From the NCBI GenBank assembly GCA_001783145.1, contig MFQT01000002.1, positions 24,941-88,940 of the forward strand: a stretch of DNA of 64,000 bases. The letters are read 5' to 3'. Source of the DNA: Candidatus Magasanikbacteria bacterium RIFOXYB2_FULL_38_10 (GTDB taxonomy: Bacteria; Patescibacteriota; Patescibacteriia; Magasanikbacterales; UBA10003). Below the pieces are notes generated by a model. It made no database searches and was not told the DNA's origin. It saw nothing but the letters and a program-made list of their open reading frames with translations. Of the stretch, positions 1 through 64,000 are shown in pieces; the stretch's first letter is position 1; every line of letters starts with the position of its first letter. Both the position numbers and the translations under genes were made by a program.

Positions 1-3000
1 AATGATTACCTTATTACTAAAAGACGTCCAATGCTCTATAACGCTTTTGTTATCTATTGAACAAGCTCTAAAGTCATCTTCTTTAGCAGGATCATCCCAA
101 CACCCCCCAATTACAACAGCGCACGTACCATTACACCACCCCCAATTATCCAAGACTTGGACTTTGGGTTTAAAGTGGCACTGGCTATTTATATTATCCC
201 AGCAGTTGGTAATAACATTGGCGGAGCAAACGGGCAAGGACAAGCCATTATTAGCTAGGCACTCATACACGTGCTTATATGTAAAATATCCCTCTTCGCA
301 GGCCTCGGCAGAGTTGCCAAAATGCAGGCGGTCATTTGGAGAGGAAGGGGAAGAGCAGGAAATACCACTACCACAATCAGCATTACTGTTGCAAGGCTTA
401 TTTAAATTACTATCGCAGACTTTTTCGTCACTGCTCTCGCACACCGGCTTGTGATTCTTATACCACCCCCTAGACTCATACACCGAACCATCTCCCCAAT
501 CTATGGCCACGCGGGTAATGGGCATTTGATCATTGTCGGCATAGGCGTAGAAGGCTGCGGTGACTACGGGAGAAGATCCGTTGTAAGTGATATCTTGATT
601 GTCAACATAACCGTTGTTGAAGTTTAGGCTAAACATGTTAACTGTCCCCCAAGTAAAGCTGTTGTTGCCGGCCGGGTTTAAAGAGTAGATTTTAGGAGGA
701 TGCGGAGTAATAGCGGCACTGAGATTGTTTATTGTTTGAGTAGCACCACTATCTCCTTGCGACTTGTCGCGGTTGCTCCAACCACTACCCAATAATTCAT
801 ATTTATTTTCATTCCACGCCCAAGTATTAAAACTGGAGGCAAACAACTCCTGCAAACGAAGAAAAGCGGCGTTAGGCTGTGAATGATCCCCAATATTCGG
901 CGTACTTGGACCACTGTCACCTATTGTTTGCGGAATTGTTTTGCCTTGCTCCAAAGAAATACCTACGCAAGTGCCTTGCTCCACCACTTCCATTCCCACG
1001 GTGTCGCCATAGGTTTTAGGGGGACAATCTTTAGACGAGCCGCACATCAGGCCGTGATTCAAGCCACCCACACACAAGCCGCGGATCTGGTTAGCATCGT
1101 CGCAAAGATATTTTACAACCCCGCCTTGGCAATCATCATCAACACTGCAATAACTGCCGTTTTTAGACCCTCCTTGGCAGGTACCAGATATATTTTGACA
1201 GGAAACATTATCTGGTATGCAGTCGCCATCTTCAGAGCATGACCACTTATATAAAGAAGAAAGTGGGGTTCCATAACAAACACCGGCAATACATTCAGCA
1301 AAACCATGGCTACTCACTCTGTCTAAACACCAAGCAGAATCAAAATTAGAACAGTCAATCGCCGGCTCTATCATCTGAAGCAAATTCTTCCCCGAATCAG
1401 TTTCACCGGCGCAAACTTTTTTGTCTAAGCTGGCGGACGGTTTACAAGTGCCATCATCAACCTGTTCATTACATGCCAAGTTGCCCTCATTTTTATTATC
1501 AGCCATATTACAAGGCTGATTAACATTGGGTCCGGCAGAACACAAGGCCGCCTTGCCGCAATCACCGCCATTGTCAGGACTGCAATTTAAAGGAGTGGCG
1601 CCGCCCGATTTTAGCCAAATGGGCCAATAACCTGCCACATACCAGCTTTGCAATTTATCCCAGTTGGTTTTGCTGTTGTCTATTAAGGTTAAATCTTTAG
1701 GATCTTGGCTTTGATCAAATGAACCAAAAGGCGTAAAAAATTGATTAAACGGTAATTTCATTTCTTTACCATTATCATCACCACCCAAAATATATCGGCC
1801 CTCTTGCCAAATTCTATCGGTACGGGCTTTGGCTTTAAAACCAAACACTGAGCTCTGCACATCCGGATTAACTGGATTATCCTGCACAACTTGCCTAATA
1901 TCCGTGCACACTTCTGTTAAATAAAAATCCAATTCCGCCTTAAATCCTCCGCTTTGTGTGGATCCGTCGCAAGTTTTTGAATTCATTGATTTTAATTTGC
2001 CGGTTGTTTTATCAAAAGTGACTCTAAAAGCAATAGCGTTAGAGTCTGTATTATCATAAAAGTTTTCACACTTGCTCTGAGTTAGAAAATTAAAAGAACC
2101 TTCGGTTCTATTATCCGGCCCATTATGCCAAAAAAACTCCAAGGAAATATCCCCGTTATTTTCCAGTTTAGTCCCGGACCAATAGTAACCGTCGCCATTG
2201 GAGACACCGTTTAATTTTTGTTTGGTGAAAGTCAATAATTCATTGGCCGGATAATCTTTTCCATTAATAAAGGAAAGGGGGGTTAAGCCCATAGCCACTA
2301 CTTCGCTAAAATTAAGATCTTTCTCAACAGAAGTTAAGAAAAATGTTTGTTCCTTCCATAAATCAGCAGTAAAAGGCACCCAACTTTTACTATTTTTACA
2401 CTCTTCTTCTGTATTTATGTTGGAAATTTCTGTTCCATTTGAAGAAAAACAACGCCCCCGACCGGATGTTTCCCAAGTATTTTTAGGTTCGGCACGGGTA
2501 ATTAATTTATAACTACTGCCGTATCCAAAAGTGTCCCCGTTGTCCTGAAACGGCAGAGAAGCATTCCCTTTAGCCTGGACGCACCAAAATTTCCCCGAAC
2601 CCTCCGGGGGGTAATACCCGGCTTCTCTGTTTAAAGCATACAAATCAACTCCGCCCTTAGGTACTGCCAAAGGATACCACATCACGCATTTGTCAGTGGA
2701 ATCTTTAAGCAGACAGTAGCCATTCCAGCCAAATTCACGCGAAATTTTTCTATCGGTTAAACAAGAAGCGCCAAGAGTAATGCCGCCGGGTTTTTGATTA
2801 GCCGGACGGTCATCAGAACAATCACTGACATCAACGCAAGGCAAGCTTTTTTTAGATTGTCCATTCTCTAAAAATCCGCCGTCGCAAACGCCTTTATTTT
2901 CTAAAAGCTGATTGGCTAAATAATACTTGGTGATGGCGGCTTTGTCACTGCCGCCATATTCCACTTTGGCAAAAGAGCAAAAATCAGGATAAAGGGAAGG

Positions 3001-6000
3001 ATTCAAACGCGAAGAGTTGGCTTCCGAAGGTATTTCCGCTGAAGCAAACCCGCGGCAAGATTCAGCGATTGGGCCACCGCCATTATACACTGGTTGGTTA
3101 TTGATGGCTTTTAAGCCGTTAGAAGCAACCAAATCGGCAATCTGTCGGCCGTTATAAATGGAATAGCCGCTAAAATCTTTAACAGAAAAAGCTCCATTAT
3201 TAGCAGAAACATAAGCCGAAAGATCTAAAATTTGACCAATGGCGGGTGTTTTATTTGTGTCCTCAACCCAATGACCGCATTGACCTAGAAGCTCATCACT
3301 ATTATTAACTTCGGCCGCTGAAGCAATTTTGTCGCAATTTTTAAGCTCAGTGCAGATATCAACCGAATTACCGTTTTTCAGCACTTTCATAGTGGAGGCG
3401 CAAGCAAGCCATTCGCCGCAAACACGATCCCGCTTAACTTTTAAAATTACGTTAGCATCATTGGCATCAAGATTATCATTGGTACAATTGAGATTGTCTG
3501 CTGAAGTTTTTTCACCCTCCACCCCACAATCAATCGGATTAACCTTTTGATAATTGTTTTGTTGGCTTAAATTATAAGTTGCATCAGCGTTCCACAATCT
3601 ATCGCCTTTGGCGGTTTCATTAAACAAAACGCAACCTTGTTGCAAACTGGCACTGCCACCGCAAGAACCGCGGTCAATTTTTTCATTGTTAATCACATAG
3701 TAAGATTGGCCGGATAAATTGCCGGAAGCGGTTCCCGCGCCTACCGGATCCACAAATTCCGAACAGCCATTTTGCGCGGCGGGACACAAACCCACAGCGC
3801 CATTATAGGTAGCATCTCCGTTTTTAAAAATTTTATAATTGGTGCCCGCATAACAACTGTCAGTTGTACCTTTAATCACCCAGCCACCGGTAGAGCCATT
3901 AATTTTATCTTTCCATTCGCATAAACGATTGCCAAAAACAGTCGGGTCTTTAAAATAATCAGATCCGCCTTGGTCCGTGGTGTATTGATTACAGCCTTCG
4001 GCCTCTTGGCTGCACAAAATTTTGCCATAATTATCCGGCTGATCTTTAAGATACACCGTGGTAGAGGCCTGCACAGCTCCATTCGCGGAGTAGTCAATCA
4101 AACCCAAAGCGCGACAACCTGCGTTATCACTAGAGCATTGAAAAGCGGGGCTGTTTACTAAATACACCATCCGATCAGTGGGGACTAAAATACTCTCTGA
4201 ATCAGATGATAAATTAACACCATAAGAATGACCTTCGGCATCTGTAGTTGCAGCTACGCTGTTTAAATTATGTAATTCAGGGCCTAATTCAGTTAGATTT
4301 TTACCCAAACCAACATAATTAAATCTACAAAAAGTTTGTCCCGGAAGTACATCACATTTATGCTCGCCATTTTTGTCTTTACAATCAATTACTTGGTTTG
4401 AATATGTCTGCGGCGAGGAAAGAAGAGAACACTTGGCATTAAACAGCGTAGCCGAAGTTGTTTCGGTGTCAAATGTTTCAACCAGCTCCTCGCAACCTAC
4501 TGCTTCCTCACGACAAATACTGCTAAAAAATTTAACCGCCACAGTATCTCCTTTGCGGTTGGAATAAGATTCACAGCCAAGTTGAGCCTGCGGTGCCAAT
4601 CTTAACGGATTGGCGGAATTTCCTCCCAAAGACGAGCCAAAGGGATCGCCATTAACATTGTCGCAAGATGAAGGAGTGGCCCAGGAATCCTTAATCACAT
4701 AAACGTTATCCGTCATTTGTTTTACAACAACATTATCAAGATAAAAAATGTTCCCCTGGCCGCCAAATTGCAAAGTGGAAGAAGAAACTTCTTGATCCCA
4801 AGAGACGTTAAAATCGGCAGTAAAAACCGCCCAATTATTGGTTAAATTAAAGCCCCTATTTTCTTGAGAAACAAAATTGGAGCCGGCCAAACTTGTGCCA
4901 AACTGTACTGCTAAATTTAAGGAAGCATCTTGACTCTTAGCCCAAAAAGAAATAGAAATCGTTTTATTTTTTTCTAAAATATTGGTGAAACCGGAAGCGC
5001 CAATTACTTTCAAAGATTTTCCACCGACCACGGTTGCCTCGGAACTGATTGTGGCAGTTGTCCCCGTCCAGTCCAAAGAGGAAACAGTGCTACCAACCGT
5101 GCCTGTTTCAAAATCTTGAAAATAAATGGTTTGAAAATTATTACCCGCGTTGCCTTTGTAAGCGCGGCAACCCACAGCCGTAGCCGGACAAGACTTGGCC
5201 TCCAAAGAAATAAATGAGTGGATACAAATTCCTCTCGCCGAATCCCAAGCTCCGCCGGTAGCATCACAAGAGATTTGATCGGACAGACTTTTGCGATAAT
5301 TTTTGCATTCGCTTGGAGAAACTGTGACGGTTTTAGAATAAAGGCGATAAGATTTTTCACCCTGACGATTATAAAATTCGCGACAATCCGGATCAAAATC
5401 TTTGCCTAAGGTAATTTTATCCGCGTAAGTACTGGCACTACAAATATTTTCATAAAAAGTAAGTGTCAAAGCATCGCCGGTATTATAGGCCGGCTCGCCG
5501 GTATGGCCACTTCTGGTATCTTTCTTTAAAATGTATGTTTTTAATTGATAACCGGAAGTATCACTTCCCTCCCAAGTATAAAAAGTGTCTCCTTCGGCGG
5601 CAATTTTACTGCAAGATTTTATCTGGCTAAAATAAGCTTTTTGTTCTCCGCCAGCCGCTTGAGTTTCTATATTAACAAATTCTTCGCAACCTACGTTTTC
5701 CAATTTGCACGATTTGGCGTTGGCAGGGATAAAATAAGCATTGGCATTGCCAGAAAATTGAGTAATTGGCTGTTCTATATATGTTTCATAGCCAACGCAC
5801 TCATTTGGGCATAAATCCCCTGTTGTCAAAACACCGGGAATTGTCGGATTGCCATTTGACGGAGTGTAAAGCTCGCAACTTTTTTCTTCTGCACTGCAAA
5901 CTGTGGCAAAACGAGAACATTGAATTTTTTGTTCCGCAGTCAATCCATTGGAAATTTTATACAAATCGGATTTATTAACCGGCCAAGCTAAAGTAGAACT

Positions 6001-8037
6001 GCTTAAAGTATTTGTATTGGGTGTACCTGTGGGGACCAAATTTTCACCATAACAATTATAAAACTCGGGCGCTTTTTTTAAATTAAGATTTTCTCCAACT
6101 ACGCCTTCAGCCTCGCGGATAAATTTAGAGCACCCTTCATTTTCATTGCCGCATCTTTCAACTGAACGATTAAAATAAATTTTAGGATCACCGGCGCCGG
6201 ATTGCCAATTCCAATCTCCGCCCAAATAAGCGGCTGAAATCGCATAAGAACGGCAACCGGAATTATCCGCCGTACAAATACCTCTATCAATGGTATTGGC
6301 TAAAAAACTCATGGCCTGACCTTGGCTACTGGCATAACCGGTACAAGTATTGAATTGTTCATCGCAACTATCGGCACCCAATTGCCAAAAATTTTTCTCT
6401 CTTAAACAATAGCCCCAAAAATTACATTGTCCGGTTTGTGAATTTTCACCAACACAACTTTGCACATCGGTGCAGGATTTGGCTCTTTGTCCGGGAGTAT
6501 CGGCCGTAGGAGGGTACAGAGCCAAGGAACTGTTAACTTCGGCGGAGCAACGGGCCTTAGGAGCGACAATCAGCCAATTAGGATCAATCAGATGATAATA
6601 TTGACTGCTACTATCATAAAAACCGGCCACCACATCTTTTAAAAATACTTTTTGCCCAAGAGAGACTGCTTTCTGCGCGGCTATTTCCCAGCCCAATGAC
6701 AAAATTCTAAAAAAACGCAATTTAATAAGATTGTCATAACAGTAAGCGTTAGGTTTGCAAGATCCCTTTGGCAAAAGTTCCCAGTCTCCATGCAATTTGC
6801 CCGAAGAGAAATTTAAAGCTTCACCGACAGTTAAGGGGGTTCCCGCTTGGGCTAAAGATAAAATTTCTTGAAAATCGGAATCCAGGGCACCACAATAGGG
6901 GCCGTTGTTGGTAGCGCAATCGGGGGTCAATTCTGTAGCCACATATTGATAATCCCCAATTTCGCCAAAGGTGGGTTTAACAAAATCGGCAAAGGTGGCT
7001 TCGGACGCCTCGCGATTACCCACCACCTGCGCCTGCTCATCATTGGGCGCTGATTTTTTACAAGTCCAAGAACCGTCTTTTACGCCGCAGGCTATCCCGG
7101 TGATTAATTGTCCCACAGAAAGCAAGCCTTTTTTTCTTAATTGCTCTGCCAATTGATCGGAAAGAGTGTTGGTGAACATAGCGGCGGCATCGCCCAAAAC
7201 ACCAGCGATGTTGCCCAGATTTAAATCATCTTTTGTGGCTTTTACTTCTTCGGTTTTTTGTGTTTTTGAATCACTTATAACGCTTTTTGCTTGTTCTTCG
7301 TTAACAGCTACAGGAGCCGTCGCATCACCCCCTACCGGAGAGGCCGTATTTTTCATACTACCATCAGAGTCGGCTTTATCTCGAGCTTTTTGTTCATCTT
7401 CGGCCCGTATTTTATCCAAAGCTTCCAATGTTTCTAAAGATAAAGACAGGCCATTTTGCCCCGGCTGAAAAGACATTCCCACCTGGCTCCAAGCACCGGC
7501 TGTACCCAAATTACTATAGGCATTTTGTATTTCTCTCCAATTACAACGCGGCTGAGGATCCAGGGTGTTGTACATTTTTAATTTTATTCCCAAATTATAG
7601 GCAGGTATGCCGGGATTACACAAATTAATGCCGTATTTTTGTAAAAATTGCGTTTCATCGCCAAAATAGCCAATAGCATCGGCTGCTGCCTGCAAACCGG
7701 CGTTTTCAAAATAACCGGCCGCGTCAGTGTACCACATCGGCCCCTTGTCATAGTTGCCGCTGGCCAGCCAAATGGCTGTGTCCCTGGACATTTTATTGAC
7801 AAAATTCCTAAAAGACTTCATTAAAGCCCTGCCTGCCGCTTGGCCAATATTTACTTTTAAATCTTTACCGATAGCAGTTATTTTAGTCCACAAACCAGTA
7901 GCATCAGCCACGGGATCCGTCACTGTAAACTGCGCTCTAGCCGACCACGGCATTCCCAAACTTCCAATCAATACAAAAAATAAAAAAAATATTGCAATTT
8001 TATTTTTGTGATTTTTTATTTTTTCTTGGCGCGTCAT
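1..8037 (-). CDS. giant secreted cysteine-rich surface protein, N-terminal >2678 aa (3' end of gene lies beyond position 1)
   Basis: ATG at 8037 (revcomp of cat 8035-8037), 7 nt downstream of the stop of the co-oriented upstream gene. Manual translation of the minus frame (codon high coordinate = 0 mod 3) stays open to position 1. No ORF >130 aa exists in any other frame across 8 kb. N-terminus MTRQEKIKNHKNKIAIFFLFFVLIGSLGMPWSARAQ is a signal/anchor. The body is G/N/S/T-rich with recurrent Cys pairs. A jelly-roll CBM4_9-like segment (YFQDFETGTVGS...GGKSLKV...FYLDNVVVKQ) lies at about 4700-5140. Confidence 0.8.
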   Translation of the reverse strand, partial: MTRQEKIKNHKNKIAIFFLFFVLIGSLGMPWSARAQFTVTDPVADATGLWTKITAIGKDLKVNIGQAAGRALMKSFRNFVNKMSRDTAIWLASGNYDKGPMWYTDAAGYFENAGLQAAADAIGYFGDETQFLQKYGINLCNPGIPAYNLGIKLKMYNTLDPQPRCNWREIQNAYSNLGTAGAWSQVGMSFQPGQNGLSLSLETLEALDKIRAEDEQKARDKADSDGSMKNTASPVGGDATAPVAVNEEQAKSVISDSKTQKTEEVKATKDDLNLGNIAGVLGDAAAMFTNTLSDQLAEQLRKKGLLSVGQLITGIACGVKDGSWTCKKSAPNDEQAQVVGNREASEATFADFVKPTFGEIGDYQYVATELTPDCATNNGPYCGALDSDFQEILSLAQAGTPLTVGEALNFSSGKLHGDWELLPKGSCKPNAYCYDNLIKLRFFRILSLGWEIAAQKAVSLGQKVFLKDVVAGFYDSSSQYYHLIDPNWLIVAPKARCSAEVNSSLALYPPTADTPGQRAKSCTDVQSCVGENSQTGQCNFWGYCLREKNFWQLGADSCDEQFNTCTGYASSQGQAMSFLANTIDRGICTADNSGCRSYAISAAYLGGDWNWQSGAGDPKIYFNRSVERCGNENEGCSKFIREAEGVVGENLNLKKAPEFYNCYGENLVPTGTPNTNTLSSSTLAWPVNKSDLYKISNGLTAEQKIQCSRFATVCSAEEKSCELYTPSNGNPTIPGVLTTGDLCPNECVGYETYIEQPITQFSGNANAYFIPANAKSCKLENVGCEEFVNIETQAAGGEQKAYFSQIKSCSKIAAEGDTFYTWEGSDTSGYQLKTYILKKDTRSGHTGEPAYNTGDALTLTFYENICSASTYADKITLGKDFDPDCREFYNRQGEKSYRLYSKTVTVSPSECKNYRKSLSDQISCDATGGAWDSARGICIHSFISLEAKSCPATAVGCRAYKGNAGNNFQTIYFQDFETGTVGSTVSSLDWTGTTATISSEATVVGGKSLKVIGASGFTNILEKNKTISISFWAKSQDASLNLAVQFGTSLAGSNFVSQENRGFNLTNNWAVFTADFNVSWDQEVSSSTLQFGGQGNIFYLDNVVVKQMTDNVYVIKDSWATPSSCDNVNGDPFGSSLGGNSANPLRLAPQAQLGCESYSNRKGDTVAVKFFSSICREEAVGCEELVETFDTETTSATLFNAKCSLLSSPQTYSNQVIDCKDKNGEHKCDVLPGQTFCRFNYVGLGKNLTELGPELHNLNSVAATTDAEGHSYGVNLSSDSESILVPTDRMVYLVNSPAFQCSSDNAGCRALGLIDYSANGAVQASTTVYLKDQPDNYGKILCSQEAEGCNQYTTDQGGSDYFKDPTVFGNRLCEWKDKINGSTGGWVIKGTTDSCYAGTNYKIFKNGDATYNGAVGLCPAAQNGCSEFVDPVGAGTASGNLSGQSYYVINNEKIDRGSCGGSASLQQGCVLFNETAKGDRLWNADATYNLSQQNNYQKVNPIDCGVEGEKTSADNLNCTNDNLDANDANVILKVKRDRVCGEWLACASTMKVLKNGNSVDICTELKNCDKIASAAEVNNSDELLGQCGHWVEDTNKTPAIGQILDLSAYVSANNGAFSVKDFSGYSIYNGRQIADLVASNGLKAINNQPVYNGGGPIAESCRGFASAEIPSEANSSRLNPSLYPDFCSFAKVEYGGSDKAAITKYYLANQLLENKGVCDGGFLENGQSKKSLPCVDVSDCSDDRPANQKPGGITLGASCLTDRKISREFGWNGYCLLKDSTDKCVMWYPLAVPKGGVDLYALNREAGYYPPEGSGKFWCVQAKGNASLPFQDNGDTFGYGSSYKLITRAEPKNTWETSGRGRCFSSNGTEISNINTEEECKNSKSWVPFTADLWKEQTFFLTSVEKDLNFSEVVAMGLTPLSFINGKDYPANELLTFTKQKLNGVSNGDGYYWSGTKLENNGDISLEFFWHNGPDNRTEGSFNFLTQSKCENFYDNTDSNAIAFRVTFDKTTGKLKSMNSKTCDGSTQSGGFKAELDFYLTEVCTDIRQVVQDNPVNPDVQSSVFGFKAKARTDRIWQEGRYILGGDDNGKEMKLPFNQFFTPFGSFDQSQDPKDLTLIDNSKTNWDKLQSWYVAGYWPIWLKSGGATPLNCSPDNGGDCGKAALCSAGPNVNQPCNMADNKNEGNLACNEQVDDGTCKPSASLDKKVCAGETDSGKNLLQMIEPAIDCSNFDSAWCLDRVSSHGFAECIAGVCYGTPLSSLYKWSCSEDGDCIPDNVSCQNISGTCQGGSKNGSYCSVDDDCQGGVVKYLCDDANQIRGLCVGGLNHGLMCGSSKDCPPKTYGDTVGMEVVEQGTCVGISLEQGKTIPQTIGDSGPSTPNIGDHSQPNAAFLRLQELFASSFNTWAWNENKYELLGSGWSNRDKSQGDSGATQTINNLSAAITPHPPKIYSLNPAGNNSFTWGTVNMFSLNFNNGYVDNQDITYNGSSPVVTAAFYAYADNDQMPITRVAIDWGDGSVYESRGWYKNHKPVCESSDEKVCDSNLNKPCNSNADCGSGISCSSPSSPNDRLHFGNSAEACEEGYFTYKHVYECLANNGLSLPVCSANVITNCWDNINSQCHFKPKVQVLDNWGWCNGTCAVVIGGCWDDPAKEDDFRACSIDNKSVIEHWTSFSNKVII

Positions 8038-8044
8038 AGCCAAA

Positions 8045-8779
8045 TTATAACTGTTTAATTAAATCAAGCAAAGCCTGATCGTCTAAACCATCTAAGGTCT
8101 CTTTAGGAATACCTTTTTCTAATAAGCTTTTGCGCAAAGCTTTTAAATCCACATTACTAATATCTAAAGAAAAATCCGATGATTCTGAATTATTAGCCGC
8201 CGTAGATGTGGAAGAGACAAATTCTTTAAAAAAAGCCAACAAATCGTTATCGGAAAATTTTTCCAATTCTTTGGAATCTATTCCATTCTGAATTAAGAAA
8301 TCGCGCAAAACTTTAGGGTCGGGATTAGAACCCAAAAGATTCTGTAAAAGTATCTGATCGGCGGTCGGCAACTCTGAAACGGATATCTCCAAGGAAGAGG
8401 TGGCTGTATTAGCGGCCGCTTGATTTTGCACTAAACTGCCATAACAATCTTGTCCTTTGGGACAATTGGGATCACTGCCGGAATCGGCTTCCGTTTTATC
8501 ATTTAATCCATCGGAATCGGTATCTGTTAAATAAGGGCTGGTTTGATAAATATATAACTCGTCATAATCTTTTAAGCCGTCGGCATCCGTGTCTTTTTTC
8601 TTTAGTTCTTCATTGGCAAAATTTTGATCAAAAGATATTTGTTCGCCGACGGAATGTTGCAAAGCAAAAAGCGCAAAGGGAGTTTTTAAATTGTTGCCCA
8701 TTTGCCTAAAACCTAAATAAACAACAAAGACCGCCAAAACAACCAAACCCAAAAAGGCCAGTTTTTCTTTTCTTGTCAT
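8045..8779 (-). CDS. membrane-anchored calcium-binding protein with thrombospondin type-3-like DxDxDG repeats
   Basis: The ORF-track start at 8833 is TTG. Internal ATG at 8779 is preceded by GGAGAG and gives MTRKEKLAFLGLVVLAVFVVYLG, a TM anchor. Repeats DTDADGLKDYDE and DTDSDGLNDKTEADSGSD lie at about 8468-8593. The stop is 7 nt from the giant gene start. Confidence 0.6.
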   Translation of the reverse strand: MTRKEKLAFLGLVVLAVFVVYLGFRQMGNNLKTPFALFALQHSVGEQISFDQNFANEELKKKDTDADGLKDYDELYIYQTSPYLTDTDSDGLNDKTEADSGSDPNCPKGQDCYGSLVQNQAAANTATSSLEISVSELPTADQILLQNLLGSNPDPKVLRDFLIQNGIDSKELEKFSDNDLLAFFKEFVSSTSTAANNSESSDFSLDISNVDLKALRKSLLEKGIPKETLDGLDDQALLDLIKQL

Positions 8780-8924
8780 TTCTTTTTGCTCTCCGCTCGT
8801 TGACATTTTAATAATGATTTTTTTGTTAAACAATCGGGTCTTACTCCTCTATATTATATCTTTTTAATCCCCATTTAACAAGGAGATATCCACAAAAAAC
8901 TTTTTATCTCTAAAACTCAACTTT

Positions 8925-9773
8925 CTATTCCTTTTTAAAGACATTTTTAGCTAAAATCAGCCACTTTTCTAAACTAATTTCTTCCGCCCTGGCATTTAAA
9001 TCAATCCGCGCCTCCTTAAAACCGCTTAAAATAACCTTTTCATCTAAAAAAGATTTTAAATTTTTCTTGAGCATTTTTCTTTTTTGAGAAAATCCGATTT
9101 TGACTAGCTGAAAAAAAATTTTCTCATCACTTTCCTTAAGCCGTCTTGTAATATTGTTGATTTTTAAAATGGCGCTTTCCACTTGTGGAGGAGGACTAAA
9201 AGAAAAACGGCTGACAACTTTTAAAATTTTGGGCTCACCAAAATATTGAACCAGCACGGACAAAAAAGATTTGTCCCCCTCCCCGGCGCAAACTCTTTCA
9301 GCTAATTCTTTTTGCACCAACAAAACTATTAAGGTTGGCTGATTGGAAGCTGTCAAAAATTTTTCCAAAATTTTAGAAGTAATGTTATAAGGAATGTTGG
9401 AAATAATTTTATAGCTCTCAGGCAAACTCTGCGGATCTAATTTTAAAGCATCCTCATTTTTTATTTTCACATTACTTGATGCGGAAAATTTTTCTTCAAG
9501 AATTTTAAATAATCTTTGATCTATTTCCAAAGACAGAACATTTTTGGACGCTTTAGATAATTCACAGGTTAAAACACCTTCTCCTGCGCCAATTTCTAAA
9601 ATAAAATCATCAGGCGCAATCTCCCCTCCCGCCACAATTTGTTGCAAAATATTTTTATCAGTCAAAAAATGCTGACCATAAGATTTGTCGGTTCGAAAAT
9701 AATTTGCTTGTTTAGAGGGGCGTAATTGTTTAAATTTTTCCGGTCCAACTGTATTATTTTTTTTATTTTGCAT
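8925..9773 (-). CDS. rsmA: 16S rRNA (adenine1518/1519-N6)-dimethyltransferase
   Basis: Motifs GQHFL, EIGAGEGVLT and NIPYNITS; ATG start. Confidence 0.85.
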   Translation of the reverse strand: MQNKKNNTVGPEKFKQLRPSKQANYFRTDKSYGQHFLTDKNILQQIVAGGEIAPDDFILEIGAGEGVLTCELSKASKNVLSLEIDQRLFKILEEKFSASSNVKIKNEDALKLDPQSLPESYKIISNIPYNITSKILEKFLTASNQPTLIVLLVQKELAERVCAGEGDKSFLSVLVQYFGEPKILKVVSRFSFSPPPQVESAILKINNITRRLKESDEKIFFQLVKIGFSQKRKMLKKNLKSFLDEKVILSGFKEARIDLNARAEEISLEKWLILAKNVFKKE

Positions 9774-9790
9774 TTTCAGATAATTAAAAA

Positions 9791-10384
9791 TTAAGTGATT
9801 TTTAATCCCCCCTGTCTTAACACTTCTATCTTGCCATTTCTAATTCGCGCAACAGTAGAAGGCGCGCGACGCTTTAAAACTCCTCCATCTACTGTATAAA
9901 TACAGTCGGTTGATAACTTTTTAAAACTCTTTTTTAAATCTGTCACAGAATAAATTTCTTTTGCTCCGGAAATATTAGCCGAAGTAGAAACAATGGGCCG
10001 GCCCAATCTTTGGGCAAGAGTACGCGCTATTTTATTACTGGAAATTCTTATGGCTACAGTATTATCTTTGGCAACGACACTCTTGGATAAACCCACCTCT
10101 TTTTTATTTTTTAAAACCAAAGTTAAAGCTCCCGGCCAATATTTTTTAGCTAGAATTTCCTCCTGTTTGTTCAAAATCACCCATTTTTTAACCATAGCCA
10201 AACTTCCGGCAATTAAAGGCAAAGTCTTGGCTTGGGGCCTTTGTTTTATTTTAAAAATTAAATCCAGTGCTTCCTGATTGGTAGAATCGCAACCAAGACC
10301 ATAAGCGGTTTCCGTGGGATAAATTATCACCCCTCCTTTTTTTAAAAAATCAACCGCCTCTTTTAATTTTTTAACAATAATCAT
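9791..10384 (-). CDS. tsaC: L-threonylcarbamoyladenylate synthase (YrdC/Sua5 family)
   Basis: PTETAYGLGCD motif; about 197 aa, YrdC-size. Confidence 0.8.
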   Translation of the reverse strand: MIIVKKLKEAVDFLKKGGVIIYPTETAYGLGCDSTNQEALDLIFKIKQRPQAKTLPLIAGSLAMVKKWVILNKQEEILAKKYWPGALTLVLKNKKEVGLSKSVVAKDNTVAIRISSNKIARTLAQRLGRPIVSTSANISGAKEIYSVTDLKKSFKKLSTDCIYTVDGGVLKRRAPSTVARIRNGKIEVLRQGGLKIT

Positions 10385-10390
10385 AAAATA

Positions 10391-11491
10391 TTATTTATGA
10401 TTCATCTTTAAATAGGCTTCTATAAAACCCAACAAATCACCGTCCAAAACTTTATCCGGATCCTTAGATTCAAATTCTGTGCGATGATCCTTTACCAAAT
10501 GATAGGGGTGCAAAACATAACTTCTAATTTGATTGCTCCAAGCCGCCTCATGATACTCTCCGCGCAATTTAGAAAGTTCATCAGCGTGTTCCTCTTCCAT
10601 TTGAGCCGCCAGCTTGGCTTTTAAAATTCTCATGGCGGTTTCTTTATTCTGCTGTTGGCTTCTTTCATTCTGACAGGAGACAGTAATACCGGTGGGCAGA
10701 TGCACCATACGTACCGCACTGTAAGTGGTGTTAACCGATTGCCCGCCTTTGCCCGAAGACATAAAAGTATCAATACGCAAATCTTCCGGTTTGATTTCCA
10801 CCACCACTTTCTCATCAATTTCCGGCAAAACTTCTACTAAGGCAAAAGAAGTATGGCGCATTTTTTCTGCGTCATAAGGAGAAATGCGCACCAAACGATG
10901 TACGCCGTGCTCTGATTTTAAAAACCCATAGGCATAAGAGCCGCGTGCAACCAAAGTAATACTTTTAATACCCGCTTCTCCTCCCCGGCTTTCAGTTAAA
11001 ATTTGTGTTTTAAAGCCACGCTTCTCGCAAAAACGTAAATACATACGCAAGAGCATTTCGGCAAAATCCATAGCATCAACTCCGCCCGTTCCCGCGTGAA
11101 TAGATAAAAAAGCATTGCTTTTATCATGCAATCCGGAAAACAACAAACTAATTTCCGCTTCGGCAAACTGTTTTTGCAGATAAATCAGTTGTCTTTCTAA
11201 ATCTTCACGCAAACTAACCGTTTTGTCTTTAGCATCCAATTCTGCCATTTCCTGTAAATCCCGCGCTTGTGTTTCCAGGTCATGCCAAAAATCAAATTCC
11301 TTTTTTAATTCATCATATTTTTGAGTAATTTTCCCGGCTTCAAGGGCGTTAACCCAAAAATCAGAAGCGGACATTTGCATTTCCAAAACTCTCATTTCTT
11401 CTTGTTTTTTATCCAAATGCAAAATCTGCCGAGCTTCTTTAATCTTAGTCAGCAAATTTTGCAATTCAAAAATTACTTCTTTAATGGTCAT
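10391..11491 (-). CDS. prfB: peptide chain release factor 2
   Basis: GGQ motif (SGKGGQSVN) and RISPYDAEKMRHTSFA, an SPF-type tripeptide variant. Full-length ORF with no +1 frameshift site. Confidence 0.8.
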   Translation of the reverse strand: MTIKEVIFELQNLLTKIKEARQILHLDKKQEEMRVLEMQMSASDFWVNALEAGKITQKYDELKKEFDFWHDLETQARDLQEMAELDAKDKTVSLREDLERQLIYLQKQFAEAEISLLFSGLHDKSNAFLSIHAGTGGVDAMDFAEMLLRMYLRFCEKRGFKTQILTESRGGEAGIKSITLVARGSYAYGFLKSEHGVHRLVRISPYDAEKMRHTSFALVEVLPEIDEKVVVEIKPEDLRIDTFMSSGKGGQSVNTTYSAVRMVHLPTGITVSCQNERSQQQNKETAMRILKAKLAAQMEEEHADELSKLRGEYHEAAWSNQIRSYVLHPYHLVKDHRTEFESKDPDKVLDGDLLGFIEAYLKMNHK

Positions 11492-11818
11492 CTAAATTTT
11501 TATCTTCTCCGCGTATTTGCCAATAATTGGTAGCTCATCCATCTTACCTTGATAGGCATTGGAGATTCCCACCACGGTTAAAATGATAGAAGCAATCCAC
11601 AGCACCAATCCCAATAAAGGAAACCAACCCAAAACCCATGTAACCAGCCATAAAAGACAGAGAACCAACCCCTGTTTGCCGTGAAACTTGGCATAAGGAC
11701 TGTTTTGTCTGCCGAGTAACGGCACCAAACACAACACCCCTAAATAACCGATAACGGCGATAATTTTATTATCCTCAAAATCTTTTTGCTCGGGAATTTT
11801 TTTGATTTGTGGTTCCAT
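11492..11818 (-). CDS. DUF4870-family small membrane protein
   Basis: IAVIGYLGVLCLVPLL...FHGKQGL motif and two TM helices; abuts prfB. Confidence 0.5.
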   Translation of the reverse strand: MEPQIKKIPEQKDFEDNKIIAVIGYLGVLCLVPLLGRQNSPYAKFHGKQGLVLCLLWLVTWVLGWFPLLGLVLWIASIILTVVGISNAYQGKMDELPIIGKYAEKIKI

Positions 11819-11875
11819 AAAATTTAAAGTTATTTAATTTTCTTTAATTTATTATATCATTTTCACTTTAAATTT

Positions 11876-11904
11876 AAAAGCCGCATCTGTTGAAGCGGCT
11901 TTTA
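11876..11904. terminator. rho-independent terminator hairpin downstream of groEL (bidirectional)
   Basis: AAAAGCCGCatctgttgaaGCGGCTTTT, with a perfect 5-bp GC stem flanked by A/T runs. Confidence 0.55.
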
Positions 11905-11939
11905 AATTTAATCTACTTTATTAGGAGTCGGGTTTATTT

Positions 11940-13885
<1,946 letters not shown>

Positions 13886-13925
13886 AGTCTCTTGAATTAA
13901 TTATTAATAAGTTAATGGAGATAAT

Positions 13926-13952
13926 TTAGCACTCTAATTATTAGAGTGCTAA
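13926..13952. promoter_or_regulatory. CIRCE element (HrcA operator) upstream of groES
   Basis: TTAGCACTC-N9-GAGTGCTAA, perfect consensus inverted repeat. Confidence 0.85.
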
Positions 13953-13997
13953 GATCTACCTGTCTGTATTTTATAACAAAAAGAAAGAATCGTCAAG

Positions 13998-14023
13998 GGC
14001 CCGCAGACAGTGGCCCGCAGACA
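13998..14023. repeat. tandem direct repeat GGCCCGCAGACA x2
   Basis: GGCCCGCAGACAgtGGCCCGCAGACA, a GC-rich element between the stop of the Wzy-rSAM gene and the groES CIRCE. Confidence 0.4.
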
Positions 14024-14041
14024 CCTCCCAATCCCACTCTT

Positions 14042-16390
14042 TCATCCTTTAATTTTATCTACTAAATTATCTCTATAATAAGCACGGAGGCGGCAGATTT
14101 TGGAACAATTTTTAACTAAACAGCGTTTGTTTTCTAAATTGGCACTCCGCCACAATTCTTCTGGTGCCTTATCTTTCAAAGAAGCGAAAGTAATTCCGGT
14201 TTTATAGCAAAAAAACGGACGGCCCGCAGGATCAAAATTAAAAGTGCGATAAGCCAAGTGGCAAGGCCAAGCCACAGTTTTACCGGGATTTAAAAAATAT
14301 TCTTCAAAAGATAACAAATTTTTAACCGAGTTGGTAATTAAAGCGCCATTTCTTTTTTGTTTAATAAGCCAATTAAAAAAATCTTTTACGGCCTCTGGCT
14401 TTTGCGGCCATAAGGGATCATTTATAAACCAATTCTCCTGCGCGTAATCGCCCTTAAAATTTTCATCCAAAGCTTGGATGTTAACAAAAAAACCATTGGC
14501 CCGGGCAAAACTGACTAATTTTTTAGCATCTTCCCCTATATTTTTTTCATTGAGCAAGACCCCCAAACAAATTTTCATTTGGCTCCCCTGTCTTTGTTTG
14601 GCCTCGGCCAAATCAAGAATCGCTTCCTTGGCTTTTTCGTGAGCCCAAGGAATCTGCCGCAGGCTATTATGAATTGCCGGATCAAAACTGTATAAAGAAA
14701 TTCTAATTTCTTCAATTCCCGTAGCTACAATTTTGGCCGCCATTTCTTTATTAATCAAATAACCATTACTTTCCAAAATAACTCTAAAATCATTGATCTT
14801 TAAAAAATTTAAAATCTCCAGAATGTCCGGCCTAATCAAAGGCTCTCCTCCGCCCAGACTAATTAAATAGCCCGGACCAACCCATTTTCTTAAATCACTG
14901 ATGATTTTTTTCCATTCTACCGTGTTTAACTCATTTCTTTCCGCACATTTCCAGATATCACAGTGACTACACCTAAAATTGCAATTATAAGTGATGATTA
15001 AATCGCTACCCTTGGGTTTAGAAAGCGGGAAATTAAAAAAATAAGACAATTTTTCTAAAATAGAATTAAAGATTTTTTTAAAATAATTATTTTTCATAAA
15101 ATCAGACGGTTCACCCAAGACACCTTCTCCCCCAAAATTCCACACCCCCAATCCTAAAGCCAACAGCATCAAACCGCTAAAAGAACTCCATAAATAATGA
15201 TCAAACAAACTTAAAATTAAAAAAAACAATAAAATTTCTCCGCCTAATTTATTTTTCTTTAATAAAAAAAACAAAAAAATAATCAATAAAATAGTTCCTG
15301 TGATTCCTAGTTCTATAAAAACCAAAACTAAAGCATTGTGTACGGGCTGGTAACCGCTGGTTTTGTCAATTAAAGAAAACTTTTGAGCGGCAACCAGGGT
15401 ATAGTTTCCCAAACCCGTCCCCCAAAAGATATTATTTTTAAAAATTTGATAAGATTCCGTGTAGCCATTTAATCTTTGGATTTTAGACCACTCTTCCAGT
15501 TGTCCGGTAACTTCTACCCTATTTCTTAAAAGAGGCAGAAAGATTACAGAAAGAAGCGCTAAAAAAATTAAACTAAAACTGAAATTCAAAATTAAACGCC
15601 GACGGATAAAAGGAGAAAAATTTTTTTTTATCACTCTAAAAAACCAAAAAAATAAAGACACGGCCAGGGCCAGCCAGGCCGAGCGGGAAAAAGAAAAAAA
15701 TAAAGCGGCAAGAAAAATAAAATTAAAAAATAATATTCCGGCACCACTTTTTTTAAATACCCCGACAACATCATTCCTTTCTTTAATTAAAAGAAAACAG
15801 ATTATTAGGCCAAGTGCCAGGAAAGCGCCCAGAGCATTGGGGTGGGTAAAAGTACCATAGGCTCTAAGCCAGCGTCCGCCATTTTCTAAAACTGCCGTGC
15901 CTAAAGTTCCGGAATGATGCACAGTTAAACCCAAATAGCGGCTGGCAAAAGTATTTTGAGATAAAAATTGATAGATGCCCAAAAAGGCCGCCGGAAGTAG
16001 ACCTAAGACAAAACAATAAGCGGCTTTTAAATTATTAATAGCTCCACTACTGAGCAAAATAAAGAAAGCCCCAGCTTCTAAAAGATGCAAAGCTTGTTGA
16101 AAAAAAACCAATTTATCACCGGAAACAATACCGGAAACAAATAATAAAATTGCCAAAGCTGAAATTGGTACTCGATTATTTTTTAAAAAACCTAACCAAT
16201 TATTTTTTTTCCTCTTATTTAAAATTCCTGCCAACAAAATCAACCACAACAAAACTTCCTCGGCATAAATGCCTATAATGCCATACTCCCAAACAGCCCC
16301 ATTTAAAAAACCGCGGCGCAAAATGAGCCTGGTTTGCCAAGGCAGTAAAAATATAAAAAGATAAATTAAAAAATTATAGAGCTTGGTCAT
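14042..16390 (-). CDS. fusion protein: O-antigen ligase-like (Wzy_C) polytopic membrane domain + C-terminal radical SAM / SPASM-like domain
   Basis: The N-terminal roughly 440 aa have more than 10 TM helices with Wzy_C-type motifs (SRSAWLAL; HPNALGAFL; HNALVLVFIELGITG). The C-terminus carries CNFRCSHC (CX3CX2C), the LGGGEPL SAM-binding glycine motif, and C-terminal Cys clusters (FFCYKTG...CLVKNCSKIC). Confidence 0.7.
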   Translation of the reverse strand: MTKLYNFLIYLFIFLLPWQTRLILRRGFLNGAVWEYGIIGIYAEEVLLWLILLAGILNKRKKNNWLGFLKNNRVPISALAILLFVSGIVSGDKLVFFQQALHLLEAGAFFILLSSGAINNLKAAYCFVLGLLPAAFLGIYQFLSQNTFASRYLGLTVHHSGTLGTAVLENGGRWLRAYGTFTHPNALGAFLALGLIICFLLIKERNDVVGVFKKSGAGILFFNFIFLAALFFSFSRSAWLALAVSLFFWFFRVIKKNFSPFIRRRLILNFSFSLIFLALLSVIFLPLLRNRVEVTGQLEEWSKIQRLNGYTESYQIFKNNIFWGTGLGNYTLVAAQKFSLIDKTSGYQPVHNALVLVFIELGITGTILLIIFLFFLLKKNKLGGEILLFFLILSLFDHYLWSSFSGLMLLALGLGVWNFGGEGVLGEPSDFMKNNYFKKIFNSILEKLSYFFNFPLSKPKGSDLIITYNCNFRCSHCDIWKCAERNELNTVEWKKIISDLRKWVGPGYLISLGGGEPLIRPDILEILNFLKINDFRVILESNGYLINKEMAAKIVATGIEEIRISLYSFDPAIHNSLRQIPWAHEKAKEAILDLAEAKQRQGSQMKICLGVLLNEKNIGEDAKKLVSFARANGFFVNIQALDENFKGDYAQENWFINDPLWPQKPEAVKDFFNWLIKQKRNGALITNSVKNLLSFEEYFLNPGKTVAWPCHLAYRTFNFDPAGRPFFCYKTGITFASLKDKAPEELWRSANLENKRCLVKNCSKICRLRAYYRDNLVDKIKG

Positions 16391-16425
16391 TTAGTTAAAA
16401 TTGCTTTTTGAACACGCCGGATAAT

Positions 16426-17406
16426 TTATTCTACCCCGGAGGAAAATTTTTCTTGCCACAAATTATAATACCCTTCTCTTTTATCCGGGGTATGAAATTT
16501 TAAAAATCCTTCCTTAATTACAATATCATTTTTATTATGCCTCTTCCAACTCAGTCTACTGTTAATTTTTTCCATTTGTACTAGGCGTAAAAAATTCTCT
16601 AAAATACTCCCTAATTCTCCCGCCAAAAAATACTCTGCCAAGCTTCCAATCTTTCTTAACCAAGAATCTTCTTTAATTAAACGATAATCACAAGTCCTGC
16701 CCTCCTCATTCCAATTGGCTAAATTTTCTTTAATCCAAAAATTATCTTGCCAAAATTTTTCTAAAGTTTTATTGCGATTAACTAAAGGAATAAGAGAAGC
16801 AATCCAGTAATGCAAATAAACATCAATTTTATTAGGCAAGGTTAAAGCCTGTAAATTTAAATGATTCGTGTCAACAAAAAAACTTAAACAAATACGATTA
16901 GTCATTTTACTTTTAAAAGTACGCAAACCAAAAAGACGTAAGAATAAATTAGCTAAAAAACGCACAATCCAAACATGGCCGCGATTAGCCACAATAAAAA
17001 AATCAATATCACTTTCTTCCCTACTGGTGCCAAAGGCCAAACTATTGCACACGGCCACTAATTTAATAAAAGGCACCAAATTTAAAATTGTTGCGGCTTT
17101 TTGAGCAATTTGCCATTTGGGCAATTCCCAAAAAATTTTTTGAAGACGACGGGAAACCAACGACTCGTCTGGAGACAAAAAAAAGAAACCGTTGGTAGTT
17201 CCTACGGCTCCTTTTTTTATAAGAACATCCAAATCTTTTCTTAATTGAGACAAGTCTGTTTTGGCGGAACAAAAGAGATTCTCCTTAAGCTCTAACAAAG
17301 TAAGGGGTTGTTGAAAAATGGAAAAAAAAGACAGGGTTTTAATAATTGGCAGCTGTTGATTCATAAAAAGCGCTGTTCTTTTCTTCTGCTTTTTCTTCAC
17401 CGACAT
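16426..17406 (-). CDS. nucleotidyltransferase-fold protein (Pol-beta/MNT-like NS..SDIDFFIV motif) with N-terminal wHTH-like region
   Basis: CNSLAFGTSREESDIDFFIV aligns to the minimal-NTase G[SG]x9-11SDIDhhV signature. No other recognisable domain. Confidence 0.4.
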   Translation of the reverse strand: MSVKKKQKKRTALFMNQQLPIIKTLSFFSIFQQPLTLLELKENLFCSAKTDLSQLRKDLDVLIKKGAVGTTNGFFFLSPDESLVSRRLQKIFWELPKWQIAQKAATILNLVPFIKLVAVCNSLAFGTSREESDIDFFIVANRGHVWIVRFLANLFLRLFGLRTFKSKMTNRICLSFFVDTNHLNLQALTLPNKIDVYLHYWIASLIPLVNRNKTLEKFWQDNFWIKENLANWNEEGRTCDYRLIKEDSWLRKIGSLAEYFLAGELGSILENFLRLVQMEKINSRLSWKRHNKNDIVIKEGFLKFHTPDKREGYYNLWQEKFSSGVE

Positions 17407-17626
17407 TATCTTCCACTATCATCTTTTCTGGAGTAAGAGAAATAACCTGACTACGATGAATAATTAAAGGCTCTTGCAAACGTCCCAAAATTTGACCCTT
17501 TTGAACAAAGTAGCGCAAAACACTTTGACTGTCCGTATCTAATTCCAAATCAACTATAATACCCAATTTAATTTTGTTCTTGGTAAAAACCGGCAAATTT
17601 TTAATTTGTGGTAATGAGAGTAACAT
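17339..17626 (-). CDS. small PRC-barrel-like protein (YlmC/YmxH-like), start uncertain
   Basis: The track start at 17644 is TTG; the ATG at 17626 overlaps the yidC 3' end. KIKLGIIVDLELD...VLRYFV...ISLTPEKMIVED resembles PRC-barrel proteins. Could be spurious. Confidence 0.3.
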   Translation of the reverse strand: MLLSLPQIKNLPVFTKNKIKLGIIVDLELDTDSQSVLRYFVQKGQILGRLQEPLIIHRSQVISLTPEKMIVEDNVGEEKAEEKNSAFYESTAANY

Positions 17627-18335
17627 CTTTTTTCTTAAAGACAATTATTTGTTGCAAAACGGTTAAAAGCGTGGTGACGAGCCAATACAAAGTAAGACCG
17701 GCAGGGAGACCAGCGCCAATAAAAACAGTCATAAGCGGCATCATATATAGCATTTGTTTATTCATCATAGCGGCCATACCTTCGTCTTTGCTGCCCGTTC
17801 CTTTAACAACAGGCGGTTGCATCGGCAACATTTTAGTTTGCCAAAATTGCGCGGCGCCGGCCAGTACGGCCAAAATAATATTGGCGTGGCTTAAATCTAA
17901 AAAGCCAAAAGCCAAAGTTTTTATGGTGCCGGGGTTATGGACAAAAGGGTAAAGCAGTTCAAAATTTTGCGATTTTAACCCGGCACTCAATACCCAATAA
18001 AAACCAATCAGAATTGGCAGTTGAATAATCAAGGGCAGACAAGAAGCAAAAGGGTTGATCTTTTCTGTTTTATACAATTCCATCGTAGCTTGCGCCAATT
18101 TTTGTTTATCATTTTTGTACTGTTCTTTTAAAGCATTAATTTTGGGCTGAAGGCCTTGCATTGATTTTTGCGCCCGGATGGATTTATTGGACAACGGCCA
18201 CAAAATTACACGAATTAAAGCCGTAATGATAATAATAGCTACACCAAAATCATGACCGGGAATTACATTGTAAAGAAAAATCAAAATGTTAAAAATTGGC
18301 TGATAAATGATTGAATGGAATAAAGAAGAAAGCAT
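17601..18335 (-). CDS. yidC: membrane protein insertase YidC (short YidC2/SpoIIIJ type)
   Basis: YidC/Oxa1 core helices and C-terminal TLYWLVTTLLTVLQQ motif. Confidence 0.85.
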   Translation of the reverse strand: MLSSLFHSIIYQPIFNILIFLYNVIPGHDFGVAIIIITALIRVILWPLSNKSIRAQKSMQGLQPKINALKEQYKNDKQKLAQATMELYKTEKINPFASCLPLIIQLPILIGFYWVLSAGLKSQNFELLYPFVHNPGTIKTLAFGFLDLSHANIILAVLAGAAQFWQTKMLPMQPPVVKGTGSKDEGMAAMMNKQMLYMMPLMTVFIGAGLPAGLTLYWLVTTLLTVLQQIIVFKKKDVTLITTN

Positions 18336-18356
18336 AAAATAAATAAATTATGTTAA

Positions 18357-19661
18357 TTATTCCGCGACTTCTTTTGCTTCTGTCTCTTCTGCTTTTTCTT
18401 CTGTCGGAGAACTTTCTTTAGCGTCGGCCTCTTTTAAATTTTTTTCGGACTCCTTTTCTGACACAATTTCTTCTATTGGCACATCTTCTGCTACAACTTC
18501 TTCAGCCGGAGCTTCTGCGCCAACTTGCTCCACAATCACTTGCCAGCCGGTTAATTTGGAAGACAAGCGAACATTCTGTCCGCCGCGACCAATAGCCAAG
18601 GAATACTGATCGGGAGTCACTTTTACCAAAGCGGATTTTTCCGCTTCATTTAATTCCACGGACAAAAATTTAGCCGGCGATAAAGAATTGCCGATAAAAT
18701 TGCCGGTATTATCATCATACAAAACAATATCAACTTTTTCTCCGCCCAATTCCGCAATAATAGTTTGAATTCTAGCGCCGCGCTGGCCGATGCAAGAGCC
18801 AATCGGATCAATATTTTCTTCTTTGGTGTAAACCGCTACTTTGGAACGAGAGCCGGCCTCGCGCGCTACGCCTTTAATTTCCACTACGCCACTGGCAATT
18901 TCCGGAATTTCCATTTCAAAAATCTTTTTAACCATTTCCGAAGTAGCGCGAGAAACTTTAATTTCCGGTCCGCGTACAGACATATTCACTGACAAAACAT
19001 AAACCTTGATGCGATTGCCCGGGTTGTATCTTTCACCAGTCACCTGCTCTTCTGGAGGTAAAACGCCGTTGGCCTGACCCAAATCTATAATGACATTGCG
19101 TCCTTCACGACGACCTACCGTACCAATTACAATTTCTCCTTCGCGTCCTTTAAACTCACCAAAAATATTTTCTCTTTCGGCTTCGCGCAACTTTTGAATA
19201 ATCACTTGCTTGGCGGTTTGCGCAGCCATGCGGCCAAAAGCCGCCGGAATTCCCAAAGGCCTTCTGATTACCTCATCCAATTTGGCTTTAGGATATTCTT
19301 TTTTAGCCTCGCTAATCATCCATTCGGTCTTAGGATTAAAACGTTTAACCGGCTCCATTTCGGGAATCGGCTCGCCCTTATCTTCTGCTTCTTTAACTTT
19401 GGCGGCATAGTCTTCTTTTAATTTTTCTATTTCTGCGGCCTCCGCTTCCAAATCCACATCGGCCACCGCTGTTTTTACATCAAAAGCCTTCATTTCACCG
19501 GTTTCAGGATTAAATTCCACTTGGACATTTTGATTTTTTTCGCCGAAATCCTTGCGATAAGCGGCAGCCAGAGCCGCTTGGATAGTATCTAAAACCGCTT
19601 CATAAGAAATTTTTTTCTCGTCGCAAATTTGTTTGATAGCCTGGGCAATAGGTGAAGACAT
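18357..19661 (-). CDS. nusA: transcription termination/antitermination factor NusA
   Basis: NusA N-terminal domain, S1 (GEIVIGTVGRREGRNVIIDLG), two KH motifs (IGQRGARIQ) and an acidic C-tail. The track start at 19679 is TTG; the likely ATG is at 19661. Confidence 0.85.
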   Translation of the reverse strand: MSSPIAQAIKQICDEKKISYEAVLDTIQAALAAAYRKDFGEKNQNVQVEFNPETGEMKAFDVKTAVADVDLEAEAAEIEKLKEDYAAKVKEAEDKGEPIPEMEPVKRFNPKTEWMISEAKKEYPKAKLDEVIRRPLGIPAAFGRMAAQTAKQVIIQKLREAERENIFGEFKGREGEIVIGTVGRREGRNVIIDLGQANGVLPPEEQVTGERYNPGNRIKVYVLSVNMSVRGPEIKVSRATSEMVKKIFEMEIPEIASGVVEIKGVAREAGSRSKVAVYTKEENIDPIGSCIGQRGARIQTIIAELGGEKVDIVLYDDNTGNFIGNSLSPAKFLSVELNEAEKSALVKVTPDQYSLAIGRGGQNVRLSSKLTGWQVIVEQVGAEAPAEEVVAEDVPIEEIVSEKESEKNLKEADAKESSPTEEKAEETEAKEVAE

Positions 19662-19721
19662 AAATGATAGATAGGCCAAAAAGGCCTTTAAATTATTTAT
19701 TTAAGTATATCTTAAATTTGA

Positions 19722-19757
19722 TTTAAAAAAAAGACTAGTTTAATGATTAAACTAGTT
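19722..19757 (-). terminator. rho-independent terminator after yraN
   Basis: Perfect 11-bp palindrome ACTAGTTTAATgATTAAACTAGT, followed on the minus strand by a T8 run. Confidence 0.5.
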
Positions 19758-19804
19758 TCTAAAGATATTATAGCAAATTCCGGCCTGTCTGTCAATAGTT
19801 GTAT

Positions 19805-20164
19805 CTAAAATACAATATTTTCTATCAATCTTACCCTGGCTTTTTGGGCCTTTAAATTTAAAACTACAGCTAAAGAGTCAAATTGGCAGGCAACCTCGGC
19901 TAAATTGTGTAAAAGCAAAAAACTTCGCGCCGCGCCTTGCAAACGCCGCATTTTAAAATAACTAATAGCTTCTTCCGGTTCCCCACTGCCTAAACCCGTC
20001 CTAGTTTTCACTTCCACAAAATGAATCACCCCTCCCTTTTGAGCAATAATATCCAACTCACCATAACGCGTGCGCCAATTACGGTCCAAAATTTTAAAAC
20101 CCCTGCCAACTAAAAATCTGGCCGCTAAATTTTCTCCATAGCGCCCAATTTTTTGAGTATACAT
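19805..20164 (-). CDS. yraN: YraN-family endonuclease (UPF0102)
   Basis: RYGELDIIAQKGGVIHFVEVKTR motif; 119 aa. Confidence 0.75.
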   Translation of the reverse strand: MYTQKIGRYGENLAARFLVGRGFKILDRNWRTRYGELDIIAQKGGVIHFVEVKTRTGLGSGEPEEAISYFKMRRLQGAARSFLLLHNLAEVACQFDSLAVVLNLKAQKARVRLIENIVF

Positions 20165-20181
20165 AATCCCCCTTATTATTT

Positions 20182-20589
20182 TTACGGCAAATATTTATTT
20201 AATCTTTCTTTTTCCAACTTTTCCGCCATTCGTTTAGGTACAATCTTTAAAAAATATTTAACAATAAACACCAGCCAGACAACCAAACCGATAATCCACA
20301 ATCCCAGCATAAAACGACGCGATAAAATAGGTGTAAATTCATAACGGAAAAAAACAATAATTAAACCCCACACTCCCATCCACCCCAGCAACCTAGAAAT
20401 TTTTTTAAGACCACGGCGCGCAAAAACATCGTAGTGCGGACTTTGTGATAAAACTTTTAAAATAATAGCGGCCAGCAAAAACAAACCAAAAATAATTAAC
20501 ATAACCCAAAAAGCCGCCGAGCCAAGCAAGGGAGTTTGGCTAAACCAATAAGAGAGAGAAAAAATATTTTTGATAGAATACATAAACAA
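20182..20589 (-). CDS. hypothetical membrane protein (3-4 TM)
   Basis: Hydrophobic helices; no recognisable motif. Confidence 0.4.
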   Translation of the reverse strand: MFMYSIKNIFSLSYWFSQTPLLGSAAFWVMLIIFGLFLLAAIILKVLSQSPHYDVFARRGLKKISRLLGWMGVWGLIIVFFRYEFTPILSRRFMLGLWIIGLVVWLVFIVKYFLKIVPKRMAEKLEKERLNKYLP

Positions 20590-20598
20590 TAATTGAAA

Positions 20599-21153
20599 TT
20601 ATTTTTCAAAAATTAAACCGTAATGATATTTACCGGCAGAAAATCTTTCTTTTAACGCTAGACCCAAATCATCAGCTGTCTTTTCCACCCAAAAAGGATC
20701 AACTCGTCCTTCTACCGGCGGACCAAAAGGTGCATCGGTTAACATCCAATCCACCACCATCAGCCGACCACCAATTTTTAGTAGCCGCCGCGCTTCCTTT
20801 AAAATGGCGACTCTGTCTTTATTTTGAAACAAAGTATTGATTAAAAACGCCGCATCAACAGCTTCACTTTGTATTTTAGCCGCTCCTAAGCGTTCCAAAT
20901 CGCTCCACACTCCAACAATATTTTCAAAATGTTCCAGTTCAGCGCGTTTTTCTATATTCTCCAAAACCGAGCGCTGAATGTCTACAGCATAAACCCGACC
21001 TTCTTTGCCCACCATTTTAACAGCGGGAAAAACAAAATGTCCCACAGCGCCGCACCCCAAATCAGCCACGATCATTTTTTCTTTAAGCCCTAATTTTTGT
21101 AAAACAAAATTGGGATCAATTAACTTACTGCCGCCGGATGATTCTAAAATCAT
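20599..21153 (-). CDS. class I SAM-dependent methyltransferase
   Basis: Motif I VADLGCGAVGHF and motif post-I VYAVDI. Confidence 0.7.
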   Translation of the reverse strand: MILESSGGSKLIDPNFVLQKLGLKEKMIVADLGCGAVGHFVFPAVKMVGKEGRVYAVDIQRSVLENIEKRAELEHFENIVGVWSDLERLGAAKIQSEAVDAAFLINTLFQNKDRVAILKEARRLLKIGGRLMVVDWMLTDAPFGPPVEGRVDPFWVEKTADDLGLALKERFSAGKYHYGLIFEK

Positions 21154-21208
21154 ATAATTAAATTATGATTGAAAATCCTTTGGGCTAAGCCCTAGGGTGA
21201 TACAAATG

Positions 21209-21457
21209 CTAATTAGAAAACCCTCTGAATAAACCACCAAAAAGCCCCAAAACAATTCCACCCAAAGCACCGGAAACACCCAATAAAGAAATAATAATGA
21301 TACCGAGACCGAATAATTTGTAAAAAGTGCGAGTACCGCCGGAGGAACCAAATTTTTCCTCAGCCCAATCAATTAAGCCAAAATTAGTAATGAACCATTC
21401 TGTATACATGATAAAAATTGCACCAATGGGTAAACCTAAAATCCAAAAAATTCTCAT
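21209..21457 (-). CDS. small hydrophobic membrane protein
   Basis: The track ORF (to 21520) overruns the tRNA-Leu gene. The internal ATG at 21457 gives MRIFWILGLPIGAIF... with two TM helices and a G-rich tail. Confidence 0.4.
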   Translation of the reverse strand: MRIFWILGLPIGAIFIMYTEWFITNFGLIDWAEEKFGSSGGTRTFYKLFGLGIIIISLLGVSGALGGIVLGLFGGLFRGFSN

Positions 21458-21465
21458 AAATATAT

Positions 21466-21551
21466 TGGTGCGCGAGAGAGGACTTGAACCTCCACGGGGT
21501 CGCCCCCACAGCCACCTCAAGGCTGCGTGTATACCATTTCACCACTCGCGC
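21466..21551 (-). tRNA. tRNA-Leu(GAG), class II, CCA encoded
   Basis: GCGCGAG acceptor, anticodon loop TTGAGGT, long variable arm GGGGgcgaCCCC, T-loop TTCAAGT. Confidence 0.85.
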
Positions 21552-21599
21552 GCAGGTTGTAATTCTTTAAGCCTATAATAACAAAAAAATAAATTCTGG

Positions 21600-21631
21600 T
21601 CAATAAAAACAACCGGCGTTGGTGCCGGTTG
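21600..21631 (-). terminator. rho-independent terminator after GC-rich gene 21660..22268
   Basis: CAACCGGCgttggtGCCGGTTG, an 8-bp stem followed on the minus strand by TTTTTATT. Confidence 0.55.
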
Positions 21632-21659
21632 TAAGGTGACTGATTAAACAATCAAGGTA

Positions 21660-22268
21660 CTAAAGAGAAAATCGGGAGAACCACCGCAAAAAAGCCCGGC
21701 TGGAAAAAACATAACTGGCATACTGCCCTCTTTTTTCCTTAGCGCTAGGTTGACCGGACTTTAAAACATGAACCATGCAGAGAACCCGCCAATTGGGGTG
21801 CAATTCCTTAAGATACTGTTTGGCTCTGACAATCCACTGCATTTGTTCAACAATATTCAACCTATAAGCCGTGGCGGCGGCACAGGGCGTATGAGCGTAA
21901 ATCAAAATCAACGGCCGGGCGCCATTGCCATCAAGATTCTTAAAATGAACACCTCCTTCAATACTATCAAGCAAAGTAAGATGTTGGCGCAAATGAGGCT
22001 TAATCAAAGGAGATTCGGGATGCAAAAGCAACCCGCCGCCGTTCAAGGACGGATCATGAAAAACGCATTCATCCATAGCCACATCACCGGCAGTCTGAGC
22101 CAGATTATAGTGGTGCAAAAGCAATTCCAGTTTGCGTGATCCATCCGCACAGTCAACAATCACCATGCGTCCGGGATCTTGACTTTTAACAACGTCAAAA
22201 TTCCGCAAAATGACATCTTGGCGCAGTTGTTCAACCAAACGCAGATCAACTAAAGACGTTTCTGCCAT
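21660..22268 (-). CDS. hypothetical protein encoded in a GC-rich (about 45%) patch
   Basis: ATG at 22268 with GGAG 8 nt upstream; own terminator; composition unlike neighbours. VIVDCADGS...ILIYAHTPCAAATAY, no family recognised. Confidence 0.5.
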   Translation of the reverse strand: MAETSLVDLRLVEQLRQDVILRNFDVVKSQDPGRMVIVDCADGSRKLELLLHHYNLAQTAGDVAMDECVFHDPSLNGGGLLLHPESPLIKPHLRQHLTLLDSIEGGVHFKNLDGNGARPLILIYAHTPCAAATAYRLNIVEQMQWIVRAKQYLKELHPNWRVLCMVHVLKSGQPSAKEKRGQYASYVFSSRAFLRWFSRFSL

Positions 22269-22395
22269 TTTTAAGACTCCAATTAAAAGGTAAAAGGAAC
22301 AACATTCAACAACAGAACAATATTATGATATAAAATTGCTTTTTAGTCAAGAGTTTTAAACTTTAAAAGACCCTGTTAAAAACAGAGTCTTTTAA

Positions 22396-22469
22396 TGGGC
22401 AGTATAGGATTCGAACCTATGACCTAACGGATGTAAACCGTTCGCTCTAACCAACTGAGCTAACTGCCC
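22396..22469 (-). tRNA. tRNA-Val(UAC), CCA not encoded
   Basis: GGGCAGT acceptor, anticodon loop TTTACAT, T-loop TTCGAAT. Confidence 0.8.
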
Positions 22470-22489
22470 CTAAATTATTTTCTCCTAAA

Positions 22490-23485
22490 TCAAAATTGTC
22501 TATTTTTCCCCACAATCATGGCTAACTTTTTTTTATTAATTTCAATAGAAATCATAGCCTCCTTGCTTTCGCGACCATCTGCCACCACCAAAGCCGGCTT
22601 TTCCATTTTTAACAAAATTTTCTTAAAAAAGAAAGTACTGATTTTCTTTTTCTTTTTACTAGCCATCAAACTGGACAAAAGCCCGCCCCCGGTCGGCCTA
22701 AAGTATATCTCCATCTGGCCGTCTTGCGGATGCAAATGAAAACGCTGACTTTCAAATGGCGGAGGTAACAGATTGGCTATAGCCACTTCAAATTTTTCTT
22801 GACGCAAGTCAGCAGTAAAATTTTCATCGCACTGCACCCTTAATTTGGCGGAAGGAATAAACAAATAACAAATGAAAAAAAACTTTTCATTAATAGTGGC
22901 ATAATCCAATTTCTCAATCTTGCGCGCCGAAATAACTTCACAGGCTTTTTCATTTAAAGGCATTCCCAAAACCTCGGCAAAATGATTTCTTTTTTGGCCC
23001 ACAGGAATAAAACCAAAGGTGACATTTAAATCTGCCGCCCGGGACAAAATCCTGATAAAAGTATCATCATTTCCTACCATTACCACAGTACTGGAGCCAT
23101 GACGCATCTCATCTTCTATTAAAACCTTGGGATTAGTAAAAGAAGACAATTTAATAGTCTTACCAAAAATCTCAAAATCACGCAACCTTTTTTCTATGTT
23201 GGCAATAATGTTTTTATACTCCGGATCTTGAACGTAGGTATCGTAAAGATAAATGTAACTATTACTGCTTTTTTTATCCAGCCCGTAGTTTAAATTAGCG
23301 GGTGGCAAAACGCTTTTTATACGTCTGGCAACACCATTCCTTTGCATTCCTCCGTTCACCAAACTCTGCAATTCTTTTCTGGCCTTTTCCGGATTAAGAA
23401 AATTTTTTTTAAGCGGTTTCAAGGCCGGCTTCATCATATCCTTCAGATTTTTTTCCGGGTTTGCCTTTGCCTTTTTCACTCTCAT
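22490..23485 (-). CDS. DAGK_cat/NAD-kinase-fold lipid-kinase-like protein with degenerate GGDGT loop
   Basis: VVMVGNDDTFIRIL...IPVGQKRNHFAEVLGMP aligns to the DAGK catalytic domain with GGDGT changed to GNDDT. Lys-rich N-terminus; the start may be internal (MMKPALK...). Confidence 0.45.
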   Translation of the reverse strand: MRVKKAKANPEKNLKDMMKPALKPLKKNFLNPEKARKELQSLVNGGMQRNGVARRIKSVLPPANLNYGLDKKSSNSYIYLYDTYVQDPEYKNIIANIEKRLRDFEIFGKTIKLSSFTNPKVLIEDEMRHGSSTVVMVGNDDTFIRILSRAADLNVTFGFIPVGQKRNHFAEVLGMPLNEKACEVISARKIEKLDYATINEKFFFICYLFIPSAKLRVQCDENFTADLRQEKFEVAIANLLPPPFESQRFHLHPQDGQMEIYFRPTGGGLLSSLMASKKKKKISTFFFKKILLKMEKPALVVADGRESKEAMISIEINKKKLAMIVGKNRQF

Positions 23486-23825
23486 CCATTAAAGTATGGC
23501 CTTGCAAAATAGCGCCGGCAGATACAATTAGTGTTTTAGTGGTGACATCGCCAAAAACTTTAGCAGTAGGAGTTAATTCTAAAATTGTAGCCAAACGCAT
23601 ATTGCCTTTTACCTCTCCAGCCACCACAGCACTGTCGGCTATCACATCCGCATTAACCTTAGCCCCTTCTTCCACACGCAGTTGTTTGGCAGTTTTGATT
23701 TTGCCGTTAACTTGACCCTCAATAATTACATTACCCTCGGAAACAAAGTCGCCTTCTACTTTTACGGAAGGACCTACAATTGTTTCTACATCGCCTCCTA
23801 CTTTTTCTGCGTATTTGTCAGTCAT
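23409..23825 (-). CDS. bactofilin
   Basis: Beta-helical DUF583 repeats (VKVEGDFVSEGNVIIEGQVNGKI...) and a Lys/Gly-rich tail. Confidence 0.8.
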   Translation of the reverse strand: MTDKYAEKVGGDVETIVGPSVKVEGDFVSEGNVIIEGQVNGKIKTAKQLRVEEGAKVNADVIADSAVVAGEVKGNMRLATILELTPTAKVFGDVTTKTLIVSAGAILQGHTLMDESEKGKGKPGKKSEGYDEAGLETA

Positions 23826-23920
23826 ATTTAGATATGAATTATTAGTAGATTAAAGTAGATTTACTTTAGCTCAAAAAACCTTAACTGTCAAACTTATTTT
23901 AAGGCCTGACGAAAAACCCA

Positions 23921-25561
23921 TTAAGCCGCCACTTGAGTGGCTTTAAGCTCTTGTTTTACGGGCACACTAAAACCAAATTCGCTACCTTTATCTTTGCCCA
24001 AACTATCACACCAAATATCTCCTTTATGGCCAGCCACAAATTTGGCAGCGATATACAATCCCAGTCCGGTACCACTGCGACCCACCGCAGTTAAAACGTC
24101 TTTGCTTCTAAAAAATTTGGAAAAAACCTTTTCTTTGTCTTCTACACTAAGCCCAATGCCGGTATCCACTACGCTTACGGCAACCTTGTCGCCTAAATCC
24201 CGCAGAATTATTTTAATAGTCCCCTTTTCCGTATATTTGATAGCATTATCTACAAAATTAAAAATAACATTAACTATTTTATCTCCATCCATTTCGGCAA
24301 AAACTTTATTCTTGGCCTCGTTGACAAAACTCATTTTAATTTTAGAAGGCAAACGCGATTTTAATTCGTTAGTCACGTGTTCAATTAAAATGTTCATTTC
24401 CGTCCGCGTAAATTCAAATTGCATCTTACCGCTTTCAATCTGGCTTAAATCTAAAAATTGATCGACTAAATGCATTAACCTTTCAATACTGTAAGCAATA
24501 TTATTTAAAATCGGGGTAGTTTTTTTATCCAATTCGCCATAATCGCCATCACTTAAAAGAGAAATGTATCCTTTAATAACAGACAGCGGGGTGCGCAATT
24601 GGTGGGAAGCAATAGACAAAAAATCATTTTTGGAATGTTCCAATTCTTTAAGTTTCCAATTGGCATCGTCTAAAAGTTTTTTCAATTCCCGAGTTTTTTC
24701 CAACCTTTGAACCTCTTGTAGAATACTGCGCACCAAAAAAAACCCAAAAATTGCCGTAAATACTAAAATTATAAATTGCCAAATGGTTTCCACAATGGAA
24801 CCGGCAAAAAGCATGCTCCCTGCGGCAAACAAAACCAAACAAAAAGCAAAAATTTCACCGATTAAAACCTTAGGATGAAAAAGATAATTTTTATACAAAG
24901 CAAAACTGATGGCAATGGCGATTAAAACTCCGGATATGGGACCAAGCCAAAAATATTGCGATTGCTGTCCAGCCAAAGGATTGGTTAAAAAAACATTAAA
25001 AACCAATCCCGGGGAACTGCCTAAAATAACCCCCCAAAAAATGTAAGCCAGTTGACGCCGAGAAATTTTGTCTTCGGCTTTTTTATATCTTTTGTAAAAA
25101 ATTGCCACGCCAAAGAGCCAAAAACAAAGGAGGGCGGCAGAAAATAATTGCACACTTTCCGAAACAAAAAAAGCATCGCGTCCCCAACTGGCATGAGTGA
25201 TACCTATTAATAAATTTCCCGGCCAAAGCAAAAAAATAGAAAAAATAAAACCAAAACCTAAAAGCCAACGCAACAAAAAATGCGGACGCGGACGACTGGG
25301 CGGAAAAACATAGGCAAAATAAAACAGCCACAAACCAATCCACAGTCCCCCCACATGGCCCACTTCTAACCAAAAAAGAGCCAAAGAATCTGTTTGGGCT
25401 ACCAAAAACCCAATCATTCCCAAGGACCACAAGGCGGCCGAAACTAAAATCCATCCAAAAGCCTGAAAATGAGTGGCGAATTTGTAGCGTTTAATAAAAT
25501 AAGCGCCCGCCCCCACAGTGAAAAAAATAATTAAACTAATGAAGACAAATTGCCACTGCAT
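23921..25561 (-). CDS. sensor histidine kinase with N-terminal multi-TM sensor domain
   Basis: More than 7 TM helices; H-box FLSIASHQLRTPLSVIKGYISLL; HATPase_c N/G boxes. Confidence 0.85.
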   Translation of the reverse strand: MQWQFVFISLIIFFTVGAGAYFIKRYKFATHFQAFGWILVSAALWSLGMIGFLVAQTDSLALFWLEVGHVGGLWIGLWLFYFAYVFPPSRPRPHFLLRWLLGFGFIFSIFLLWPGNLLIGITHASWGRDAFFVSESVQLFSAALLCFWLFGVAIFYKRYKKAEDKISRRQLAYIFWGVILGSSPGLVFNVFLTNPLAGQQSQYFWLGPISGVLIAIAISFALYKNYLFHPKVLIGEIFAFCLVLFAAGSMLFAGSIVETIWQFIILVFTAIFGFFLVRSILQEVQRLEKTRELKKLLDDANWKLKELEHSKNDFLSIASHQLRTPLSVIKGYISLLSDGDYGELDKKTTPILNNIAYSIERLMHLVDQFLDLSQIESGKMQFEFTRTEMNILIEHVTNELKSRLPSKIKMSFVNEAKNKVFAEMDGDKIVNVIFNFVDNAIKYTEKGTIKIILRDLGDKVAVSVVDTGIGLSVEDKEKVFSKFFRSKDVLTAVGRSGTGLGLYIAAKFVAGHKGDIWCDSLGKDKGSEFGFSVPVKQELKATQVAA

Positions 25562-25571
25562 AAAATAAAAT

Positions 25572-27164
25572 CTAAGGTTTTAAAGGAAGCCAAATATTAA
25601 AAGTGGAGCCTTGGTTAACCCCGGAGGATTCCACCCAAATTGAGCCATTATGGGCTTCCACAAATTTACGGCACAAAAACAAACCTAAACCAACACCATT
25701 AGCATCAACCGCTTTTGCATTATTGGTGCGGTAAAACTTTTGAAACAAATTAGCCAAATCGGCCTCTTCTATGCCAATACCCTGATCTTTAATTTGTGTT
25801 AAAACTCCTTCACCATCTTCCATCATTCTTAATTGCACATCTTTAGAAAGTCCATACTTAATAGCATCATCAATTAAATGATCAAAAACATGAGTGAGTT
25901 TTTCCTCATCGCCAAAAATCTTCACCGGCTCATCAGGCAGATTAGTAATAATTTTAATCTTCTTTGTTTTGGCGGTTTCCGCTAAACGTTCAATCACCGC
26001 TTCTACTACTTTTCTTAAATCCAAATCTTTAGATACATATTGCAACCTTTGTTCTTCTAGCCTGGTGATATCCAAAAATTCATCAACCAGTTGATTTAAT
26101 TTTTTATTATTCTGATCAATGGCGGAAAAAACTTCATCAACTTTTTTATCGGCCTTGCCATAGGCTCCTTCTCTTAACAAGGAAATGTAGCCACCAATAA
26201 TAGTTAAGGGGGTGCGTAATTGATGGGCGACAATAGATAAAAAATCACTTTTAGCTTTATCCAAAACAATTAAAGATTTATTGGCCTCCTCTACTTTGGC
26301 AGCCAATTTTTGCATTTCTTCCCTCTTGTCAACTTCTTCTTTAATGGTACGAATTAAAAGCCAACCTAAAAAAGCCACAGTTAAAGTAAACAAGGAACGG
26401 AAAACAATTTCCCAAATTGATTTAGATAAAAATAACCCGATGATAATTAAAAAAAGGATTGAGGCGATAAAAATTTCCGTACGAATAACTTTGGCACCAA
26501 GCAAATGATGCTGAGTAATGGCATAGGCCAAAATAAAAGGAAAAGCCAGGCCGGAAAAATAAGAAAAAGGGTAACGAATATCAATGTTGTAAGCCGAAAG
26601 ATAAGCTGTGCCGCCCACAAACATTACAACGGAAAAAGCCAAAACCACGTAAACGGCTTGAGTTTTAAATTTTTTATCTTGACTGTTTTTATACGCTCGC
26701 CAAATATTGATGATAAAAATTTGTACACCCCAATAAAAAAAGAGCAAAAAAAAGTGATGCAAAATTCTGGCTTGAGTGTGAGCTCCCCAGCTATAACGAT
26801 AGATTTCATCAACAAAATAAGGAGTGCGGCTGACTAAAAGAAAAAAAATGGATACTAAATAAGTAAAAATCAAAATTTTTCTTTGACCCTTGTTATTGGT
26901 AAACACCAAACTAAAATGATGCATTAAGGCGGGCATTAAAGAAACCCCTAAATAAACGAATCTGTCCCACCAAACAGCCGCCACCTCATTATTTTTGTTT
27001 AGAAACATCATGAAGGTGCCCACCAGCCAAAAAATCATCGCCACGCAAAAAGCCAAAAAAAGGCGGTTAAGCGGCGAGCGCGGATTTTCATAAAAAACAA
27101 ACCAAGCCAAAATGGCCACAAAAATGGCGCAGACAAGCGGTAAAATTGTGCCGAGGTCAAACAT
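25572..27164 (-). CDS. sensor histidine kinase (paralogue of the adjacent one)
   Basis: Multi-TM N-terminus; H-box FLSIVAHQLRTPLTIIGGYISLL; HATPase_c. Confidence 0.85.
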   Translation of the reverse strand: MFDLGTILPLVCAIFVAILAWFVFYENPRSPLNRLFLAFCVAMIFWLVGTFMMFLNKNNEVAAVWWDRFVYLGVSLMPALMHHFSLVFTNNKGQRKILIFTYLVSIFFLLVSRTPYFVDEIYRYSWGAHTQARILHHFFLLFFYWGVQIFIINIWRAYKNSQDKKFKTQAVYVVLAFSVVMFVGGTAYLSAYNIDIRYPFSYFSGLAFPFILAYAITQHHLLGAKVIRTEIFIASILFLIIIGLFLSKSIWEIVFRSLFTLTVAFLGWLLIRTIKEEVDKREEMQKLAAKVEEANKSLIVLDKAKSDFLSIVAHQLRTPLTIIGGYISLLREGAYGKADKKVDEVFSAIDQNNKKLNQLVDEFLDITRLEEQRLQYVSKDLDLRKVVEAVIERLAETAKTKKIKIITNLPDEPVKIFGDEEKLTHVFDHLIDDAIKYGLSKDVQLRMMEDGEGVLTQIKDQGIGIEEADLANLFQKFYRTNNAKAVDANGVGLGLFLCRKFVEAHNGSIWVESSGVNQGSTFNIWLPLKP

Positions 27165-27194
27165 AAAAAAATTGAATCAAACATTATTATATCA

Positions 27195-27227
27195 TAAAAA
27201 AAGGGATAAGCCTTGCGACCTATCCCT
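27195..27227 (-). terminator. rho-independent terminator after GC-rich gene 27244..28326
   Basis: AGGGATAagccttgcgaccTATCCCT, followed on the minus strand by a T7 run. Confidence 0.5.
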
Positions 27228-27243
27228 GAGTTGATTGTTTGCC

Positions 27244-28326
27244 TTAATGAATGTAAAGCGTGCGCAGTTTTTCCGCGATGGCCATTTCACTCTGCGGGAA
27301 AGGTTGATGGGCAATGCCATTCAACGCACCCTGTTTCAAAAGATATTGCGACACTGGCGGGTCAATACTCTTAATGTTGTGCTTGGTAGATAAAACTGAT
27401 GCTGACAAGATGCAACCAAGCATACAACCATAAGTGGTTCTCCCGTTATTTTCATCTTGACCCATACCGAGATCAACACCTATACCCCTAGGTGCAATGG
27501 CCTTAGGCAAAACCCCGCAACCCACAGGCAGAATGGAAACAGGCCAGCCAAGAAAGTCCTCCTCTCTGACGGCTGGCGGAATACAAGCATCCAAGACAAA
27601 AGCAGCCGGTGTTACATGTTCTGGCAGAATCCTGCTCTCAGGAGAAGAGTGAGCGGTAAAAATCAACTCACAGCCACCCTGACGCAAGGCAGTGAAATCC
27701 TTGGAAATGGTTACCAAAAGAAGCTGATTAATCCTTTGCAAATCATCTACCAGTCCTGTCACTTTTGGATCTTCAGGATCTCTTACTACCAGAACCATGC
27801 TGTTAACTTCGCTCGCCATGAGCCTGGCAAAACCAGCGCCCATGAGTCCAGCGGCGCCTACGATACCAAGACAAACCCTTTGCAAAGGCAAGCCCAGATT
27901 ACCCAGTTTCTTGGCGGCACTGTAAGCCAAAGCCATGCTCATGTCATCACCATGATCAAGCCTCAGACCCAACTGATCCGCCTCTTCCACCAAATCCTGT
28001 CCGCTGTGAGAAACCGAAGCCACCAGCGAACCCAGACCAATATCGGTTGCGCCAACTTTCTTGGCGGCACGCATGGCGCGCTTGATCAAATCTAGTGATT
28101 CTTCGCGATAGCGCAAAAACTGCAAAGGCCGCCTGTCAATAAGAAGAATCTGGAAATCCACCCCCAAAATTTCTGTCTTAGGGGACCACCAGAAAAACCC
28201 ATCTCTTTCGGCTTGCTCTTTCATTTTCATCGTCATCTGAGCAAGCTGAATATCGGTATTGTGAGGCTCTTCACGGAGCTGAGACAAAAACACCACAAAT
28301 CTCTTGGTAACTGGTGCAGTTTCCAT
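27244..28326 (-). CDS. Rossmann-fold NAD(P)-binding dehydrogenase-like protein (OCD/shikimate-DH-like), GC-rich (about 50%)
   Basis: Internal GxGxxG-type loop LGIVGAAGLMGAGFARL followed by VLVVRDPEDPK. Strong SD AGGGAGG 5 nt before the ATG. Flanked by its own promoter-like TTGACA and terminator. Confidence 0.5.
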   Translation of the reverse strand: METAPVTKRFVVFLSQLREEPHNTDIQLAQMTMKMKEQAERDGFFWWSPKTEILGVDFQILLIDRRPLQFLRYREESLDLIKRAMRAAKKVGATDIGLGSLVASVSHSGQDLVEEADQLGLRLDHGDDMSMALAYSAAKKLGNLGLPLQRVCLGIVGAAGLMGAGFARLMASEVNSMVLVVRDPEDPKVTGLVDDLQRINQLLLVTISKDFTALRQGGCELIFTAHSSPESRILPEHVTPAAFVLDACIPPAVREEDFLGWPVSILPVGCGVLPKAIAPRGIGVDLGMGQDENNGRTTYGCMLGCILSASVLSTKHNIKSIDPPVSQYLLKQGALNGIAHQPFPQSEMAIAEKLRTLYIH

Positions 28327-28404
28327 CGCTTCCTCCCTATGTTTAAGAACAATTATTGCATACCCAACTTGGAACGCAACAGATTATCCTACTTAATATA
28401 TCAC

Positions 28405-28440
28405 AATTTGTCAAGAGCAGGGATTTGTCTGGGATTTGTC
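28405..28440 (-). promoter_or_regulatory. candidate promoter (-35 TTGACA) with adjacent tandem direct repeat GGGATTTGTC x2 upstream of 27244..28326
   Basis: Minus-strand reading: GACAAATCCCaGACAAATCCCtgctcTTGACAaattgtg..., about 80-110 nt upstream of the ATG. Confidence 0.35.
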
Positions 28441-28459
28441 CACAGGGACTTTCAAAGAC

Positions 28460-30157
28460 CTACATCTCTTTTATAATTGGAATTCCTAAAATGAACAGAC
28501 CATTTTCCAAAACCTGTCTCACCATTCTTACTAATTCCAAACGCGCCGCCACTAATTCACTTCTTTCGGCTTTCAAGACCGGGCAATTTTCATAAAAATT
28601 ACTAAAATCCTGACACAGCTCATAGAGATATTTGGCGAGCTGTGAAGGATCCTGCCTTTCCCCTGCTACAATAATGGCCCCGTTCAAACCGGCCATTTTC
28701 AAAATTAATTTTTTTTCAAAATCGGAAATCAACAAAGAATAACTTGTTTTTAAATTTATTTTTACTTTTTTTAAAAGGCTATTCATTCTGGCCAAACTAT
28801 ATTGCAAATAAGGAGCGGTAAAACCATCAAAAGAAATTGCTTCTTTAATATCAAAAGCAATTGTCTGATTGCTACCAACTTTTATCATGCTAAATTTTAA
28901 AGCGCCAAAGGCTAAGGCTTTGGCCGTCTTATCCAATTTAGCCTCCGACCATTCCGGATGTCGTTTTTTTGTTTCTTCTTTGGCCGCGCGCAAGGCTTCA
29001 TCGCGTACCGTTTCATATAAAATCACATTGCCGGCGCGCGAAGACATTTTTTCTCCACCAGGTAAAGCGACTAATTCGCAAGCCACGTGAGACATCTTAT
29101 ATTTAAATCCGCTGAGTTCCAAAATCTTGAATAATTGTTGAAAATAAAATTTCTGTTCTGTACCGGTTAAATTTATACTACCGGTAATTTTGGAAAACTT
29201 CTTGGCCTTGACCTTGGCTAATCCTAAATCCGAGGTTAAATACAAACCGGCACCATCGCTTTTTCTGATAAGGGCGACATCCAAACCAAAACTTCCTAAA
29301 TCAATAATAATCGCCCCACCCTCCCCTACTTTGGCAATTCCCTTTTGTAAAAGCTCGTCAACCACTTTTTGTCCCAAGTCTTTAACGTCTTTTTCATAAA
29401 AAACTGTTTTATGCTTTACCTCAAGTTCTGCAAAAATATTTTTAAAACCATCCAAACTCCATTGCCTGGTCTGCAAAAATAATTTCCAAATCTTTTTGTC
29501 TTTGGCTTCAAGCATTTTCAGCATTGCTTTAGATTCTTCAGCTTGTTCCGGATTTTCTTTTAAATAATTACTGGCTTCGGCATAAATTTGTCCCAACCAT
29601 TTTTGCTTATCAGCTGGCGGTTTTTCTCCTTTGTGCAAATTAACTAAGCCCCATAAACACTTGGCCACGTGCGCTCCAAAATCATTGATGTAATTAACCC
29701 TAATCACTTTGGCACCGGCGGCTTCATATAAATTGGCCAAGGCATTACCCAAGCACATTATTCTTAAATGACCCACATGTATTTCTTTGTGAGTGTTATT
29801 GGAAGGATACTCAATTAAAATTTGCTCACCTTTCTTGGCCGTACCTTGCCCATATTTATTTTTTTTCTTTTTGATTTGGGGTAAAACCAACTCCGCTACC
29901 ATAGCCGGATTAAGAAAAAAATTAAGATAAGGCCCGCTTGCCTCAACTTTTTCTATTATGGAATCTTTATTAGTCAAATTATTCAATTTATTAGCCAATT
30001 CAAAAATTTGATTGATCCCTAGATGTTCTGTTTTACCAAAACAACCAAATGAAAAATCTCCCATTCCTGGTTGAGGTGGTTTTTTTAATTCAATTTCTCC
30101 ACTTACTCCACCATCTTTGAGAAGTTCAATGATTTGTTGTTTAATTTCCTCCAACAT
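28460..30157 (-). CDS. argS: arginine--tRNA ligase
   Basis: N-terminal Arg_tRNA_synt_N-like PPQPGMGDFSF, HIGH-region HVGHLR, DALR C-terminus ending ...KEM. Confidence 0.85.
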   Translation of the reverse strand: MLEEIKQQIIELLKDGGVSGEIELKKPPQPGMGDFSFGCFGKTEHLGINQIFELANKLNNLTNKDSIIEKVEASGPYLNFFLNPAMVAELVLPQIKKKKNKYGQGTAKKGEQILIEYPSNNTHKEIHVGHLRIMCLGNALANLYEAAGAKVIRVNYINDFGAHVAKCLWGLVNLHKGEKPPADKQKWLGQIYAEASNYLKENPEQAEESKAMLKMLEAKDKKIWKLFLQTRQWSLDGFKNIFAELEVKHKTVFYEKDVKDLGQKVVDELLQKGIAKVGEGGAIIIDLGSFGLDVALIRKSDGAGLYLTSDLGLAKVKAKKFSKITGSINLTGTEQKFYFQQLFKILELSGFKYKMSHVACELVALPGGEKMSSRAGNVILYETVRDEALRAAKEETKKRHPEWSEAKLDKTAKALAFGALKFSMIKVGSNQTIAFDIKEAISFDGFTAPYLQYSLARMNSLLKKVKINLKTSYSLLISDFEKKLILKMAGLNGAIIVAGERQDPSQLAKYLYELCQDFSNFYENCPVLKAERSELVAARLELVRMVRQVLENGLFILGIPIIKEM

Positions 30158-30162
30158 AATTG

Positions 30163-31356
30163 TTATTTAATCTTTACAAAAAACCTGCTTCCTTTTTGCA
30201 CCATATCGCCGCTCTTTACATCCATTTCAATGGAATCTATTTTTTGATTATTAACTTGCACGCCGCCCTGTTCCACTACCCGCCGCGCTTCGCTTTTGCT
30301 TTTAACAAAACCGGCAGCCACTAAAACTGCTAAGATATTTTTATCAGTCACTTTAATTTCCATCATTTCTTCCGGCACTTCTTTTTTAGTAAAAGTTTTT
30401 ACAAAATGCTCTTGCGCTTCAACAGCCAACTTTTCCCCATAATACATTTTTACAATCTCACCCGCTAAACGCATTTTTAAATCTTTAGGATTAGCACCTG
30501 CTTTCAATTCTTTTTCAATATCTTTAACTTCTAAAACAGGCATTTCCGTGCACATCTCAAATCCGCCCAAAATCATGCCATCGGTCCAACTCATTATTTT
30601 GCCAAACATTTCCTCCGGCGTATCGGATAACGCCACCATATTACCGGTGGTTTTACCCATTTTTACACCGCTGTTATCTGCGAGTAATTTCATTGTTAAA
30701 ACAAACTTTTCTTTATTTTTTAATTCTTTCATTAAATCCCGTCCGGCCAGCATATTAAAAGTTTGGTCATTGCCCCCAATTTCGCCGTCCACGTCCATAG
30801 CTACGGAATCGTAAGCTTGCATTACAGGGTATAAAAATTCATGAAGATAAATAGTTTCATTTTTTTTCAAACGTTCTTGAAACATATCCCTCTCCAGAAG
30901 TCTGGGTACGGTAAAATGCGCAGTTAATTCCAAAATATCAGCAAAATTCATTTTACCAAGCCACTCGTTATTATATTTTATTTCCGCCGCATTTTTTCCT
31001 TCAAAATCTAAAATTGCCGAAGCCTGCTTTTGATAATTCTTACAATTGTTTAAAACTTCTTCACGGGTTAATTTTTTACGCACTGCCGTTTTGTCCGTCG
31101 GATCACCAATCATCCCGGTAAAATCACCAATCAGCATTATTATTTTATGTCCTAAATCTTGAAACTGGCGCAATTTTAATAAAGTAATTCCGTGGCCAAT
31201 ATGTAAAGTGGCGGCAGTTGGATCGTAGCCGGTATAGATTTTTAATTGTTTGCCCGATTGTAGCAAACTTTTTAAAAAATCTTTGGTGGGATATATATTT
31301 TCCACGCCTTTTTTTAAAATCTCTTCAATTTTTTTAGGGTCTGTATCAACTGACAT
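30163..31356 (-). CDS. tyrS: tyrosine--tRNA ligase with C-terminal S4 domain
   Basis: HIGH-like DPTAATLHIGHG; KMSKS-like KMGKTTGN; S4 tail EARRVVEQGGVQVN. The track start at 31395 is TTG; the ATG is at 31356. Confidence 0.85.
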   Translation of the reverse strand: MSVDTDPKKIEEILKKGVENIYPTKDFLKSLLQSGKQLKIYTGYDPTAATLHIGHGITLLKLRQFQDLGHKIIMLIGDFTGMIGDPTDKTAVRKKLTREEVLNNCKNYQKQASAILDFEGKNAAEIKYNNEWLGKMNFADILELTAHFTVPRLLERDMFQERLKKNETIYLHEFLYPVMQAYDSVAMDVDGEIGGNDQTFNMLAGRDLMKELKNKEKFVLTMKLLADNSGVKMGKTTGNMVALSDTPEEMFGKIMSWTDGMILGGFEMCTEMPVLEVKDIEKELKAGANPKDLKMRLAGEIVKMYYGEKLAVEAQEHFVKTFTKKEVPEEMMEIKVTDKNILAVLVAAGFVKSKSEARRVVEQGGVQVNNQKIDSIEMDVKSGDMVQKGSRFFVKIK

Positions 31357-31384
31357 ATATAATTTTATATAAAATATTTTATAA

Positions 31385-32407
31385 TTATCCCACAATCGGC
31401 ACGGTAATTTTAAAGGTAGTGTTCCAACCGCCGTCAGTATCCGGCGACATCACCTCTATATTACCCCCGACTTTTAAAAGACGCTTATCAGCATAAGCCA
31501 AACCCTTGCCCCCTTCTTCTATCCCGCGCAAAGCCTCTTCCTTGGTAGAAAATTTTTCATCAAAAATCCTGCCTTGAATTTCTTTGGGTATGCCTATTCC
31601 GTTGTCAGAAAATTTAAAAACCAAATTTTGTCCGTCTCTTTCAATGATCAATTGCACTCGACTATCTTGCATATTTTTTATATCCGATCTTAAAGCATTG
31701 GATAAACAATTCTGCAAAATATTAAAAATCAAACCGTGAGGAGCTTTAATTTTCAAATTTGTCGCTTCCTCCGCTGTAATATTGTTATAAATTACTTCTG
31801 GTTTGTTATTCAAATATTCAGGACCGCTTTTGTGAAAACCGCCGTCAAAACCACCTAAAAGCCATTCCAAAGTTTTGACCAAACGTCCAATGTCTTTTTC
31901 TTGATCAATATTCCTCACCATTACTTCCGCGGGATTCTCTCCTCTTAAAAATAAATCTTCCATTATTAGACGATAGGCCTCCCAATTCTTTTTTACGGAA
32001 ACCCACCTTTCCAACAAATACTCCAGATCTTGTTCGGTAAATTCTTTCCCTTTCAAATAATCTTCACAAATGTCTTCCAAAATAATCTGTTTGCTCATAT
32101 CTATAACCGCCCTTCTAAAATTTTTAGCATCGTGGGTAAAATAGCCTTTCATTTTTTTAGATAGATGACGGCTCAAATCTCTTGTTTTTAACAAATTATC
32201 TAAGGCTGATTTGATTGAAGAAAAAACTATCTCATTTTCTTGATTGCGACCAACTGTCAAACGATGAATCAAAGACTCAACCTCTACAAAGGCCTTATCA
32301 TATAAATCCAATTCTTTAAAAGGCATTAAATGAATCTCTTTTGCCTCTTTCAAAAAGATATCCGATTTATTTTTTAAAATTATCTCTCCATTATTTTTTT
32401 CAAGCAT
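31385..32407 (-). CDS. cytoplasmic histidine-kinase-like ATPase (HATPase_c) protein
   Basis: N/G1/G2 boxes (NALRSDIKN; FSDNGIGIP; GGKGLAYAD). No TM helices; possible divergent H-box YFTHDAKNFRRAV. Confidence 0.6.
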   Translation of the reverse strand: MLEKNNGEIILKNKSDIFLKEAKEIHLMPFKELDLYDKAFVEVESLIHRLTVGRNQENEIVFSSIKSALDNLLKTRDLSRHLSKKMKGYFTHDAKNFRRAVIDMSKQIILEDICEDYLKGKEFTEQDLEYLLERWVSVKKNWEAYRLIMEDLFLRGENPAEVMVRNIDQEKDIGRLVKTLEWLLGGFDGGFHKSGPEYLNNKPEVIYNNITAEEATNLKIKAPHGLIFNILQNCLSNALRSDIKNMQDSRVQLIIERDGQNLVFKFSDNGIGIPKEIQGRIFDEKFSTKEEALRGIEEGGKGLAYADKRLLKVGGNIEVMSPDTDGGWNTTFKITVPIVG

Positions 32408-32508
32408 ATTTCTAATTCTTGTTTAATTAACGCTCGCCTTGGCAGGTTCGCCAAAATGCTGACAGTGTTGAGCGATTTCATTACGAGTAAGTCTTAGGGG
32501 CATAAAAA

Positions 32509-34638
32509 TTATTCCGGCCAATTTTCAATCATTAAAAATTCCTTTTGTTTAGACGGAGACATTTGATATACAGCTTCTGTGACATACGGAACAAAAGGAT
32601 GTAATAATTTGATACCAATTAACCAAACGCGGAAAAGTGTTTGCTTGGCCGCTTTTTTTTCTTCTTCACTTACCTCGGCAGACAGCCGCGGTTTTATTTC
32701 TTCTAAATATTTATCGCAAAATTCATGCCAAAAAAATTGATAAGCCTCTTCCGCTGCCAAATGAAAATCAAAATCGTCTAAATTTTTCGTCACTTTTTTT
32801 GTCACCTCGGCTAATCTTTCCAAAATTGCTTTGTCTTGTTCATTAACAACATTATTTTTCTCTGCTGGCACAAAATTTTCTCCCAAATTCATCATTACAA
32901 ACCTAGAAGCATTCCAAATTTTATTGGCAAAATTGCGATGCGCACGGATTTTATCTTCGGAAATAACAACATCATTACCAGCGGAAACTCCAAACACCAA
33001 AGCCATACGCAAAGCATCGGCTCCGTAATTTTCTACTACGCCCAAAGGATCAATTACATTGCCCTTAGACTTAGACATTTTTTGTCTGTCTTTGTCACGC
33101 ACAAGTCCGTGCAGATAAACATTTTTAAACGGCACTTTGCCAGTCACATAAATTCCCAGCATTATCATTCTGGCTACCCAAAAAAACAAGATATCCCAAC
33201 CAGTTTCCATTACGGCTGTTGGATAAAACCTTTTAAAATCGCCAGTGGTTTGCAGAGTGGCAAACGGCCACTGACCAGAAGAAAACCAAGTATCAAAAAC
33301 ATCAGTTTCTTGCACCCAGCCCTCCCCTTTCGGCGCTTCTTCACCCGCATAAACTTCTTCACCCTTGTACCACACCGGAATTTGAATCCCCCAAACAATC
33401 TGACGGGAAACATTCCAATCGCGGATATTTTCCAGCCAATGAAAAAATATTTTTTCAAATTTTTCCGTGACAAATTTTACCTCGCCGTTTCTAACCGCCT
33501 CCATGGCTTTTTCTGCCAAAGGTTTCATTTTAATAAACCACTGAGGCAAAACCCTAGGCTCCAAAACATTGCCGCATTTATAGCAGGTGGCCACACTATG
33601 TTTGTAATTAGCATCAATTTTCACCATCAAGCCGGCTTTTTCCAAATCCTGCGCAATCACTTTTCTAGCCTCGGCAATCTTTAAACCATGATATTTTTTA
33701 GCCGCCTCATTATCTGGAAAATGCTTTAACAAATTCAATTTGCCATATTGATCAATCACTTCTATGGGTCCGGGAATTTCATTTTTGTGCCTCTGCCAAA
33801 TTTCATAATCAATTGGATCGTGGGCCGGCGTCACTTTTACCGCGCCCGTGCCAAATGTGGGATCTACGGCTTCATCGGCAATAACTTTTATTTTAGTTTT
33901 GCCAATTAAAGTTTCTATCTCCACCTCTTGGCCAATATATTCTTTATAGCGTTCATCATTAGGATGCACGGCAATAGCCGTATCACCAAACTTAGTTTCC
34001 AACCGCACCGTGGCCAAAGTAATCGGCCCATATTTTATATAATACAAAGGATCTTCTTTTTCTACATGCTTCACTTCCAAATCAGATAAAGTAGTTTGAT
34101 GTTTCACACACCAGTTGATAATTCTTTCTCCGCGATAAGCCAGGCCATCATCGTAAAGCTTTTTAAAAGTTTGATTGACGATTTTGACAATTTCCGGGTC
34201 CAGAGCAAAAGTTTCTTTTGTCCAATCGCAAGACGCACCAAGTCGGCGCAATTGCCCTTCCATTACCGTTTTGTTGGTTTGCGTAAAATCCCAAATTTCT
34301 TTGTATAATTCATCTCTGGGAATAGTAAACCAATTACGACCATCCTTTTCCAATTTTTTTTGATAAACAACTTGCGTTTCAAAACCGGCGTGATCGGCCC
34401 CGGGCAACCATAAAGTCGGTTCGCCTTTCATCCTATGATAGCGCACCATAATATCTTCCAGTGTCACAAAAACCGCGTGACCCACGTGCAAAGAACCATT
34501 GGAATTAGGCGGTGGCATTATAATACAAAACGGCTCGCCCTTGGCCTCTTTAGACGAGGCAAATTTTCCGCTCGCCTCCCATTGTTTATAAATTTCCTTT
34601 TCAAATTCCTCCGGTTTAAAAACTTTTGGCAATTCCAT
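32509..34638 (-). CDS. valS: valine--tRNA ligase (short form, 709 aa)
   Basis: PPPNSNGSLHVGHA HIGH motif, LPGADHAGFETQ, KMSKSKGN. Confidence 0.8.
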   Translation of the reverse strand: MELPKVFKPEEFEKEIYKQWEASGKFASSKEAKGEPFCIIMPPPNSNGSLHVGHAVFVTLEDIMVRYHRMKGEPTLWLPGADHAGFETQVVYQKKLEKDGRNWFTIPRDELYKEIWDFTQTNKTVMEGQLRRLGASCDWTKETFALDPEIVKIVNQTFKKLYDDGLAYRGERIINWCVKHQTTLSDLEVKHVEKEDPLYYIKYGPITLATVRLETKFGDTAIAVHPNDERYKEYIGQEVEIETLIGKTKIKVIADEAVDPTFGTGAVKVTPAHDPIDYEIWQRHKNEIPGPIEVIDQYGKLNLLKHFPDNEAAKKYHGLKIAEARKVIAQDLEKAGLMVKIDANYKHSVATCYKCGNVLEPRVLPQWFIKMKPLAEKAMEAVRNGEVKFVTEKFEKIFFHWLENIRDWNVSRQIVWGIQIPVWYKGEEVYAGEEAPKGEGWVQETDVFDTWFSSGQWPFATLQTTGDFKRFYPTAVMETGWDILFFWVARMIMLGIYVTGKVPFKNVYLHGLVRDKDRQKMSKSKGNVIDPLGVVENYGADALRMALVFGVSAGNDVVISEDKIRAHRNFANKIWNASRFVMMNLGENFVPAEKNNVVNEQDKAILERLAEVTKKVTKNLDDFDFHLAAEEAYQFFWHEFCDKYLEEIKPRLSAEVSEEEKKAAKQTLFRVWLIGIKLLHPFVPYVTEAVYQMSPSKQKEFLMIENWPE

Positions 34639-34785
34639 ACATAATAATTTTATTTGTCTCTTTATTCTAACTTAAAAACCGCTTTAAGGCAAGATCTTGA
34701 CTTACTAAACAATGGCAACTCAACAGGTTGCTTTTTTTAATTAAAAAACCCTTGCTGTTAAGCAAGGGCGTAAAACACTATCCAA

Positions 34786-35238
34786 TTAAATAATGGTTAC
34801 AAAAAAATCAACCAAAACCAACACGAAACAAGTAGACCCTAGCGCGATACTGACGACAAAAGTCTTGCTAATCCACTTAATGGTAGTTTGAGCAAGATTG
34901 GGCTGGCTCTTTTGAAAAAGCGGGGCAATGGTCAAAAACTTGTTCAACTGCCTTGCTTCCCACAAGATATACAAAAACTGGGAAAGAGCCATGGTAAAGG
35001 AAAATAACCCCAGCGGAAAAAGGAAATTGCTTTTAAAAGCCTGACTGAACGGCCCATAAAGACAATAGGTAGAGACGAGCAACAAGGGCAGACCAAAAAC
35101 TAAGCACATTTTCATCAGCACTTCCAGAAAGGCACTTCCCTCCCTGGCGCCAGGTGTCAAAAAAGAAAACAACGCCCAACCAGTACTGGACAGACCCAAT
35201 CCCATCGCCACAAAAAGAGCAATGATTAAACCGTGCAT
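34786..35238 (-). CDS. hypothetical 4-TM membrane protein
   Basis: The track start at 35265 is TTG. The ATG at 35238 is preceded by GAGGAGGGG. Confidence 0.45.
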   Translation of the reverse strand: MHGLIIALFVAMGLGLSSTGWALFSFLTPGAREGSAFLEVLMKMCLVFGLPLLLVSTYCLYGPFSQAFKSNFLFPLGLFSFTMALSQFLYILWEARQLNKFLTIAPLFQKSQPNLAQTTIKWISKTFVVSIALGSTCFVLVLVDFFVTII

Positions 35239-35350
35239 GATCCCCTCCTCACTTTGATTTATCAAAAAACTGTTTTTCTATTAAGGAGCTTAGCAAAATA
35301 ATTGAAAAATGTCAATCTCGCGTCTAGCACACATATTCTAGTACGCCTAT

Positions 35351-35379
35351 TTGACAATCTCTCTTCCTTATTATACTAT
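35351..35379 (+). promoter_or_regulatory. sigma70-type promoter for the DHH phosphoesterase gene
   Basis: TTGACA-N17-TACTAT, about 18 nt upstream of the ATG at 35397. Confidence 0.5.
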
Positions 35380-35396
35380 AACCTATTCTGGTAATT

Positions 35397-36527
35397 ATGG
35401 CTTTAGAAAGGGAAAAACAACTTACGGAAGCGATAAACCGCGCCCGCCAAATTTTGGTGGTTTTTAGACATGACTCTGGCGACGGCCTAGCCACAGCCTT
35501 GGCCTTAGGGCAAATCCTTAAAAAAATGAACAAGCAAACGGAAATAATCAGCCCCAATTTTTCCCCTCCCGCCATCTTCAATTTCCTGCCCGGTTTTAAA
35601 GAAATTCACACTAATCTTTCGCCTCTACAAAAATTCATCATCAAAGTTGATTTATCCAAAAATAAACTGGCTTCTTTAAGTTATGATGTTAAAGATGATA
35701 ATTTATTCGTCTATATCACACCTAAAACAGGATTGATTTCTCACGAAAACATTAAAACCGCTACCACGGATTTAAAATTTGATTTAATCTTTACGGTGGA
35801 TTGTCCGGATTTGCAATCACTGGGGACACTGTATCAAAATAATACCGATCTCTTTTCCAAAGTGCCTATTGTTAACATAGACCATAACCCAGCCAATGAA
35901 AATTTTGGTTCAATAAATCTAATAGATATTTCGGCCATGGCCAGCGCGGAAATTGTTTTTGAATTATTGCAAAAAACCTGGCCGGATTTTATCACTTCGG
36001 AAATTACTACTTTACTTTTAACGGGCTTGATTGTTAAAACCCAAAGTTTTCGCACGCCCAACATTAACGGCCGCACTTTGCACAACGCCAGTCAACTGGT
36101 AAATTTGGGAGCGGACAGAGAAAAAATTGTCACTGAACTTTATCGTCGTCGCACCCTGCCCACTTTAAAATTATGGGGCAAGGCACTAAGTAATTTAAAA
36201 AATGATAATGCCTGCGGCTTGGTTTGGACAGCACTGTCAAAAAATGATTTGCATGAATCCGGCGCCACAGCCCAGGAGTTGCCAGAAGTGGTTGACGAAC
36301 TGATTGCCAACTCTCCCGAGGCCAAAATTATTGTCTTGTTGTATGAAACAGAAATGGGCGTAGAAGGAATTGTGACAGCACAAAATAATTTTGACGCGCT
36401 GATGCTCACAAAAATATTCAATCCCGAAGGCACCAAGCAACGTGCGCGGATAACTATAAAAAATAAAAATTTGTTAACGGCGGAAAAAGAAGTGGTGGAA
36501 AAGATTAAAGAAGCGTTGGGAAAATAA
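35397..36527 (+). CDS. nrnA: DHH-family phosphoesterase (NrnA-like nanoRNase/pAp phosphatase)
   Basis: HDSGDGLATALAL, DCPD and NIDHNPAN motifs; DHHA1-like C-terminus. Confidence 0.7.
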   Translation: MALEREKQLTEAINRARQILVVFRHDSGDGLATALALGQILKKMNKQTEIISPNFSPPAIFNFLPGFKEIHTNLSPLQKFIIKVDLSKNKLASLSYDVKDDNLFVYITPKTGLISHENIKTATTDLKFDLIFTVDCPDLQSLGTLYQNNTDLFSKVPIVNIDHNPANENFGSINLIDISAMASAEIVFELLQKTWPDFITSEITTLLLTGLIVKTQSFRTPNINGRTLHNASQLVNLGADREKIVTELYRRRTLPTLKLWGKALSNLKNDNACGLVWTALSKNDLHESGATAQELPEVVDELIANSPEAKIIVLLYETEMGVEGIVTAQNNFDALMLTKIFNPEGTKQRARITIKNKNLLTAEKEVVEKIKEALGK

Positions 36528-36785
36528 AAATCGTTGACGAAATGTCAAGAGCGATTTTTTTGTTGGCGCAATTTTTTTGTATAAAAAATCCGCCGGTACT
36601 CAAACCAGCGGAGGAAATGACAAAGTTAATTACACGTCGCAGTTAAGCCGGCTTTTTGGGCAATTTTTTGCACCGCCGCCGAACCCAATTCTAAAGCCGC
36701 AAAATACACCGCCGATTCTTTTTCATTTAAACCAAATTGTTCCAAAATTGTTGATTTCATAAGATAGTTTCACTATATCAAAAAT

Positions 36786-37718
36786 CTATTGAACAAGCAT
36801 TTTTTTGGCCTGCAATTCTTTTTTAGAAAGCCATAAAAATACACCCACCACTATAAAAGTTATTACGGGCGAAAACCAACTGGGAATATGCGCTTGCAAA
36901 CTTTCGGCGAGCATTATTGCGCCTAAAACGCCAATGGAATACATAGCGCCATTTTTTAAATAACGATATTTTTTAACAGTTTTAATGCCATGTACGGTAA
37001 AATATCGAACCACCACGGCTCCTAAACCATTACCAAGTAAAATTAAAGGAATGGAAACCGTGAAAGCAAACGCGCCTAGCACTCCATCAATAGAAAAAGT
37101 GGTATCGATCACTTCCAAATATAAAATTTTGCTGATATCCGAAAGATGCCCCGTGGTTAACTCCTTCTCTTTTTCTTCGGCATTCTTTTTAAATCCATTA
37201 GTAATAAAAAAAGCTGTGGAACCGACCACCGCGCCTAAAGCAATAAACGGGTTGATCTTGATGGTCACCCAAACCACGGTTAACAAAATAACAGAAGCGA
37301 CGGCGTAAAACCAAAATGATAAACGGTGATGAATATATTTTTCCAAAAAGAAGGCATATTCCTTTGTTTCCAAAAACAACCAATAAAAAAACAAATAAAC
37401 CAAATACATACCGCCGCCAGCTAAAAGTATAGGGGTCTGTTTTTCAATTATTTTAATTACCGATTGATCAGAACTAAAAGTAGCCCAAAAAGATTGCACC
37501 AAATTTAATCCCGGACTGGAAAAATAAATAATTAAAAGCGGCATGAAGCCGCGCACCAAAAAAACGGCAATGATGATGCCGTAAAACAAAAACCAATGGC
37601 GCGCCCTCTTAGACATGGTGGAAAGAACATCGGCATTCACCACGGCGTTGTCAATACTGGAAATAACCTCAAACAAAGTTAGGCCCAACACTATTAAAAT
37701 GATTTCGGAAAAATTCAT
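36786..37718 (-). CDS. TerC/DUF475-family integral membrane protein
   Basis: Duplicated SIDNAVVNADVL and FSIDGVLGAFAFT motifs. The track ORF (to 37793) overruns a tRNA; the ATG is at 37718. Confidence 0.5.
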   Translation of the reverse strand: MNFSEIILIVLGLTLFEVISSIDNAVVNADVLSTMSKRARHWFLFYGIIIAVFLVRGFMPLLIIYFSSPGLNLVQSFWATFSSDQSVIKIIEKQTPILLAGGGMYLVYLFFYWLFLETKEYAFFLEKYIHHRLSFWFYAVASVILLTVVWVTIKINPFIALGAVVGSTAFFITNGFKKNAEEKEKELTTGHLSDISKILYLEVIDTTFSIDGVLGAFAFTVSIPLILLGNGLGAVVVRYFTVHGIKTVKKYRYLKNGAMYSIGVLGAIMLAESLQAHIPSWFSPVITFIVVGVFLWLSKKELQAKKMLVQ

Positions 37719-37742
37719 AATTAATTTATAGGTAGGTTTTTT

Positions 37743-37818
37743 TGGTGCGCCTGGATGGATTTGAACCATCGACCCTGCGATTATAAGTCGCATGCTCTAA
37801 CCACTGAGCTACAGGCGC
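37743..37818 (-). tRNA. Ile-type tRNA with genomically encoded UAU anticodon (tRNA-Ile2-like), CCA encoded
   Basis: GCGCCTGTAGCTCAGTGGTTAGAGCATGCGACTTATAATCGCAGGGTCGATGGTTCAAATCCATCCAGGCGCACCA. Near-identical scaffold to bacterial ileX (LAU), but position 34 is T, not C. Confidence 0.75.
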
Positions 37819-37822
37819 AAAA

Positions 37823-38482
37823 TTAATGAATTGAACTCAAAACTTTAATTTGCATCAAAATTTTCTCTTTCAATGTTACTCGATTAAACATGATTGTGCA
37901 AGTACCATGGCCAAATCCTCCTTTATGATTAATGCGCTTACTAATATTTTTTTTAATATAAGGCTTAATAAATTGATCTGATGATATTTTAAGATATTCA
38001 GACCAAAAATCAATTTCTTCCTTAATATTCATGTCGGGGTAAAGTTGTAAACCAATCCGTAAATCAGTTCTAGAAATTTTGTGAATATCAGTTAGCCATT
38101 TAATAAAAAATTTTAAAATATTAGGATCCGTATTAGCTAATGCCACTCTAGACCAGTCTTGCTTTGATCCCTCGCCCCAATATAATCCCAAACCTATTAA
38201 AAATAGTTCTCTTTTATTTAAAGGTAATAATAATTCTTTTTCTCTACAAAATATTTCTTCCATTCTCTTTTTTCTTTTTTCAAACATGGTATTTCTGAAT
38301 TTTTCTATTCTATCCAAATTTTTATTTCGCAGCTCATCTATCCTCTTTTTAGACAAAGGGAGAAAATAAAGCCAGGAACTTAAAGTACTTTTAGAAACTT
38401 TAATTTCTCTTTTAATTTGAGAATAACTCAGTCCTTTTTTTCTTAAAGATAAAGCTTTTTCTCTCAATAAAATTTTGGACAT
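37823..38482 (-). CDS. HTH-domain protein with possible LAGLIDADG-like endonuclease core
   Basis: N-terminal LSYSQIKREIKVSKSTLSSW HTH; central FLIGLGLYWGEGSK resembles a single LAGLIDADG motif. Adjacent to a tRNA gene. Confidence 0.3.
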   Translation of the reverse strand: MSKILLREKALSLRKKGLSYSQIKREIKVSKSTLSSWLYFLPLSKKRIDELRNKNLDRIEKFRNTMFEKRKKRMEEIFCREKELLLPLNKRELFLIGLGLYWGEGSKQDWSRVALANTDPNILKFFIKWLTDIHKISRTDLRIGLQLYPDMNIKEEIDFWSEYLKISSDQFIKPYIKKNISKRINHKGGFGHGTCTIMFNRVTLKEKILMQIKVLSSIH

Positions 38483-38708
38483 ACAAAATAGGTTTGTAGG
38501 AATTTATTTCATAAGTACATTATAACATATGTAAATATCTAATATCAAATAAATAGAGATCCCCTATCTGAATGGCCGTGGTCATAAATACGCGATTATG
38601 ATTATTATGATTTGAGTAATTTAATAATTTGTAAAGAAACCGAACACGCCCCATGACTGACCATGTTTTTGGACTTTTGTCAAGATGCTTGCTAAAATAG
38701 CCTTATCT

Positions 38709-40259
38709 ATGTCTATACCCTTAATTATTCAAAAATCCCTCACTCTAGCTCAAAAACAGGAAAAGGGCTTGGTTTTTATTGCGGTTTTATTTAAAAAAAT
38801 ACCTTCGACCGAAATTTTTTTTGTTGGCGGCATTGTGCGCGACTGGCTTTTAAAACGTCCCAGCAAAGATTTTGATTTTGTGATTCGCGGCGTACCGGCC
38901 AAAAAACTGGCGGCTTTTTTAAAGACTCAAGGCACGGTTAATTTGGTGGGCGAACGCTTTGGTGTCTTCAAATTCCAACCTAAAAATTCCTCTTCCACTT
39001 TTGATATTGCTCTCCCCCGCACCGAACATGCCCTGGGCACTGGCGGCTATCGTGATGTAGAAACTCAATCCGATTATAAATTATCACTGGAACAAGATTT
39101 GGCGCGCCGTGATTTTACCATCAACGCCCTGGCTTTGCGGTTAGGAATAAAAAATAAAAAAATTATTGCCGTGGATCTCATTGATGCTTTTGGTGGCCTT
39201 GCCGACTTAAAGAAAAAAATACTCCGCACGGTTGGCCTGCCACAGGAAAGATTTCAAGAAGATTATTCCCGGCTTTTACGAGGCTTGCGTTTTAGCGCCG
39301 CTTTAAATTTTGAATTAGAAGACAAAACCTGGACGGCTTTAAAAAAACAAATCTCCCAGATAAATAAAGAAATCCGCCTCAACGGAGAAATAAAACGTCT
39401 TGTGCCTTACGAAATTGTGGCGCGCGAATTTTTAAAATCCTTAATGAAGAATCCTGTTAAGACAATGGATCTATGGCTTAACTCGGGAGCTTTTAAATAC
39501 TTGATTCCGGAAATCTTAAAAATGAAAGATTGTCCTCAGCCGCCGCAATTTCATGCCGAGGGCGATGTTTGGACCCACACACGAATTGCCCTGGCCACTA
39601 TTCATACCCCGGGTTTTAAAAAATTTATTAAAACCTTGCCGATAAATTTACAGGCAGAAGCCCCAATTACCCCAGAGCTAGTGTTGGGAGTTTTATTTCA
39701 TGATTTAGGCAAGCCTTACACCATCAAGACCCCAGAAAAAGACGGGGTGGATAGAATAAGGACAGATGAACATGACAGCGTGGGTGCGGAGCTAATCAAA
39801 AAAATTGGCCAGCGCCTTAAATTTTCCAGCGTAGAAGACTACCCTTGTGACACAGATAAAGTGGCCTGGATGATTCAACGACATCTTTTAACTGTACATG
39901 GCGATCCAATGAAATTCACTAACCGTACGATTGAAAAAAATTTCTTTAATCCCCTGGTGCCAGGAGCGGATTTATTAAAATTAATTTATTGCGACCAGAT
40001 GGCTTCTTACGTCGGTGGCACGCCACAACTGGGATCACTGCCTGTTTTGGTGAAAAGAATAAAATTACTACTAAAAAATCTTAAACAAAAAAAGACTTTG
40101 CCCCCGCCGCTTTTGGATGGACACGAAATTATGAAAATTTTAAAAATCCAACCTGGGCCGCAAGTTGGAAAGTATTTGGAAGAATTGCGCGAGGCCCAGC
40201 TCTCTAGAAAAATCAAAAACAAAAAAGAAGCACAGAAGTTTCTCACAGTAAAAAAATAA
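38709..40259 (+). CDS. cca: CCA-adding tRNA nucleotidyltransferase with HD domain
   Basis: FFVGGIVRDWLLKRPSKDFDFV (Pol-beta NTase head) and HD motif FHDLGKP. The track ATG at 38685 lies inside a promoter-like TAAAAT; the start is moved to the ATG at 38709. Confidence 0.75.
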   Translation: MSIPLIIQKSLTLAQKQEKGLVFIAVLFKKIPSTEIFFVGGIVRDWLLKRPSKDFDFVIRGVPAKKLAAFLKTQGTVNLVGERFGVFKFQPKNSSSTFDIALPRTEHALGTGGYRDVETQSDYKLSLEQDLARRDFTINALALRLGIKNKKIIAVDLIDAFGGLADLKKKILRTVGLPQERFQEDYSRLLRGLRFSAALNFELEDKTWTALKKQISQINKEIRLNGEIKRLVPYEIVAREFLKSLMKNPVKTMDLWLNSGAFKYLIPEILKMKDCPQPPQFHAEGDVWTHTRIALATIHTPGFKKFIKTLPINLQAEAPITPELVLGVLFHDLGKPYTIKTPEKDGVDRIRTDEHDSVGAELIKKIGQRLKFSSVEDYPCDTDKVAWMIQRHLLTVHGDPMKFTNRTIEKNFFNPLVPGADLLKLIYCDQMASYVGGTPQLGSLPVLVKRIKLLLKNLKQKKTLPPPLLDGHEIMKILKIQPGPQVGKYLEELREAQLSRKIKNKKEAQKFLTVKK

Positions 40260-40337
40260 TTCCTACCTGCGCGCGCTTGCAAAATTAAAAGACCCTTGTT
40301 AAACAGATGTTATTCCGTAAACAAGGGTCTTGCTGTT

Positions 40338-41933
40338 TTAGTCTGCCGGAGTTACCCGCAGAATTTCTGCAATAGTTGTAAGACCTTGCTTCACCTTAGC
40401 CAAACCGGCCTGGCGCAAAGTCATCATGCCCAAACTTTTGGCCTCTTGTCTTAATTCAGCCGGCGAGAGACCACGCAAAAGAGCTTTCTTGAATTCCTCA
40501 GACATAGGCAATACTTCTTGAATTCCAACAAACCCCTTAAAACCAGTATTGCCACAAGTTCGGCAACCCCCACCCTTCTTTAATTTGAGAGTCACTAAGT
40601 CAGTTGATGTAAAACCAACAGAACTAAGACCCTCCATTGGGCTGTCATCATCTTCTCTGCAATCTTTGCAAATCCGACGCGCCAATCTTTGCGCGCAGAT
40701 CAAGGACAAAGAAGACGCCAGAATGAAGGGCGAGAAGTCCATATCAAGCAATCTGCCAACCGCAGAAGAAGCATTCTCGGTCTGGAAGGAAGAAAGAACC
40801 AGCCGCCCGGACAAAGAAGATTTGATTAGAGCTTCAATCGTTTCTCTGTCCCAAGGCGATTCCCCCACCATCATGACATTGGCACCCTGAGATTCCAAGT
40901 GCCGAATGGCTGCTTCAAGGTTGAAGCCAATTCTTGTATTTAGCTGTACCTGATTAATACCGCCAAAATCCTCCAAAATAGGGTCTTCAATCGTAAAGAT
41001 ATTCCGGTTAGGATCATTAAGTTCGGTAAGAAGAGCGTACAAAGTGGTATACCGACCGGAACCAACCGGACCGGTCACCAAAATCAAACCCGAGGATTTT
41101 TTAGCCGCCTGTGTTACTTGTTCAAGCTGAGCTGTTTCAAACCCCAGATTTTCCAAGTGCTTTCGCCCATTAGATCTATCCAGAATGTGCAGTACCACAC
41201 TTTCGCCATGAGCGACAGGCATAGTACTTACATTAAAGTCGACGTTCTTGTCCCTACCCATTACCAGTTGGATGCGGCCTTTTTGGGGCAAAAACCGATC
41301 AGTAATATCAAGATCAGCCATGATCTTGATTCTGGCAACTATGGCATCCTTCAGTTTCTGTGGAGGCCGCATAACTTCAAATAATTGACCTTCTATGCGA
41401 TAACGCACGCGAAAATTACGGGAGTAGGGCTCTATATGGATACTGGAAGCTCCGCGCTTTACCGCATCCACCAGAATCAAATTGACCAATCTGACTATTG
41501 GAACCTCTTGCGAGGATGAATACCCCATTCTTTCTTCTTCCCGATTATCAGGTTCTTCATCAGATGAATCCACGGGAAAACTACTCAAATCAACAGGAGT
41601 TTCTTCTTCAAAAGATTTCCCAAATCCAGAAGCAAGGTGTGGTGCCTCTACAAAACCAACCCTATAATATCTGTCCAAGGCTCGTTCAATTTTATCAGCA
41701 GGAATATTTGCAACTTCAACTTTATAACCAGTCAAAAACTTTATATCTTCAATGGCATCAGTATTACTAGGACCAACCATAGTGATAGTGAGGGTTTTGT
41801 CAACGATGCAAAGCGGCACGAGTTTAAACCGCAAGGCCACTTCTCGTGGTACTAAAGCCAACACATCAGATGGCACTTCATACTCATCTAGGTTGAAACC
41901 GGTAAAGAAATTAACACCAGTAGACTCGACCAT
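40338..41933 (-). CDS. GspE/PilB-family secretion ATPase homologue with degenerate catalytic motifs, GC-rich (about 48%)
   Basis: GSPII_E N-domain. Walker A is GPVGSGRYTT (K changed to R). Asp box is ESPWDRET (insertion). His box is SFQTENA (H changed to Q). Tetracysteine CKDC...CRTC is retained. RBS AGAGGT. Confidence 0.75.
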   Translation of the reverse strand: MVESTGVNFFTGFNLDEYEVPSDVLALVPREVALRFKLVPLCIVDKTLTITMVGPSNTDAIEDIKFLTGYKVEVANIPADKIERALDRYYRVGFVEAPHLASGFGKSFEEETPVDLSSFPVDSSDEEPDNREEERMGYSSSQEVPIVRLVNLILVDAVKRGASSIHIEPYSRNFRVRYRIEGQLFEVMRPPQKLKDAIVARIKIMADLDITDRFLPQKGRIQLVMGRDKNVDFNVSTMPVAHGESVVLHILDRSNGRKHLENLGFETAQLEQVTQAAKKSSGLILVTGPVGSGRYTTLYALLTELNDPNRNIFTIEDPILEDFGGINQVQLNTRIGFNLEAAIRHLESQGANVMMVGESPWDRETIEALIKSSLSGRLVLSSFQTENASSAVGRLLDMDFSPFILASSLSLICAQRLARRICKDCREDDDSPMEGLSSVGFTSTDLVTLKLKKGGGCRTCGNTGFKGFVGIQEVLPMSEEFKKALLRGLSPAELRQEAKSLGMMTLRQAGLAKVKQGLTTIAEILRVTPAD

Positions 41934-42080
41934 GTTTCTTACCTCTTATTGTAAAGGATCTTATATTTACACCCTACCAATTTATTATCATTTAGTCAAT
42001 GCCCAAACATTGACAAAATCACCTCAAAATGCTAGGGTAAAAATGATGGAAAGCAATTAACAACAAAGGAAGAAAGTACC

Positions 42081-42350
42081 ATGGCTACGCTGAAGGGAAC
42101 ATCTCTAAGCTTTAGTGGCTTAACTTTCGCGCAGATCGGCGAAAAAATCGTCGAGGCGTCTGGTTCTGATGACGGCAAGGATATCCTCCTTACGCTGACA
42201 GAAGGAGAGGAGCAGGGTTTCTGCGCAGTCGTCGGATTGAGAGTCGGCTGGGCCATTGCCACTCTGGTTTCTGATGCTATCGAAAAGAAAACTGGCCACA
42301 AACCCGAAGCATTCCCCTATCGGTACAGCAACCTCGTCTTTGAAACGTAA
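42081..42350 (+). CDS. small GC-rich hypothetical protein (possibly Roadblock/LC7-like)
   Basis: AAGGAAG RBS; 89 aa; GFCAVVGLRVGWAIATLVSD. Divergent from the PilB-like gene within the same GC-rich patch. Confidence 0.4.
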   Translation: MATLKGTSLSFSGLTFAQIGEKIVEASGSDDGKDILLTLTEGEEQGFCAVVGLRVGWAIATLVSDAIEKKTGHKPEAFPYRYSNLVFET

Positions 42351-42448
42351 CCAAGCTGGTGAAATTGCCCGGTGGTTGCAAAACTATCCGGGCTTTTATT
42401 TTACAAAAAACCCAAATCACCCTATAATCATAGATATTAAACATTACC

Positions 42449-43417
42449 ATGAAATACCATATCACTCCTGAAGAAAAAGGCACCCGTTTGGACAAATTCT
42501 TAGTGGAAAAAATGCCCCACCTTACCCGCACCCAAATACAAAAAGCGGTCAAGGGCGGGCAGGTTTTGGTTAACGATAAAAAACCCACGCCGCATCATTT
42601 TTTAAAAGGCGGCGATATTGTTGACACTGAAGAAATGAAAATTGACACCACATCCTCCGATTCCCAAAAAATTTCTTCAACCGGTAAAACAAAAACCAAA
42701 ACAAAATTTGTCTTTCCCAAATCTTTGGAGCCAAAAATAATTTTTGAAGATGAAAATTTTTTGGTCATTAACAAACCTTCCGGTATTTTAGTGCACGCGC
42801 GCGATGAAAAACTTTTGGATCAAGAACCAACCTTGGTGCACTGGCTAATCAAAAATTTTCCCGCCATTAAAAAAGTGGGCGAAAATTTAATTTTACGCCC
42901 GGGTATTGTGCACCGCCTGGACAAAGAAGCTTCGGGAGTTATGATAGTTGCTAAAACCAATCCGGCTTTTCATTTTCTTAAGGAACAATTCAAAACCCGC
43001 CAGGTAAAAAAAGAGTATCGGGCTTGGGTTTATGGCAAACTTCCCAAAACCTGGGATGTTATTGCTTTCCCTATTGGCCGCTCTCGTGATGAAGGCAAGA
43101 TGGCCGCCCGTCCGGTTTCCACCACTAAAGAAAAAATTCAGCCGGGCAAAGAGGCTGTTACAGAATATGAAGTCTTGCAAGAGTTTCCTCACAAAAGTTT
43201 AGTTAAAATAATGCCCAAAACCGGCCGCACCCATCAAATTCGTGTGCATTTTTACGCTCTACACCATCCTCTTTTGGGTGACCCTTTATATGAATCTAAA
43301 AGTTACAAAAAAATCCCTACCGAACGCTTAATGTTGCATGCTCATAAACTTACTTTAAAAAATTTAGCAGGCGAGGAGCAAACTTTTACCGCTCCCTTAC
43401 CTAAAGAATTTATATGA
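42449..43417 (+). CDS. rluD: RluA-family 23S rRNA pseudouridine synthase (RluD-like, S4 N-domain)
   Basis: HRLDKEASGVMIVAKT catalytic motif and S4-like N-terminus. Confidence 0.8.
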   Translation: MKYHITPEEKGTRLDKFLVEKMPHLTRTQIQKAVKGGQVLVNDKKPTPHHFLKGGDIVDTEEMKIDTTSSDSQKISSTGKTKTKTKFVFPKSLEPKIIFEDENFLVINKPSGILVHARDEKLLDQEPTLVHWLIKNFPAIKKVGENLILRPGIVHRLDKEASGVMIVAKTNPAFHFLKEQFKTRQVKKEYRAWVYGKLPKTWDVIAFPIGRSRDEGKMAARPVSTTKEKIQPGKEAVTEYEVLQEFPHKSLVKIMPKTGRTHQIRVHFYALHHPLLGDPLYESKSYKKIPTERLMLHAHKLTLKNLAGEEQTFTAPLPKEFI

Positions 43418-43959
43418 TCATCACAATTTCCGGAATCCCTGGTTCAGGCAAAAGCACCATTGGCAAAATCCTGGCCCAAAAATTAGGTTATAAATATCTT
43501 TCCATGGGCGATTTGCGCGGTGAGATTGCCTTAAAACATAATCTAACTATTGATGAACTCAACAAAATTGGCGAAACAGAAAGTTGGACAGACAAAGAAA
43601 CCGATGAATATCAAAAAAAATTAGGCGCCACTTCTGACAATTTAATAGTAGAAGGACGCCTGGGTTTTCATTTTATCCCCCATTCTTTTAAGATTTTTTT
43701 AAATGTAGGCACTAAAGAGGCGGCCCAACGTGCCTGGCAAAGCAGGGACAGCCGTCCGGACGAAAAAAGGCCAAAAAATTTGGCCGAGGCGGAAGACAAC
43801 CTGCTTTTAAGGCTGGCTAGCGATAAAAAACGCTATCTAAAATATTACCAAATAGATTATACTGAACCAACCAATTTTGACTTATTTTTAGATACCACCA
43901 ATTTACCCATTCCGGAGGTGGTTAAGATAATTCTTGACAAAATTCAGGCTTTAAGGTAG
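43414..43959 (+). CDS. cmk: cytidylate kinase-like (archaeal-type CMP kinase) P-loop kinase
   Basis: ISGIPGSGKSTIGK P-loop; 181 aa; 4-nt overlap with rluD. Confidence 0.65.
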   Translation: MIITISGIPGSGKSTIGKILAQKLGYKYLSMGDLRGEIALKHNLTIDELNKIGETESWTDKETDEYQKKLGATSDNLIVEGRLGFHFIPHSFKIFLNVGTKEAAQRAWQSRDSRPDEKRPKNLAEAEDNLLLRLASDKKRYLKYYQIDYTEPTNFDLFLDTTNLPIPEVVKIILDKIQALR

Positions 43960-43993
43960 AATTTAACTACTAAATTAAAGACGAATAATATTT

Positions 43994-44350
43994 ATGGCAA
44001 CTAACATTAAACAGACAGAGAATTTGTCCGAAGTAATTAAAAAATTAAGACCGGGCCAAACTGTCAAAGTCTACCACAAAATTAAAGAAGTTAACTCCAA
44101 AGGCGAGCTAAAAGAGCGCTTACAAATGTTTGAAGGAACAATTCTTCTTCACAAACACGGGCAAGAACCGGGCGCCACCATTACAATTAGAAAAATTTCC
44201 GAAGGCGTGGGGGTAGAAAAGATTTTTCCTATCCATTCTCCCATTATTTCCAAAATTGAAATAATTAAAGAAATTAAATCCAGACGCGCCAAAATGTACT
44301 TCTTGCGCAAACCTCACAAAAAATTAAGAGAAAAGAAAAAGGTTAAATAA
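43994..44350 (+). CDS. rplS: 50S ribosomal protein L19
   Basis: VKVYHKIKE...RAKMYFLR bL19 signature. Confidence 0.85.
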   Translation: MATNIKQTENLSEVIKKLRPGQTVKVYHKIKEVNSKGELKERLQMFEGTILLHKHGQEPGATITIRKISEGVGVEKIFPIHSPIISKIEIIKEIKSRRAKMYFLRKPHKKLREKKKVK

Positions 44351-44365
44351 ATTCTGTTTATTTTC

Positions 44366-44398
44366 AAAACCCCGCCCAAAGGCGGGGTTTTTGTTTTT
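44366..44398. terminator. bidirectional rho-independent terminator between rplS and uvrA
   Basis: AAAACCCCGCCcaaaGGCGGGGTTTTTGTTTTT. Confidence 0.7.
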
Positions 44399-44419
44399 GC
44401 CGATAGACGAACTAAAATT

Positions 44420-47260
44420 TTATTCATTTTTCTTTAAATACTGCCCGGTATAACTTTTCTTTATTTTCATCACATCCTTAGGTACGCCTTCGGCTACAAT
44501 TTCTCCGCCACGACGACCGCCTTCCGGCCCCAAATCTATCACCCAGTCCGAATTATTAATCACATCTAAATTGTGTTCAATAATCAAAACTGTATTACCT
44601 TTATCTACTAATTGATTTAAAACATTTAATAATTGCTTAATGTCTTCAAAATGCAATCCGGTGGTAGGCTCATCTAAAATGTAAAAAGTTTTTCCGGTGG
44701 CGCGGCGCGATAATTCCGTAGCCAATTTTACGCGCTGTGCCTCACCGCCAGACAATTTAGTGGCCGGCTGACCCAATTGCAAATAGCCCAAACCCACATC
44801 AACTAAAATTTGTAATTTGTCGGCAATGGCCGGAATGTTTCTGAAAAATTGACGAGCTTCTAAAACCGGCATATTCAAAACATCAACAATATTTTTACCT
44901 TGATAATGAATTTCCAGCACATCAGCAGTGTAGCGTTTACCTTGGCACTCGGGACAAAGCACAAAAACATCGGTTAAAAATTGCATAGGAATTCTCACAT
45001 AACCTTCTCCGGCGCAAGCCTCGCAGCGACCGCCTCCCTTAACATTAAAACTAAATTTGCCCGCATCATAACCGCGCATCTTAGCCTCGGGAATTTCCGT
45101 AAATAAATCACGAATAAAAGTAAAAACATTGGTATAAGTGGCCGGGTTGCTTCTGGGAGTCCTGCCAATAGGCGACTGATCAATCATAATTACTTTATCA
45201 ATATTGTCTAAACCTGTAATAGTTTTATGAGGTGCCGGCAAATCTTTGGAACGATAAAAATGAGCCGACAAAGCCTTGCCTAAAGTTTCTATTACCAAAG
45301 TAGATTTTCCAGAACCGGAAACGCCGGTGACACAAACCAATTTACCTAAGGGAATTTTAGCATCAACATTTTTAAGATTAAAGCCTTTAGCCTTTTGAAT
45401 AGTGATAAATTTACCACTGCCTTTGCGCGCGGAAGCCGCATGAGCAATTTGCACTCGGCCGGAAAGGTAGGCGCCGGTTAAAGATTTTTTATCTTTTTTA
45501 ATTTGCATTGGTGTGCCCTCGGCTACAATTTGTCCGCCGTAAGCACCTGCTCCCGGTCCCACATCTATCACATAATCAGCCTTTTCCATCATAGTGGCGT
45601 CATGCTCCACCACAATTACGGAATTGCCCAAATCGCGCAGAGCTTCCAAAGTAGCGATTAATTTTTCTAAATCCCTAGGATGAAGACCAATAGAGGGCTC
45701 ATCTAAAATATAAATTACACCGGTGAGCCCAGTGGCTAATTGAGTAGATAAACGCACACGCTGTCCTTCACCGCCAGATAAAGAAACCATGGACCTATCC
45801 AGAGTAATATAATCCAAACCAACCTTAATTAAATCATCCAGGCGTTTGCTCATTTCTTTTAAAACCGGAATAACAATTTGCGGCTCAACGGGGTTGCGAT
45901 CAATTTTAAGTTTGCCCTTGTCACCAATGGTCTTTTCCAATTCGCCAAAAAATATTTGCACGTCTCCCAAGGGCAAAGAAGTAATCTCGCTAATATTTTT
46001 GCCAAACAATTTTACAGCCAAAGATTCTTCTTTAAGCCTACGGCCTAAACACAAAGAACATTTTTTCTCCCGCATATATTCTTCTATTTCTTTTCTCACG
46101 TAATCAGAATCGGTTTCGCGATGACGACGTTCCAAATCATTTACTACGCCCTCAAATTCCACTTCTTTATTTTCTATTTTGTATTTTTCTTTGCCCGTGC
46201 CTTCTAAAATTAAATTGACAAATTTTTTATTCAATTCCCCCACTGGTTTATCCATGGAAAAATCCTGTTTATCCGCCACCGCTTTTAATAATTTTAAATA
46301 CCAATTTTGATTGCCGGTAATACGCACCCAAGGCTTAATGGCGCCTTCGGCCAAAGTTAAGCGCGGATTAGGAATAATCAATTCCGGATCGGCTTCTAAG
46401 GTAATACCCAGTCCCGTACACTTAGGGCAGGCTCCCTGCGGACTGTTAAAAGAAAAATGATTGGGCTCCAAATCCGAAAAACGACGGCCGCAATTAGGAC
46501 AGCGCCAATGGGTTGATAATAATTCTTCATCTTTAGAATTTTTGCTCCAAGCAATGATAATTAAACCATTGCCCAATTCCAATGCCAATTCCACCAAACG
46601 CATAATATCATAAGAGTTGACTAAATTTACTTCTCCCAAAATAACATCCAAATTGCTGATAGTTTGTTCCTTAACTTGAAACAAAAAATCTTCAGCGGTA
46701 AAATATTTTCCTTTAAAACGCAAATTTTTAATTTCTTTGGCTTCAATCAAGGAATGTACTTCTTGGAGATTCTTTTTTTCCATTCGGGCAAAAGGCGCCA
46801 TTATTTTAATGGTTCTTTCGTCATTGACTAATTGCCTGATTTTTTCCACAATTTGTCCCGGGGAATTTTTTTGCGCCTCTAAACTGCAATCAGGACAAAT
46901 CACCACGCCCACTCTGGCAAAAAGCAAACGCAGGTGATCATAAATTTCCGTCACCGTTCCCACGGTGGAACGAGGATTCTGCGTGGTGGAGCGCTGGTCT
47001 ATGGCAATAGTGGGAGACAAGCCTTTTATTTCGTCAACGTCGGGCTTATCCTGCATTTCCATAAATTGGCGGGCATAAGCGGAAAGTGATTCGGCATAAC
47101 GACGTTGACCTTCGGCATAGATGGTATCAAAAGCCAAAGAAGATTTGCCCGAACCGGATAAGCCGGTGATTACCACCAGTTTATTTTTAGGAATTTCCAA
47201 ATTGACATTTTTTAAATTATTGACTCGCGCGCCGCGAATGATCAATTTTTCTGAAGGCAT
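44420..47260 (-). CDS. uvrA: excinuclease ABC subunit A
   Basis: Two ABC modules ([10 protein letters not shown]; [10 protein letters not shown]), zinc fingers, 946 aa. Confidence 0.95.
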
Positions 47261-47275
47261 ACACTTTAAAAGTAA

Positions 47276-48694
47276 TTACTTATTGATAAAACAACGAGTT
47301 GGATCAATTGGAAGACATAACCCCGCGTCGCTATTGTCTAAGGATGGAAATTCAGATCTTGTTAAATTAATATTACAATTAAATCCATCCTCCAAATTTT
47401 TAAGGCTAAAAAGATTTTCTTTGGGAACCAGCACTGAATTTCTTGGCGAAGAAGAATCTTTTTGATAGGACAAAGCTTTACATGACCAATATTCAAAACT
47501 ATCCGAAGGCAATAATAATTTACTTAAATTAACATTACATAAACCATTTTGTTGACCTAGGGCAAACCAATCGTCACAGCCACCTGCCGCGCCTCCCTCA
47601 TCATTTACTTCAACTCCTAAATAAAAACCCAAAACACCGCCGCTACCGCAAGTGGAATTTATTTGATTTTCCAACCGACTTTTAGTTACATTAAATTTAT
47701 ATTTTTGGGAATTGGCACCAAGATTCTCGGCGGCAATTGATTGCACGAAAAACGTATCACCGTTATTTTTACAAATACCAATTAACTCAATTTTATTATC
47801 AATATAAGGAAATGGGACATCGGTAGAAGATATTACTCCCGATAAATTTCCCTCTTGGCAAAAATAGCTATTTTCACTTTGCTTCACGCAAACCTTGGGA
47901 ACAGCAGAATTAAAATCATTGCAAGCGTGTCCCCAGCAAGTTTTATTATCGGAATTTTCCCAAAAAAACTCATGACCGCAACGCGGGCCTTGCAAAAAAC
48001 CGCTTAAAGCGGGACTGCTGGAAAAAAGGTTAGTCTGGGCATCATATTTGTAATCCCCTTCTGGAACTTCCAGAGAGCTCTTAAAACTTCCCGCAAAAGC
48101 AACCATGGTTTTTAAAGGTAAATCTTTGCAAAATTCCACAGCAAGCGCGGCAGGCCTGACCATGTAAGTTTTTGGCAGACGCAACCTAACCAAATCCGGA
48201 TTGATCGTATAAAGCAAAGTATAAGCTCCGAGAAGCAAAAGCAAACCAAAAATAGCACTGCTGATTCTAGTTTTGGCGGCCGTCACTTTTTCCGCAGAAC
48301 CGGCCGAGGTTAAATAAATAAAACCACCAATAATAATTAAAATTACGGCAATCAAGCCGCCTACGCTAAGTGCAAAAAGATATATGGTTTTTAAATAATC
48401 ACCCAAATCAGAAAATTTAATCTTACCGCCTATGGTAATTTCCGCATCGGTTTGGCCGGCTGGAATGCAATAACCTGCATTGGGGCCGCAAACATTATCC
48501 AAACCCCCCACTAGAAAATTATCAGCGGAAAACTTCCATTTATTTTCTTCAATCATGGCTTTGCAACTGCTATAAGTCCAGCACAAAGGATTAGCAACCG
48601 ATCCAGACTCGCCGGTTCCCTGCGCCAAAACTGTCGGACTGAAAAAAAATAAACCCAAAACAATCGCTACCCGGAAAATTTTTTTGGATTTCAT
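47276..48694 (-). CDS. secreted cysteine-rich protein with internal two-helix hydrophobic hairpin (VirB2/TrbC-pilin-like)
   Basis: Signal peptide [26 protein letters not shown]. Hairpin [65 protein letters not shown]-terminal roughly 280 aa are Cys-rich, like the giant protein. Confidence 0.5.
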
Positions 48695-48883
48695 AAGTTA
48701 TTTTTAAAATCAAATATTTTTAAGTATTTTTTTCCAGCAAATTCATAAAGAAAACCTTCGCACAGGGTGAGCGGGCAGGGTGTCCGCCGATAGGCGGACG
48801 AGCGAGACCGAGCGAGAGCGCAAATTTCCCGCTGGGAAATTTGATAGCGTGTTTTCTGGTGAATTTGCTGGGGAAAAATAAAC

Positions 48884-49591
48884 CTACTTAATCAATTTCT
48901 CCCATTCTATTAAAGGAATGGCTCCTTCCACCTTTTGCCCATTCACAAAAAAAGTAGGTGTACCACTAATTCCTAAAGAATAGCCGTCAAACCAATCCAT
49001 TCCCACCTTTTGTTCTGCTAAGGCGCTTTCCAGGCATTTAGTAAATGATGGCACATCCAGACCAATTTGTCCAGCATAGCTCTTTAAATCTTCTAAAGTA
49101 AAGTTTTTTTGATTTAAAAAAAGCTTATCGTGATAAGCCCAAAATTTATTTTGCTTGCCGGCACAAAAAGCCGCCTCGGAAGCTTCTAATCCCCCTTTAT
49201 GAGCTTCATCTTGCAAAGGAAAATGCCTAAAAGTAAAACTCACTTGCTTGGGATATTTAGTTAAAAGCTCCCTCATAACGGAAAAAGCTTGCTTGGAAAA
49301 GGGACAGGTAAAATCGGCAAATTCCACAATTTGCAAGGTAGCGGACAAAGAACCCAGGGTTGGAGCCTCGTCATTTTTTATTTTAGTTGAGTCAAATTTT
49401 TGACTAGCCTCATTTTTATTAGGCAAATTAATTTCACTGAAATCGCCGGAGCTTAAATCTACAACTTCTCCTCTTTTAACCTTAATATAAAACTGGGTCG
49501 TAAGATAAATAAAATAAAGCAAGAATAAAGTTAAAAAAGACCCTAAGGCAATTAAAAAAAATTTTTTCATATGCTTCCAACTATTATACAC
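48884..49591 (-). CDS. membrane-anchored DsbA-like thiol:disulfide oxidoreductase
   Basis: N-terminal TM; thioredoxin CxxC (FADFTCPFSKQA); DsbA-size. Confidence 0.7.
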   Translation of the reverse strand: MYNSWKHMKKFFLIALGSFLTLFLLYFIYLTTQFYIKVKRGEVVDLSSGDFSEINLPNKNEASQKFDSTKIKNDEAPTLGSLSATLQIVEFADFTCPFSKQAFSVMRELLTKYPKQVSFTFRHFPLQDEAHKGGLEASEAAFCAGKQNKFWAYHDKLFLNQKNFTLEDLKSYAGQIGLDVPSFTKCLESALAEQKVGMDWFDGYSLGISGTPTFFVNGQKVEGAIPLIEWEKLIK

Positions 49592-49654
49592 TTTTTTAAT
49601 CTGTCAAGCAAGATGATTGACAGCCAAGCTCTACCTTGATATACTTTAAGACAT

Positions 49655-49876
49655 ATGAATCAATACCTTAATATAATACAAATCATCACAGCCGTTCTTT
49701 TAACAGCGGCTATTTTGCTTCAAGCCAAGGGCACGGGGCTTTCCGGAGTCTTTGGCGGCGAAGGCAACATCTTCAGAACCAAACGCGGCATGGAAAAAAT
49801 ACTTTTCTACGCTACTGTTGTCTTGGCAATTTTATTTTTTGCTACCGCGCTTGCCAATGTCTATTTCTCTAAGTAA
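49655..49876 (+). CDS. secG: preprotein translocase subunit SecG
   Basis: 73 aa, two TM helices, LLQAKGTGLSGVFGG motif. Confidence 0.75.
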   Translation: MNQYLNIIQIITAVLLTAAILLQAKGTGLSGVFGGEGNIFRTKRGMEKILFYATVVLAILFFATALANVYFSK

Positions 49877-49905
49877 CAAAAAGCGGAACTATTAAATCTG
49901 CTCAT

Positions 49906-51912
49906 GTGACTTATCTTACAAGCCTTAAAAATTGGATTAAAAAAGGATACAAAAGAATCCAAACTTGGCGACAAAACCTGCTCCTGGCTCACAAAAAAAT
50001 AGACCAGAGATTGGTTTTAGGTTTAGGTAATACCAAAAAATTTCCCTCTCTCAAACAACTTGGATTGCTCAATAAATTTTTAACCAAAAAAGAACGCCGC
50101 ATTATTGGCTTACTTTCTTTTTTAATGGTTTTTTCTTTAGTTATTTTTTTGGCCGAAACTTATCTGCAACGTCGTGTAGTAGAACCAGCCAATGGCGGAG
50201 AATATGTTGAAGGAGAAGTGGGTTACCCCAACGCCATTAATCCTCTTTTTAGTTCTATTAATCCGGTAGATGCCGATTTAAGCCGTTTAATTTATGCCGG
50301 ACTTTTTAAATACGACAAAACCCTAAATTTAGTTCCGGATTTAGCCGAAGGCTATACTTTAGATAAAACCGGAAAAATTTTTACTGTCAAAATGCGCTCC
50401 GGGATGCGCTGGCAGGATGGTGAACCCATAACGATTGATGATGTCGCTTTTACCATCAATTCCATTCAAAGCGCGGAAACCCAATCCCCTCTTTGGGTCA
50501 GCTTTCAAGATGTAATTTTCACCAAAATTGACGATACCGCCTTTACTTTAGAACTTCCTCAGCCATTTGCGCCTTTTTTAAATCTACTGACTACGGGAAT
50601 TTTACCCGAACATCTTTGGCAGGAAATACCGGCCAAAAACATGCGCTTCAGTTCCTTGAATCTTAAACCGATCGGCGCCGGTCCTTTTATGTTTGAATCT
50701 TTTGCCAAAGATTCCAAAGGCAATATTAAATCTTACACTTTAAAACCCAACCCTAATTATCAATTAACCAAACCTTATCTTAATCAATTTACTTTTAAAT
50801 TTTTTAATGACGAAGCGAGTGCTTTAGATGCTTTAAAAAACCACCAAATTAATGGCTTAAGCTTTCTTTCCGCCTCGCAAAAAGAAAAAAACAGCCGCAA
50901 AACCTTGACAGTTCATTCTTTACGCCTGCCCTACTATACCGCTCTCTTCTTAAATCAAAGAAGTAATCAACTTTTACATAATCAAAATTTAAGAGATGCC
51001 TTAGAATTAGGCATTGATAAAAATCAGCTGACAACGGTAAGTCTAAAAGGAGAAGGACTGGCTGTCAACGGACCCATTTTGCCCAACCAAATTGGTTTTA
51101 CTCAAGACTTTAAAGTTAATTACAATTTAGATTCGGCCAAAAAAAAATTGGATGACGATAAATGGATAAAAATCAGCCGAGATGAATTTATTGAGAAGAG
51201 AAAAAAAGAATTATACCAGGCTTGGTTAGATGACAGAAAGGCCAAACAAACAGCAGACAATGGCGGCAAACCCAAGAAACTAACCGCCGAAGAAGAAGCA
51301 ACGCAAAAAAAAGAAGCCGATGCATATTTAAATAAAATAACAGAAGAATTAAACAAAACCGATCAACAGCAAAAATTCTTTCGTCAAAAAAATGGTTATG
51401 GTTTATCAATTAAAATTACCACTATTAACCAACAGGAATTTATAGAAACCGCCAATCTAATTAAAGAAAACTGGCAAGATTTGGGTGCGGAAGTGACAGT
51501 AAATACCTTAAGCAACGAAGAAATAAAAGACGTTATTAAAAACCGTCGCTATGAAGTTTTGCTTTACAGCGTCATCTCTGGGGCCGATCCTGATCCCTTT
51601 CCTTTTTGGCATTCCAGTCAAACTAATTCCCCTGGATTAAATTTGTCCGGCTTTGCCAACCGCCAAGCCGATACCGCACTGGAAACAGCGCGCGAAAGTT
51701 ATGATCTGCCAACCAGAATTAAGGCCTATTATACCTTCCAAAAACTGGTAGCTCAAGAAAAACCGGCTATCTTCCTTTACACTTCCAGTTATCTTTACCC
51801 TCAAGATACCAGCTTAAAAGGATTTAATCAGTATCGTATTTTTGAGCCAGCGGATAGATTTAATGATGTCTCCTCTTGGTACTTGCGTACCAAAAACAAG
51901 TGGCAATGGTAA
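49906..51912 (+). CDS. ABC transporter substrate-binding protein, family 5 (oligopeptide-binding), membrane-anchored
   Basis: N-terminal TM anchor; SBP_bac_5-like core (YTLDKTGKIFTVKMRSGMRWQDGEPITIDDV); Lys/Glu-rich insertion. Confidence 0.65.
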   Translation: MTYLTSLKNWIKKGYKRIQTWRQNLLLAHKKIDQRLVLGLGNTKKFPSLKQLGLLNKFLTKKERRIIGLLSFLMVFSLVIFLAETYLQRRVVEPANGGEYVEGEVGYPNAINPLFSSINPVDADLSRLIYAGLFKYDKTLNLVPDLAEGYTLDKTGKIFTVKMRSGMRWQDGEPITIDDVAFTINSIQSAETQSPLWVSFQDVIFTKIDDTAFTLELPQPFAPFLNLLTTGILPEHLWQEIPAKNMRFSSLNLKPIGAGPFMFESFAKDSKGNIKSYTLKPNPNYQLTKPYLNQFTFKFFNDEASALDALKNHQINGLSFLSASQKEKNSRKTLTVHSLRLPYYTALFLNQRSNQLLHNQNLRDALELGIDKNQLTTVSLKGEGLAVNGPILPNQIGFTQDFKVNYNLDSAKKKLDDDKWIKISRDEFIEKRKKELYQAWLDDRKAKQTADNGGKPKKLTAEEEATQKKEADAYLNKITEELNKTDQQQKFFRQKNGYGLSIKITTINQQEFIETANLIKENWQDLGAEVTVNTLSNEEIKDVIKNRRYEVLLYSVISGADPDPFPFWHSSQTNSPGLNLSGFANRQADTALETARESYDLPTRIKAYYTFQKLVAQEKPAIFLYTSSYLYPQDTSLKGFNQYRIFEPADRFNDVSSWYLRTKNKWQW

Positions 51913-51970
51913 AATAATCGGCTTGTTGCCAAAAGCGTATTTTGTACTTTGACCAAGACAGTTCATAAAA

Positions 51971-52056
51971 GCCGCGGTGGCGAAATGGCAGACGCACTAG
52001 CTTCAGGTGCTAGCGACCGCAAGGTCATGAGGGTTCAAGTCCCTCCCGCGGCACCA
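51971..52056 (+). tRNA. tRNA-Leu(CAG), class II, CCA encoded
   Basis: GCCGCGG acceptor, anticodon loop TTCAGGT, long variable arm, T-loop TTCAAGT. Confidence 0.85.
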
Positions 52057-52142
52057 AAAAAAATTAAAACAAGCCCTTCTCTAAAGATCGGCTTTTTTAT
52101 TTTCTTTATTTCTTGATAAAATGAGTCTGTGGTTAAAAACGC

Positions 52143-54116
52143 TTGTCCAACAAAATTATGCCCAAAATCTTTAAACAACCATTACTCTACCTTGCTCTTG
52201 GCATTATCATTTATATTGCTGTTTTTTTCTATTTGTCACTTTTCAAATACAACAATTTCCTCTACAACATGGAGGATCTTTCTATTTTTACCAACACAGT
52301 CCACAATACCAGCTTGGGTCAATGGTTCTTTTTTTCTTCTCACGGAGGCTATTCCTATCTGGGCGATCATTTGGAATTAATTTTGCTTTTAATTGTTCCT
52401 TTTTATCTATTTTTTAAATCCGCTCTCACCCTGCTTTTTTTCCAAACCTTTCTTATCGGCTTAAGTGCTTGGCCCCTATACCTAATCGCGCAGAAAATTT
52501 TAGCCCAAAAACCAGCCTCTTTAAAGAATGCCCCATCCTTAATCATTGCTTTTTCCTTTCTCTTAAACCCTTATTTGCAAAATATCAATTTGGAAGAATT
52601 TCACATCGCTCCTTTTTTAATTTTCTTTTTTTGCTGGACTTTTTATTTTTATCTTAAAAAAAATTATTGGCTTTTTGGACTTTTTTTTCTTTTAACTTTG
52701 ATAACCCGCGAAGACGCCTCCCTAACTTTGGGCGCCCTTTCCTTAATCGCTCTGTGGGAGCACAAAAAAAATCTTTGGCCGCAAAAAAAATGGTGGCTTT
52801 ACCCCATGCTTTTATCCGGCGGCTGGTTTTTATTATCGCTTTTTATTGTGGGCCATTTTAATCCCGACAGCGGCTACCGCTATCTTTTGCTTTACAATAT
52901 CTCTTGGAACAACCCCCTAAGTTGGCTAACAAAATTTTTGGCTTGGCAAAATTTAATTATTCCCTTGGGTTTTTTGTTGCCCTGTCTTTTTTTGCCACTA
53001 CTGCAGCCCAAATATCTTTTTTTGGCTCTGCCAACTTTTTTGCAAGTAAGCTTAATTAGCGGCGACAACACTTCTTTGGTTTTCTATACCCATTACCAAA
53101 CTTTTTTAATCCTGCCTATTTTTTTGGCTTTAGCCAGTTCCCTGAATTATTTATTTACTCGCCCCAATTCTCAAAAATATCTTTGGCTCATTGGGGCTCT
53201 ATTAATCTTCTCTCCACTTTACATCAGCGCTTTTATGGGCCCTTTGAATTTTTTAACACTTCAACAAAATCATCTTGATAATTTAGAAGATAAAAAAGCC
53301 GATCAAAAAATGATTGAAAAAATCACGGCTTTGTCTGAAATAAAAAAAGACGGGAAAAAACAAACCCCGGTTGCCCTTTCTGCTCCTTACAGATTTGCTC
53401 CGCGTCTTTCTTCTCGTCCTTTGGCTTACCTTAATAAACTCACTTTCTTGGGCAAAGGGCACCTTTCTACTAAAGATTTTATTTTACCTCCGGTGGATTA
53501 TTTACTGATTGACTCGGCCGACATGATTGAATATTATCTTCATTTTACCAATCGCGCTCGTTTTTCTTCACAGTACTGGGATGGCTACAAAAGAACGAAC
53601 AAGGCTTTAAGACAACAAGAGCTTAATCCTTTGGAGCGCACTGATTCTTTAATTTTATTTGGCAAAAAAACGCCCGCCGCCCCTCAGCCTTGGCAGATTT
53701 TAACAGCTATCCCAACAGAAATAAATTTGTTAAATAAAAACTTTGGATTAATTACTTTGCTGGGTACGCAAAAACTACCGCAAACACAAACAGATTACCG
53801 ACAGTTAAATCTTTTTTTCACCACCCAAGAAAAAATATCCGATGATTATTTTTTATCTTTTACCGCCCTAAATAAAAGCGGGCAAAAACTTTGGAAAAAA
53901 ATTTATCCTCCGGCTTATGGTTTGCACCCCACCCACGCTTGGCAGCCTCAAGAAATTATTAAATTAAATCAATGGCTGCCAATCATTCCTAATATGGCCT
54001 ATTTAAAAATGGAACTTTTGAAAATAAAAGGAGACATTGAACTTGGCTCCTTAAATGACACCAGGCTAATTATTGATGAGGAAACTGTTTTGGGACAAGT
54101 GATAATCAAAAATTAA
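52143..54116 (+). CDS. DUF2079-family polytopic membrane protein (GT-C-like putative glycosyltransferase)
   Basis: NMEDLSIFTNTVHNTSLGQWFF...GDHLELILLLIVPFYLF matches DUF2079 N-terminal motifs; more than 10 TM helices. Confidence 0.55.
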   Translation: MSNKIMPKIFKQPLLYLALGIIIYIAVFFYLSLFKYNNFLYNMEDLSIFTNTVHNTSLGQWFFFSSHGGYSYLGDHLELILLLIVPFYLFFKSALTLLFFQTFLIGLSAWPLYLIAQKILAQKPASLKNAPSLIIAFSFLLNPYLQNINLEEFHIAPFLIFFFCWTFYFYLKKNYWLFGLFFLLTLITREDASLTLGALSLIALWEHKKNLWPQKKWWLYPMLLSGGWFLLSLFIVGHFNPDSGYRYLLLYNISWNNPLSWLTKFLAWQNLIIPLGFLLPCLFLPLLQPKYLFLALPTFLQVSLISGDNTSLVFYTHYQTFLILPIFLALASSLNYLFTRPNSQKYLWLIGALLIFSPLYISAFMGPLNFLTLQQNHLDNLEDKKADQKMIEKITALSEIKKDGKKQTPVALSAPYRFAPRLSSRPLAYLNKLTFLGKGHLSTKDFILPPVDYLLIDSADMIEYYLHFTNRARFSSQYWDGYKRTNKALRQQELNPLERTDSLILFGKKTPAAPQPWQILTAIPTEINLLNKNFGLITLLGTQKLPQTQTDYRQLNLFFTTQEKISDDYFLSFTALNKSGQKLWKKIYPPAYGLHPTHAWQPQEIIKLNQWLPIIPNMAYLKMELLKIKGDIELGSLNDTRLIIDEETVLGQVIIKN

Positions 54117-54167
54117 AAAACCCTGGCAATCATACAGACCACCAGGGTAAGAACAAGAACCGCGCTG

Positions 54168-54338
54168 TTACGACTTGAAGCCGACCCCTTGGCCAGCGAC
54201 GATGCGCGTGGCCTGCTCCTCCGTGAAGCCGGCCTTGACCATGGCGTCGTAGGCCTTTTTCGTGGCGCGCGCCAGCACCTCGAACAGCTCATCGCTCTCC
54301 ACGACCTCCTTCAATACCTCCAACAAGTCCTCCACCAT
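54168..54338 (-). CDS. 56-aa acidic helical protein encoded in a 60%-GC, high-GC3 patch
   Basis: MVEDLLEVLKEVVESDELFEVLARATKKAYDAMVKAGFTEEQATRIVAGQGVGFKS. SD GGAGGG 7 nt upstream. Near-consensus promoter TTGACA-N17-TACAAT upstream. Not in the ORF track (below 60 aa). Confidence 0.5.
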   Translation of the reverse strand: MVEDLLEVLKEVVESDELFEVLARATKKAYDAMVKAGFTEEQATRIVAGQGVGFKS

Positions 54339-54389
54339 AACCAGGCCCTCCTATCGGTTGACACTGCCTCATTATGAGGCAGTCAAAAA

Positions 54390-54418
54390 ATTGTATCATT
54401 TTCAAAATATTTTGTCAA
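54390..54418 (-). promoter_or_regulatory. sigma70 promoter (TTGACA-N17-TACAAT) for the 56-aa ORF
   Basis: Perfect -35, 17-nt spacer, 5/6 -10. The -35 lies in the left arm of the palindrome TTGTCAAGccaaaCTTGACAA. Confidence 0.6.
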
Positions 54419-54425
54419 GCCAAAC

Positions 54426-54454
54426 TTGACAAAATAACTAAACTATGCTATACT
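54426..54454 (+). promoter_or_regulatory. sigma70 promoter (TTGACA-N17-TATACT) for rnj
   Basis: Perfect -35 in the right arm of the same palindrome, 17-nt spacer. The 5'UTR is about 140 nt. Confidence 0.6.
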
Positions 54455-54596
54455 CTATTTTAGAGGTTGAATGAAGCCTTAAAAATGTTTTATACGTTTT
54501 TAATCTCTATTTAATCTCTTAAAGATTGTTTTAGCTATAAAACAGCCTTGATTGCCACTAAGAGCAATTATTTATTTTGCATCATTTTAAAGCAAA

Positions 54597-56450
54597 ATGA
54601 GGGCCCTTTTATCTAAAATGATCGCCTCATTTTTTATATTTATGATTTCTCATAACTCTAATCCGGCTCATTCCCCAGCACAAAAAAGAATGCACAAAGG
54701 TCCTCCCACTCATAAGGTGCCTATTTTTAATACTTCTTTTATCAAAAAAAAGATAGCTTCAACTATTAGCACCACAGGGGATGACCATCCTAAATTAAAA
54801 ATCTACGCCCTAGGCGGTTTAGAAGAAGTGGGCCGCAATATGACTGTTTTTGAATGTGGCGAAGACATCGTCCTGATAGATATGGGTTTGCAATTTCCCG
54901 AGGAAGATATGCCGGGCATTGATTACATCATTCCCAATATTTCTTGTCTGCAAGGCAAAGAGAAGAATATCCGCGGCATTATCATTACTCACGGTCACTA
55001 TGACCATATCGGGGCCATTCCTCATCTTTTGGGACGGCTGGGCAACCCTATTATTTACACCGCTCCTATGACCGCCGGCGTTATTAGAAAACGCCAAGAA
55101 GATTTTAGGGACTCTCCTCCACCACGTGTTATTTTGGTTAATGATAATACCAAAGTTCCTTTAGGCAGACATTTTATTTTTGAACCATTTCACTGCAACC
55201 ACAATATCTTTGATGCTTTTGGCGTGGCTTTAACCACCCCTTACGGCGTGGTTTTGGACACTGGAGATTTTAAGTTTGATTACTCCCCTGTTAACGAAGA
55301 GCCGGCCGATTTAAACCGCATCGCCATGTTTGGCACGCGCAATGTTTTGGCCTTGCTCTCCGATTCTACCAATGCCGAAAGCCCGGGTTATCAAATCTCG
55401 GAAAAAGTAGTGGGAGATGAACTAGAAAAAATTGTTGCTCACGCCCCCGGACGTGTAATCATGGGCACTTTTTCTTCTCTGTTAACTCGTGCCCAACAAA
55501 TTTTAAGCATCGCGGAAAAATATGACCGCAAAGTTTTAATTGAAGGACGCAGCATGAAAAATAATGTCCAATTGGCTCACGAGCTTGGTTATTTAAAATT
55601 TAAAACCGGTACGATAATTGAAGACACGGAATTTAGAAAATATCCCGACAACAAGCTTATTGTAGTTTGTACCGGCGCCCAAGGCGAAAAGAATGCTGTC
55701 TTAATGCGCATTGCCAACAACGAACACCGTTTTATTCAACTTAAAGTCAATGATACCGTGGTCTTTTCCTCTTCAGTTATTCCTGGCAACGAACGCACCG
55801 TACAAAGTCTAAAAGATGTAATTGTGCGTCATGGCGCCAAAGTAATTCATTATCAAATGATGGACGTCCACGCCGGCGGACATGCCAAACAAGAAGATTT
55901 AAAGTTAATGATGCGCTTAACTCGTCCCCGCTATTTTATACCGGTCCACGGCAACCGCTTTTTATTGCAAGCTCATGCGGATTTGGCCGCTGGTGTAGGC
56001 ATCCCCAAAGAAAGAATTTTTGTGGCTGATAATGGACAGATAATGGAATTTTCCGCGCACGGCGGAACCTTAACCGATCAATACGTGCCGACCGATTATG
56101 TTATGATTGACGGACTTGGTGATGGCGATACTTCCCAAATTGTTTTGCGCGATCGCCGCCAACTTTCTGAAGAAGGAATGTTTGTGATTATTGCTACAAT
56201 TGAAAAGAAAACCGGACACTTGGTAGGCAACCCCGATATTATCTCCCGCGGCTTTGTTTATCTAAAAGAAAACAAAGAACTGATAGAAAAAACCAGAATG
56301 CGGGCTAAAAAACTTTTAAAAGATACCGATCCCAAGGCTCCGGCTTTTGAAGATTACATTAAAAACAAAATTAGGAATGACATTGGGCAATTTCTTTATT
56401 CTCAAACTAAAAAACGACCCATGGTTTTGCCGGTAATCATAGAAGTTTAA
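54597..56450 (+). CDS. rnj: ribonuclease J (metallo-beta-lactamase/beta-CASP)
   Basis: KIYALGGLEEVGRNM, HGHYDH and beta-CASP motifs, with a C-terminal domain. The true start may be the ATG at 54690. Confidence 0.85.
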   Translation: MRALLSKMIASFFIFMISHNSNPAHSPAQKRMHKGPPTHKVPIFNTSFIKKKIASTISTTGDDHPKLKIYALGGLEEVGRNMTVFECGEDIVLIDMGLQFPEEDMPGIDYIIPNISCLQGKEKNIRGIIITHGHYDHIGAIPHLLGRLGNPIIYTAPMTAGVIRKRQEDFRDSPPPRVILVNDNTKVPLGRHFIFEPFHCNHNIFDAFGVALTTPYGVVLDTGDFKFDYSPVNEEPADLNRIAMFGTRNVLALLSDSTNAESPGYQISEKVVGDELEKIVAHAPGRVIMGTFSSLLTRAQQILSIAEKYDRKVLIEGRSMKNNVQLAHELGYLKFKTGTIIEDTEFRKYPDNKLIVVCTGAQGEKNAVLMRIANNEHRFIQLKVNDTVVFSSSVIPGNERTVQSLKDVIVRHGAKVIHYQMMDVHAGGHAKQEDLKLMMRLTRPRYFIPVHGNRFLLQAHADLAAGVGIPKERIFVADNGQIMEFSAHGGTLTDQYVPTDYVMIDGLGDGDTSQIVLRDRRQLSEEGMFVIIATIEKKTGHLVGNPDIISRGFVYLKENKELIEKTRMRAKKLLKDTDPKAPAFEDYIKNKIRNDIGQFLYSQTKKRPMVLPVIIEV

Positions 56451-56458
56451 TCGATTTT

Positions 56459-56484
56459 AAAACGCCCCTTGCGGGGCGTTTTTG
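56459..56484. terminator. bidirectional terminator shared by rnj (+) and rnpB (-)
   Basis: AAAACGCCCCttgcGGGGCGTTTTT. Confidence 0.7.
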
Positions 56485-56892
56485 CTAAACTAAGCTGTAA
56501 GCCGAATTTTGTCCCCCCTTGCGGGGTAACGGCCATCTCTCTGGGCTAGGCATCACTGCCAAGCTCAAGCTTTCGAATATGAAGTTGCACCAGGTAGGGT
56601 TTTCCACCGCGCCAAGTTGCCTTGGCGTAAGAGGCGTAGCAGAGACGTTGTTTAAACCTTTAGAGTTTAAACCACGACACACCGCCTCACTTTTCACCTT
56701 TCACTGCCTTGTGGCAGTTAGTATTGTCTCTGTGGCACTGATCCGTCAGGCGAGTTTATTCCAAGTTGCCTTGGGTTATCCCGCCAAATTGCCCACCCGT
56801 TAGGTGGTACCACGACGCGTTTACACGCGGGTGTTCGGACTTTCCTCCCTTTTTACAGGGCGGCCGTCCACTTAATTTAGCAGATTAAATAT
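56483..56892 (-). ncRNA. rnpB: RNase P RNA, bacterial type A
   Basis: On the minus strand, P4 5' strand GGAGGAAAGUCCGAACA and 3' strand ACAAAAUUCGGCUUA, with compensatory changes relative to E. coli. GUGAAAGGUGAAAAGUG (P10.1/P11). P1 UGCUAAAUUAAG pairs with CUUAGUUUAGCA. GC-rich and ORF-free. Confidence 0.85.
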
Positions 56893-56972
56893 ACCATATT
56901 TAAGAATATTTGTCAACTGTTGACTCTGAGCTAAAATAAAGGTAAAATAAACTAAACTCTACTAAATAAATT

Positions 56973-58400
56973 ATGAAAAAAACTGCCATCATTTTAACTA
57001 CTATTTCTTTACCTCTGGATTTTCTAATGCTTACGGCCGCCGGTGTCTCGGCCTATTTTTTGCGTTTTAATACTTTTTTTACCAAAATTAAACCTGTTAT
57101 TTTTAACTTATCTTTTGAAGACTATTTACCAGTCATGTTTTCTGTAGCCGCTTTTTGGATTGTTCTTTTTATCTTAGCCGGACTTTACGGCACCAAACCA
57201 ACCCGCAGGCTCGCCAGCGAACTTTCCCGCGTAGTCTTCGCCTGCTCCACAGGACTCGCCGCTATTACCATTTACATTTTTTTTCAACAAGAATTTTTCA
57301 ACTCTCGTTTTATTGTTTTGGCCGGCTGGGCACTGGCTATAATTTTTGTCAGTTTGGGACGCGTTATTTTAAAAATCATTAAAAATATTCTTTTCCGCGC
57401 CGGTATTGGCGTTAAAAAAATTGTCATTATCGGAGCGGGACGCGTCAGTGACATTCTTTTTGAAACCTTAAAACAGCGTCGCGGTTTTGGCCTTTCTGTG
57501 GTAGGGCATTATCCTAATTTTAGTTTAGAATCAGCACCGGAATTAAAAGAAATGATCGCTAAAAAACAACTGGATGAAATTCTTTTTTGCAATTCCAAAA
57601 GCAGTGAACAAGAAGCCTTGGCGGTTTTAAATTTTTGTGAAGAAAACCATTTGGATTTTAAATATTCCGCCGATCTCTTTTCCACTTATCTCGCCAACAC
57701 TTCTATTTATGCCATCGGCGGCGTACCCATTGTAGAAGCTCATAAAACCAATCTACAAGCTTGGGGCAGGGTAATTAAAAGATTGTTGGATATTTTTTTA
57801 TCTTTTATTTTTATCATCATCGCCAGCCCTTTGTTAATTGTTTTTTCCTTAGCAACACTAACAGAAAGCAGGAGGCCTGTTATTTATAAAAATGAACGGG
57901 TCGGAGAGGCGGGTAAAAAATTTTTTACTTTAAAGTTTCGTTCCATGTATCAAAAATATTGCATCGGACCGCAATTTAAAAATCAAGCCGAGGCTTTAAA
58001 TTTTGAACAAAAATTGATTGCCCAGCAAAATACCAAAACCGGGCCGGTTTATAAAATTAAAAATGATCCTCGTATCACCAAAGTCGGCAAACTGATGCGC
58101 CGGCTAAGCATTGACGAACTGCCCCAATTATTTAATGTTTTGAAAGGGGAAATGAGCTTAGTAGGTCCGCGTCCGCATCAGCCGCGCGAAGTGGAAAAAT
58201 ATGCAAAAAATCAACGCAAGGTTTTAAATATCAAACCGGGCATAACCGGGCTAGCCCAAATTTCCGGCCGCAGTGATTTGGAATTTGAAGAAGAAGTAAA
58301 ATTAGACACTCTATATTTAGAACACTGGTCATTATTGCTTGATTTAATTATTTTAATAAAGACACCTTTTATTCTTCTTAAATCCAGAAAAGCCTTATAA
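56973..58400 (+). CDS. polyprenyl-phosphate sugar-1-phosphate transferase (WbaP/EpsL-like priming glycosyltransferase)
   Basis: Bacterial sugar transferase C-domain ASPLLIVFSLATLTESRRPVIYKNERVG...DELPQLFNVLKGEMSLVGPRP. Confidence 0.85.
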   Translation: MKKTAIILTTISLPLDFLMLTAAGVSAYFLRFNTFFTKIKPVIFNLSFEDYLPVMFSVAAFWIVLFILAGLYGTKPTRRLASELSRVVFACSTGLAAITIYIFFQQEFFNSRFIVLAGWALAIIFVSLGRVILKIIKNILFRAGIGVKKIVIIGAGRVSDILFETLKQRRGFGLSVVGHYPNFSLESAPELKEMIAKKQLDEILFCNSKSSEQEALAVLNFCEENHLDFKYSADLFSTYLANTSIYAIGGVPIVEAHKTNLQAWGRVIKRLLDIFLSFIFIIIASPLLIVFSLATLTESRRPVIYKNERVGEAGKKFFTLKFRSMYQKYCIGPQFKNQAEALNFEQKLIAQQNTKTGPVYKIKNDPRITKVGKLMRRLSIDELPQLFNVLKGEMSLVGPRPHQPREVEKYAKNQRKVLNIKPGITGLAQISGRSDLEFEEEVKLDTLYLEHWSLLLDLIILIKTPFILLKSRKAL

Positions 58401-58403
58401 TTT

Positions 58404-59528
58404 ATGAAGGTTGCTTTAGTTCATGATTATCTATCTCAAGACGGAGGAGCAGAAAGAGTTTTAAAAGCCCTGCAGGAATTGTATCCGGAGGCTCCTACTT
58501 TTGTTTTGTTTTATGATAAAACTAAATTGCCCGAACATTTTTTTAAACAAGAGGTTCGTCCCAGTTTTATTCACTTTCTTCCTTTTGCCAAAAATCATTA
58601 TCGCTGGTATTTGTCTTTAATGCCCTTGGCCACCGAAAGGCATAATTTAAAAGATTTTGATGTGGTAATCTCCTCTACCTCGGCTTTTGCCAAAGGCATC
58701 ATCACTAATCCGGAAACCCTGCATCTTTCTTACTGCCACACACCAACCCGCTATCTTTGGACTGACACCCACAGCTATATAGAAGAAATGCACACTAATT
58801 TTTTAGTTAAGGCTCTCTTGCCACCACTCATTTCTCGTTTGCGCATGTGGGACAGAATGAGCGCGGAGAGAGTGGATCACTTTTGGGCCAATTCAGAAAA
58901 TGTCAGAAGGCGTATTCAAAAATTTTATAAACGCGATGCCGAGGTTATTTATCCGCCGGTAGATACTCACCTTTTTAAAATTTCAGAAAATGTTGAAAAT
59001 TATTTTTTAACCGGCGGAAGATTAGTTCCCTACAAACATTTTGATTTAACTATTAAAGTTTTCAATCGTTTGGGCTGGCCTTTAAAAATTTTTGGTGCTG
59101 GACCAGAAGAAAAAAAACTTAAAAGTTTGGCTAGATCTAACATTGAATTTTTGGGCCCGATAAAAGATGAAAAAAAAATCGAACTGTATGCTAACGCACA
59201 GGCATTTATTCATCCTCAAGCGGAAGATTTTGGCATCACGGCAGTGGAAGCCATGTCCGCCGGACGCCCGGTAATTGCTTTTGCCCAAGGGGGAGCCTTA
59301 GAAACGGTTATACCTAACTCCACCGGCCTGCTTTTTGCCGAACAGTCTTGGGAGTCGCTTTTAGAAACTCTTTTAAAATTTGATTCTTCCGCTTTTAATC
59401 CGCCAGTTATCAAAGAATTTGCAGAAAATTTTAGTTTGGAAAATTTTAAAAATAAAGTGACGGAAAGCGTGCGCGGACGTTTTGAAGATTTTCAAAAAGG
59501 CTACCAACAACTGCCGTTGAAGATTTAA
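58404..59528 (+). CDS. glycosyltransferase family 4
   Basis: MKVALVHDYL N-terminus; GT4 EX7E region. Confidence 0.75.
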   Translation: MKVALVHDYLSQDGGAERVLKALQELYPEAPTFVLFYDKTKLPEHFFKQEVRPSFIHFLPFAKNHYRWYLSLMPLATERHNLKDFDVVISSTSAFAKGIITNPETLHLSYCHTPTRYLWTDTHSYIEEMHTNFLVKALLPPLISRLRMWDRMSAERVDHFWANSENVRRRIQKFYKRDAEVIYPPVDTHLFKISENVENYFLTGGRLVPYKHFDLTIKVFNRLGWPLKIFGAGPEEKKLKSLARSNIEFLGPIKDEKKIELYANAQAFIHPQAEDFGITAVEAMSAGRPVIAFAQGGALETVIPNSTGLLFAEQSWESLLETLLKFDSSAFNPPVIKEFAENFSLENFKNKVTESVRGRFEDFQKGYQQLPLKI

Positions 59529-59582
59529 AATAATTATACTTCTGTCCGGTAATTCACAAAGAAAAGTCATTTTTATCAATCT

Positions 59583-60695
59583 ATGAACATTGGCATCGAT
59601 GCCAGATTTTATTCTGAAGCAGGCGGCCTTGGCCGTTATGTAAAAGAGCTTATAAAAGAACTGGAAAAACAGGATTCCGGCAATTTTTATCATATTTTTC
59701 TCAATCAGGAAGGATTTAAAGAATATAATCCAATCAACCCCTATTTTAAAAAAATCTTAGCCGATGTTAAATGGTACACCTTGGCGGAACAGATAAAAAT
59801 GAAAAAAATAATTGCGGCGCAACCAATAGACTTGATGCATTTTCCTCATTGGAATATTCCTTTTTTCTACCGCCGCCCTTTTGTTATCACCATTCATGAT
59901 TTAATTCTTTTAAAATTTCCCTCCCGCCGGGCTTCTACTTTAGGACCTTTAAAATATTGGATTAAAAATCTTGCTTACCGTTTAATTTTAAAACACGCCA
60001 TACGATCTTCTAAAAAAATTTTTGCCCCTTCCAATTTTGTTAAAGAAGATATTTTAAATAATTTTAAAGTCCCGGCAAAAAAAATAATTATCACCCACGA
60101 GGGATTGACGGTTCTCCCCCCTCCTAATCCGGACACCGCCGCCGCAATTCTCCAAAAATTTTCTCTCCAAAAACCGTATTTTCTTTATGTCGGAGTAAGT
60201 TATCCTCATAAAAATTTGGAAAAATTAATTTTGGGTTTTAAAAAATTTCAAGAACAAGAAAAAAAATCTCAATTGGTTTTGGTCGGCAAAAAAAATTACT
60301 TTTATGAAAAATTAGAAAAATTCTCCGAGCAAAATAAGGTGCCTAATGTAATTTTTACGGATTTTGTAACTAATGATGAATTAGCCACTCTGTATCAAAA
60401 CGCTAAGGCCTATGTTTTTCCCAGTCTTTGTGAAGGTTTTGGCTTACCTCCCTTGGAAGCCATGTCGTTTAATCTGCCAATAGCTTCCTCCAACACCTCT
60501 TGTTTGCCGGAAATCTTAGGCAATGCCGCCTTATATTTTAACCCCGTCTCTTCTGCCGACATAACCGAAGCCTTAAAAAGGCTGACAACGGATGAAAAAC
60601 TACGCCAAAAATTAATCTCTGCCGGGCAAGAGAGAATCAAGTTCTTTTCCTGGCAAAATTGTGCACAACTTACCTTACAAGAATACTTAAAATAA
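59583..60695 (+). CDS. glycosyltransferase family 4
   Basis: MNIGIDARF...GGLGRY N-terminus; C-terminal GT1/GT4 fold motifs (FPSLCEGFGLPPLEAM). Confidence 0.75.
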   Translation: MNIGIDARFYSEAGGLGRYVKELIKELEKQDSGNFYHIFLNQEGFKEYNPINPYFKKILADVKWYTLAEQIKMKKIIAAQPIDLMHFPHWNIPFFYRRPFVITIHDLILLKFPSRRASTLGPLKYWIKNLAYRLILKHAIRSSKKIFAPSNFVKEDILNNFKVPAKKIIITHEGLTVLPPPNPDTAAAILQKFSLQKPYFLYVGVSYPHKNLEKLILGFKKFQEQEKKSQLVLVGKKNYFYEKLEKFSEQNKVPNVIFTDFVTNDELATLYQNAKAYVFPSLCEGFGLPPLEAMSFNLPIASSNTSCLPEILGNAALYFNPVSSADITEALKRLTTDEKLRQKLISAGQERIKFFSWQNCAQLTLQEYLK

Positions 60696-60734
60696 TGTAT
60701 AATAGTAGTATTAAGGAAACATTATTTTAAGCCC

Positions 60735-63152
60735 ATGCCGAGGAGAGAAAAAAACCCAGAAATCCAATCCCGGGATTTAGGTTTTACTCACAAATTCATT
60801 CCGATTTTTTTTAATCAAGAGGAAAAAAATTCCCCTTATGTTTTAGATTTGCCTCAAAAACTCACCCCCCCGTCTTCGGCACCTTGGCAGCCAACCCAAC
60901 TGGACAAAATTTTAAGCAATCCCTTAGCAGAAATTGATAAAATTAAAATTCCGGAAAAATTTTCCCCGACTCCCAAAATTAAATTGGATTTTAAACCTTT
61001 TGCAGAATCACGCTGGCAAAAAATTAAAGACGAATTATCTTTTTCTTGGCCTCATTTTTCTGCCCCGGCTCTTAAAATTCAGCCTAAAAAAGCAAAGCTC
61101 ATTTTGCCAATAGCCTCTTCACCAGTTAAATTAAAAAATTCAAAAACTTCTAAAAATTACAAAGCTTATTTTCCTTTAGTTTTACCTAACTGGCAAAAAG
61201 CCGCTTTAAGTTTTACAGCTATGGCTTTACTTTTTGTTTTGCCTGTTAAAGCCTTCTCCGCCTATTACCAACTTCGTGATTCCCAAGAAAACATTATTAC
61301 CGCCGGCACAGAGGCTTTTCAGGATTTAAAAGACGGGGAAACAGCCTTACAAAATGGAAATTTACCCGAGGCCGCTAGTAAGTTGCAAAGCGCTCTGGAT
61401 TCTTTTGCTTTGGCTCAAAACAAACTTAACGAAATCAATCCTGTTTGGAGAAGCTTGCTTTATTTAACCCCCAAAATTGGCAACAAATTAAAAAACGGTG
61501 AAGAGTTAATGCTGGCCGGAACCAATTTAACCATGGGTTCCCTGCCTATTCTTTATCTCTTAAACAATAAAAATAATTCACCAATTTCTTTGCAAAATAT
61601 TAAAGAAACTCTAGATAAAATTGCTCCGCGTTTTGCCAAAACTAAACAAAATTTAATGGCAATTGACCCTGATTTTTTGCCGGAAGAAAATCAAACAGCC
61701 TTTTTAAAAATCCGCGAAGCTATTTTTGCCCTTAACAACGATTTACAAAAAATTTCTTCACTCTCTAACAGTCTTTTGGCGGCGGCCGGCACAAATACAG
61801 AAAAAACTTATCTATTAATTTTCCAAAATAATAATGAAATTCGCCCTACCGGTGGTTTTATTGGCAGTTTTGCCGAGATTAAGATAAAAAATGGTCAAAT
61901 TGTTAAATTAGACATCCCCAGCCAAGGATCTTATGCTCTTCAAGGAAATCAAGTAGCCGAAGTCTTACCGCCTATCCCCTTACAACTGCTCCAACCTCGT
62001 TGGGAGTTTCGTGATGCTAATTGGTTTCCGGATTTTCCCACCTCGGCCAAAAAACTGATGTGGTTTTATGAAAAAAGCGGAGGCCCTACGGTTGACGGCG
62101 TAATTGCTTTAGACACCGTGCCTTTTATTGATCTTATTAAAATAATTGGAGCGATAGAAATGCCTAAATACAATTTAACTATCAATCCAAATAATGTTAT
62201 AGAAACTGTTCAACAACAGGTAGAAATGGATTATGATAAAGAAAAAAACGCGCCTAAAGAAATTTTAGGTGATTTAGCTCCTTTAATTTTAGAAAAACTT
62301 TTTAGCGATAAAAACAATCTCCTACCTCTGCTCTCTTCAATCAATAAAAATCTAGCCCAAAAACATATCCAATTTTATTTCACTAATCCGGTGCTGGAAA
62401 AAGAAATTCTGGCGCAAAATTGGGGCGGGGAAATTAAAACCGGCACAGGAGATTATCTAGCGGTTATTTCTGCCAACATCGGCGGAGATAAAAGCGACAA
62501 AGTTATAGAACAACAGGTTAATCACCAATCCCAAATTTTAGAAGATGGCAGTATTATAGATACGGTGACAATAACCAGGAAACATCCGGGTAGCGAGAGT
62601 TTCTTTTCTCAATCCAAAAATAATGACTATCTGCGTTTTTATGTCCCCGCCGGCAGTCAACTTTTGTCAGCGGAGGGTTTTAACTGGCCGGATGAATCCA
62701 CTTATCGCATTCCGGAAAAATGGTACAAACTAGACGAGGATTTACAAAAAATTGAACAAAACAAGACGGTTGATATTAAAACCGGTACCATTACCACCCA
62801 AGAATTTGGAAAAACTGTCTTTGCCAATTGGCTAGTAATTAAACCCCTGGAAACCGTGACGGCCAAAATTATTTATCTTTTACCCTTTAAAGTTAAGGTG
62901 CCCACAACGCAAAAGAACTTGGGTACGGTTTTGGCTAATTTTTTCAAACAAAATAAAAACTATTCATCATATTCTTTGTTGGTGCAAAAACAAGCAGGCA
63001 CAAATTTTGATGCTTTCTCTACCAAAATTGAATGGCCCAAAGAATGGAATATCCTTTGGACTAATCAGGAAGTTAGCACCGAAGGCAACCAAGCGGTTCT
63101 TTCAACCAATTTGATTGAAGACAATTTCTTGGGTTTAGTTTTTGAAAACTAA
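60735..63152 (+). CDS. DUF4012-domain membrane-anchored protein
   Basis: EIRPTGGFIGSFAE motif typical of DUF4012; TM anchor at about aa 150. Confidence 0.6.
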   Translation: MPRREKNPEIQSRDLGFTHKFIPIFFNQEEKNSPYVLDLPQKLTPPSSAPWQPTQLDKILSNPLAEIDKIKIPEKFSPTPKIKLDFKPFAESRWQKIKDELSFSWPHFSAPALKIQPKKAKLILPIASSPVKLKNSKTSKNYKAYFPLVLPNWQKAALSFTAMALLFVLPVKAFSAYYQLRDSQENIITAGTEAFQDLKDGETALQNGNLPEAASKLQSALDSFALAQNKLNEINPVWRSLLYLTPKIGNKLKNGEELMLAGTNLTMGSLPILYLLNNKNNSPISLQNIKETLDKIAPRFAKTKQNLMAIDPDFLPEENQTAFLKIREAIFALNNDLQKISSLSNSLLAAAGTNTEKTYLLIFQNNNEIRPTGGFIGSFAEIKIKNGQIVKLDIPSQGSYALQGNQVAEVLPPIPLQLLQPRWEFRDANWFPDFPTSAKKLMWFYEKSGGPTVDGVIALDTVPFIDLIKIIGAIEMPKYNLTINPNNVIETVQQQVEMDYDKEKNAPKEILGDLAPLILEKLFSDKNNLLPLLSSINKNLAQKHIQFYFTNPVLEKEILAQNWGGEIKTGTGDYLAVISANIGGDKSDKVIEQQVNHQSQILEDGSIIDTVTITRKHPGSESFFSQSKNNDYLRFYVPAGSQLLSAEGFNWPDESTYRIPEKWYKLDEDLQKIEQNKTVDIKTGTITTQEFGKTVFANWLVIKPLETVTAKIIYLLPFKVKVPTTQKNLGTVLANFFKQNKNYSSYSLLVQKQAGTNFDAFSTKIEWPKEWNILWTNQEVSTEGNQAVLSTNLIEDNFLGLVFEN

Positions 63153-63163
63153 ATTTTATTTTT

Positions 63164-64000
63164 ATGCCCAGAAAAATAAAAAAAACCGATCCCCTTTTGA
63201 ATCCGGATAATACAGAGCCGGAATTTTTTTCAGAAAAAGTAAGAGAGATAACCCAACCCAAACCCAGAATCAGAAAAAATGGAGATTTTACAAAACAAAT
63301 CGCCAGTATTTATGAAAATGCCTCGCCTCAAATGGTAGCTCTTAAGAAAAAAAACAAGGGAGGTAAATTTATATTTTTAACCATTCTGTTTTTAGCTTTT
63401 CTAACAGCTATTTCTTGGGCCGGCTTCTTTTTATTTGGACAAGGTCCTAATTTTTCCGAAGATAAAATAGCCATCTCCATAAAAAATGAAACCCCCCTCC
63501 AATTTGGCCAAGAAATTATTTACGATGTGGAAATAAACAACTCCAGCCGCGCACCTTTGAACGATGGTCTTTTGACGATGCGCTATCCTAATAATTTTAA
63601 ATTTATTTCCGCCGACCCTTCCCCCCACAACAATGACGACAAAGAATGGGATACCGGGACTTTGGCTCCGGGGAAAAAATTTTTAGTTAAAATAAAAGGC
63701 CTAATTTATGATTCAACCACAGCAGAAATTAGCTGGCAAGCTCTTTTAAATTACAAACCGGGTGATTTAAGCGCGGAATTTCAAAAAATAAATATTTTAA
63801 AACAAAAAATAGAACCTTTCGCTGTTGATTTAAAATTAACAGCCCCTCCTACCGCTGAAACAGGGACTTCTTTGCCTTTTACAATTTCCCTAGAGAATAA
63901 GAGTGAAAAAACCTTGGAAAACCTGCAAATATCCTTGATTCTTCCTTCGGGATTTAGAAACTTAACCGTCCCTAACAATACTTGGTTAATCAACAAATTC
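63164..64000 (+). CDS. membrane-anchored DUF11 (conserved repeat domain) surface protein, 5' portion (runs off window)
   Basis: ATG at 63164. Open frame to the window end by manual translation. TM anchor FIFLTILFLAFLTAISWAGFFLF. DUF11-like repeat WDTGTLAPGKKFLVKIKG. Confidence 0.6.
   Translation, partial: MPRKIKKTDPLLNPDNTEPEFFSEKVREITQPKPRIRKNGDFTKQIASIYENASPQMVALKKKNKGGKFIFLTILFLAFLTAISWAGFFLFGQGPNFSEDKIAISIKNETPLQFGQEIIYDVEINNSSRAPLNDGLLTMRYPNNFKFISADPSPHNNDDKEWDTGTLAPGKKFLVKIKGLIYDSTTAEISWQALLNYKPGDLSAEFQKINILKQKIEPFAVDLKLTAPPTAETGTSLPFTISLENKSEKTLENLQISLILPSGFRNLTVPNNTWLINKF

Follow-up and report, generated by a model that had tools for sequence, protein, structure and literature searches.

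A giant disulfide-rich exported protein and its Ca-binding TSP3 partner, a candidate host-contact module beside a Patescibacteria T4SS cluster

The window, a stretch of 64,000 nucleotides from Candidatus Magasanikbacteria bacterium RIFOXYB2_FULL_38_10, begins with one real gene, which takes up its first 8 kb and encodes a 2,681-residue disulfide-rich exported protein. Re-translation of 1..8037 on the minus strand gave 2,679 codons from ATG 8037 to base 1, as the preliminary description of this DNA had claimed, and a search of this frame for an in-frame stop between 1 and 8037 found none. With a stop probability of ~0.058 per codon at ~43% GC, the chance of so long an open run is near 1e-70. 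The public contig L001, an independent assembly of the same sequence that overlaps the window by 12,790 nt with 0 mismatches, extends it leftward and carries the two final codons of the gene and its stop just past window position 1. Since the protein ends there in ...KVIITP*, its full length is 2,681 aa, of which codons 1-2679 lie at 1..8037 (-); the window's protein is 100% identical to the public protein P0001, encoded on that contig. The gene does continue past the window and its product does exceed 2678 aa, as described earlier, but it is not substantially truncated, with 2 codons and the stop missing. It is missing from the ORF track because the track omits ORFs running off an end; the spurious ORFs in the region had all been put at 130 aa or less, but one on the plus strand has 150 aa. 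A word-index search retrieved 22 homologues of 2,568-4,084 aa, colinear with the window's protein. That the region is non-functional, either a pseudogene array or a frame left open by chance, has a negligible probability: it is refuted by the stop-free frame of 2,679 codons, by the same sequence in an independent assembly and by full-length colinear homologues down to 24% identity that keep the Cys and motifs, and nothing was found in its favour.

Directly upstream, at 8045..8833 (-), lies the gene of a 262-aa single-pass membrane protein (TM aa 22-46) with two TSP3-type Ca-binding repeats of the form D-x-D-x-D-G, DTDADGLKDYDE and DTDSDGLNDKTE. The protein matches PF18884 (TSP3_bac) with 28.3 bits (E 1.6e-6, cut-off 25 bits) and the stop of its gene stands 7 nt before ATG 8037, which bears out the TSP3 Ca-binding membrane protein proposed at this position. 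An orthologue with the TM segment and TSP3 repeats is found directly upstream of the giant gene in all of 75 related loci, with a median gap of 4 nt. A promoter-like site, TTGTTA-17-TATAAT (10/12, a consensus match only), was located at 8853..8881 (-) in the spacer between KsgA and the TSP3 gene, corresponding to L001 3910-3938 (window = 12791 - L001 position), and the two proteins would be made together from this two-gene unit. TSP3 Ca-binding repeats also occur in the Myxococcus adhesion proteins CglD and MtsD, which act in Ca-dependent surface adhesion complexes, and the partner has weak NCBIfam matches to both (E about 2e-4). Because these matches are far below the family cut-offs, the likeness is limited to the repeat type; unlike CglD and MtsD, the partner has just 262 aa and a single TM segment.

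The giant protein begins with a signal peptide at aa 1-35 (7933..8037 (-)), composed of a K-rich n-region, a hydrophobic segment (aa 11-33) and then ARA before the predicted cleavage site, with QF after it. In the hydropathy scan this hydrophobic segment is the only one, with no further TM segment, and alignments show that P-A-x-A at the cleavage site is conserved across the family. The signal or anchor peptide noted earlier is accordingly a cleavable-looking signal peptide with a conserved AxA site, and ATG 8037 is preferred over M29 as the start because it keeps the conserved hydrophobic segment. Next comes an N-terminal low-Cys region (aa 36-345, 7003..7932 (-)), in which long helices are predicted with low confidence (AF2 pLDDT 30-65); alignments show C140 and C165 to be invariant and the motifs AYDxA..LASGG.G..P, GINLC.P and VKTP to be conserved, and searches of PDB, Pfam and NCBIfam gave zero matches to it. 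A conserved alpha/beta domain at aa ~359-509 (6511..6963 (-)) is the best-predicted part of the AF2 model (pLDDT 74-84) and carries the motifs CYxNLxKLRxxRIxPxGWExAA and HLIDPxWxxKAP, with L440, R441, G449, E451, A453, W488 and P493 near-invariant. Toward the other end, the BLASTP segment map delimits a variable region at aa ~1840-2450 (688..2520 (-); pLDDT below 50), which holds a dense cluster of Cys (aa 2152-2357) as well as a part rich in N and low in Cys, and is unalignable in relatives below ~35% identity. The same map, with the alignment, defines a conserved C-terminal domain at aa 2450-2681 (1..687 (-)) with the motifs MPIxxVxIDWGDG and DNWGWC and zero matches to PDB and Pfam. Neither LPXTG nor a TM anchor was found at the C-terminus, which reads ...KVIITP. 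Outside three domains the AF2 models are poor (mean pLDDT 56 and 48).

Cysteine makes up 4.1% of the giant protein, compared with 0.69% over 30 further genes of the window; the count is 110, and not the hundreds first reported. The paired patterns reported with them were recovered, adjacent Cys standing 6-7 residues apart (C-x6/7-C) 26 times, compared with 7.2 +/- 2.5 in shuffles. The C-x6-C hairpin motif is repeated along the protein. By the motif list and spacing statistics, a first Cys-hairpin region at aa 497-960 (5158..6549 (-)) consists of repeated C-x3-[NEA]-x-G-C-x-x-[FYL] modules, and its Cys are invariant over the 22 homologues. A second, at aa 1125-1790 (2668..4665 (-)), was delimited by alignment and spacing statistics, with Cys conserved to ~aa 1784. 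While mean column identity is 19% among homologues of 24-50% identity, about half of the Cys are conserved, 34 of them without exception and another 16 to 90% or more. These patterns argue for structural disulfides, of which ~55 are potentially formed.

Between the two hairpin regions lies a segment at aa 965-1110 (4708..5145 (-)), close to where a CBM4_9-like jelly roll had been proposed (~4700-5140). The AF2 model of aa 969-1109 (pLDDT 72-86) is a CBM-type beta-sandwich jelly roll, and Foldseek matched it to CBM16 (2zew), CBM22 (4xup), a porphyran CBM (8xmz) and also 9mui, with E about 1e-6 to 1e-7 and TM on target 0.6-0.7 for the CBM matches. The giant protein's own sequence falls under every Pfam threshold, with no match to PF02018 (CBM_4_9; gathering cut-off 25.9 bits) at E<=0.1, whereas the homologues P0007, P0012 and P0015 match this family at 31.8-37.4 bits, P0007 and P0015 at the position equivalent to the window's jelly roll. 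Model, structural matches and homologues therefore agree with the earlier proposal, and on the predicted structure the segment is a lectin-type jelly roll, with the fold of the galactose-binding-like CBM4_9, CBM16 and CBM22 domains. Unlike known CBMs, it sits inside a non-enzymatic giant protein, in no segment of which Pfam, NCBIfam and PDB profile searches found a catalytic or toxin domain. Glycan binding by the giant protein is suggested by this fold.

Pfam and NCBIfam have no model for the giant-protein family. Sampled mainly in Magasanikbacteria-like lineages, it comprises 1,337 clusters at 50% identity (HMMER cluster representatives) and is present in at least 513 species genomes, mostly of Magasanikbacteria and other Patescibacteria, so that, contrary to what had been supposed, such a protein is not unusual for a reduced genome of this kind. 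Its definition would serve annotators for >1,000 'hypothetical protein' clusters. Large Cys-rich extracellular proteins have already been noted in CPR bacteria (PMC4736985), and it is the association with a T4SS that appears to be undescribed. In Peribacteria, such proteins average 1,655 aa and are encoded in a 14-gene cluster (Anantharaman et al. 2016, PMC4736985). They share with the giant protein a large size, a signal peptide, several % Cys, an ultrasmall bacterial source and a proposed role in attachment. As described there, the Peribacteria set was not linked to a T4SS or a TSP3 partner, whereas for the present proteins the family, the invariant partner and the T4SS neighbourhood are defined.

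A T4SS cluster of the same genome starts just left of the window, 1.6-7.6 kb past the stop of the giant gene on L001. This is the most informative context of the locus and was absent from the preliminary description. The cluster encodes a VirB6-like protein (TrbL E 3.9e-4), PrgI (E 1.5e-8), a TraC-like protein (precomputed PF26593) and VirB4 (P-loop_TraG E 5.6e-22), which corresponds to the definition of a Patescibacteria T4SS as VirB4 with PrgI/VirB3, TrsD/TraC-like and VirB6-like genes nearby (Quinonero-Coronel et al. 2025). Seven loci that were retrieved independently show the same order. Of the 35 GTDB loci whose flank reaches 9 kb or more, 28 have a VirB6-like gene on the same strand downstream, and in 6 loci this gene overlaps the end of the giant ORF or begins within 40 nt of it.

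On the other side, KsgA, Sua5 or RF1 is found upstream of the block in 57 of 70 loci. T4SS adjacency is thus no better conserved than housekeeping adjacency, so the linkage could be clade-wide synteny, and because the upstream synteny is about equally conserved the T4SS link is an inferred one. The giant protein could then be a general envelope protein that acts independently of the T4SS, either as an S-layer-like coat or as an adhesin in its own right, and has its neighbourhood by inherited gene order, an alternative which we regard as possible but doubtful. In its favour, besides the equal synteny, large Cys-rich surface proteins have been described from CPR bacteria with no T4SS being mentioned (PMC4736985), and of the 37 loci for which both flanks are available, 7 keep the upstream housekeeping genes but lack T4SS genes for 10 kb; in L017, one of these, the place is taken by ordinary genes and an IS200-like remnant. 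In this genome the giant gene is not co-transcribed with the T4SS genes, from which it is separated by a convergent gene and by a strong hairpin resembling a bidirectional terminator; this terminator also fits an independent envelope protein. However, the downstream T4SS genes all lie on the same strand, several loci show operon-like distances (within 40 nt), and in 3 loci with differing upstream housekeeping genes the giant/TSP3 block still has its T4SS neighbours. S-layer proteins are usually of high abundance and simple architecture; one copy per locus and an invariant dedicated partner argue against such a coat.

The T4SS of Patescibacteria, which is known to be essential in Saccharibacteria, resembles MPF_FATA systems, has no relaxase and is indispensable to the epibiotic growth of Southlakia (PMC12102498, PMC10633639), the sole species tested (PMC12102498, PMC10633639, PMC11665869). 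Its function, its substrate and the means of host contact are not established (PMC12102498, PMC10633639, PMC11665869), and a phylum-wide survey stated that 'no adhesins such as PrgB were detected' (PMC12102498, PMC10633639). The present family consists of unannotated exported, disulfide-rich, lectin-bearing proteins of 2.5-3.8 kaa with an invariant Ca-binding partner, and it usually heads a T4SS cluster. Building on the directly established gene, export signal, Cys conservation, jelly-roll fold, invariant partner and frequent T4SS adjacency, we lean towards the giant/TSP3 pair being an outward-facing host-contact module, an adhesin or lectin, linked to the adjoining T4SS. A Magasanikbacteria-like Patescibacterium would export the giant protein by Sec as a disulfide-stapled, multidomain extracellular protein, which, once its signal peptide is cleaved, would itself be anchored neither in the membrane nor to the wall. 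The N-terminal helical region may hold it at the surface via the TSP3 partner, the VirB6-like platform or both. A long rigid body of C-x6-C hairpin modules would project one jelly roll (more in some relatives), the fast-evolving variable region (aa ~1840-2450) and the conserved C-terminal domain toward the host cell, where they may bind surface glycans and position the T4SS or its pilus. The pair is thus a concrete testable candidate for T4SS host recognition in Magasanikbacteria-like lineages.

A parallel is offered by PrgB and PrgC of pCF10 (MPF_FATA), whose presumed role is to establish contact between cells and keep it stable. These too are large exported surface proteins encoded beside a monoderm-type T4SS with VirB4, PrgI/VirB3 and VirB6-like genes. 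The giant protein differs in having no sequence or domain similarity to them and in being Cys-rich rather than Cys-poor, and of the PrgB-type marks it has no LPXTG, while Pfam and NCBIfam searches gave no polymer-adhesin (GbpC / antigen I/II) domain. The T4SS beside the giant gene also differs from that of pCF10 in being chromosomal and without a relaxase (PMC12102498). As a point against the proposed module, Pfam, NCBIfam and PDB searches revealed no sequence or fold similarity of the giant protein to known T4SS adhesins.

CBM-type domains commonly go with polysaccharide-acting enzymes, and the CBM-type fold would also suit an effector that targets glycans or attacks the host envelope. Such a protein would be a Sec-dependent T4SS substrate released onto the host, as pertussis toxin is by Ptl; the signal peptide, the absence of an own anchor and the fact that Patescibacteria T4SS clusters mostly have no coupling protein and relaxase nearby (PMC12102498) are compatible with it. 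We consider this very unlikely, as the profile searches returned zero catalytic or toxin domains, a conserved C-terminus with a variable interior is the reverse of polymorphic-toxin architecture, and the great length and ~55 potential disulfides favour a structural role.

A bolder form of the host-contact module, which we consider unlikely, casts the giant protein as the VirB5-equivalent so far missing from the Patescibacteria T4SS: a tip adhesin of exceptional size, armoured by disulfides, which would recognise glycans of the host. Its mature N-terminus would dock on the VirB6-like platform, nucleate the VirB2-like pilus and be carried outward, and the giant protein would then be the host-recognition element of an essential epibiosis machine. 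VirB5/TraC/TrbJ minor pilins, pilus-tip adhesins that dock on VirB6, share with it a Sec signal, a helical region after the N-terminal motif and linkage to a VirB6-like gene, and the Patescibacteria T4SS has VirB2-like pilins and no reported VirB5. The motif at the mature N-terminus, a short hydrophobic Q-x-[PV]-V-x-[VD](P), gave recurrent sub-threshold matches to VirB5, TrbJ and DUF4141. Compared with VirB5, however, the giant protein is ten times larger. Homology to the VirB5/TraC minor pilins found no support, with no match to PF07996 (VirB5/TraC) and an hhalign match to a 22-sequence VirB5 alignment that covers 20 columns at a probability of 23%, with 4.6% over the whole N-domain.

Two further window genes had been cited in support of a disulfide-bonded surface proteome. 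The product of 48884..49591 (-) is a membrane-anchored DsbA-like thioredoxin-fold protein; its fold family was correctly named (PF01323 E 1.3e-22), but the active site reads C-P-F-S where the CxxC of DsbA was sought. A dedicated oxidative folding role is therefore not supported, while host-attachment machinery, suggested on the same grounds, is still the most reasonable reading. The 472-aa product of 47276..48694 (-), listed as a second Cys-rich secreted protein, is indeed Cys-rich (18 Cys) but not merely so, as it has a VirB2-type T4SS pilin domain at aa 103-162 (PF18895 at 30.5 bits with a cut-off of 26.6; Mbov_0395 pilin-like of NCBIfam at E 6e-6). Besides a signal peptide and a pair of TM helices (100-135, 143-165), the protein has a Cys-rich extension of ~300 aa at its C-terminus, and it is possibly part of the same apparatus as the T4SS.

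Re-translation and recount of the minus strand at 1-8037 of the window gave 2,679 codons with 0 stops, confirming the open frame that the preliminary description had traced from ATG 8037 to position 1. The chance probability of such an open run is ~1e-70 at ~43% GC by our own arithmetic. A chance open frame and a pseudogene were both rejected, and neither an in-frame stop in this frame nor a pseudogene array was borne out. Only short ORFs are listed in the region because the lister omits ORFs running off an end; these are spurious, as had been stated, but the longest has 150 aa (2..454, plus strand) and not 130 aa or less. Using a word-index search, a 100%-identical protein, P0001, was found on a 21,959-bp Logan contig (L001), which overlaps the window by 12,790 nt with 0 mismatches. 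The L001 copy of the gene ends in ...KVIITP and a stop, and therefore the window lacks only 2 codons and the stop of a full-length product of 2,681 aa; the gene does run beyond the window, by merely that much. The start of P0001 is called at M29, but ATG 8037 is the better start, because it alone keeps the hydrophobic signal segment common to all homologues.

The gene directly upstream (8045-8833, minus strand) ends 7 nt before the ATG of the giant gene and encodes 262 aa with one TM segment at aa 22-46, two TSP3 repeats (PF18884, 28.3 bits vs cut-off 25), a CPKGQDC pair and a helical tail, in agreement with its earlier description as a Ca-binding membrane protein. The spacer upstream of this partner contains a promoter-like site. 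In 75 of the 75 loci whose flank is long enough, a TSP3-like gene directly precedes the giant gene (median gap 4 nt), and the pairing is certain. An exhaustive HMMER scan with aa 1-1200 returned 1,337 representatives of 50% identity clusters at E<=1e-3, of which 1,098 also passed E<=1e-30; almost all measure 2,500-3,800 aa. When a single genome was scanned for each GTDB species, 513 genomes had a relative. Record titles of the family include Magasanikbacteria, Falkowbacteria, Parcubacteria group, Paceibacter and "Patescibacteria group", and the sources that name its proteins call them "hypothetical protein". Many GTDB representative MAGs with the locus (L013, L014, L016, L019 and others) carry the title "uncultured Gammaproteobacteria bacterium ... 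binchicken"; the name is probably a placeholder or a taxonomic error, since these loci show CPR-type gene order and content.

The giant protein has 110 Cys (4.1%), not the hundreds first reported, compared with an average of 0.69% in 30 other window genes. The check on Cys spacing revealed an excess of neighbouring Cys 6-7 residues apart (26 times, vs 7.2 +/- 2.5 in shuffles), and a module C-x3-[NEA]-x-G-C-x-x-[FYL] is repeated ~10 times over aa 558-1425. Across 22 aligned family members (24-50% identity), 34 Cys never vary and a further 16 are at least 90% conserved at a mean column identity of 19%, which argues for structural disulfides. A single hydrophobic segment at aa 11-33 is followed by ARA↓QF, with P-A-x-A family-wide; the protein has neither a further TM segment nor an LPXTG motif or an anchor at its C-terminus. 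Homologues are colinear with it over aa 1-650, 700-1640 and 2450-2681, and the region at aa ~1840-2450 does not align to homologues below ~35% identity.

Searches of the whole protein against Pfam and NCBIfam returned noise only (OCRL ASH, E 0.007; VirB5, E 0.077), and no NCBIfam match at E<=0.1 was obtained for the Myxococcus cysteine-rich repeat, which was rejected. A PDB sequence search with the whole protein and with 60-sequence N- and C-terminal profiles gave nothing below E 0.2. Three homologues score above cut-off for CBM_4_9 (PF02018), and in two the hit falls at the counterpart of aa ~965-1100. AlphaFold2 (AF2) modeling of aa 30-1130 with the 22-sequence alignment as input (mean pLDDT 56) provided three usable parts, namely aa ~359-509 (alpha/beta, pLDDT 74-84), aa ~819-909, and aa ~969-1109, an all-beta sandwich with pLDDT 72-86. 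Of these, only the last matched PDB folds in Foldseek: CBM16, CBM22, a porphyran-binding CBM and, from the binary toxins CDTb/Ib, the glycan-binding RBD1 (E ~1e-6 to 1e-7, TM on target 0.6-0.7 for these hits). The jelly-roll-type model and the two homologue positions uphold the CBM4_9-like segment proposed at window ~4700-5140. The AF2 model of aa 1500-2679 had a mean pLDDT of 48 and no Foldseek match below E 0.08.

The preliminary account did not include a Patescibacteria type IV secretion system (T4SS), whose gene cluster adjoins the giant gene beyond the left edge of the window. There, L001 carries a bidirectional terminator-like hairpin with a 12-bp stem, a convergent lipoprotein-like gene (12914-14185, minus strand; ~120-1400 nt past window position 1; 423 aa), a VirB6/TrbL-like gene (14393-17422, plus strand; 1,009 aa, 6 TM segments), a 602-aa protein without assigned identity, PrgI (VirB3-like), a TraC-like protein and the VirB4 ATPase. 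Six further loci, reached from homologues at 24-39% identity, repeat this arrangement: the small TSP3 gene comes first, then the giant gene, variable inserts (TA pairs, MTase, IS200 Tnp, S6-SSB-S18-EF-P), VirB6-like, unknowns, PrgI, TraC-like and VirB4. HMMs built from the locus genes were run over 80 GTDB loci, and the VirB6-like gene was found downstream on the same strand in 28 of 35 loci where the flank spans 9 kb or more and 33 of 41 where it spans 6 kb or more, at -54 to 7,490 nt from the giant gene; PrgI, TraC-like or VirB4 was present in 22 of the 35.

The convergent gene that separates the giant gene from the T4SS genes in L001 encodes a 423-aa product with the motif LSATAC↓G and 58 Cys (13.7%), and small convergent Cys-rich lipobox ORFs occupy the equivalent place in about 15 of 56 related loci. 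The VirB6/TrbL-like proteins beside the giant gene are themselves very long (760-1,650 aa in L001 and related loci); their 6 TM segments fall within the first ~290 aa and are followed by a long extension devoid of Cys, an architecture that recalls the extended VirB6 paralogues of Rickettsiales. In one sublineage (L002, L007, L008), a block inserted between the VirB6-like/unknown genes and PrgI splits the T4SS cluster; it consists of a DNA methyltransferase (in L002 also an IS200/Y1 transposase), then S6-SSB-S18-EF-P.

Together, the giant lectin-bearing protein and its Ca-binding membrane partner would constitute a host-contact module. Association of this module with the Patescibacteria T4SS is the best explanation, and one towards which we lean by a little. 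Same-strand orientation and operon-like spacing in several genomes, the thematic fit, and T4SS neighbours kept where upstream genes differ all suggest, but do not prove, a functional tie of the pair to the T4SS. The main rival, an envelope protein or adhesin independent of the T4SS, is the more doubtful reading, and it draws on the housekeeping synteny: KsgA, Sua5 or RF1 lies upstream in 57 of 70 loci, about as conserved as the downstream T4SS genes. Both flanks are available for 37 loci; among these, T4SS genes within 10 kb downstream accompany housekeeping genes in 27 and other upstream genes in 3; the 7 loci without T4SS genes, which also favour independence, all have housekeeping genes upstream, and other upstream genes without T4SS occur in 0. 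One exception, L017, has an IS200-like remnant and ordinary genes downstream of the giant gene.

The Patescibacteria T4SS forms a clade of its own, akin to the monoderm MPF_FATA systems; it is usually chromosomal, without relaxase and with VirB2-like pilins, and in it "no adhesins, such as PrgB, were detected" (PMC12102498). Southlakia epibionticum requires its T4SS cluster, pilins included, to grow on the host (PMC10633639, PMC11665869, PMC12857230), and large Cys-rich extracellular proteins of Peribacteria have been proposed to act in attachment (PMC4736985). CPR Cys-rich surface proteins and T4SS-linked adhesins are known kinds; what is new is the unnamed family and its T4SS association. 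No description of the family, its TSP3 partner or its place beside the T4SS was found in the full texts covered, which leave out most subscription journals. Of the original interpretation, an exported, disulfide-rich protein and plausible attachment factor stands, while its unusualness for a reduced genome was overstated.

To our knowledge, no VirB5 has been reported in Patescibacteria. Sub-threshold matches to VirB5 (NF010434, TIGR02791), TrbJ (TIGR02780) and DUF4141, which co-occurs with PF07996 in VirB5 proteins, arise in various family members; apart from such scattered near-misses, 60 N-terminal and 60 C-terminal segments gave no recurrent Pfam or NCBIfam family. The near-misses recur because of the mature N-terminus: both in the window (7933-8037, minus strand) and in an alignment of family N-termini it reads A-x-A↓Q-x-[PV]-V-x-[VD], similar to the motif that VirB5/TrbJ minor pilins have at their N-terminus. 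Against an alignment of R46 TraC, R388 TrwJ and 20 relatives, hhalign paired 20 columns at the cleavage site and mature N-terminus (A-Q-x-x-V-x-D-P) with a probability of 23%, vs 4.6% over the whole N-domain and 1% against R46 TraC alone. V-x-[DN]-P occurs in just 19-23 of ~200 family N-termini, and P-[VI] near the start in ~48. VirB5 homology is unsupported and a VirB5-like reading improbable; the 20-column motif is kept as a lead, possibly a short docking-type motif common to both families. Current models have VirB5 docking on VirB6 as a pentamer to nucleate the pilus (PMC12857230).

Elsewhere in the window, the second Cys-rich secreted protein of the preliminary description (47276-48694, minus strand) is indeed Cys-rich and in addition carries a T4SS_pilin domain (PF18895, 30.5 bits vs cut-off 26.6; NCBIfam Mbov_0395 pilin-like), a VirB2-type pilin domain with two TM helices fused to a ~300-aa Cys-rich C-terminal extension. 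It far exceeds ordinary pilins of ~100 aa, and its gene lies ~39 kb from the T4SS cluster. The DsbA-like assignment at 48884-49591 (minus strand) holds for the thioredoxin fold (E 1.3e-22) and fails for the active site, which reads CPFS where CxxC is expected; the predicted product is not a canonical disulfide oxidase. It also shows a weak likeness, below cut-off, to the Rcas_1661 (seleno)lipoprotein family (E 1.5e-20). The interval 40338-41933 encodes a type IV pilus ATPase. An unusual fusion of Wzy_C of O-antigen-ligase type (aa 223-370) and Radical SAM (aa 465-603) is found in a 782-aa ORF at 14042-16390 (minus strand). AUA is decoded in most bacteria by a lysidine-modified CAU tRNA; ARAGORN identified a tRNA-Ile with anticodon TAT (UAU) at 37743-37818 (minus strand). 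Every 2-kb bin of 1-64000 has a negative GC skew (cumulative -4.5), and between 1 and 35 kb almost every gene is on the minus strand, a pattern compatible with a single replichore read in the direction opposite to the window orientation.

What the first reader, a model, noticed from the sequence alone, without database searches (positions are those of the whole stretch)
14042..16390. Fusion of an O-antigen-ligase/Wzy_C-like membrane domain to a radical SAM/SPASM domain
The N-terminal roughly 440 aa carry Wzy_C hallmarks (SRSAWLAL, HPNALG, HNALVLVFIELGITG) over more than 10 TM helices. The C-terminal roughly 330 aa carry a canonical CX3CX2C (CNFRCSHC), the GGGEPL motif and a C-terminal Cys cluster (C-x4-C-x3-C) typical of SPASM/twitch auxiliary clusters. 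Radical SAM-SPASM enzymes normally act on peptides or cofactors. Direct fusion to a lipid-linked glycan ligase/polymerase fold suggests radical chemistry on a lipid-linked or cell-surface glycan or peptide substrate. I do not recognise this architecture from characterised systems.
Basis: partly seen in the sequence, partly recalled or inferred. Interest (0 to 1): 0.7.

Follow-up and report, generated by a model that had tools for sequence, protein, structure and literature searches.

The report
WaaL-type ligase fused to radical SAM
A real, recurrent but uncharacterised gene fusion in tiny CPR bacteria joins a membrane enzyme that attaches lipid-carried sugar chains outside the cell to a cytoplasmic radical-chemistry enzyme, which probably alters a sugar of that chain before it is exported.

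Summary
Window 14042-16390 (-) is one 782-aa ORF. Residues 1-421 form a 12-TM Wzy_C/WaaL-fold domain. Residues 444-782 form a radical SAM domain with an invariant CX3CX2C, a GGE motif and four invariant C-terminal cysteines.

It is not an assembly artefact. The same ORF is recovered from independent assemblies, and a second, separately evolved fusion clade exists in Falkowbacteria and Buchananbacteria.

The window protein's nearest relatives carry the two halves as separate, overlapping genes in either order. They are always next to a conserved ~315-aa winged-helix/Pol-beta nucleotidyltransferase-like gene.

The NTase-like + Wzy_C pair is widespread in CPR genomes (NusA-YidC-PRC-NTase-Wzy_C-GroESL). 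The radical SAM gene is an accessory third part.

Topology puts the radical SAM domain in the cytoplasm, across the membrane from the ligase site. The C-terminal cluster motif is twitch-like (one auxiliary cluster), not a full SPASM.

The best structural match is the sugar decarboxylase BlsE. The same radical SAM clade is also repeatedly fused to GT2 glycosyltransferases.

Most likely the domain modifies a sugar of a lipid-linked glycan or its precursor at the inner face, coupled to ligation outside. The substrate and the reaction are inferred, not shown. No literature on this fusion was found.

The parts
14042..16390 (-). Whole 782-aa fusion ORF, including the TGA stop at 14042-14044. Deposited as KKR48914.1, KKS57250.1, OGH86140.1 and UniRef100_A0A0G1A888, where it is named 'Glycosyl transferase family 2'.
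15128..16390 (-). aa 1-421: 12-TM Wzy_C / WaaL-fold (GT-C_B) membrane domain. Conserved outward-facing residues are R173-W-L-R-A-Y-G, H183-P-N, R236, R291, E299, R306, Q348-P-x-H351-N, E360 and D397-H.
15062..15127 (-). aa 422-443: Gly/Glu-rich disordered linker. It ends just before Met444, which aligns with the start Met of standalone radical SAM homologues.
   Evidence: pLDDT<50 at 421-433. Junction comparison with L004.
14045..15061 (-). aa 444-782: cytoplasmic radical SAM domain with a twitch-like C-terminal extension.
14960..14983 (-). C470-x3-C474-x2-C477, the radical SAM [4Fe-4S] binding motif.
   Evidence: Invariant in 7 fusions and 12 close homologues. Present in at least 143 of 147 family representatives.
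14837..14854 (-). GGGEPL (aa 513-518), the SAM-binding GGE motif.
14093..14263 (-). aa 710-766: auxiliary-cluster motif C710-x12-G723-x4-C728 ... C762-x3-C766, plus the non-conserved C757.
16426..17406 (-). Conserved partner gene encoding a winged-helix + Pol-beta-type nucleotidyltransferase-like protein. It is 326 aa from the first ATG; gene callers use M15 at 17364, giving 312 aa (P0155). D133 and D135 are invariant and S132 and I134 nearly invariant (S-D-I-D motif).
17339..17644 (-). Small PRC-barrel ORF (~95-101 aa) that overlaps the end of YidC and the start of the NTase-like gene. It is conserved in this position in several CPR loci. Whether it belongs to the module is uncertain.
56973..60695 (+). 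Possible substrate-supply genes, not adjacent to the fusion: a Bac_transf initiating phosphoglycosyltransferase followed by two GT4 glycosyltransferases. A DUF4012 protein follows at 60735-63152.

Best explanation
The ORF encodes a genuine bifunctional inner-membrane enzyme of a Candidatus Magasanikbacteria (CPR/Patescibacteria) bacterium.

The N-terminal 12-TM domain is a WaaL/PglL-type GT-C_B transferase. Its active site (conserved Arg and His residues) faces outward. It is inferred to transfer a polyprenyl-diphosphate-linked glycan to an acceptor on the cell surface.

The C-terminal domain is joined by a ~20-residue flexible linker to the cytoplasmic end of TM12. It is a radical SAM enzyme with one SAM-cleaving [4Fe-4S] cluster (C470/C474/C477) and one auxiliary twitch-type cluster (C710/C728/C762/C766).

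It is proposed to carry out a radical modification of a sugar, either in the lipid-linked glycan or in its soluble precursor, at the inner face of the membrane before flipping. Candidate reactions, by analogy with BlsE, DesII and BtrN, are oxidation, decarboxylation or epimerisation. The fusion would tether that tailoring step to the ligase that consumes the product.

The enzyme works within a conserved module that also contains an upstream winged-helix/Pol-beta nucleotidyltransferase-like protein.

Shown here: the fusion is real, both domains have intact catalytic motifs, the genes are linked, and the topology is predicted. Inferred: the identity of the substrate, the reaction type, and the role of the NTase-like protein.
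For: Fusion is real:
- An identical 782-aa ORF occurs on several contigs from independent ENA, Logan, JGI and NCBI assemblies.
- Six further fusions at 31-36% identity include P0006, found on at least 24 contigs.

Functional link between the halves:
- In the closest relatives the halves are separate adjacent genes. The order is Wzy_C->rSAM in L004 and rSAM->Wzy_C in L005 and L006/7.
- Trees of the two halves are congruent and place the window fusion inside the split clade, apart from the other fusion clade. That implies at least two independent fusions.
- Met444 aligns with the start of the standalone rSAM proteins.

Domain identity:
- Pfam hits for both domains pass their cut-offs.
- In this enzyme family, conserved arginines coordinate the Und-PP pyrophosphate and a His is the proposed catalytic base (PMC12800693).
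- The rSAM motifs are conserved in at least 143 of 147 family representatives.

Cytoplasmic location of the rSAM domain:
- Hydropathy and the positive-inside rule give 12 TM helices with N and C termini inside, consistent with the helices in the AF2 model.

Sugar or glycan substrate:
- 11 of 28 long members of the same rSAM clade are fused to soluble GT2 glycosyltransferases.
- Standalone relatives sit next to a Bac_transf phosphoglycosyltransferase (L041) or a GT-C glycosyltransferase in a DPANN archaeon (L012).
- The rSAM core is preceded by only ~25 residues, too few for an RRE leader-binding domain.
- The window itself encodes a Bac_transf + 2xGT4 glycan assembly cluster.
Against: - No substrate or product is known, and nothing here was tested biochemically.
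- The Wzy_C family also includes protein O-oligosaccharyltransferases, so a protein substrate is possible.
- The two active sites lie on opposite faces of the membrane, so direct channelling is impossible. The benefit of fusion may be only co-localisation or stoichiometry.
- Most CPR NTase-like + Wzy_C modules lack the rSAM gene, so it is dispensable for the core function.
- I could not read the model's coordinates or PAE, so the clustering of the four Cys and the domain orientation are unverified.
- Topology comes from hydropathy, not from a dedicated predictor or an experiment.
Confidence: 0.5

Rival explanations
1. The radical SAM domain modifies a protein or peptide, in the way anSME, SuiB or SkfB do. 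Candidates are a pilin, an S-layer protein or another secreted protein, modified in the cytoplasm. The Wzy_C domain then acts as a PglL/PilO-type O-oligosaccharyltransferase and glycosylates that same protein outside the cell.
Against: There is no RRE domain ahead of the rSAM core. No conserved small precursor gene lies next to the rSAM gene in any of the contexts. The same rSAM clade is repeatedly fused to GT2 glycosyltransferases, which points to sugars. The NTase-like partner also occurs without the rSAM gene.
Confidence: 0.2
2. The radical SAM domain acts on the lipid itself, meaning the polyprenyl carrier or a membrane lipid tail, as GDGT-MAS/Tes does. Being tethered to a polytopic membrane protein would give it access to the bilayer.
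Against: The similarity to GDGT-MAS is confined to the common rSAM core. This domain lacks the extra domains of the 500-aa lipid enzymes. Clade members fused to GT2 have no TM segments and are soluble. BlsE and the SPASM/twitch enzymes are closer matches.
Confidence: 0.1
3. The fusion has no mechanistic meaning. Two overlapping operon genes merged through a small frame change, and the rSAM domain does an unrelated job that merely tolerates being tethered.
For: In the sister locus L004 the two genes overlap by 14 nt in different frames, so a single indel would fuse them. Most relatives keep them separate.
Against: The two genes stay adjacent through changes in gene order. They co-evolve and have fused at least twice independently. 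This pattern indicates functional coupling.
Confidence: 0.12
4. The fusion is an assembly or sequencing artefact, such as a frameshift error that joined two genes.
For: The nearest relative has overlapping genes one frame apart.
Against: The identical 782-aa ORF is recovered in independent assemblies from different samples and pipelines. A second fusion clade is seen on dozens of contigs.
Confidence: 0.02

Closest known systems
WaaL O-antigen ligase (Cupriavidus metallidurans, PDB 7TPG/7TPJ) and the Wzy_C family in general (PglL, PglS and PilO O-oligosaccharyltransferases, Wzy polymerases)
   Different: Only about 14% identity. The host is a CPR bacterium, which I take from general knowledge (not tested here) to be monoderm and to have no LPS, so the acceptor cannot be assumed to be lipid A-core. 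There are extra N-terminal and 143-183 beta-hairpin loops. The protein carries a C-terminal cytoplasmic radical SAM domain, which no characterised family member has.
BlsE, the radical SAM cytosylglucuronic acid decarboxylase (PDB 7VOB)
   Different: 15% identity. The sequence match covers only the core (E 3e-3). BlsE is a soluble enzyme of an antibiotic pathway that acts on a nucleoside-sugar. Nothing shows that the reaction here is the same.
Twitch/SPASM radical SAM enzymes (BtrN, DesII, anSME, SuiB, SkfB, PqqE, MoaA)
   Different: Only four Cys are invariant, plus one at a variable position, against seven in the SPASM motif. The window protein has no Pfam SPASM hit. There is no RRE domain. 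No curated NCBIfam model is reached.
GT2 glycosyltransferase-radical SAM fusion proteins (uncharacterised; for example P0283, P0296, P0342, P0384)
   Same: They carry the same radical SAM clade (profile scores from about 220 to 311 bits, E from about 7e-61 to 5e-88) joined to a glycan-building enzyme.
   Different: The partner is a soluble GT-A-fold GT2 rather than a membrane GT-C. Most also carry a second radical SAM/SPASM domain. None is characterised.
Aminoglycoside and lincosamide O-nucleotidyltransferases ANT(4'), AAD(9) and LinB (closest to the partner gene)

Membership tests
Wzy_C / O-antigen ligase family (PF04932, WaaL-type GT-C_B) | Match to the family profile above the curated threshold | tested here: met
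   PF04932 scores 55.7 bits against a cut-off of 31.7, over aa 223-370.
Wzy_C / O-antigen ligase family (PF04932, WaaL-type GT-C_B) | Polytopic (~12 TM) WaaL fold with a large external loop | tested here: met
Wzy_C / O-antigen ligase family (PF04932, WaaL-type GT-C_B) | Conserved Arg residues for the Und-PP pyrophosphate and a catalytic His | tested here: met
   R236, R306 and H351 are invariant or nearly so and align to R191, R265 and H313 of 7tpg. The general roles come from PMC12800693. I could not check the role of each numbered WaaL residue because the structure paper is not held.
Wzy_C / O-antigen ligase family (PF04932, WaaL-type GT-C_B) | Transfer of an Und-PP-linked glycan to a defined acceptor (lipid A-core, protein or growing chain) | not testable with these tools
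   This needs biochemistry. The acceptor in CPR bacteria is unknown.
Radical SAM superfamily (PF04055) | Profile match above threshold, a CX3CX2C cluster motif and a GGE SAM-binding motif | tested here: met
   PF04055 scores 72.6 bits against a cut-off of 29.5. C470, C474 and C477 and G514, G515 and E516 are invariant and present in at least 143 of 147 representatives.
Radical SAM superfamily (PF04055) | Partial TIM-barrel radical SAM fold | tested here: met
SPASM subfamily (PF13186; two auxiliary clusters) | Seven-Cys motif CX9-15GX4C ... CX2CX5CX3C ... C, and a PF13186 match | tested here: not met
   The window protein has no PF13186 hit at E<=0.1. Only C710-x12-G-x4-C728 and C762-x3-C766 are conserved. 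The fifth Cys varies, and 104 of 147 representatives have five Cys in the tail. Some relatives give weak or faint SPASM hits. The motif definition is from my own knowledge of the family.
Twitch subclass of radical SAM enzymes (one auxiliary cluster) | Abridged SPASM region with a hairpin CX9-15GX4C plus enough Cys to bind one [4Fe-4S] cluster | tested here: inconclusive
   The sequence pattern fits, with four invariant Cys, and the twitch enzymes BtrN, SkfB and SpeY are structural relatives.
BlsE-type sugar decarboxylase | Orthology to BlsE, or shared substrate-binding residues | tested here: inconclusive
   BlsE is the top structural hit, but identity is 15% and the sequence match covers only the core at E 3e-3. 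Substrate-binding residues were not compared.
Viperin / pVip antiviral radical SAM | Full-length match above the curated cut-off | tested here: not met
   NCBIfam viperin_w_prok scores 49.3 bits against a cut-off of 180. The PADLOC pVip hit of 62 bits covers only profile positions 6-160 of 257. The gene sits in a housekeeping operon rather than a defence island.
RiPP-maturase radical SAM enzymes with an RRE | An N-terminal PqqD-like RRE domain and an adjacent precursor peptide gene | tested here: not met
   About 25-40 residues precede the CX3CX2C motif in both fused and standalone forms. No conserved small ORF is present in the contexts.
Pol-beta-type nucleotidyltransferase (partner gene) | NTase fold with a G/S-x-D-x-D metal-binding motif | tested here: inconclusive

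The most novel reading that the evidence does not exclude
This radical SAM clade (989 cluster representatives at E<=1e-30) is a previously unrecognised family of glycan-tailoring radical enzymes. They would work at the cytoplasmic face on polyprenyl-linked glycans or their immediate precursors. In CPR bacteria one member has been recruited at least twice, by gene fusion, onto the WaaL-type ligase of a conserved cell-envelope module (NTase-like + Wzy_C) that sits beside YidC and GroESL. The product would be a radical-modified surface glycoconjugate of a chemical type not yet described for bacterial envelopes.
Probability: 0.3. Interest if true: 0.75.

Novelty: new variant of a known kind. Interest (0 to 1): 0.55.

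Why it matters
CPR/Patescibacteria make up a large share of bacterial diversity, yet the chemistry of their cell envelope is almost unknown. They widely keep a WaaL-type ligase next to YidC and GroESL although, as far as I know, they lack LPS (general knowledge, not tested here).

A radical SAM enzyme repeatedly linked to that ligase, by adjacency, co-evolution and two independent fusions, marks a surface glycoconjugate pathway with an unusual tailoring step.

It also gives a concrete, testable system: one 782-aa protein, one partner gene, and a candidate substrate-supply cluster on the same contig. The same radical SAM clade fused to GT2 enzymes suggests that radical tailoring of glycans is more widespread than the few known nucleotide-sugar examples such as DesII, BtrN and BlsE.

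In practical terms, the public name of this protein ('Glycosyl transferase family 2') is wrong and should be corrected.

Tried and rejected
- **Assembly or frameshift artefact.** Rejected: identical ORFs occur in independent assemblies.
- **Canonical SPASM domain.** Rejected: there is no PF13186 hit and only four invariant Cys.
- **Viperin or a defence system.** Rejected: only partial core matches, in a housekeeping context.
- **RiPP maturase with an RRE.** No RRE and no precursor gene were found.
- **Tes/GDGT-MAS-type lipid enzyme.** Only core similarity.
- **Direct sequence search of the N-terminal half against the PDB.** It found nothing. A profile was needed to reach WaaL.
- **Genome contigs survey.** The back-translated patterns were too narrow. 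They recovered only six full-length relatives and missed the second fusion clade, so no quantitative co-occurrence statistic could be computed.
- **Literature.** Eight searches for the fusion or for related systems found nothing relevant (and partly 74).
- **WaaL structure paper.** It could not be read, so the roles of the numbered WaaL residues are not verified from the source.
- **Distant full-length rSAM relatives (L009-L013).** They lack Wzy_C and NTase-like neighbours, so the three-gene link is specific to CPR.
Full report
**Observation.** Window 14042-16390 (minus strand) is a single 782-aa ORF with an ATG start and a TGA stop. At this base composition the chance of 782 stop-free codons is about 1e-24. 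Pfam finds Wzy_C at aa 223-370 (55.7 bits, cut-off 31.7) and Radical_SAM at aa 465-603 (72.6 bits, cut-off 29.5). It finds no SPASM hit at E<=0.1. NCBIfam gives only partial, sub-threshold matches to NirJ2, GeoRSP, AhbD, mycofactocin, MoaA and viperin models, so the protein belongs to no curated equivalog.

**N-terminal half.**
- Hydropathy and the positive-inside rule give 12 TM helices. The Lys/Arg-rich loops at 59-73, 206-213, 256-263 and 376-381 lie inside. The conserved loops at 143-183 and 291-349 lie outside. Both termini are in the cytoplasm, which agrees with the helices of the AlphaFold model (mean pLDDT 88.8).
- A profile of CPR Wzy_C proteins hits only the WaaL structure 7tpg (E 8e-4). 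In that alignment window R236, R306 and H351 fall on R191, R265 and H313 of WaaL. These residues are invariant or nearly so in the family.
- In this fold, conserved arginines coordinate the Und-PP pyrophosphate and a histidine is the proposed catalytic base (PMC12800693). I could not read the WaaL structure paper to confirm the role of each numbered residue.

**C-terminal half.**
- C470-x3-C474-x2-C477 and G514-G-E516 are invariant across seven fusions and twelve close homologues. They are present in at least 143 of 147 family representatives.
- The C-terminal extension carries C710-x12-G723-x4-C728 and C762-x3-C766, conserved to the same degree.
A fifth Cys after CxxxC is present in many relatives but is Ala in the window protein.
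- That pattern is the hairpin motif of SPASM/twitch domains followed by only two more fixed Cys. It is enough for one auxiliary [4Fe-4S] cluster, so the domain looks twitch-like rather than like a full seven-Cys SPASM. Cluster content is inferred, not shown.
- Only about 25-40 residues precede the core, so there is no RRE leader-binding domain.

**Not an artefact, and how the fusion arose.**
- The exact 782-aa sequence is deposited under three NCBI accessions and in UniRef, where it is named 'Glycosyl transferase family 2'. It occurs on seven contigs.
- Independent ENA, Logan and JGI assemblies contain the same ORF in the same context.
- Six further full-length fusions at 31-36% identity come from Falkowbacteria, Buchananbacteria and unnamed CPR bacteria. 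One of them was found on at least 24 contigs.
- The window's rSAM half is 49-59% identical to standalone ~350-aa proteins but only 29-34% identical to the rSAM halves of the other fusions. The Wzy_C half shows the same pattern.
- NJ trees of the two halves are congruent. They put the window protein beside the split gene pair of locus L004 and place the other six fusions in a separate clade. These trees have no bootstrap support, but the identity gaps are large.
- The fusion therefore arose at least twice.
- In L004 the Wzy_C and rSAM genes overlap by 14 nt in different frames. Met444 of the window protein aligns with the start Met of the standalone rSAM protein. It is preceded by a Gly/Glu-rich linker that the model predicts to be disordered.

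**Gene neighbourhood.**
- In every CPR locus examined, the rSAM and Wzy_C parts lie next to a conserved ~305-326-aa gene. Their forms are:
  - fused: window, L001-3, L042;
  - split in the order Wzy_C->rSAM: L004;
  - split in the order rSAM->Wzy_C: L005/L008, L006/L007.
- The conserved neighbour corresponds to window 16426-17406 and is 30-45% identical across loci.
- That family has at least 128 members, all from Patescibacteria. Its 100%-identical member names the window organism as Candidatus Magasanikbacteria.
- Many CPR genomes have only the pair NTase-like + Wzy_C, embedded in NusA-YidC-(PRC barrel)-NTase-like-Wzy_C-(GroES-GroEL), with no rSAM gene (L032, L033/34).
- The core is therefore the two-gene pair. 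The rSAM gene is an accessory found in a minority of lineages and fused in some of them.

**The wider radical SAM clade.**
- An exhaustive profile search finds 989 cluster representatives at E<=1e-30.
- Of 28 long members scanned, 11 carry an N-terminal GT2 glycosyltransferase and have no TM segments.
- Most of the others are tandem radical SAM proteins. One carries a B12-binding radical SAM module, one carries TPR repeats, and a few have only Pfam-unmatched sequence ahead of the radical SAM domain.
- A standalone relative near the second fusion clade lies between PBP2 and a Bac_transf phosphoglycosyltransferase, close to RodA (L041).
- A DPANN archaeal relative lies beside a GT-C glycosyltransferase and methyltransferases (L012).
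- These distant relatives lack the Wzy_C and NTase-like neighbours.
- The window itself encodes a Bac_transf enzyme, two GT4 enzymes and a DUF4012 protein about 40 kb away.

**Most likely mechanism (confidence 0.5 for the whole statement).** The Wzy_C domain transfers a polyprenyl-diphosphate-linked glycan to a surface acceptor outside the cell. The tethered cytoplasmic radical SAM domain tailors a sugar of that glycan, or its precursor, at the inner face before flipping. The reaction is probably a redox-type one (oxidation, decarboxylation or epimerisation) of the kind catalysed by BlsE, DesII and BtrN. Because the two active sites lie on opposite faces of the membrane, the fusion can provide co-localisation and fixed stoichiometry but not channelling.
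- Shown: the fusion is real, the motifs are intact, the genes are linked and co-evolve, and the fold matches hold.
- Inferred: the topology (from hydropathy), the cluster number, the substrate class and the reaction.

**Rival explanations.**
- A protein substrate, with the Wzy_C domain acting as an O-oligosaccharyltransferase (0.2).
- A lipid substrate (0.1).
- A fusion with no mechanistic coupling (0.12).
- An artefact (0.02).
- A viperin-like or defence role is rejected.

**Novelty.** Both domains belong to well-known superfamilies, and the sequences are already public, although misnamed. Eight literature searches found no description of a Wzy_C-radical SAM fusion, of the three-gene CPR module, or of the GT2-radical SAM fusions (in part; one search returned only irrelevant matches). 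I rate the finding a new variant of a known kind, of moderate to good interest (0.55). The main value is a testable entry point into CPR envelope glycobiology and a possible new class of glycan-tailoring radical enzymes.

**Limits.**
- No biochemistry was done.
- I had no access to the model coordinates or PAE.
- The genome survey used patterns that were too narrow to give co-occurrence statistics.
- The structural lead of BlsE over peptide-modifying relatives is small.

Noticed in passing
window 56973-63152 (+): A glycan assembly cluster: a Bac_transf initiating phosphoglycosyltransferase (475 aa), two GT4 glycosyltransferases and an 805-aa DUF4012 protein. It is a candidate source of the lipid-linked substrate for the Wzy_C domain.
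   Followed up: partly
window 52143-54116 (+): A 657-aa DUF2079 polytopic membrane protein just upstream of RNase J and the glycan cluster. It may be another envelope glycan enzyme.
   Followed up: no
window 17339-17644 (-): A small PRC-barrel ORF that overlaps both the 3' end of yidC and the 5' end of the NTase-like gene. The same arrangement recurs in L005, L033/34, L035 and L040, which suggests translational coupling of YidC, PRC, NTase-like and Wzy_C.
   Followed up: partly
window 23921-27164 (-) and 31385-32407 (-): Two tandem paralogous histidine kinases with 7TM N-terminal domains (HisKA_7TM), plus a third HATPase_c protein nearby among aminoacyl-tRNA synthetase genes.
   Followed up: no
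window 40338-41933 (-) and 47276-48694 (-): A type II/IV secretion (pilus) ATPase and a 472-aa protein with a T4SS_pilin-like segment. These are possible protein acceptors if the Wzy_C domain is an O-oligosaccharyltransferase.
   Followed up: no
public records KKR48914.1, KKS57250.1, OGH86140.1 (= window 14042-16390): The deposited name 'Glycosyl transferase family 2' does not fit: the protein has no GT2 domain. The name was probably transferred through the radical SAM half from GT2-radical SAM fusion proteins.
   Followed up: partly
L005/L008 10270-11657: In this Buchananbacteria MAG the Wzy_C gene downstream of the rSAM gene is split into two ORFs of 170 and 300 aa. This is a frameshift, a pseudogene or a sequencing error.
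   Followed up: no
L013 2183-8371 (Nanobdellati archaeon): Three paralogues of this radical SAM family lie within 6 kb, interleaved with a methyltransferase and a cytidine/deoxycytidylate deaminase-like protein. No Wzy_C or NTase-like gene is present.
   Followed up: partly
L011 1836-2801; L042 9296-10531: Flavoprotein oxidoreductases lie immediately downstream of the rSAM gene or the fusion. One is thioredoxin-reductase-like (Pyr_redox_2) and the other HI0933-like. They could supply the reducing electrons.
   Followed up: no
proteins P0283, P0284, P0290, P0296, P0298, P0300, P0303 (1134-1493 aa): Giant soluble proteins that combine an N-terminal GT2 domain, a ~300-aa unassigned region, a radical SAM/SPASM domain and a second radical SAM domain of the window's clade. 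I found no description of this architecture.
   Followed up: partly
L009/L010: Full-length relatives of the rSAM domain (31% identity) sit on contigs labelled 'uncultured Gammaproteobacteria'. They lack the module partners, and the taxonomic label was not verified.
   Followed up: no

Follow-up and report, generated by a model that had tools for sequence, protein, structure and literature searches.

A tRNA-Ile gene with an encoded UAU anticodon in a Magasanikbacteria genome, and its relatives across the CPR

Bacterial tRNA-Ile2 is encoded with a CAU anticodon, is modified to lysidine by TilS, and reads the codon AUA. TilS is generally regarded as essential and nearly universal among bacteria, and one survey found it in 98% of genomes (PMC6063277). 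A tRNA-Ile gene whose anticodon is encoded as UAU therefore raises the question of how AUA is read in the organism that carries it, and whether lysidine is needed there at all. Here, we describe such a gene in a 64,000-nt stretch (“the window”) from the genome of a member of the Magasanikbacteria, an ultra-small groundwater bacterium of the CPR (Patescibacteria). Encoded tRNA-Ile(UAU) has been reported from Mycoplasma mobile, M. suis, Bifidobacterium, Neorickettsia, and a few redundant cases (PMC3575796). The tRNAscan-SE 2.0 survey found it in 17 bacterial genomes, naming the M. mobile form tRNA-Ile3(UAU) (PMC8450103), and a 2026 preprint refers to encoded UAU tRNAs as “rare cases”. The literature thus agrees with the rarity that a first, sequence-only reading of the window had claimed for this anticodon. 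Our literature search found no paper tying CPR/Patescibacteria to lysidine, tilS, or UAU. The features discussed below are collected in Table 1.

Table 1. Features of the window, with positions counted from its first letter
Feature	Position	Strand	Basis and remarks
tRNA-Ile(UAU) gene, 76 nt, CCA encoded	37743..37818	-	5' end at 37818; ARAGORN, Rfam RF00005, cloverleaf fold
Anticodon U34 A35 U36	37783..37785	-	plus strand ATA; position 34 is window position 37785; sequence and ARAGORN
TTTT spacer, 4 nt, ORF stop codon to tRNA nucleotide 1	37819..37822	-	sequence, distance analysis
219-aa protein gene	37823..38482	-	NCBI locus tag UT86_C0002G0112
Promoter-like TTGATA, 18 nt, TG-extended TATAAT (candidate)	38519..38548	-	11/12 matches; ~37 nt upstream of the 219-aa ORF
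DUF475/TerC-family membrane protein gene	36786..37700	-	NCBIfam PRK14013.1-2, 402 bits; Pfam DUF475
RluA-family pseudouridine synthase, cytidylate kinase, rplS (L19)	42449..44350	+	order conserved in three related loci (L081-L083)
tRNA-Val(UAC) and tRNA-Leu(GAG)	21466..22469	-	ARAGORN; arrays in relatives
TsaC/Sua5-type L-threonylcarbamoyladenylate synthase (t6A37 pathway)	9791..10384	-	NCBIfam TIGR00057, 165 bits (cut-off 123)

Identity of the tRNA gene

On the minus strand of the window, ARAGORN calls a tRNA-Ile at 37743-37818 with anticodon TAT, and the Rfam tRNA model RF00005 places the same sequence in the tRNA family, scoring 78 bits where the gathering score is 29 (E=1.9e-15). The tRNA strand folds into a clean cloverleaf (−29.4 kcal/mol, z=−3.2). 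Standard numbering fits tRNA-Ile(UAU), with an anticodon loop consisting of C32 U33 U34 A35 U36 A37 A38. The proposal made from the letters alone, that this is an Ile-type tRNA with T34 and hence an encoded UAU anticodon, is therefore borne out, including its anticodon register.

The same proposal described the scaffold as nearly identical to that of tRNA-Ile2. The closest E. coli matches of the 76-nt sequence are tRNA-Ile genes of the ileX/ileY type, with 84% identity; the scaffold is thus Ile2-like, but this level of identity is too low for “nearly identical”. Against reference sequences, 65 of the 76 positions are shared with ileX, 56 with ileT(GAU), 55 with the elongator Met tRNA (metT), and 50 with the initiator Met tRNA. 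The Ile2-type body is present: the D arm, the anticodon-stem pairs G30-C40 and A31-U39, the acceptor pairs C4-G69 and C5-G68, and A73 are shared with tRNA-Ile2 of E. coli, and AUA is the codon read by both. In contrast to tRNA-Ile2, where the CAT anticodon supplies the C34 that TilS converts to lysidine, position 34 is T here and in all 79 homologues described below. The tRNA is consequently no TilS substrate, and it can pair with AUA without any modification.

E. coli IleRS recognizes A73, C4-G69, U12-A23, C29-G41, A37, and A38. All of these can be read from the sequence of this tRNA, and isoleucine charging is therefore expected. The modification t6A occurs on ANN-reading tRNAs, and the window encodes a TsaC/Sua5-type enzyme (Table 1); A37 of tRNA-Ile(UAU) would thus be an expected substrate of the t6A pathway.

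Conservation and genomic setting

To what extent is the gene a peculiarity of one genome? We assembled 83 CPR loci (3 + 80) through the neighboring protein gene, a selection that is blind to the anticodon. tRNA-Ile(UAU) is present in 79 of them (3/3 and 76/80), and a CAU (CAT) anticodon in none of the 83. Among ~75 distinct copies of the tRNA, compensatory changes occur in 20 of the 21 helix pairs, and the C-U-U-A-U-A loop is nearly invariant, the sole exception being a C33 in one locus (L090). These comparisons indicate that the tRNA is conserved over many CPR lineages and is no one-off quirk. By its U34 A35 U36 anticodon, it belongs to the tRNA-Ile(UAU) group as a new and very widespread member. 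A sequence-pattern scan of genome contigs matched only ~27–30 CPR species.

The position of the gene is also shared. In 13 tRNA-selected CPR genomes, ftsH lies 33–224 nt upstream of tRNA-Ile(UAU), and directly downstream of ftsH is usually where the gene is found in tRNA-selected genomes. The nearest GTDB genome, a Magasanikbacteria MAG (L063), shares synteny with the window (ValS 63%, CCA enzyme 65%). In most CPR relatives, a block consisting of genes for an RluA-family pseudouridine synthase, cytidylate kinase, and rplS follows tRNA-Ile(UAU)/tRNA-Val. Here, the genes for the CCA-adding enzyme and PilB stand between the tRNA and these three genes, which, judging by gene order, are a remnant of that block. 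Likewise, tRNA-Val(UAC) and tRNA-Leu(GAG), which belong to the tRNA array that adjoins the Ile(UAU) block in relatives, are 15 kb away in the window. The DUF475/TerC gene begins 25–45 nt past the 3' end of the tRNA on the same strand, with gene calls disagreeing on its start codon. Elsewhere in the window, an apparent 7-kb gene desert (positions 1-8000) consists of a single giant ORF on the minus strand, which extends past the window end.

Two readings would deny this gene the status of a functional, chromosomal tRNA gene. One is that it is an artefact: either position 34 was misread or misassembled, or the sequence is a tRNA pseudogene. The 76-nt sequence, with its T34, is the same in six separate metagenome assemblies made from different samples with different pipelines (ENA, JGI, Logan), which rules out a sequencing error at that position. 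In addition, related loci yield 155 tRNA-Ile(TAT) calls, the cloverleaf is intact, and its helices covary. We have dropped the artefact reading as scarcely conceivable. The other takes the tRNA for a passenger on a phage or mobile element, or for a gene recently gained by horizontal transfer, rather than a core gene. Phages often carry tRNA genes, the neighboring ORF has a weak homing-endonuclease-like motif, and a few matches outside the CPR in the pattern scan resemble mobile or mis-binned contigs. The surroundings argue against this origin, since they are those of housekeeping genes (ValS, TyrS, ArgS, the CCA enzyme, UvrA, rplS, and RNase P RNA), GC content is uniform at 37–43%, and the ftsH/rplS synteny is kept across the CPR. 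A scan of 2.9 million viral contigs gave only 11 pattern matches, all with at least 17 mismatches. Given the viral scan and the housekeeping context, a mobile origin is very improbable, and we likewise set it aside in favor of a CPR-inherited gene.

The helix-turn-helix gene upstream of the tRNA

Immediately upstream of the tRNA lies an ORF of 219 codons whose product is an exact match to a protein of Candidatus Magasanikbacteria bacterium GW2011_GWC2 (UT86_C0002G0112). In this protein, an N-terminal helix-turn-helix (HTH) is joined to a C-terminal alpha/beta domain, so far uncharacterised, in which the motifs GLxLYWGEGxK, SNTDP, and INHKGGFGHGTC occur. The 4-nt spacer is too short to hold a promoter for the tRNA alone. 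The candidate promoter for the ORF and the tRNA (Table 1) is a match to the consensus, of which the region holds as many as expected from shuffled sequence. From this match and the spacing, the two genes are probably co-transcribed; the tRNA would then be freed from the transcript by RNase P and 3' processing. In most relatives the arrangement is tighter still: the ORF of this family ends at the tRNA's own U8-A9-G10, which serves as its UAG stop codon. With such an overlap, nature provides a compact example in which mRNA and tRNA compete for the same transcript.

The linkage between the two genes is asymmetric. The tRNA is found beside the protein gene in 79 of the 83 protein-selected loci, whereas the protein gene is found beside the tRNA in 5 of ~20 tRNA-selected loci. 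The protein is thus nearly always with the tRNA, and the tRNA with the protein in about a quarter of cases, which looks like site-specific insertion. We had considered the protein as an obligate partner of the tRNA, but most tRNA-selected loci are without it, and the idea was dropped. Paralogues lie directly beside tRNA-Val and tRNA-Gly genes, and HTH proteins of this family form >5,000 clusters at 50% identity. From these patterns of occurrence, the best reading of the 219-aa gene is a site-specific insertion of the homing type, or one that was formerly mobile, directly 5' of the tRNA. It could equally be a vertically inherited functional gene, given that family members are ~55% identical across deep lineages.

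If the gene is an insertion, the closest parallels are the free-standing or intron-borne LAGLIDADG endonucleases, which likewise insert precisely beside a conserved RNA gene and occur patchily. A family profile of the 219-aa protein has a lone, weak match to I-DmoI (E=0.013). In this alignment, GLaLYWGEGSK is paired with GLYVAEGDKT, so that a single LAGLIDADG-like helix (GLxLYWGEGxK) is present and its invariant Glu falls on the second I-DmoI motif. The 219-aa protein differs from the I-DmoI type in having an HTH added at its N-terminus as well as a conserved His/Cys loop, and ~55% identity across deep lineages is unusual for a selfish gene. Pfam gave no LAGLIDADG match, Foldseek did not find the LAGLIDADG fold (alpha-beta-beta-alpha-beta-beta-alpha core), and BLAST against a true LAGLIDADG_3 protein in a related locus (L083) was not significant. 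The initial idea that the protein is a LAGLIDADG homing endonuclease was therefore not confirmed. A 202-aa ORF beside tRNA-Leu(GAG) in the window was examined as a possible paralogue of the 219-aa gene and rejected.

Reading of AUA

A check of codon usage, suggested by the sequence-only reading, shows that AUA accounts for 11.5 of every 1000 codons in the window and occurs in every one of the 33 genes checked. At positions where the window has AUA, orthologues have an isoleucine codon of the ATT/ATC type in 24 cases, AUA in 13, valine in 10, and methionine in none. By this comparison, AUA is read as isoleucine and is heavily used. We assign a probability of about 80% to the reading that combines a functional, chromosomal, CPR-inherited tRNA-Ile(UAU) that reads AUA free of lysidine, co-transcription of ORF and tRNA, and an origin of the 219-aa gene by insertion. 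AUA would be decoded by direct pairing of U34 with A, with no need for lysidine. As in M. mobile, it would fall to the ribosome and to a U34 that is either unmodified or carries a special modification to discriminate against AUG.

The search for a TilS-dependent decoder alongside covered the 64-kb window of this ~1-Mb genome, together with related loci. Searches for tRNAs and protein families in the window turned up neither tilS nor IleRS, nor any Ile2 tRNA of the CAT type; IleRS was likewise absent from the related loci. Across 1.08 Mb of these loci, tblastn with TilS queries (E. coli, Aquifex, and a consensus, the query having been validated against PDB 1NI5) found no TilS-like sequence. Nor was a TilS-like gene found upstream of ftsH in 39 loci; a gene of ~380 aa at that position, considered as a divergent TilS, turned out to be ribosomal protein S1 or other genes. 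This is the position that tilS occupies in Southlakia, a CPR bacterium of the class Saccharimonadia, where it adjoins ftsH and is scored as essential in two of three Tn-seq columns. Since tilS is apparently essential there, its loss is not CPR-wide. K04075 is absent from the listed rows of two parcubacterial annotation tables (for Minisyncoccus, ~46% of rows). Parcubacterial relatives are annotated with a type-2 IleRS (DUF5915); UAU-accepting enzymes are either IleRS1 with Arg replacing Trp in the Zn domain or IleRS2, which is present in nearly half of all bacteria and is not diagnostic (2026 preprint).

Two alternatives to this reading were weighed. The tRNA may be a redundant auxiliary, with tilS and tRNA-Ile2(CAU) encoded elsewhere and the UAU tRNA adding capacity for a frequent codon. 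Such coexistence is known from Lactobacillus casei, Cyanothece, and Ferrimonas (PMC3575796), and the essentiality of tilS in Southlakia and the 64-kb scope fit this view as well. The tRNA is, however, conserved over deep CPR lineages under strong purifying selection, a pattern that accompanies loss of tilS in Bifidobacterium and Neorickettsia (PMC3575796). CPR genomes are highly reduced, making redundancy unlikely, and the results of the TilS and K04075 searches above also count against it. We consider redundancy improbable, and tRNA-Ile(UAU) is probably the only decoder of AUA, with tilS and tRNA-Ile2(CAU) lost. Alternatively, U34 may be enzymatically modified, to pseudouridine or otherwise, to prevent reading of AUG, with the 219-aa protein or the syntenic RluA-family synthase as the modification or maturation factor. 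Modified U34 is known from eukaryotic tRNA-Ile(UAU), as pseudouridine, and from mutant haloarchaeal tRNA-Ile (PMC3895270). Linkage of protein to tRNA is near 100%, invariant His, Cys, and Glu motifs in the 219-aa protein suggest an active or metal site, and most relatives have an RluA-family gene after the tRNA block. Against this, most tRNA-selected CPR genomes, the nearest relative among them, carry this tRNA but not the 219-aa gene, so the protein is not generally required, and its paralogues adjoin tRNA-Val and tRNA-Gly. For the RluA-family candidate, the best-scoring assignment is a generic RluD-like rRNA enzyme with an S4 domain, and M. mobile copes with an unmodified U34 (PMC3575796). 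A dedicated modification is thus rather less probable even than redundancy, and lysidine-free reading by the encoded U34 remains our preferred account.

Whether this account extends to a large part of the CPR is, in our judgment, an evenly balanced matter. The extended claim is that Parcubacteria/Paceibacteria and ABY1 (e.g., Magasanikbacteria) abandoned the TilS-lysidine system for an ftsH-anchored tRNA-Ile(UAU), and that an undescribed HTH family inserts precisely 5' of tRNA genes, with the ORF ending in U8-A9-G10 (UAG). If so, lysidine-free decoding of AUA would be a common bacterial solution that goes beyond a handful of exceptions, and translation of the ORF, processing by RNase P, and possibly tmRNA rescue would be coupled. 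If tilS is missing from the lineages that carry the tRNA, a sizeable part of bacterial diversity would solve the AUA/AUG problem in another way. Loss of tilS would also bear on how the ribosome or IleRS2 handles U34, on the modification of U34, and on the validity for the CPR of TilS-targeted antibacterials and of “universal” marker sets (TIGR02432).

Among known systems, M. mobile (Taniguchi et al. 2013, PMC3575796) offers the closest likeness: a bacterial tRNA with an encoded UAU and lysidine-free reading of AUA, in a reduced genome in which AUA is a common codon. The absence of tilS, the unmodified U34, and the adaptation of IleRS1 at Arg865 are experimental findings in M. mobile, whereas the CPR case is made from sequence. 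Bifidobacterium and Neorickettsia, which lack tilS and have a eukaryote-type IleRS2, resemble the CPR in that the UAU tRNA is clade-wide and that parcubacterial relatives also have a type-2 IleRS; they belong to other phyla, and their lack of tilS is established where that of the CPR lineages is presumed. L. casei, Cyanothece PCC 7424, and Ferrimonas balearica also encode a UAU tRNA-Ile, as sporadic extras at the strain or species level alongside tilS, whereas the CPR gene is ancient and conserved. The CPR gene also differs from that of M. mobile in extending over a far larger radiation, in its anchoring downstream of ftsH, and, in the present genome, in the conserved HTH gene that lies 4 nt ahead of the tRNA.

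The tRNA-Ile(UAU) gene and the AUA codon

The sequence-only reading described an Ile-type tRNA with a UAU anticodon, and the ARAGORN call of tRNA-Ile(TAT) bears this out, with an unambiguous anticodon register. The gene comprises 76 nt in standard numbering with an encoded CCA (GCGCCUGUAGCUCAGUGGUUAGAGCAUGCGACUUAUAAUCGCAGGGUCGAUGGUUCAAAUCCAUCCAGGCGCACCA), and its anticodon loop reads C32 U33 U34 A35 U36 A37 A38. The Rfam tRNA model scores it at 78 bits (gathering score 29; E = 1.9e-15), and the cloverleaf folds at −29.4 kcal/mol (z = −3.2). T34 is genuine: six contigs that were assembled separately, from different samples and with different pipelines (ENA, JGI, Logan), all contain precisely this 76-mer, which rules out a read-level error at the position. 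Within the DUF475/TerC gene, which follows the tRNA, lie two terminator-like hairpins with T-runs, ~120–160 nt into its annotated 5′ part; Rfam finds no riboswitch there.

Coordinates of features in the window and in comparison loci (L-numbers)
Feature	Position	Strand	Remark
tRNA-Ile(TAT)	37743-37818	-	ARAGORN
T34 of this tRNA	37785	
219-aa ORF	37823-38482	-	stop codon 4 nt before tRNA nucleotide 1
ORF-tRNA junction	37819-37825		TAA, 4 nt
Terminator-like hairpins	37538-37582	-	
ValS	32509-34638	-	
Giant ORF	1-8058	-	leaves window at left end
RNase P RNA	56482-56879		
tRNA region of closest species representative	L063:5952-6134		
tRNA with altered loop	L090:3657-3732		
ORFs overlapping the tRNA (examples)	L083:10001-10737; L082:10001-10739		
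Distant paralogue	L045:6036-6746		
Distant paralogue	L029:3593-4333		
Inverted tRNA	L162:3499-3572		
Adjoining TAT/CAT tRNAs	L030:2145-2265; L066:2329-2483		

When the tRNA is compared with all complete E. coli genomes, its closest matches are ileX/ileY-type tRNA-Ile genes, i.e., those of tRNA-Ile2 (84% identity over 76 nt). Relative to reference sequences of individual genes, it has 65 of 76 positions in common with ileX, 56 with ileT(GAU), 55 with elongator tRNA-Met and 50 with initiator tRNA-Met. It also carries C4-G69, C5-G68, U12-A23, C29-G41, A37, A38 and A73, which are established identity elements for E. coli IleRS; those in the acceptor stem also serve as identity elements for TilS, the enzyme that turns C34 of tRNA-Ile2 into lysidine. 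Given the E. coli matches and these identity positions, the earlier description of an Ile2 body with T34 was correct, but "nearly identical" overstated an identity of 84%.

AUA usage was also checked. The codon occurs at 11.5 per 1000 codons across 33 confident window genes (14,875 codons), accounts for 15% of Ile codons and is found in all 33 genes; this frequency falls in the "high usage" class of PMC12514573. Where AUA codons of the window face codons of orthologues in other species of the Candidate Phyla Radiation (CPR), the partner is ATT or ATC (Ile) in 24 cases, ATA in 13, a Val codon in 10 and Met in none; in the reverse direction, Met is the partner in 3 of 93. The alignments and the heavy use show that AUA is isoleucine and requires an efficient decoder. 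From established knowledge, AUA would be read directly by U34-A pairing, and IleRS would charge the tRNA, recognising the stem pairs together with A35, U36, A37/A38 and A73. TsaC is encoded in the window, and A37 probably carries the t6A modification. Misreading of AUG by U34 would be avoided either by an unmodified U34 combined with ribosomal discrimination, as in Mycoplasma mobile, or by modification of U34.

Conservation and gene order in the CPR

The host is a CPR bacterium of the ABY1 group. NCBI protein UT86_C0002G0112 of "Candidatus Magasanikbacteria bacterium GW2011_GWC2_4..." matches the 219-aa helix-turn-helix ORF located 5′ of the tRNA at 100% identity. Housekeeping genes (ArgS, TyrS, ValS, GroEL, NusA, RF2, YidC, KsgA, TsaC, UvrA, L19, RNase J and RNase P RNA) and an even GC content of 37–43% mark the window as ordinary chromosome. 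The left end resembles a 7-kb gene desert of higher GC (43%) because ORFs crossing the window edge go unlisted; it is actually one giant ORF of >2,680 codons. ValS has only 709 aa, covering positions 2–696 of the 860-position NCBIfam model, and lacks the usual C-terminal extension; its length is the same in all independent gene calls.

Conservation of the tRNA was assessed in loci selected by protein, without regard to any tRNA: three homologues of the 219-aa protein on long contigs and the best 80 metagenome loci by protein profile. ARAGORN places a tRNA-Ile(TAT) directly downstream of the 219-aa family gene in 3/3 and 76/80 of these loci, and a CAT tRNA in this position in none. Three of the four exceptions stop at a contig edge; the fourth (L147) has ~1 kb of downstream sequence without a tRNA. 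The 79 tRNA genes represent 74 distinct sequences. When these are aligned with the window copy, compensatory double changes are seen in 20 of 21 cloverleaf pairs, and the loop C-U-U-A-U-A-(A/C/U) is almost invariant; the genes are functional and under purifying selection. The exception in the loop is L090, where C replaces U at position 33 (loop CCTATAA).

A scan of GTDB, with one genome per species and an intentionally restrictive anticodon-arm pattern, recovered 74 loci, of which ~27–30 belong to the CPR: Kuenen-, Magasanik-, Portnoy-, Azam-, Jorgensen-, Yanofsky- and Colwellbacteria, Parcubacteria, and bins labelled Saccharibacteria. The pattern matches only 7 of the 75 anticodon-blind sequences (the window copy and 6 of the 74 others), so the scan sees a small fraction of such genes and no prevalence can be derived from it.

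In 13 of these tRNA-selected CPR genomes, ftsH ends 33–224 nt upstream of the tRNA on the same strand (L009, L013, L029, L033, L034, L040, L045, L062, L064, L067, L075, L078, L079); among all loci collected, ftsH adjoins the tRNA locus in 68. The usual CPR order is (rpsA) – ftsH – [219-aa gene] – tRNA-Ile(UAU) – tRNA-Val(GAC) – RluA-family synthase – gmk/cmk – rplS – tRNA-Leu(GAG) – Val(UAC) – Phe – Gly. The ftsH-tRNA-rplS block is split in the window: the 64 kb contain no ftsH, the CCA-adding enzyme and pilB stand between the tRNA and the RluA-family synthase, cmk and rplS, and a distance of 15 kb separates the tRNA from tRNA-Val(UAC) and tRNA-Leu(GAG). Among the GTDB species representatives recovered by the scan, the closest is L063, a Magasanikbacteria MAG, which shares the order DHH – tRNA-Ile(UAU) – CCA enzyme with the window (protein identities: ValS 63%, CCA enzyme 65%, DHH 59%). 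Of the two genes on either side of the window's tRNA, the 219-aa gene and the DUF475/TerC gene, neither is present in L063.

The 219-aa protein gene and its junction with the tRNA

The 219-aa ORF of the window has its own TAA. Pattern matching places a strong candidate promoter (TTGATA, 18 nt, TG-TATAAT; 11/12 matches to the pattern) ~37 nt upstream of the ORF start. With this site and a spacing of 4 nt, the simplest reading is that ORF and tRNA are co-transcribed; the spacing suggests that the promoter of the 219-aa gene would also serve the tRNA, which RNase P would then release. In ~49 of 85 distinct CPR loci (range L081–L163), the ORF lacks its own stop codon and ends at U8-A9-G10 of the tRNA, read as UAG. 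The overlap is exactly 10 nt (−10 nt), such that the acceptor stem codes for the final two residues (e.g., ...R-L or ...R-V). RNase P cleavage in these species would strip the stop codon, leaving a non-stop mRNA. L162 has its tRNA in the opposite orientation to the 219-aa gene, yet only 2 nt away from it.

The family has 2,802 homologues by word-indexed search, all CPR among those with an organism named, and 5,529 representatives of 50%-identity clusters at E ≤ 1e-3. Members are ~220 aa long and ~55% identical, with an N-terminal helix-turn-helix and the invariant motifs GLxLYWGEGxK, SNTDP, FFxxW, LQLYxDM, KPYIK and INHKGGFGHGTC. The C-terminal domain has no match in Pfam, NCBIfam or PHROG. 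The AlphaFold model is confident (pLDDT 89.8), and Foldseek finds no credible relative for it in the PDB. The family profile matches only the region of the second LAGLIDADG motif of I-DmoI, weakly (E = 0.013).

Linkage between gene and tRNA is asymmetric. The protein almost always has a tRNA-Ile(UAU) behind it, and the gene is present in only five tRNA-selected CPR loci (L035, L039, L044, L057, L065); at least 15 lack it, including L063 and the 13 loci with ftsH directly before the tRNA. Two distant paralogues run into other tRNAs, tRNA-Val(GAC) in L045 (34% identity) and tRNA-Gly(GCC) in L029 (29% identity), and an association with tRNA genes appears to extend across the whole family. The precise junction, patchy presence and weak LAGLIDADG-like motif lead us to hypothesize that genes of this family insert site-specifically, directly 5′ of tRNA genes. 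The insertion could be of homing type, now possibly domesticated. That the protein is instead an obligate cofactor of tRNA-Ile(UAU) is less likely than insertion. The protein is highly conserved in sequence, which speaks for a selected function.

TilS and other tRNA-Ile(UAU) systems

The 64-kb window contains no TilS, IleRS or CAT-type tRNA. No TilS-like sequence was found in 1.08 Mb (window and loci) with three queries: one validated against PDB 1NI5 (973 bits), a consensus N-domain, and an Aquifex TilS sequence that was not itself validated. The CPR as a whole is not tilS-free, since the cultivated Saccharibacterium Southlakia epibionticum has tilS (SEML1_0730) directly upstream of ftsH, and two of three Tn-seq columns rate this tilS as essential (PMC10633639 supplement). 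In UAU-tRNA lineages, the upstream neighbor of ftsH is rpsA or another gene, in no case one for a PP-loop protein, both in 12 inspected loci and in 39 with ≥600 nt of upstream sequence visible. K04075 is absent from the first 603 genes in the annotation table of Minisyncoccus archaeiphilus and from the listed genes of the parcubacterium PMX_810. Both tables list a type-2 IleRS (IleRS2) with DUF5915; because nearly half of bacteria have IleRS2 (2026 preprint), this alone is not diagnostic of tilS loss. The one PMX_810 gene labelled "lysidine synthase" is in truth an N-acetyl-sugar amidotransferase.

In Bifidobacterium and Neorickettsia, a clade-wide UAU tRNA accompanies tilS loss and IleRS2 (PMC3575796). 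By analogy, the window genome probably lacks tilS (probability roughly 0.7). The broader proposal, that TilS was lost over a large part of the CPR, together with a tRNA-targeting gene family, is in our view an even bet. tilS is linked to ftsH in Southlakia (Saccharimonadia) and many other bacteria, and tRNA-Ile(UAU) is linked to ftsH in tRNA-selected CPR; thus, both alternative determinants of AUA decoding adjoin ftsH.

Earlier descriptions of tRNA-Ile(UAU) cover M. mobile, M. suis, Bifidobacterium, Neorickettsia, Nanoarchaeum and Korarchaeum, along with sporadic redundant cases (PMC3575796, PMC8450103). At the sequence level, the window tRNA is of this kind; unlike tRNA-Ile2, it lacks the defining C34. 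What is new is the host clade, how broadly and for how long the gene has been conserved there, its anchoring next to ftsH, and the ORF-tRNA junction involving an uncharacterised protein family. We found no paper in the open-access library searched connecting the CPR with lysidine, tilS or a UAU tRNA.

MAGs of Bacilli, RF39, Erysipelotrichaceae and Mollicutes carry another tRNA-Ile(TAT) scaffold, unrelated to the first (GGTCCATTAGCGCAGTGGTTAGAGC...GACTTATAATC...; L008, L011, L014, L016, L018, L020, L028, L031, L036-L038, L041, L043, L048, L050-L053, L056, L058, L061, L069, L072, L074, L076, L077, L080). Bins labelled E. coli, Alistipes, Bacteroides, Hallerella and Faecalibacterium (H07xxx-L1_cleanbin series) contain identical copies; the contigs concerned probably belong to a single lineage of gut Bacilli and were mis-binned. 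In an Omnitrophica MAG (L030) and in Nostoc (L066), a TAT-anticodon Ile-like tRNA adjoins a CAT-type Ile2-like tRNA, possibly reflecting duplication followed by a C34T change, i.e., coexistence with the lysidine system.

Follow-up and report, generated by a model that had tools for sequence, protein, structure and literature searches.

The window (the whole stretch of 64,000 nucleotides that was analysed) contains a PilB-family gene whose 531-aa product is, on balance, best interpreted as a pseudo-enzyme peculiar to its lineage: it would stem from a type IVa PilB, have been acquired by transfer, and act by binding rather than by catalysis.

The 531-aa ORF is real, and both sequence and predicted fold place its product in the PilB/GspE family. 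The protein corresponds to GenBank entry KKR48939.1, which carries the label 'Type IV-A pilus assembly ATPase PilB'. Pfam searches yielded T2SSE (PF00437; 1.5e-98, 330.3 bits, with the cut-off at 24.9) and MshEN (2.2e-16, residues 13-91). The best solved relative was Geobacter PilB (3.5e-139), and a Foldseek comparison matched the predicted fold to PilB structure 5tsh (E 4e-51, 49% identity), with a TM score, normalised on the target, of 0.67-0.70. The score for the NCBIfam PilB equivalog TIGR02538 was 514.4 bits, below the cut-off of 675.65. An RBS-like AAGAGGT approximately 8 nt 5' of the ATG agreed with the ribosome-binding site proposed in the initial annotation. That annotation had also named a sequencing error as a possible source of the unusual residues described below. 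This explanation was ruled out because the identical sequence occurred in 10 contigs and the substitutions were common to orthologues; in all, the exact protein sequence recurred in at least 10 public contigs and is carried by three GenBank records (KKR48939.1, KKS57275.1, and OGH86163.1).

Table 1. Positions, within the window, of the PilB-like gene, its domains and motifs, and the adjacent features.
Feature	Position	Strand	Basis or remark
Gene of predicted PilB-family pseudo-ATPase, 531 aa	40338..41933	-	ORF call, Pfam, solved and predicted fold
N1 domain, alpha/beta half of GSPII-E/MshEN, residues 12-91	41661..41900	-	Pfam MshEN
Acidic linker, predicted to be disordered, residues 92-143	41505..41660	-	pLDDT ~30
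N2 domain, residues ~144-270	41124..41504	-	Alignment on Geobacter PilB numbering
Degenerate Walker A, GPVGSGRYT	41046..41072	-	K331 -> R294, T332 -> Y295
Degenerate Asp box, EDPIL (canonical EDPVE)	40974..40988	-	E357 -> L320
Atypical Walker B with catalytic Glu and altered pore loop 1, GESPWDRE	40842..40877	-	Alignment
Degenerate His box, SGRLVLSSFQTEN	40773..40811	-	T411 -> S, H413 -> R377, H420 -> Q384
Tetracysteine zinc motif, C422, C425, C457, C460	40554..40670	-	Invariant in 4/4 clade members
89-aa orphan ORF, KKR48940.1 (hypothetical)	42081..42350	+	ATG with AAGGAAG upstream
Window-specific segment, ~345 bp	42020..42366		Replaces ~20 bp of closest relative L001
Conserved upstream region, palindrome GTCAATG-N6-CATTGAC	41971..42015		Read by eye; conserved in L001

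Orthologues were found at the same junction between the genes for the CCA enzyme and RluD in related Magasanikbacteria (loci L001, L007, L003, and L002), all with the gene order L19-cmk-rluD-[gene]-CCA. The host, Candidatus Magasanikbacteria, is a tiny groundwater bacterium. The clade formed by the pseudo-PilB sequences was monophyletic (98% bootstrap) and comprised the five members, or loci, found across all collections searched, a number so small that conservation statistics are thin. The junction was vacant in L005/L006, a more distant relative, while in L004 the gene was absent and other genes occupied the site; the gene is thus dispensable in at least one relative. A contig from the same population carried a frameshift allele, a 35-bp deletion at 41190-41224 of the window. 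Wider searches did not enlarge the clade. A clade-specific DNA pattern (GESPW..AL..LSG.LV) gave no matches in GTDB species genomes, JGI metagenome contigs, or viral contigs, with the positive controls, the window and L001, as the only DNA matched. A four-member profile run against an index of 5.8 billion proteins retrieved no new member, its results being swamped by ordinary PilBs. A full HMMER search of 1.84 billion representatives recovered nothing from the clade beyond P0001, P0241, and a piece of the window's own protein; the hits ranking next were PilBs, either ordinary or tandem-fused, whose motifs were intact.

Roles of the mapped catalytic residues were taken from a structural study of PilB (PMC5424180), and the numbering of Geobacter PilB was used. 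In PilB, E357 coordinates Mg and H420 contacts the gamma-phosphate; among PilT-like ATPases, conservation is reported as complete at E357 and R271 and as high at the histidine of the His box (PMC5424180). In the window, L001, L007, and L003 (residues given in this order), E357 was replaced by L/S/A/V, R271 by N/N/N/A, T332 by Y/F/Q/R, H413 by R/R/R/K, and H420 by Q/Q/Q/P, while the K331 column read R/R/K/R and the R286 column H/R/Q/R. As read from these alignments, the core catalytic losses are common to the related Magasanikbacteria orthologues. The Lys-to-Arg change reported for the Walker A motif of the window's protein (GPVGSGRYTT) was recovered, together with a change of the following Thr to Tyr, so that the pattern GxxGxGK[ST] is unmet (GPVGSGRY); the orthologues read GSGRF, GSGKQ, and SSNEER. 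The Asp box EDPVE reads EDPIL, by which the Mg-coordinating Glu is lost. Both arginine fingers of the N2 domain are gone (R271 to N234, R286 to H249), as is D255 (K218; LPQDGRI reads LPQKGRI), and the His-to-Gln change in the His box was likewise found (SSFQTENA). An insertion that had been assigned to the Asp box (ESPWDRET) was instead found to lie after the atypical Walker B motif, which comprises the catalytic Glu and pore loop 1. The catalytic Glu is retained (E358 in MMVGE358, equivalent to E395 of Geobacter PilB) and is followed by SPW where canonical proteins have IR. With this one-residue insertion, pore loop 1 carries a Pro-Trp pair (P360-W361) that is invariant in the clade.

Other parts of the motor were preserved. 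All four clade members kept an acid at D398 or E400, R455 (Geobacter PilB numbering) was retained in the window's protein, and all four cysteines of the zinc motif (C422, C425, C457, and C460) were present as previously described, within the best-conserved C-terminal part of the protein. Among 101 columns that were invariant in 16 active PilBs, 34 were kept in 4/4 clade members and 19 were changed in 4/4, several of them to one common new residue. Sites that changed once and were then fixed include S237A, F376L, R397P, T411S, and E437S, in addition to the invariant Pro-Trp. Judged from the residue roles, the 531-aa protein appears to have lost ATP hydrolysis. The initial proposal of a non-hydrolysing pseudo-ATPase gained further support, since the protein also lacks the Mg-binding Glu of the Asp box, the Thr of the P-loop, and the two arginine fingers, since orthologues have these losses too, and since the ORF is under purifying selection.

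At the N-terminus, the GSPII_E domain had been reported as kept, which held for its alpha/beta half. The helical part, which forms the c-di-GMP-binding half, was missing from the alignment of the 531-aa protein, and a regular-expression search for its 24-residue motif, RLGxx(L/V/I)(L/V/I)xxG(L/V/I/F)(L/V/I)xxxxLxxxLxxQ, matched Geobacter PilB and none of the 4/4 clade members. The L003 orthologue lacked the entire N1 domain. Relative to the L001 orthologue, the N1 domain showed 44% identity and a dN of 0.53, and the linker 37% identity and a near-neutral dN of 0.68, whereas the C-terminal 131 codons showed 78% identity with a dN of 0.15 and a dS of 0.91.

The gene is under purifying selection (omega ~0.2-0.4) and evolves fast. 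Its dN was 0.32, as compared with 0.04-0.07 in the flanks, and dN exceeded that of the flanks 2.5-7 times in every pair; synonymous divergence was also raised, over the first 400 codons. Omega was 0.18 on the gene's own dS and ~0.4 against flank dS, with values of ~0.7-0.8 for the N1 domain and linker and 0.17 for the C-terminal third. A simple cassette swap as the source of the divergence was not favoured, because the gene tree agreed with the flank tree. The high rate, the weak constraint on the N1 domain and linker, the orphan position amid housekeeping genes, the loss of N1 and of the whole P-loop in L003, the missing gene in L004, and the 35-bp frameshift allele in the same-population contig would all suit a decaying relic, that is, an acquired pilB that never joined the pilus machine of its host and is slowly being lost, its ORF still open through recency or weak selection. 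This explanation is nevertheless considered unlikely. Four lineages still have open frames of 456-549 aa, even though a neutral simulation predicted ~12 stops and a probability below 1/2000 of none, while the actual ORF is intact; together with omega (0.18-0.4 for the whole gene, 0.17 for its C-terminal third), this result ruled out a recent pseudogene. Moreover, a single change followed by fixation is seen at many sites (those listed above, Pro-Trp included). CPR genomes are small and streamlined, which makes the retention of 1.6 kb of junk unlikely.

As for partners of the predicted pseudo-PilB, no pilC, pilM, pilT, pilin, or active pilB genes were found, either in the window (64 kb) or in the 10 kb that follow its right end. 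Approximately 30 of the longer ORFs of the window were checked by Pfam or read directly, and neither a paralogue nor any pilus family was present among them; nor did the window or these 10 kb contain a prepilin motif. Within the window the gene is an orphan without an operon partner. The left end of the window lies inside a giant ORF. The absence of pilus genes nearby could point to a neofunctionalised scaffold unrelated to pili, in which the hexameric ring or zinc domain is reused, for example, in a hotspot for conflict or defence or for nucleic-acid or nucleotide sensing. The junction between the CCA gene and rluD indeed holds differing small accessory genes (in relatives, a GIY-YIG nuclease, 110/111-aa ORFs, and a 72-aa Cys-rich ORF; in the window, the 89-aa ORF), and fast evolution with raised synonymous divergence resembles that of conflict loci. 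Such a scaffold was judged distinctly improbable, however, because no small ORF consistently co-occurs with the gene, no relatives of the pseudo-PilB were found among viral contigs, and the retained pore-loop acid, R455, and N2D-CTD core are features that are used in a pilus motor. A defence system in particular was rejected, as PADLOC gave no match for the window's protein or any of the small ORFs; a weak PADLOC match of the L003 orthologue to BrxF (E 0.0049, 14.7 bits) was taken as a chance result. Very unlikely is an active NTPase of unconventional chemistry, with Arg in place of the P-loop Lys and another acidic residue taking over the binding of phosphate and Mg: despite the catalytic Glu E358 and glycine-rich P-loop kept in 3/4 members, R286 kept in two, and a Glu directly after the window's Asp box (EDPILE), every member has lost E357, R271, T332, and H420, L003 has no P-loop at all, and the replacements vary between orthologues (L/S/A/V; Y/F/Q/R), unlike a new catalytic solution.

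Upstream of the PilB-like gene, the divergent 89-aa ORF is probably a real but strain-specific gene rather than a conserved partner. It alone reached a GC content of 51%, and its GC by codon position (0.54/0.43/0.56) was gene-like, unlike that of the overlapping minus-strand ORF. Its 90% cluster has a single member, in 12 contigs. Searches of Pfam, NCBIfam, PHROG, and PADLOC gave no match, and no relative was found in the metagenome scan or in related loci. A proposed likeness to Roadblock/LC7 proteins was not substantiated, in view of the absence of a Pfam or NCBIfam match and of a credible PDB sequence match. PDB matches to designed WD40/beta-propeller repeat proteins were rejected as spurious, since no stretch passed the threshold alone. 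A low-confidence single-sequence model was mostly helical or disordered (pLDDT 53). The divergent arrangement noted in the initial annotation exists, but a functional pairing with the PilB-like gene was not supported, the ORF being located in a window-specific segment that is absent from L001. Besides the 89-aa ORF, this segment of ~345 bp includes one hairpin arm with a T-run behind it; the segment corresponds to an alignment gap of 300 bp (42063-42362) and has no other copy in the window or in related loci except in the same-population contig L008. In the adjacent conserved region, candidate promoters were recognised by eye toward the PilB-like gene (TTGACT-17-TAGGGT) and toward the 89-aa ORF (TTGACA-17-TAGGGT), a putative assignment whose only basis is conservation with L001. 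A consensus scan of the same region found one weak site (TTGTCA-18-AATGAT, 9/12), and promoter and terminator scans gave counts that were not above those of shuffled sequences. Intergenic regions had no Rfam match at E values up to 1.

The nearest active relatives of the predicted pseudo-PilB were PilBs of Myxococcota and Desulfobacterota (47-51% identity), ahead of a Nealsonbacteria (CPR) PilB (36%) and CPR-like tandem PilBs (30-34%), which suggests an old horizontal acquisition. The transfer proposed in the initial annotation fits both this affinity and the vacant site in the more distant relative. The compositional contrast cited at the time was smaller than stated: the interval 40338-42350 is the GC-richest 2-kb stretch of the window, yet lies only ~2 SD above the mean (SD 2.6%), with 44.7% GC for the interval and 44.8% for the ORF against 39.3% for the window, rather than 48% against 36%. 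By codon position, GC of the PilB-like ORF was 0.54/0.39/0.41, as compared with ~0.50/0.35/0.38, an excess across all three positions.

A possible history can be outlined on this basis. The ancestor of one Magasanikbacteria subclade would have gained a PilB gene, probably from a non-CPR donor whose own PilB resembled the Myxococcota or Desulfobacterota proteins, and the gene would have been inserted between that for the CCA-adding enzyme and rluD. In the ancestor of the clade, the histidines of the His box, the Thr of the P-loop, and the first arginine finger would then have disappeared along with the Asp-box Glu that binds Mg, and pore loop 1 would have gained the Pro-Trp insertion, with the Walker A Lys and other sites decaying later and differently in each lineage. 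ATP hydrolysis by the PilB mechanism would no longer be possible, while selection would maintain the two-domain motor core, the zinc domain, the inter-subunit Arg R455, and the acidic pore-loop residue. With catalysis apparently lost and these elements preserved by selection, binding would be the most likely mode of action. Putative binding surfaces that were kept are R455, the D398/E400 acid, P360-W361, and the four Cys.

The protein could thus dock on, or co-assemble with, the type IV pilus machine of the cell, where the cytoplasmic domains of the PilC platform or active PilB/PilT hexamers are candidate partners, and it may serve as a non-motor regulator, placeholder, or brake. Such a binding and regulatory function would agree with the regulatory or structural paralogue envisaged initially. 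PilC has been proposed to bind the PilB pore (PMC5424180), and many CPR bacteria carry genes for type IV pili (PMC6744442). Several observations count against a pilus role, namely the orphan status of the gene with no pilus gene in the window or 10 kb to its right, its dispensability in a relative, and the 35-bp frameshift allele in the population. The N1 domain of GspE mediates docking. The near-neutral evolution of N1 in the window's protein and its absence from L003 count against a binding role. A more far-reaching version can be offered tentatively, as a minority possibility: the gene could encode the first bacterial pseudo-PilB that is dedicated and selectively maintained, a transferred non-motor ring or subunit that gates the type IV pilus or DNA-uptake machine of an episymbiotic CPR bacterium, through occupancy of PilC or by poisoning or tuning PilB/PilT hexamers. 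The Pro-Trp pore loop would then be a new interaction surface, and the fast evolution, at synonymous sites too, would stem from conflict or partner co-evolution.

In CPR/Patescibacteria, type IV pili are regarded as central to host attachment and DNA uptake. If the proposed role is correct, the protein may be a regulator built into the pilus machine itself, and, if catalysis is lost under continued selection, it offers a tool for studying motor surfaces beyond ATP turnover (pore loop, zinc domain, and ring interfaces). For annotation, counting this 'PilB' as a motor would make genome-based inferences of piliation wrong. General importance is limited by the very small size of the clade (five loci). 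In the literature, nothing was found on pseudo-ATPases together with type IV pili, and a recent PilB review did not mention inactive PilB paralogues.

The window's protein shares the N1, linker, N2D, and CTD architecture of type IVa PilB (Geobacter metallireducens, 5TSG/5TSH/6OLJ; Myxococcus). Identity to Geobacter PilB was ~49% when Foldseek compared the N2D-CTD core and 45-47% when whole sequences were aligned, and the tetracysteine motif, catalytic Glu, R455, and acidic pore-loop residue are common to both. It differs from Geobacter PilB in the replacement of the Walker A Lys and Thr, the Asp-box Glu, both arginine fingers, and both His-box histidines, in the one-residue Pro-Trp insertion in pore loop 1, and in the absence of c-di-GMP-binding helical motifs. 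Also unlike PilB, its gene is not surrounded by a pil operon, and its NCBIfam equivalog score is below the cut-off.

Among described proteins, the nearest parallel to a natural pseudo-ATPase of the GspE/PilB family is GspEL, from a eukaryotic mitochondrial T2SS-derived system; this protein has abrogated Walker A, Asp-box, and Walker B motifs (Horvathova et al., 2021; PMC8134430). Its authors concluded that ATPase function is lost and speculated that active and inactive subunits mix in the hexamer (PMC8134430). GspEL is eukaryotic, consists of the C-terminal nucleotide-binding domain only, and occurs alongside an active GspE and other Gsp genes, whereas the window's protein comes from a CPR bacterium, has its full length (N1, N2D, CTD, and the zinc motif), and is encoded by an orphan gene; a common origin is not implied. 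The kind of role proposed here for the pseudo-PilB is exemplified by ArlH/FlaH of the archaellum, a non- or weakly hydrolysing ATP-binding protein that regulates the PilB-family motor ArlI/FlaI by direct binding. ArlH is RecA/KaiC-like rather than a PilB homologue and is encoded in the archaellum operon beside its partner. The active motor to be expected in such organisms is represented by the canonical CPR PilB of Nealsonbacteria (L009), which has the same family membership and domain order as the window's protein at ~36% identity, but has intact motifs (GPTGCGKTTT, EDPIE, GEIRD, and HATD) and is encoded in a pilM...pilB-pilC-pilin cluster.

The protein encoded by the PilB-like gene matched the Pfam families T2SSE (1.5e-98) and MshEN (2.2e-16), and its closest solved structure was Geobacter metallireducens PilB (3.5e-139). 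In its AlphaFold model, which matched PilB structures with E 4e-51 and 49% identity, N1 was ordered, an acidic linker (residues 92-143) was disordered and the N2D-CTD core was confidently predicted. By sequence and fold, the protein belongs to the PilB family; its score against the NCBIfam PilB equivalog (514 bits) was under the cut-off of 675.65. The exact protein was present in 10 contigs, with identical GenBank entries (KKR48939.1, KKS57275.1, OGH86163.1) and the deposited annotation 'Type IV-A pilus assembly ATPase PilB' (Ca. Magasanikbacteria bacterium GW2011_GWA2_42_32). A search of a 5.8-billion-protein index returned a sole close relative (P0001, 59% identity), and the one further clade member from a full HMMER search against 1.84 billion representatives was P0241. 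The clade was monophyletic (NJ bootstrap 98%).

According to McCallum et al. (2017; PMC5424180), Mg in PilB is coordinated by the Asp-box residue E357, R271 and R286 serve as arginine fingers, the catalytic Glu is E395, and the gamma-phosphate is contacted by H420. The same paper reports complete conservation, throughout PilT-like ATPases, of the Asp-box Glu, both arginine fingers, the catalytic Glu and the Walker motifs. When the aligned PilB-like protein was mapped onto this Geobacter PilB numbering, it showed R at K331, Y at T332, L at E357, N at R271, H at R286, R at H413 and Q at H420, with E395 and R455 kept. The Walker A (GPVGSGRYTT) and His-box (SSFQTEN) substitutions and the four zinc cysteines were as described in the initial annotation. 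The insertion that it had placed in the Asp box was located in the residues after Walker B, and the N-domain that it reported as kept (GSPII_E) was present (MshEN match) but without its helical part, the one with the c-di-GMP motif. For an unbiased count, the 101 columns that do not vary among 16 active PilBs were scored in four clade members (window and related loci L001, L007 and L003). Nineteen columns were altered and 34 retained in all four; most of the named catalytic residues fell among the 19, which included R271, E357, T411, H413 and H420, and K331 was altered in three of the four. All orthologues shared a non-acidic residue at E357, N or A at R271, Q or P at H420, R or K at H413, a non-hydroxyl residue at T332, K or R at D255 and, in pore loop 1, a Pro-Trp insertion that did not vary. 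Their Walker A sequences differed (GSGRY, GSGRF, GSGKQ and, in L003, SSNEER), and the L003 orthologue had also lost N1 and the Gly-Glu of Walker B. Judged from these alignments, the protein no longer has the residues on which Mg-ATP binding and hydrolysis depend, and would be catalytically inactive. It is a real, well-supported PilB-family pseudo-ATPase, which public records mis-annotate as an ordinary PilB.

Between the window and L001, flanking proteins were 89-93% identical (dN 0.04-0.07, dS 0.73-1.1) and the PilB-like proteins 59-60% identical (dN 0.32, dS 1.8, omega 0.18, or ~0.4 against flank dS); dN of the PilB-like gene was 2.5-7-fold over that of the flanks in every genome pair. Scaled domain-wise to a flank dS of ~0.8, constraint was near neutral in the N1 domain and linker, intermediate in N2D and the ATPase core, and strongest in the C-terminal zinc-containing third (78% identity, dN/dS 0.17). 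When neutral evolution was simulated to the divergence seen per lineage, ~12 stop codons arose and none of 2000 trials stayed free of stops, yet open frames of 456-549 aa were kept in four lineages. The gene is therefore maintained by selection, under relaxed purifying constraint. It is not essential, since it is absent from locus L004 and frameshifted after residue 237 in L008, a same-population contig (JGI 3300025095, 1341 bp) whose sequence is that of the window (100% identity) but for 35 bp deleted between direct repeats of GTACT; this deletion is either a disrupted allele or an assembly artefact. A slowly decaying relic, with which the near-neutral N1 domain and the L008 frameshift would agree and against which the open frames speak, is unlikely. 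Synonymous divergence in the gene was above that of the flanks in two independent close pairs (window and L001; L007 and L002), with 0.50 and 0.54 of conserved residues using identical codons versus 0.68 in the flanks; only the C-terminal quarter (131 codons) was flank-like. Because the gene tree equals the flank tree, simple allele swapping is no obvious explanation.

Orthologous loci were found by walking from the flanking RluD gene. The interval between the CCA-adding enzyme gene and RluD contained the PilB-like gene in L001 (RluD 92% identical to that of the window), L003 (72%), L007 (76%; with a 72-aa ORF) and L002 (76%; cut by the contig end, with a 111-aa ORF). It held a GIY-YIG gene and a 110-aa ORF in L004 (73%), and was empty in L005/L006 (64%), where CCA abuts RluD. 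This comparison indicates that the PilB-like gene entered the site by insertion in a single subclade and that the junction is a variable spot; the pseudo-ATPase is confined to this small Magasanikbacteria subclade. Small accessory ORFs at the junction, which looks like an insertion hotspot, differ between related genomes. Housekeeping genes surround it (CCA-adding enzyme, RluD, cytidylate kinase, L19, UvrA), and neither the window nor the 10 kb on its right contained a paralogue, a pilus gene or a prepilin motif. A scaffold with no link to pili, placed at an accessory-gene hotspot, which this setting would suit and the retained pilus-motor features would not, is quite unlikely.

Features of the window and of related loci, with their positions
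Feature	Sequence	Position	Strand	Size or remark
Stop-free frame	Window	1-8058	-	at least 2686 codons; runs off left window end
O-antigen ligase (Wzy_C) + radical SAM protein	Window	14042-16390	-	782 aa
ORF without Pfam match	Window	27244-28326	-	360 aa
tRNA-Ile, anticodon UAU	Window	37743-37818	-	
ORF between tRNA-Ile and CCA enzyme	Window	37823-38482	-	219 aa
PilB-like ORF	Window	40338-41933	-	531 aa
Segment deleted in L008	Window	41190-41224		35 bp
Palindrome GTCAATG-N6-CATTGAC	Window	41995-42014		
T4SS_pilin-domain protein	Window	47276-48694	-	472 aa
DsbA-like oxidoreductase	Window	48884-49591	-	
PilB-like gene, synonymous comparison	L001	2174-3823		
110/111-aa ORF family	L002	871-1206	-	71% identical, no family match
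110/111-aa ORF family	L004	834-1166	-	71% identical, no family match
GIY-YIG nuclease	L004	412-693	+	93 aa
Cys-rich ORF	L007	4478-4696	-	72 aa

The initial annotation had paired the PilB-like gene with a divergent 89-aa ORF (KKR48940.1, 'hypothetical protein'; present in 12 contigs). No such pairing is conserved: the ORF was missing from all related loci and lies within a segment of ~345 bp in the window versus ~20 bp in L001, the closest relative. It has gene-like signs (ATG, plausible RBS, GC by codon position, downstream hairpin with T-run), and its product gave a low-confidence structural model. No credible relative or family match was obtained anywhere searched, which leaves the suggested Roadblock/LC7 assignment unsupported. 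Its only PDB sequence matches, designed WD40/beta-propeller repeat proteins, were rejected as spurious, no stretch passing alone. By eye, a perfect palindrome that is conserved in L001 provides a -35-like hexamer for either direction, with a TAGGGT 17 nt away in each case, and could represent divergent promoters or an operator; a consensus promoter scan gave it no statistical support.

Other window features were also recorded. The 219-aa ORF had no Pfam or PADLOC match and no copy in the related loci compared; its N-terminus is helix-turn-helix-like, and a 'LIGLGLYWGEGSK' segment is reminiscent of LAGLIDADG homing endonucleases. The adjacent tRNA-Ile(UAU) is an uncommon bacterial means of reading AUA. 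A protein with a T4SS_pilin (VirB2/TrbC-like) domain adjoins the DsbA-like oxidoreductase, and this pair is kept beside uvrA in all related loci. The long stop-free frame, which begins with a signal or transmembrane segment at the N-terminus, thus encodes a giant secreted or surface protein, and the 782-aa protein is an unusual domain fusion.

The GC contrast initially put at 48% against 36% was measured as 44.8% against 39.3%. The PilB-like locus was the highest 2-kb stretch of the window, yet only ~2 SD over the mean, with the excess distributed over all codon positions; the 360-aa ORF lies in the GC-richest 1-kb block (46.9%), which is richer than this locus. Over 464 shared columns, the PilB-like protein was 47-51% identical to its best active relatives, named as Myxococcota, Deltaproteobacteria, Thermodesulfobacteriota and Bradymonadia PilBs, 36% identical to a Nealsonbacteria (CPR) PilB whose gene belongs to an ordinary pilM...pilB-pilC-pilin cluster, and 30-34% identical to CPR-like tandem PilBs. 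These identities, the vacant junction in L005 and the slightly raised GC favour, but do not prove, the initially proposed horizontal acquisition, which would be old and from outside CPR; the PilB tree was distance-based and has long branches. Proteins of ~1000 aa with two PilB-like ATPase units in tandem (P0242-P0249, P0253, P0255, P0257 and P0262 in the representative search) ranked right under the pseudo-ATPase clade, and their composition looks CPR-like. In most (P0243-P0249 and the others named), Walker A, Walker B and the His box are canonical in both halves; the exception, P0242, has a first Walker A without lysine (GPTGSGTT).

The retained features of the PilB-like protein are ring-building and pore-lining ones: R455, which lies where subunits meet, an acidic residue that all clade members have at D398 or E400, and the zinc domain. 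The Pro-Trp in pore loop 1 is a new feature of the clade. Despite the retained E395, an unconventional yet active NTPase is highly improbable, the Asp-box, arginine-finger and His-box residues being replaced. We infer that the protein acts through binding. PilC has been proposed to bind in the PilB pore (PMC5424180), and in the most economical model a non-motor PilB would dock on the PilC platform, or mix with active PilB/PilT subunits, and act there as a regulator, placeholder or brake. Type IV pilus genes occur widely in CPR (PMC6744442), and this genome therefore probably encodes the predicted pilus partners. Among described precedents, eukaryotic GspEL comes closest: it derives from GspE, its Walker A, Asp box and Walker B are abrogated, and mixed active/inactive hexamers were suggested for it by its authors (PMC8134430).
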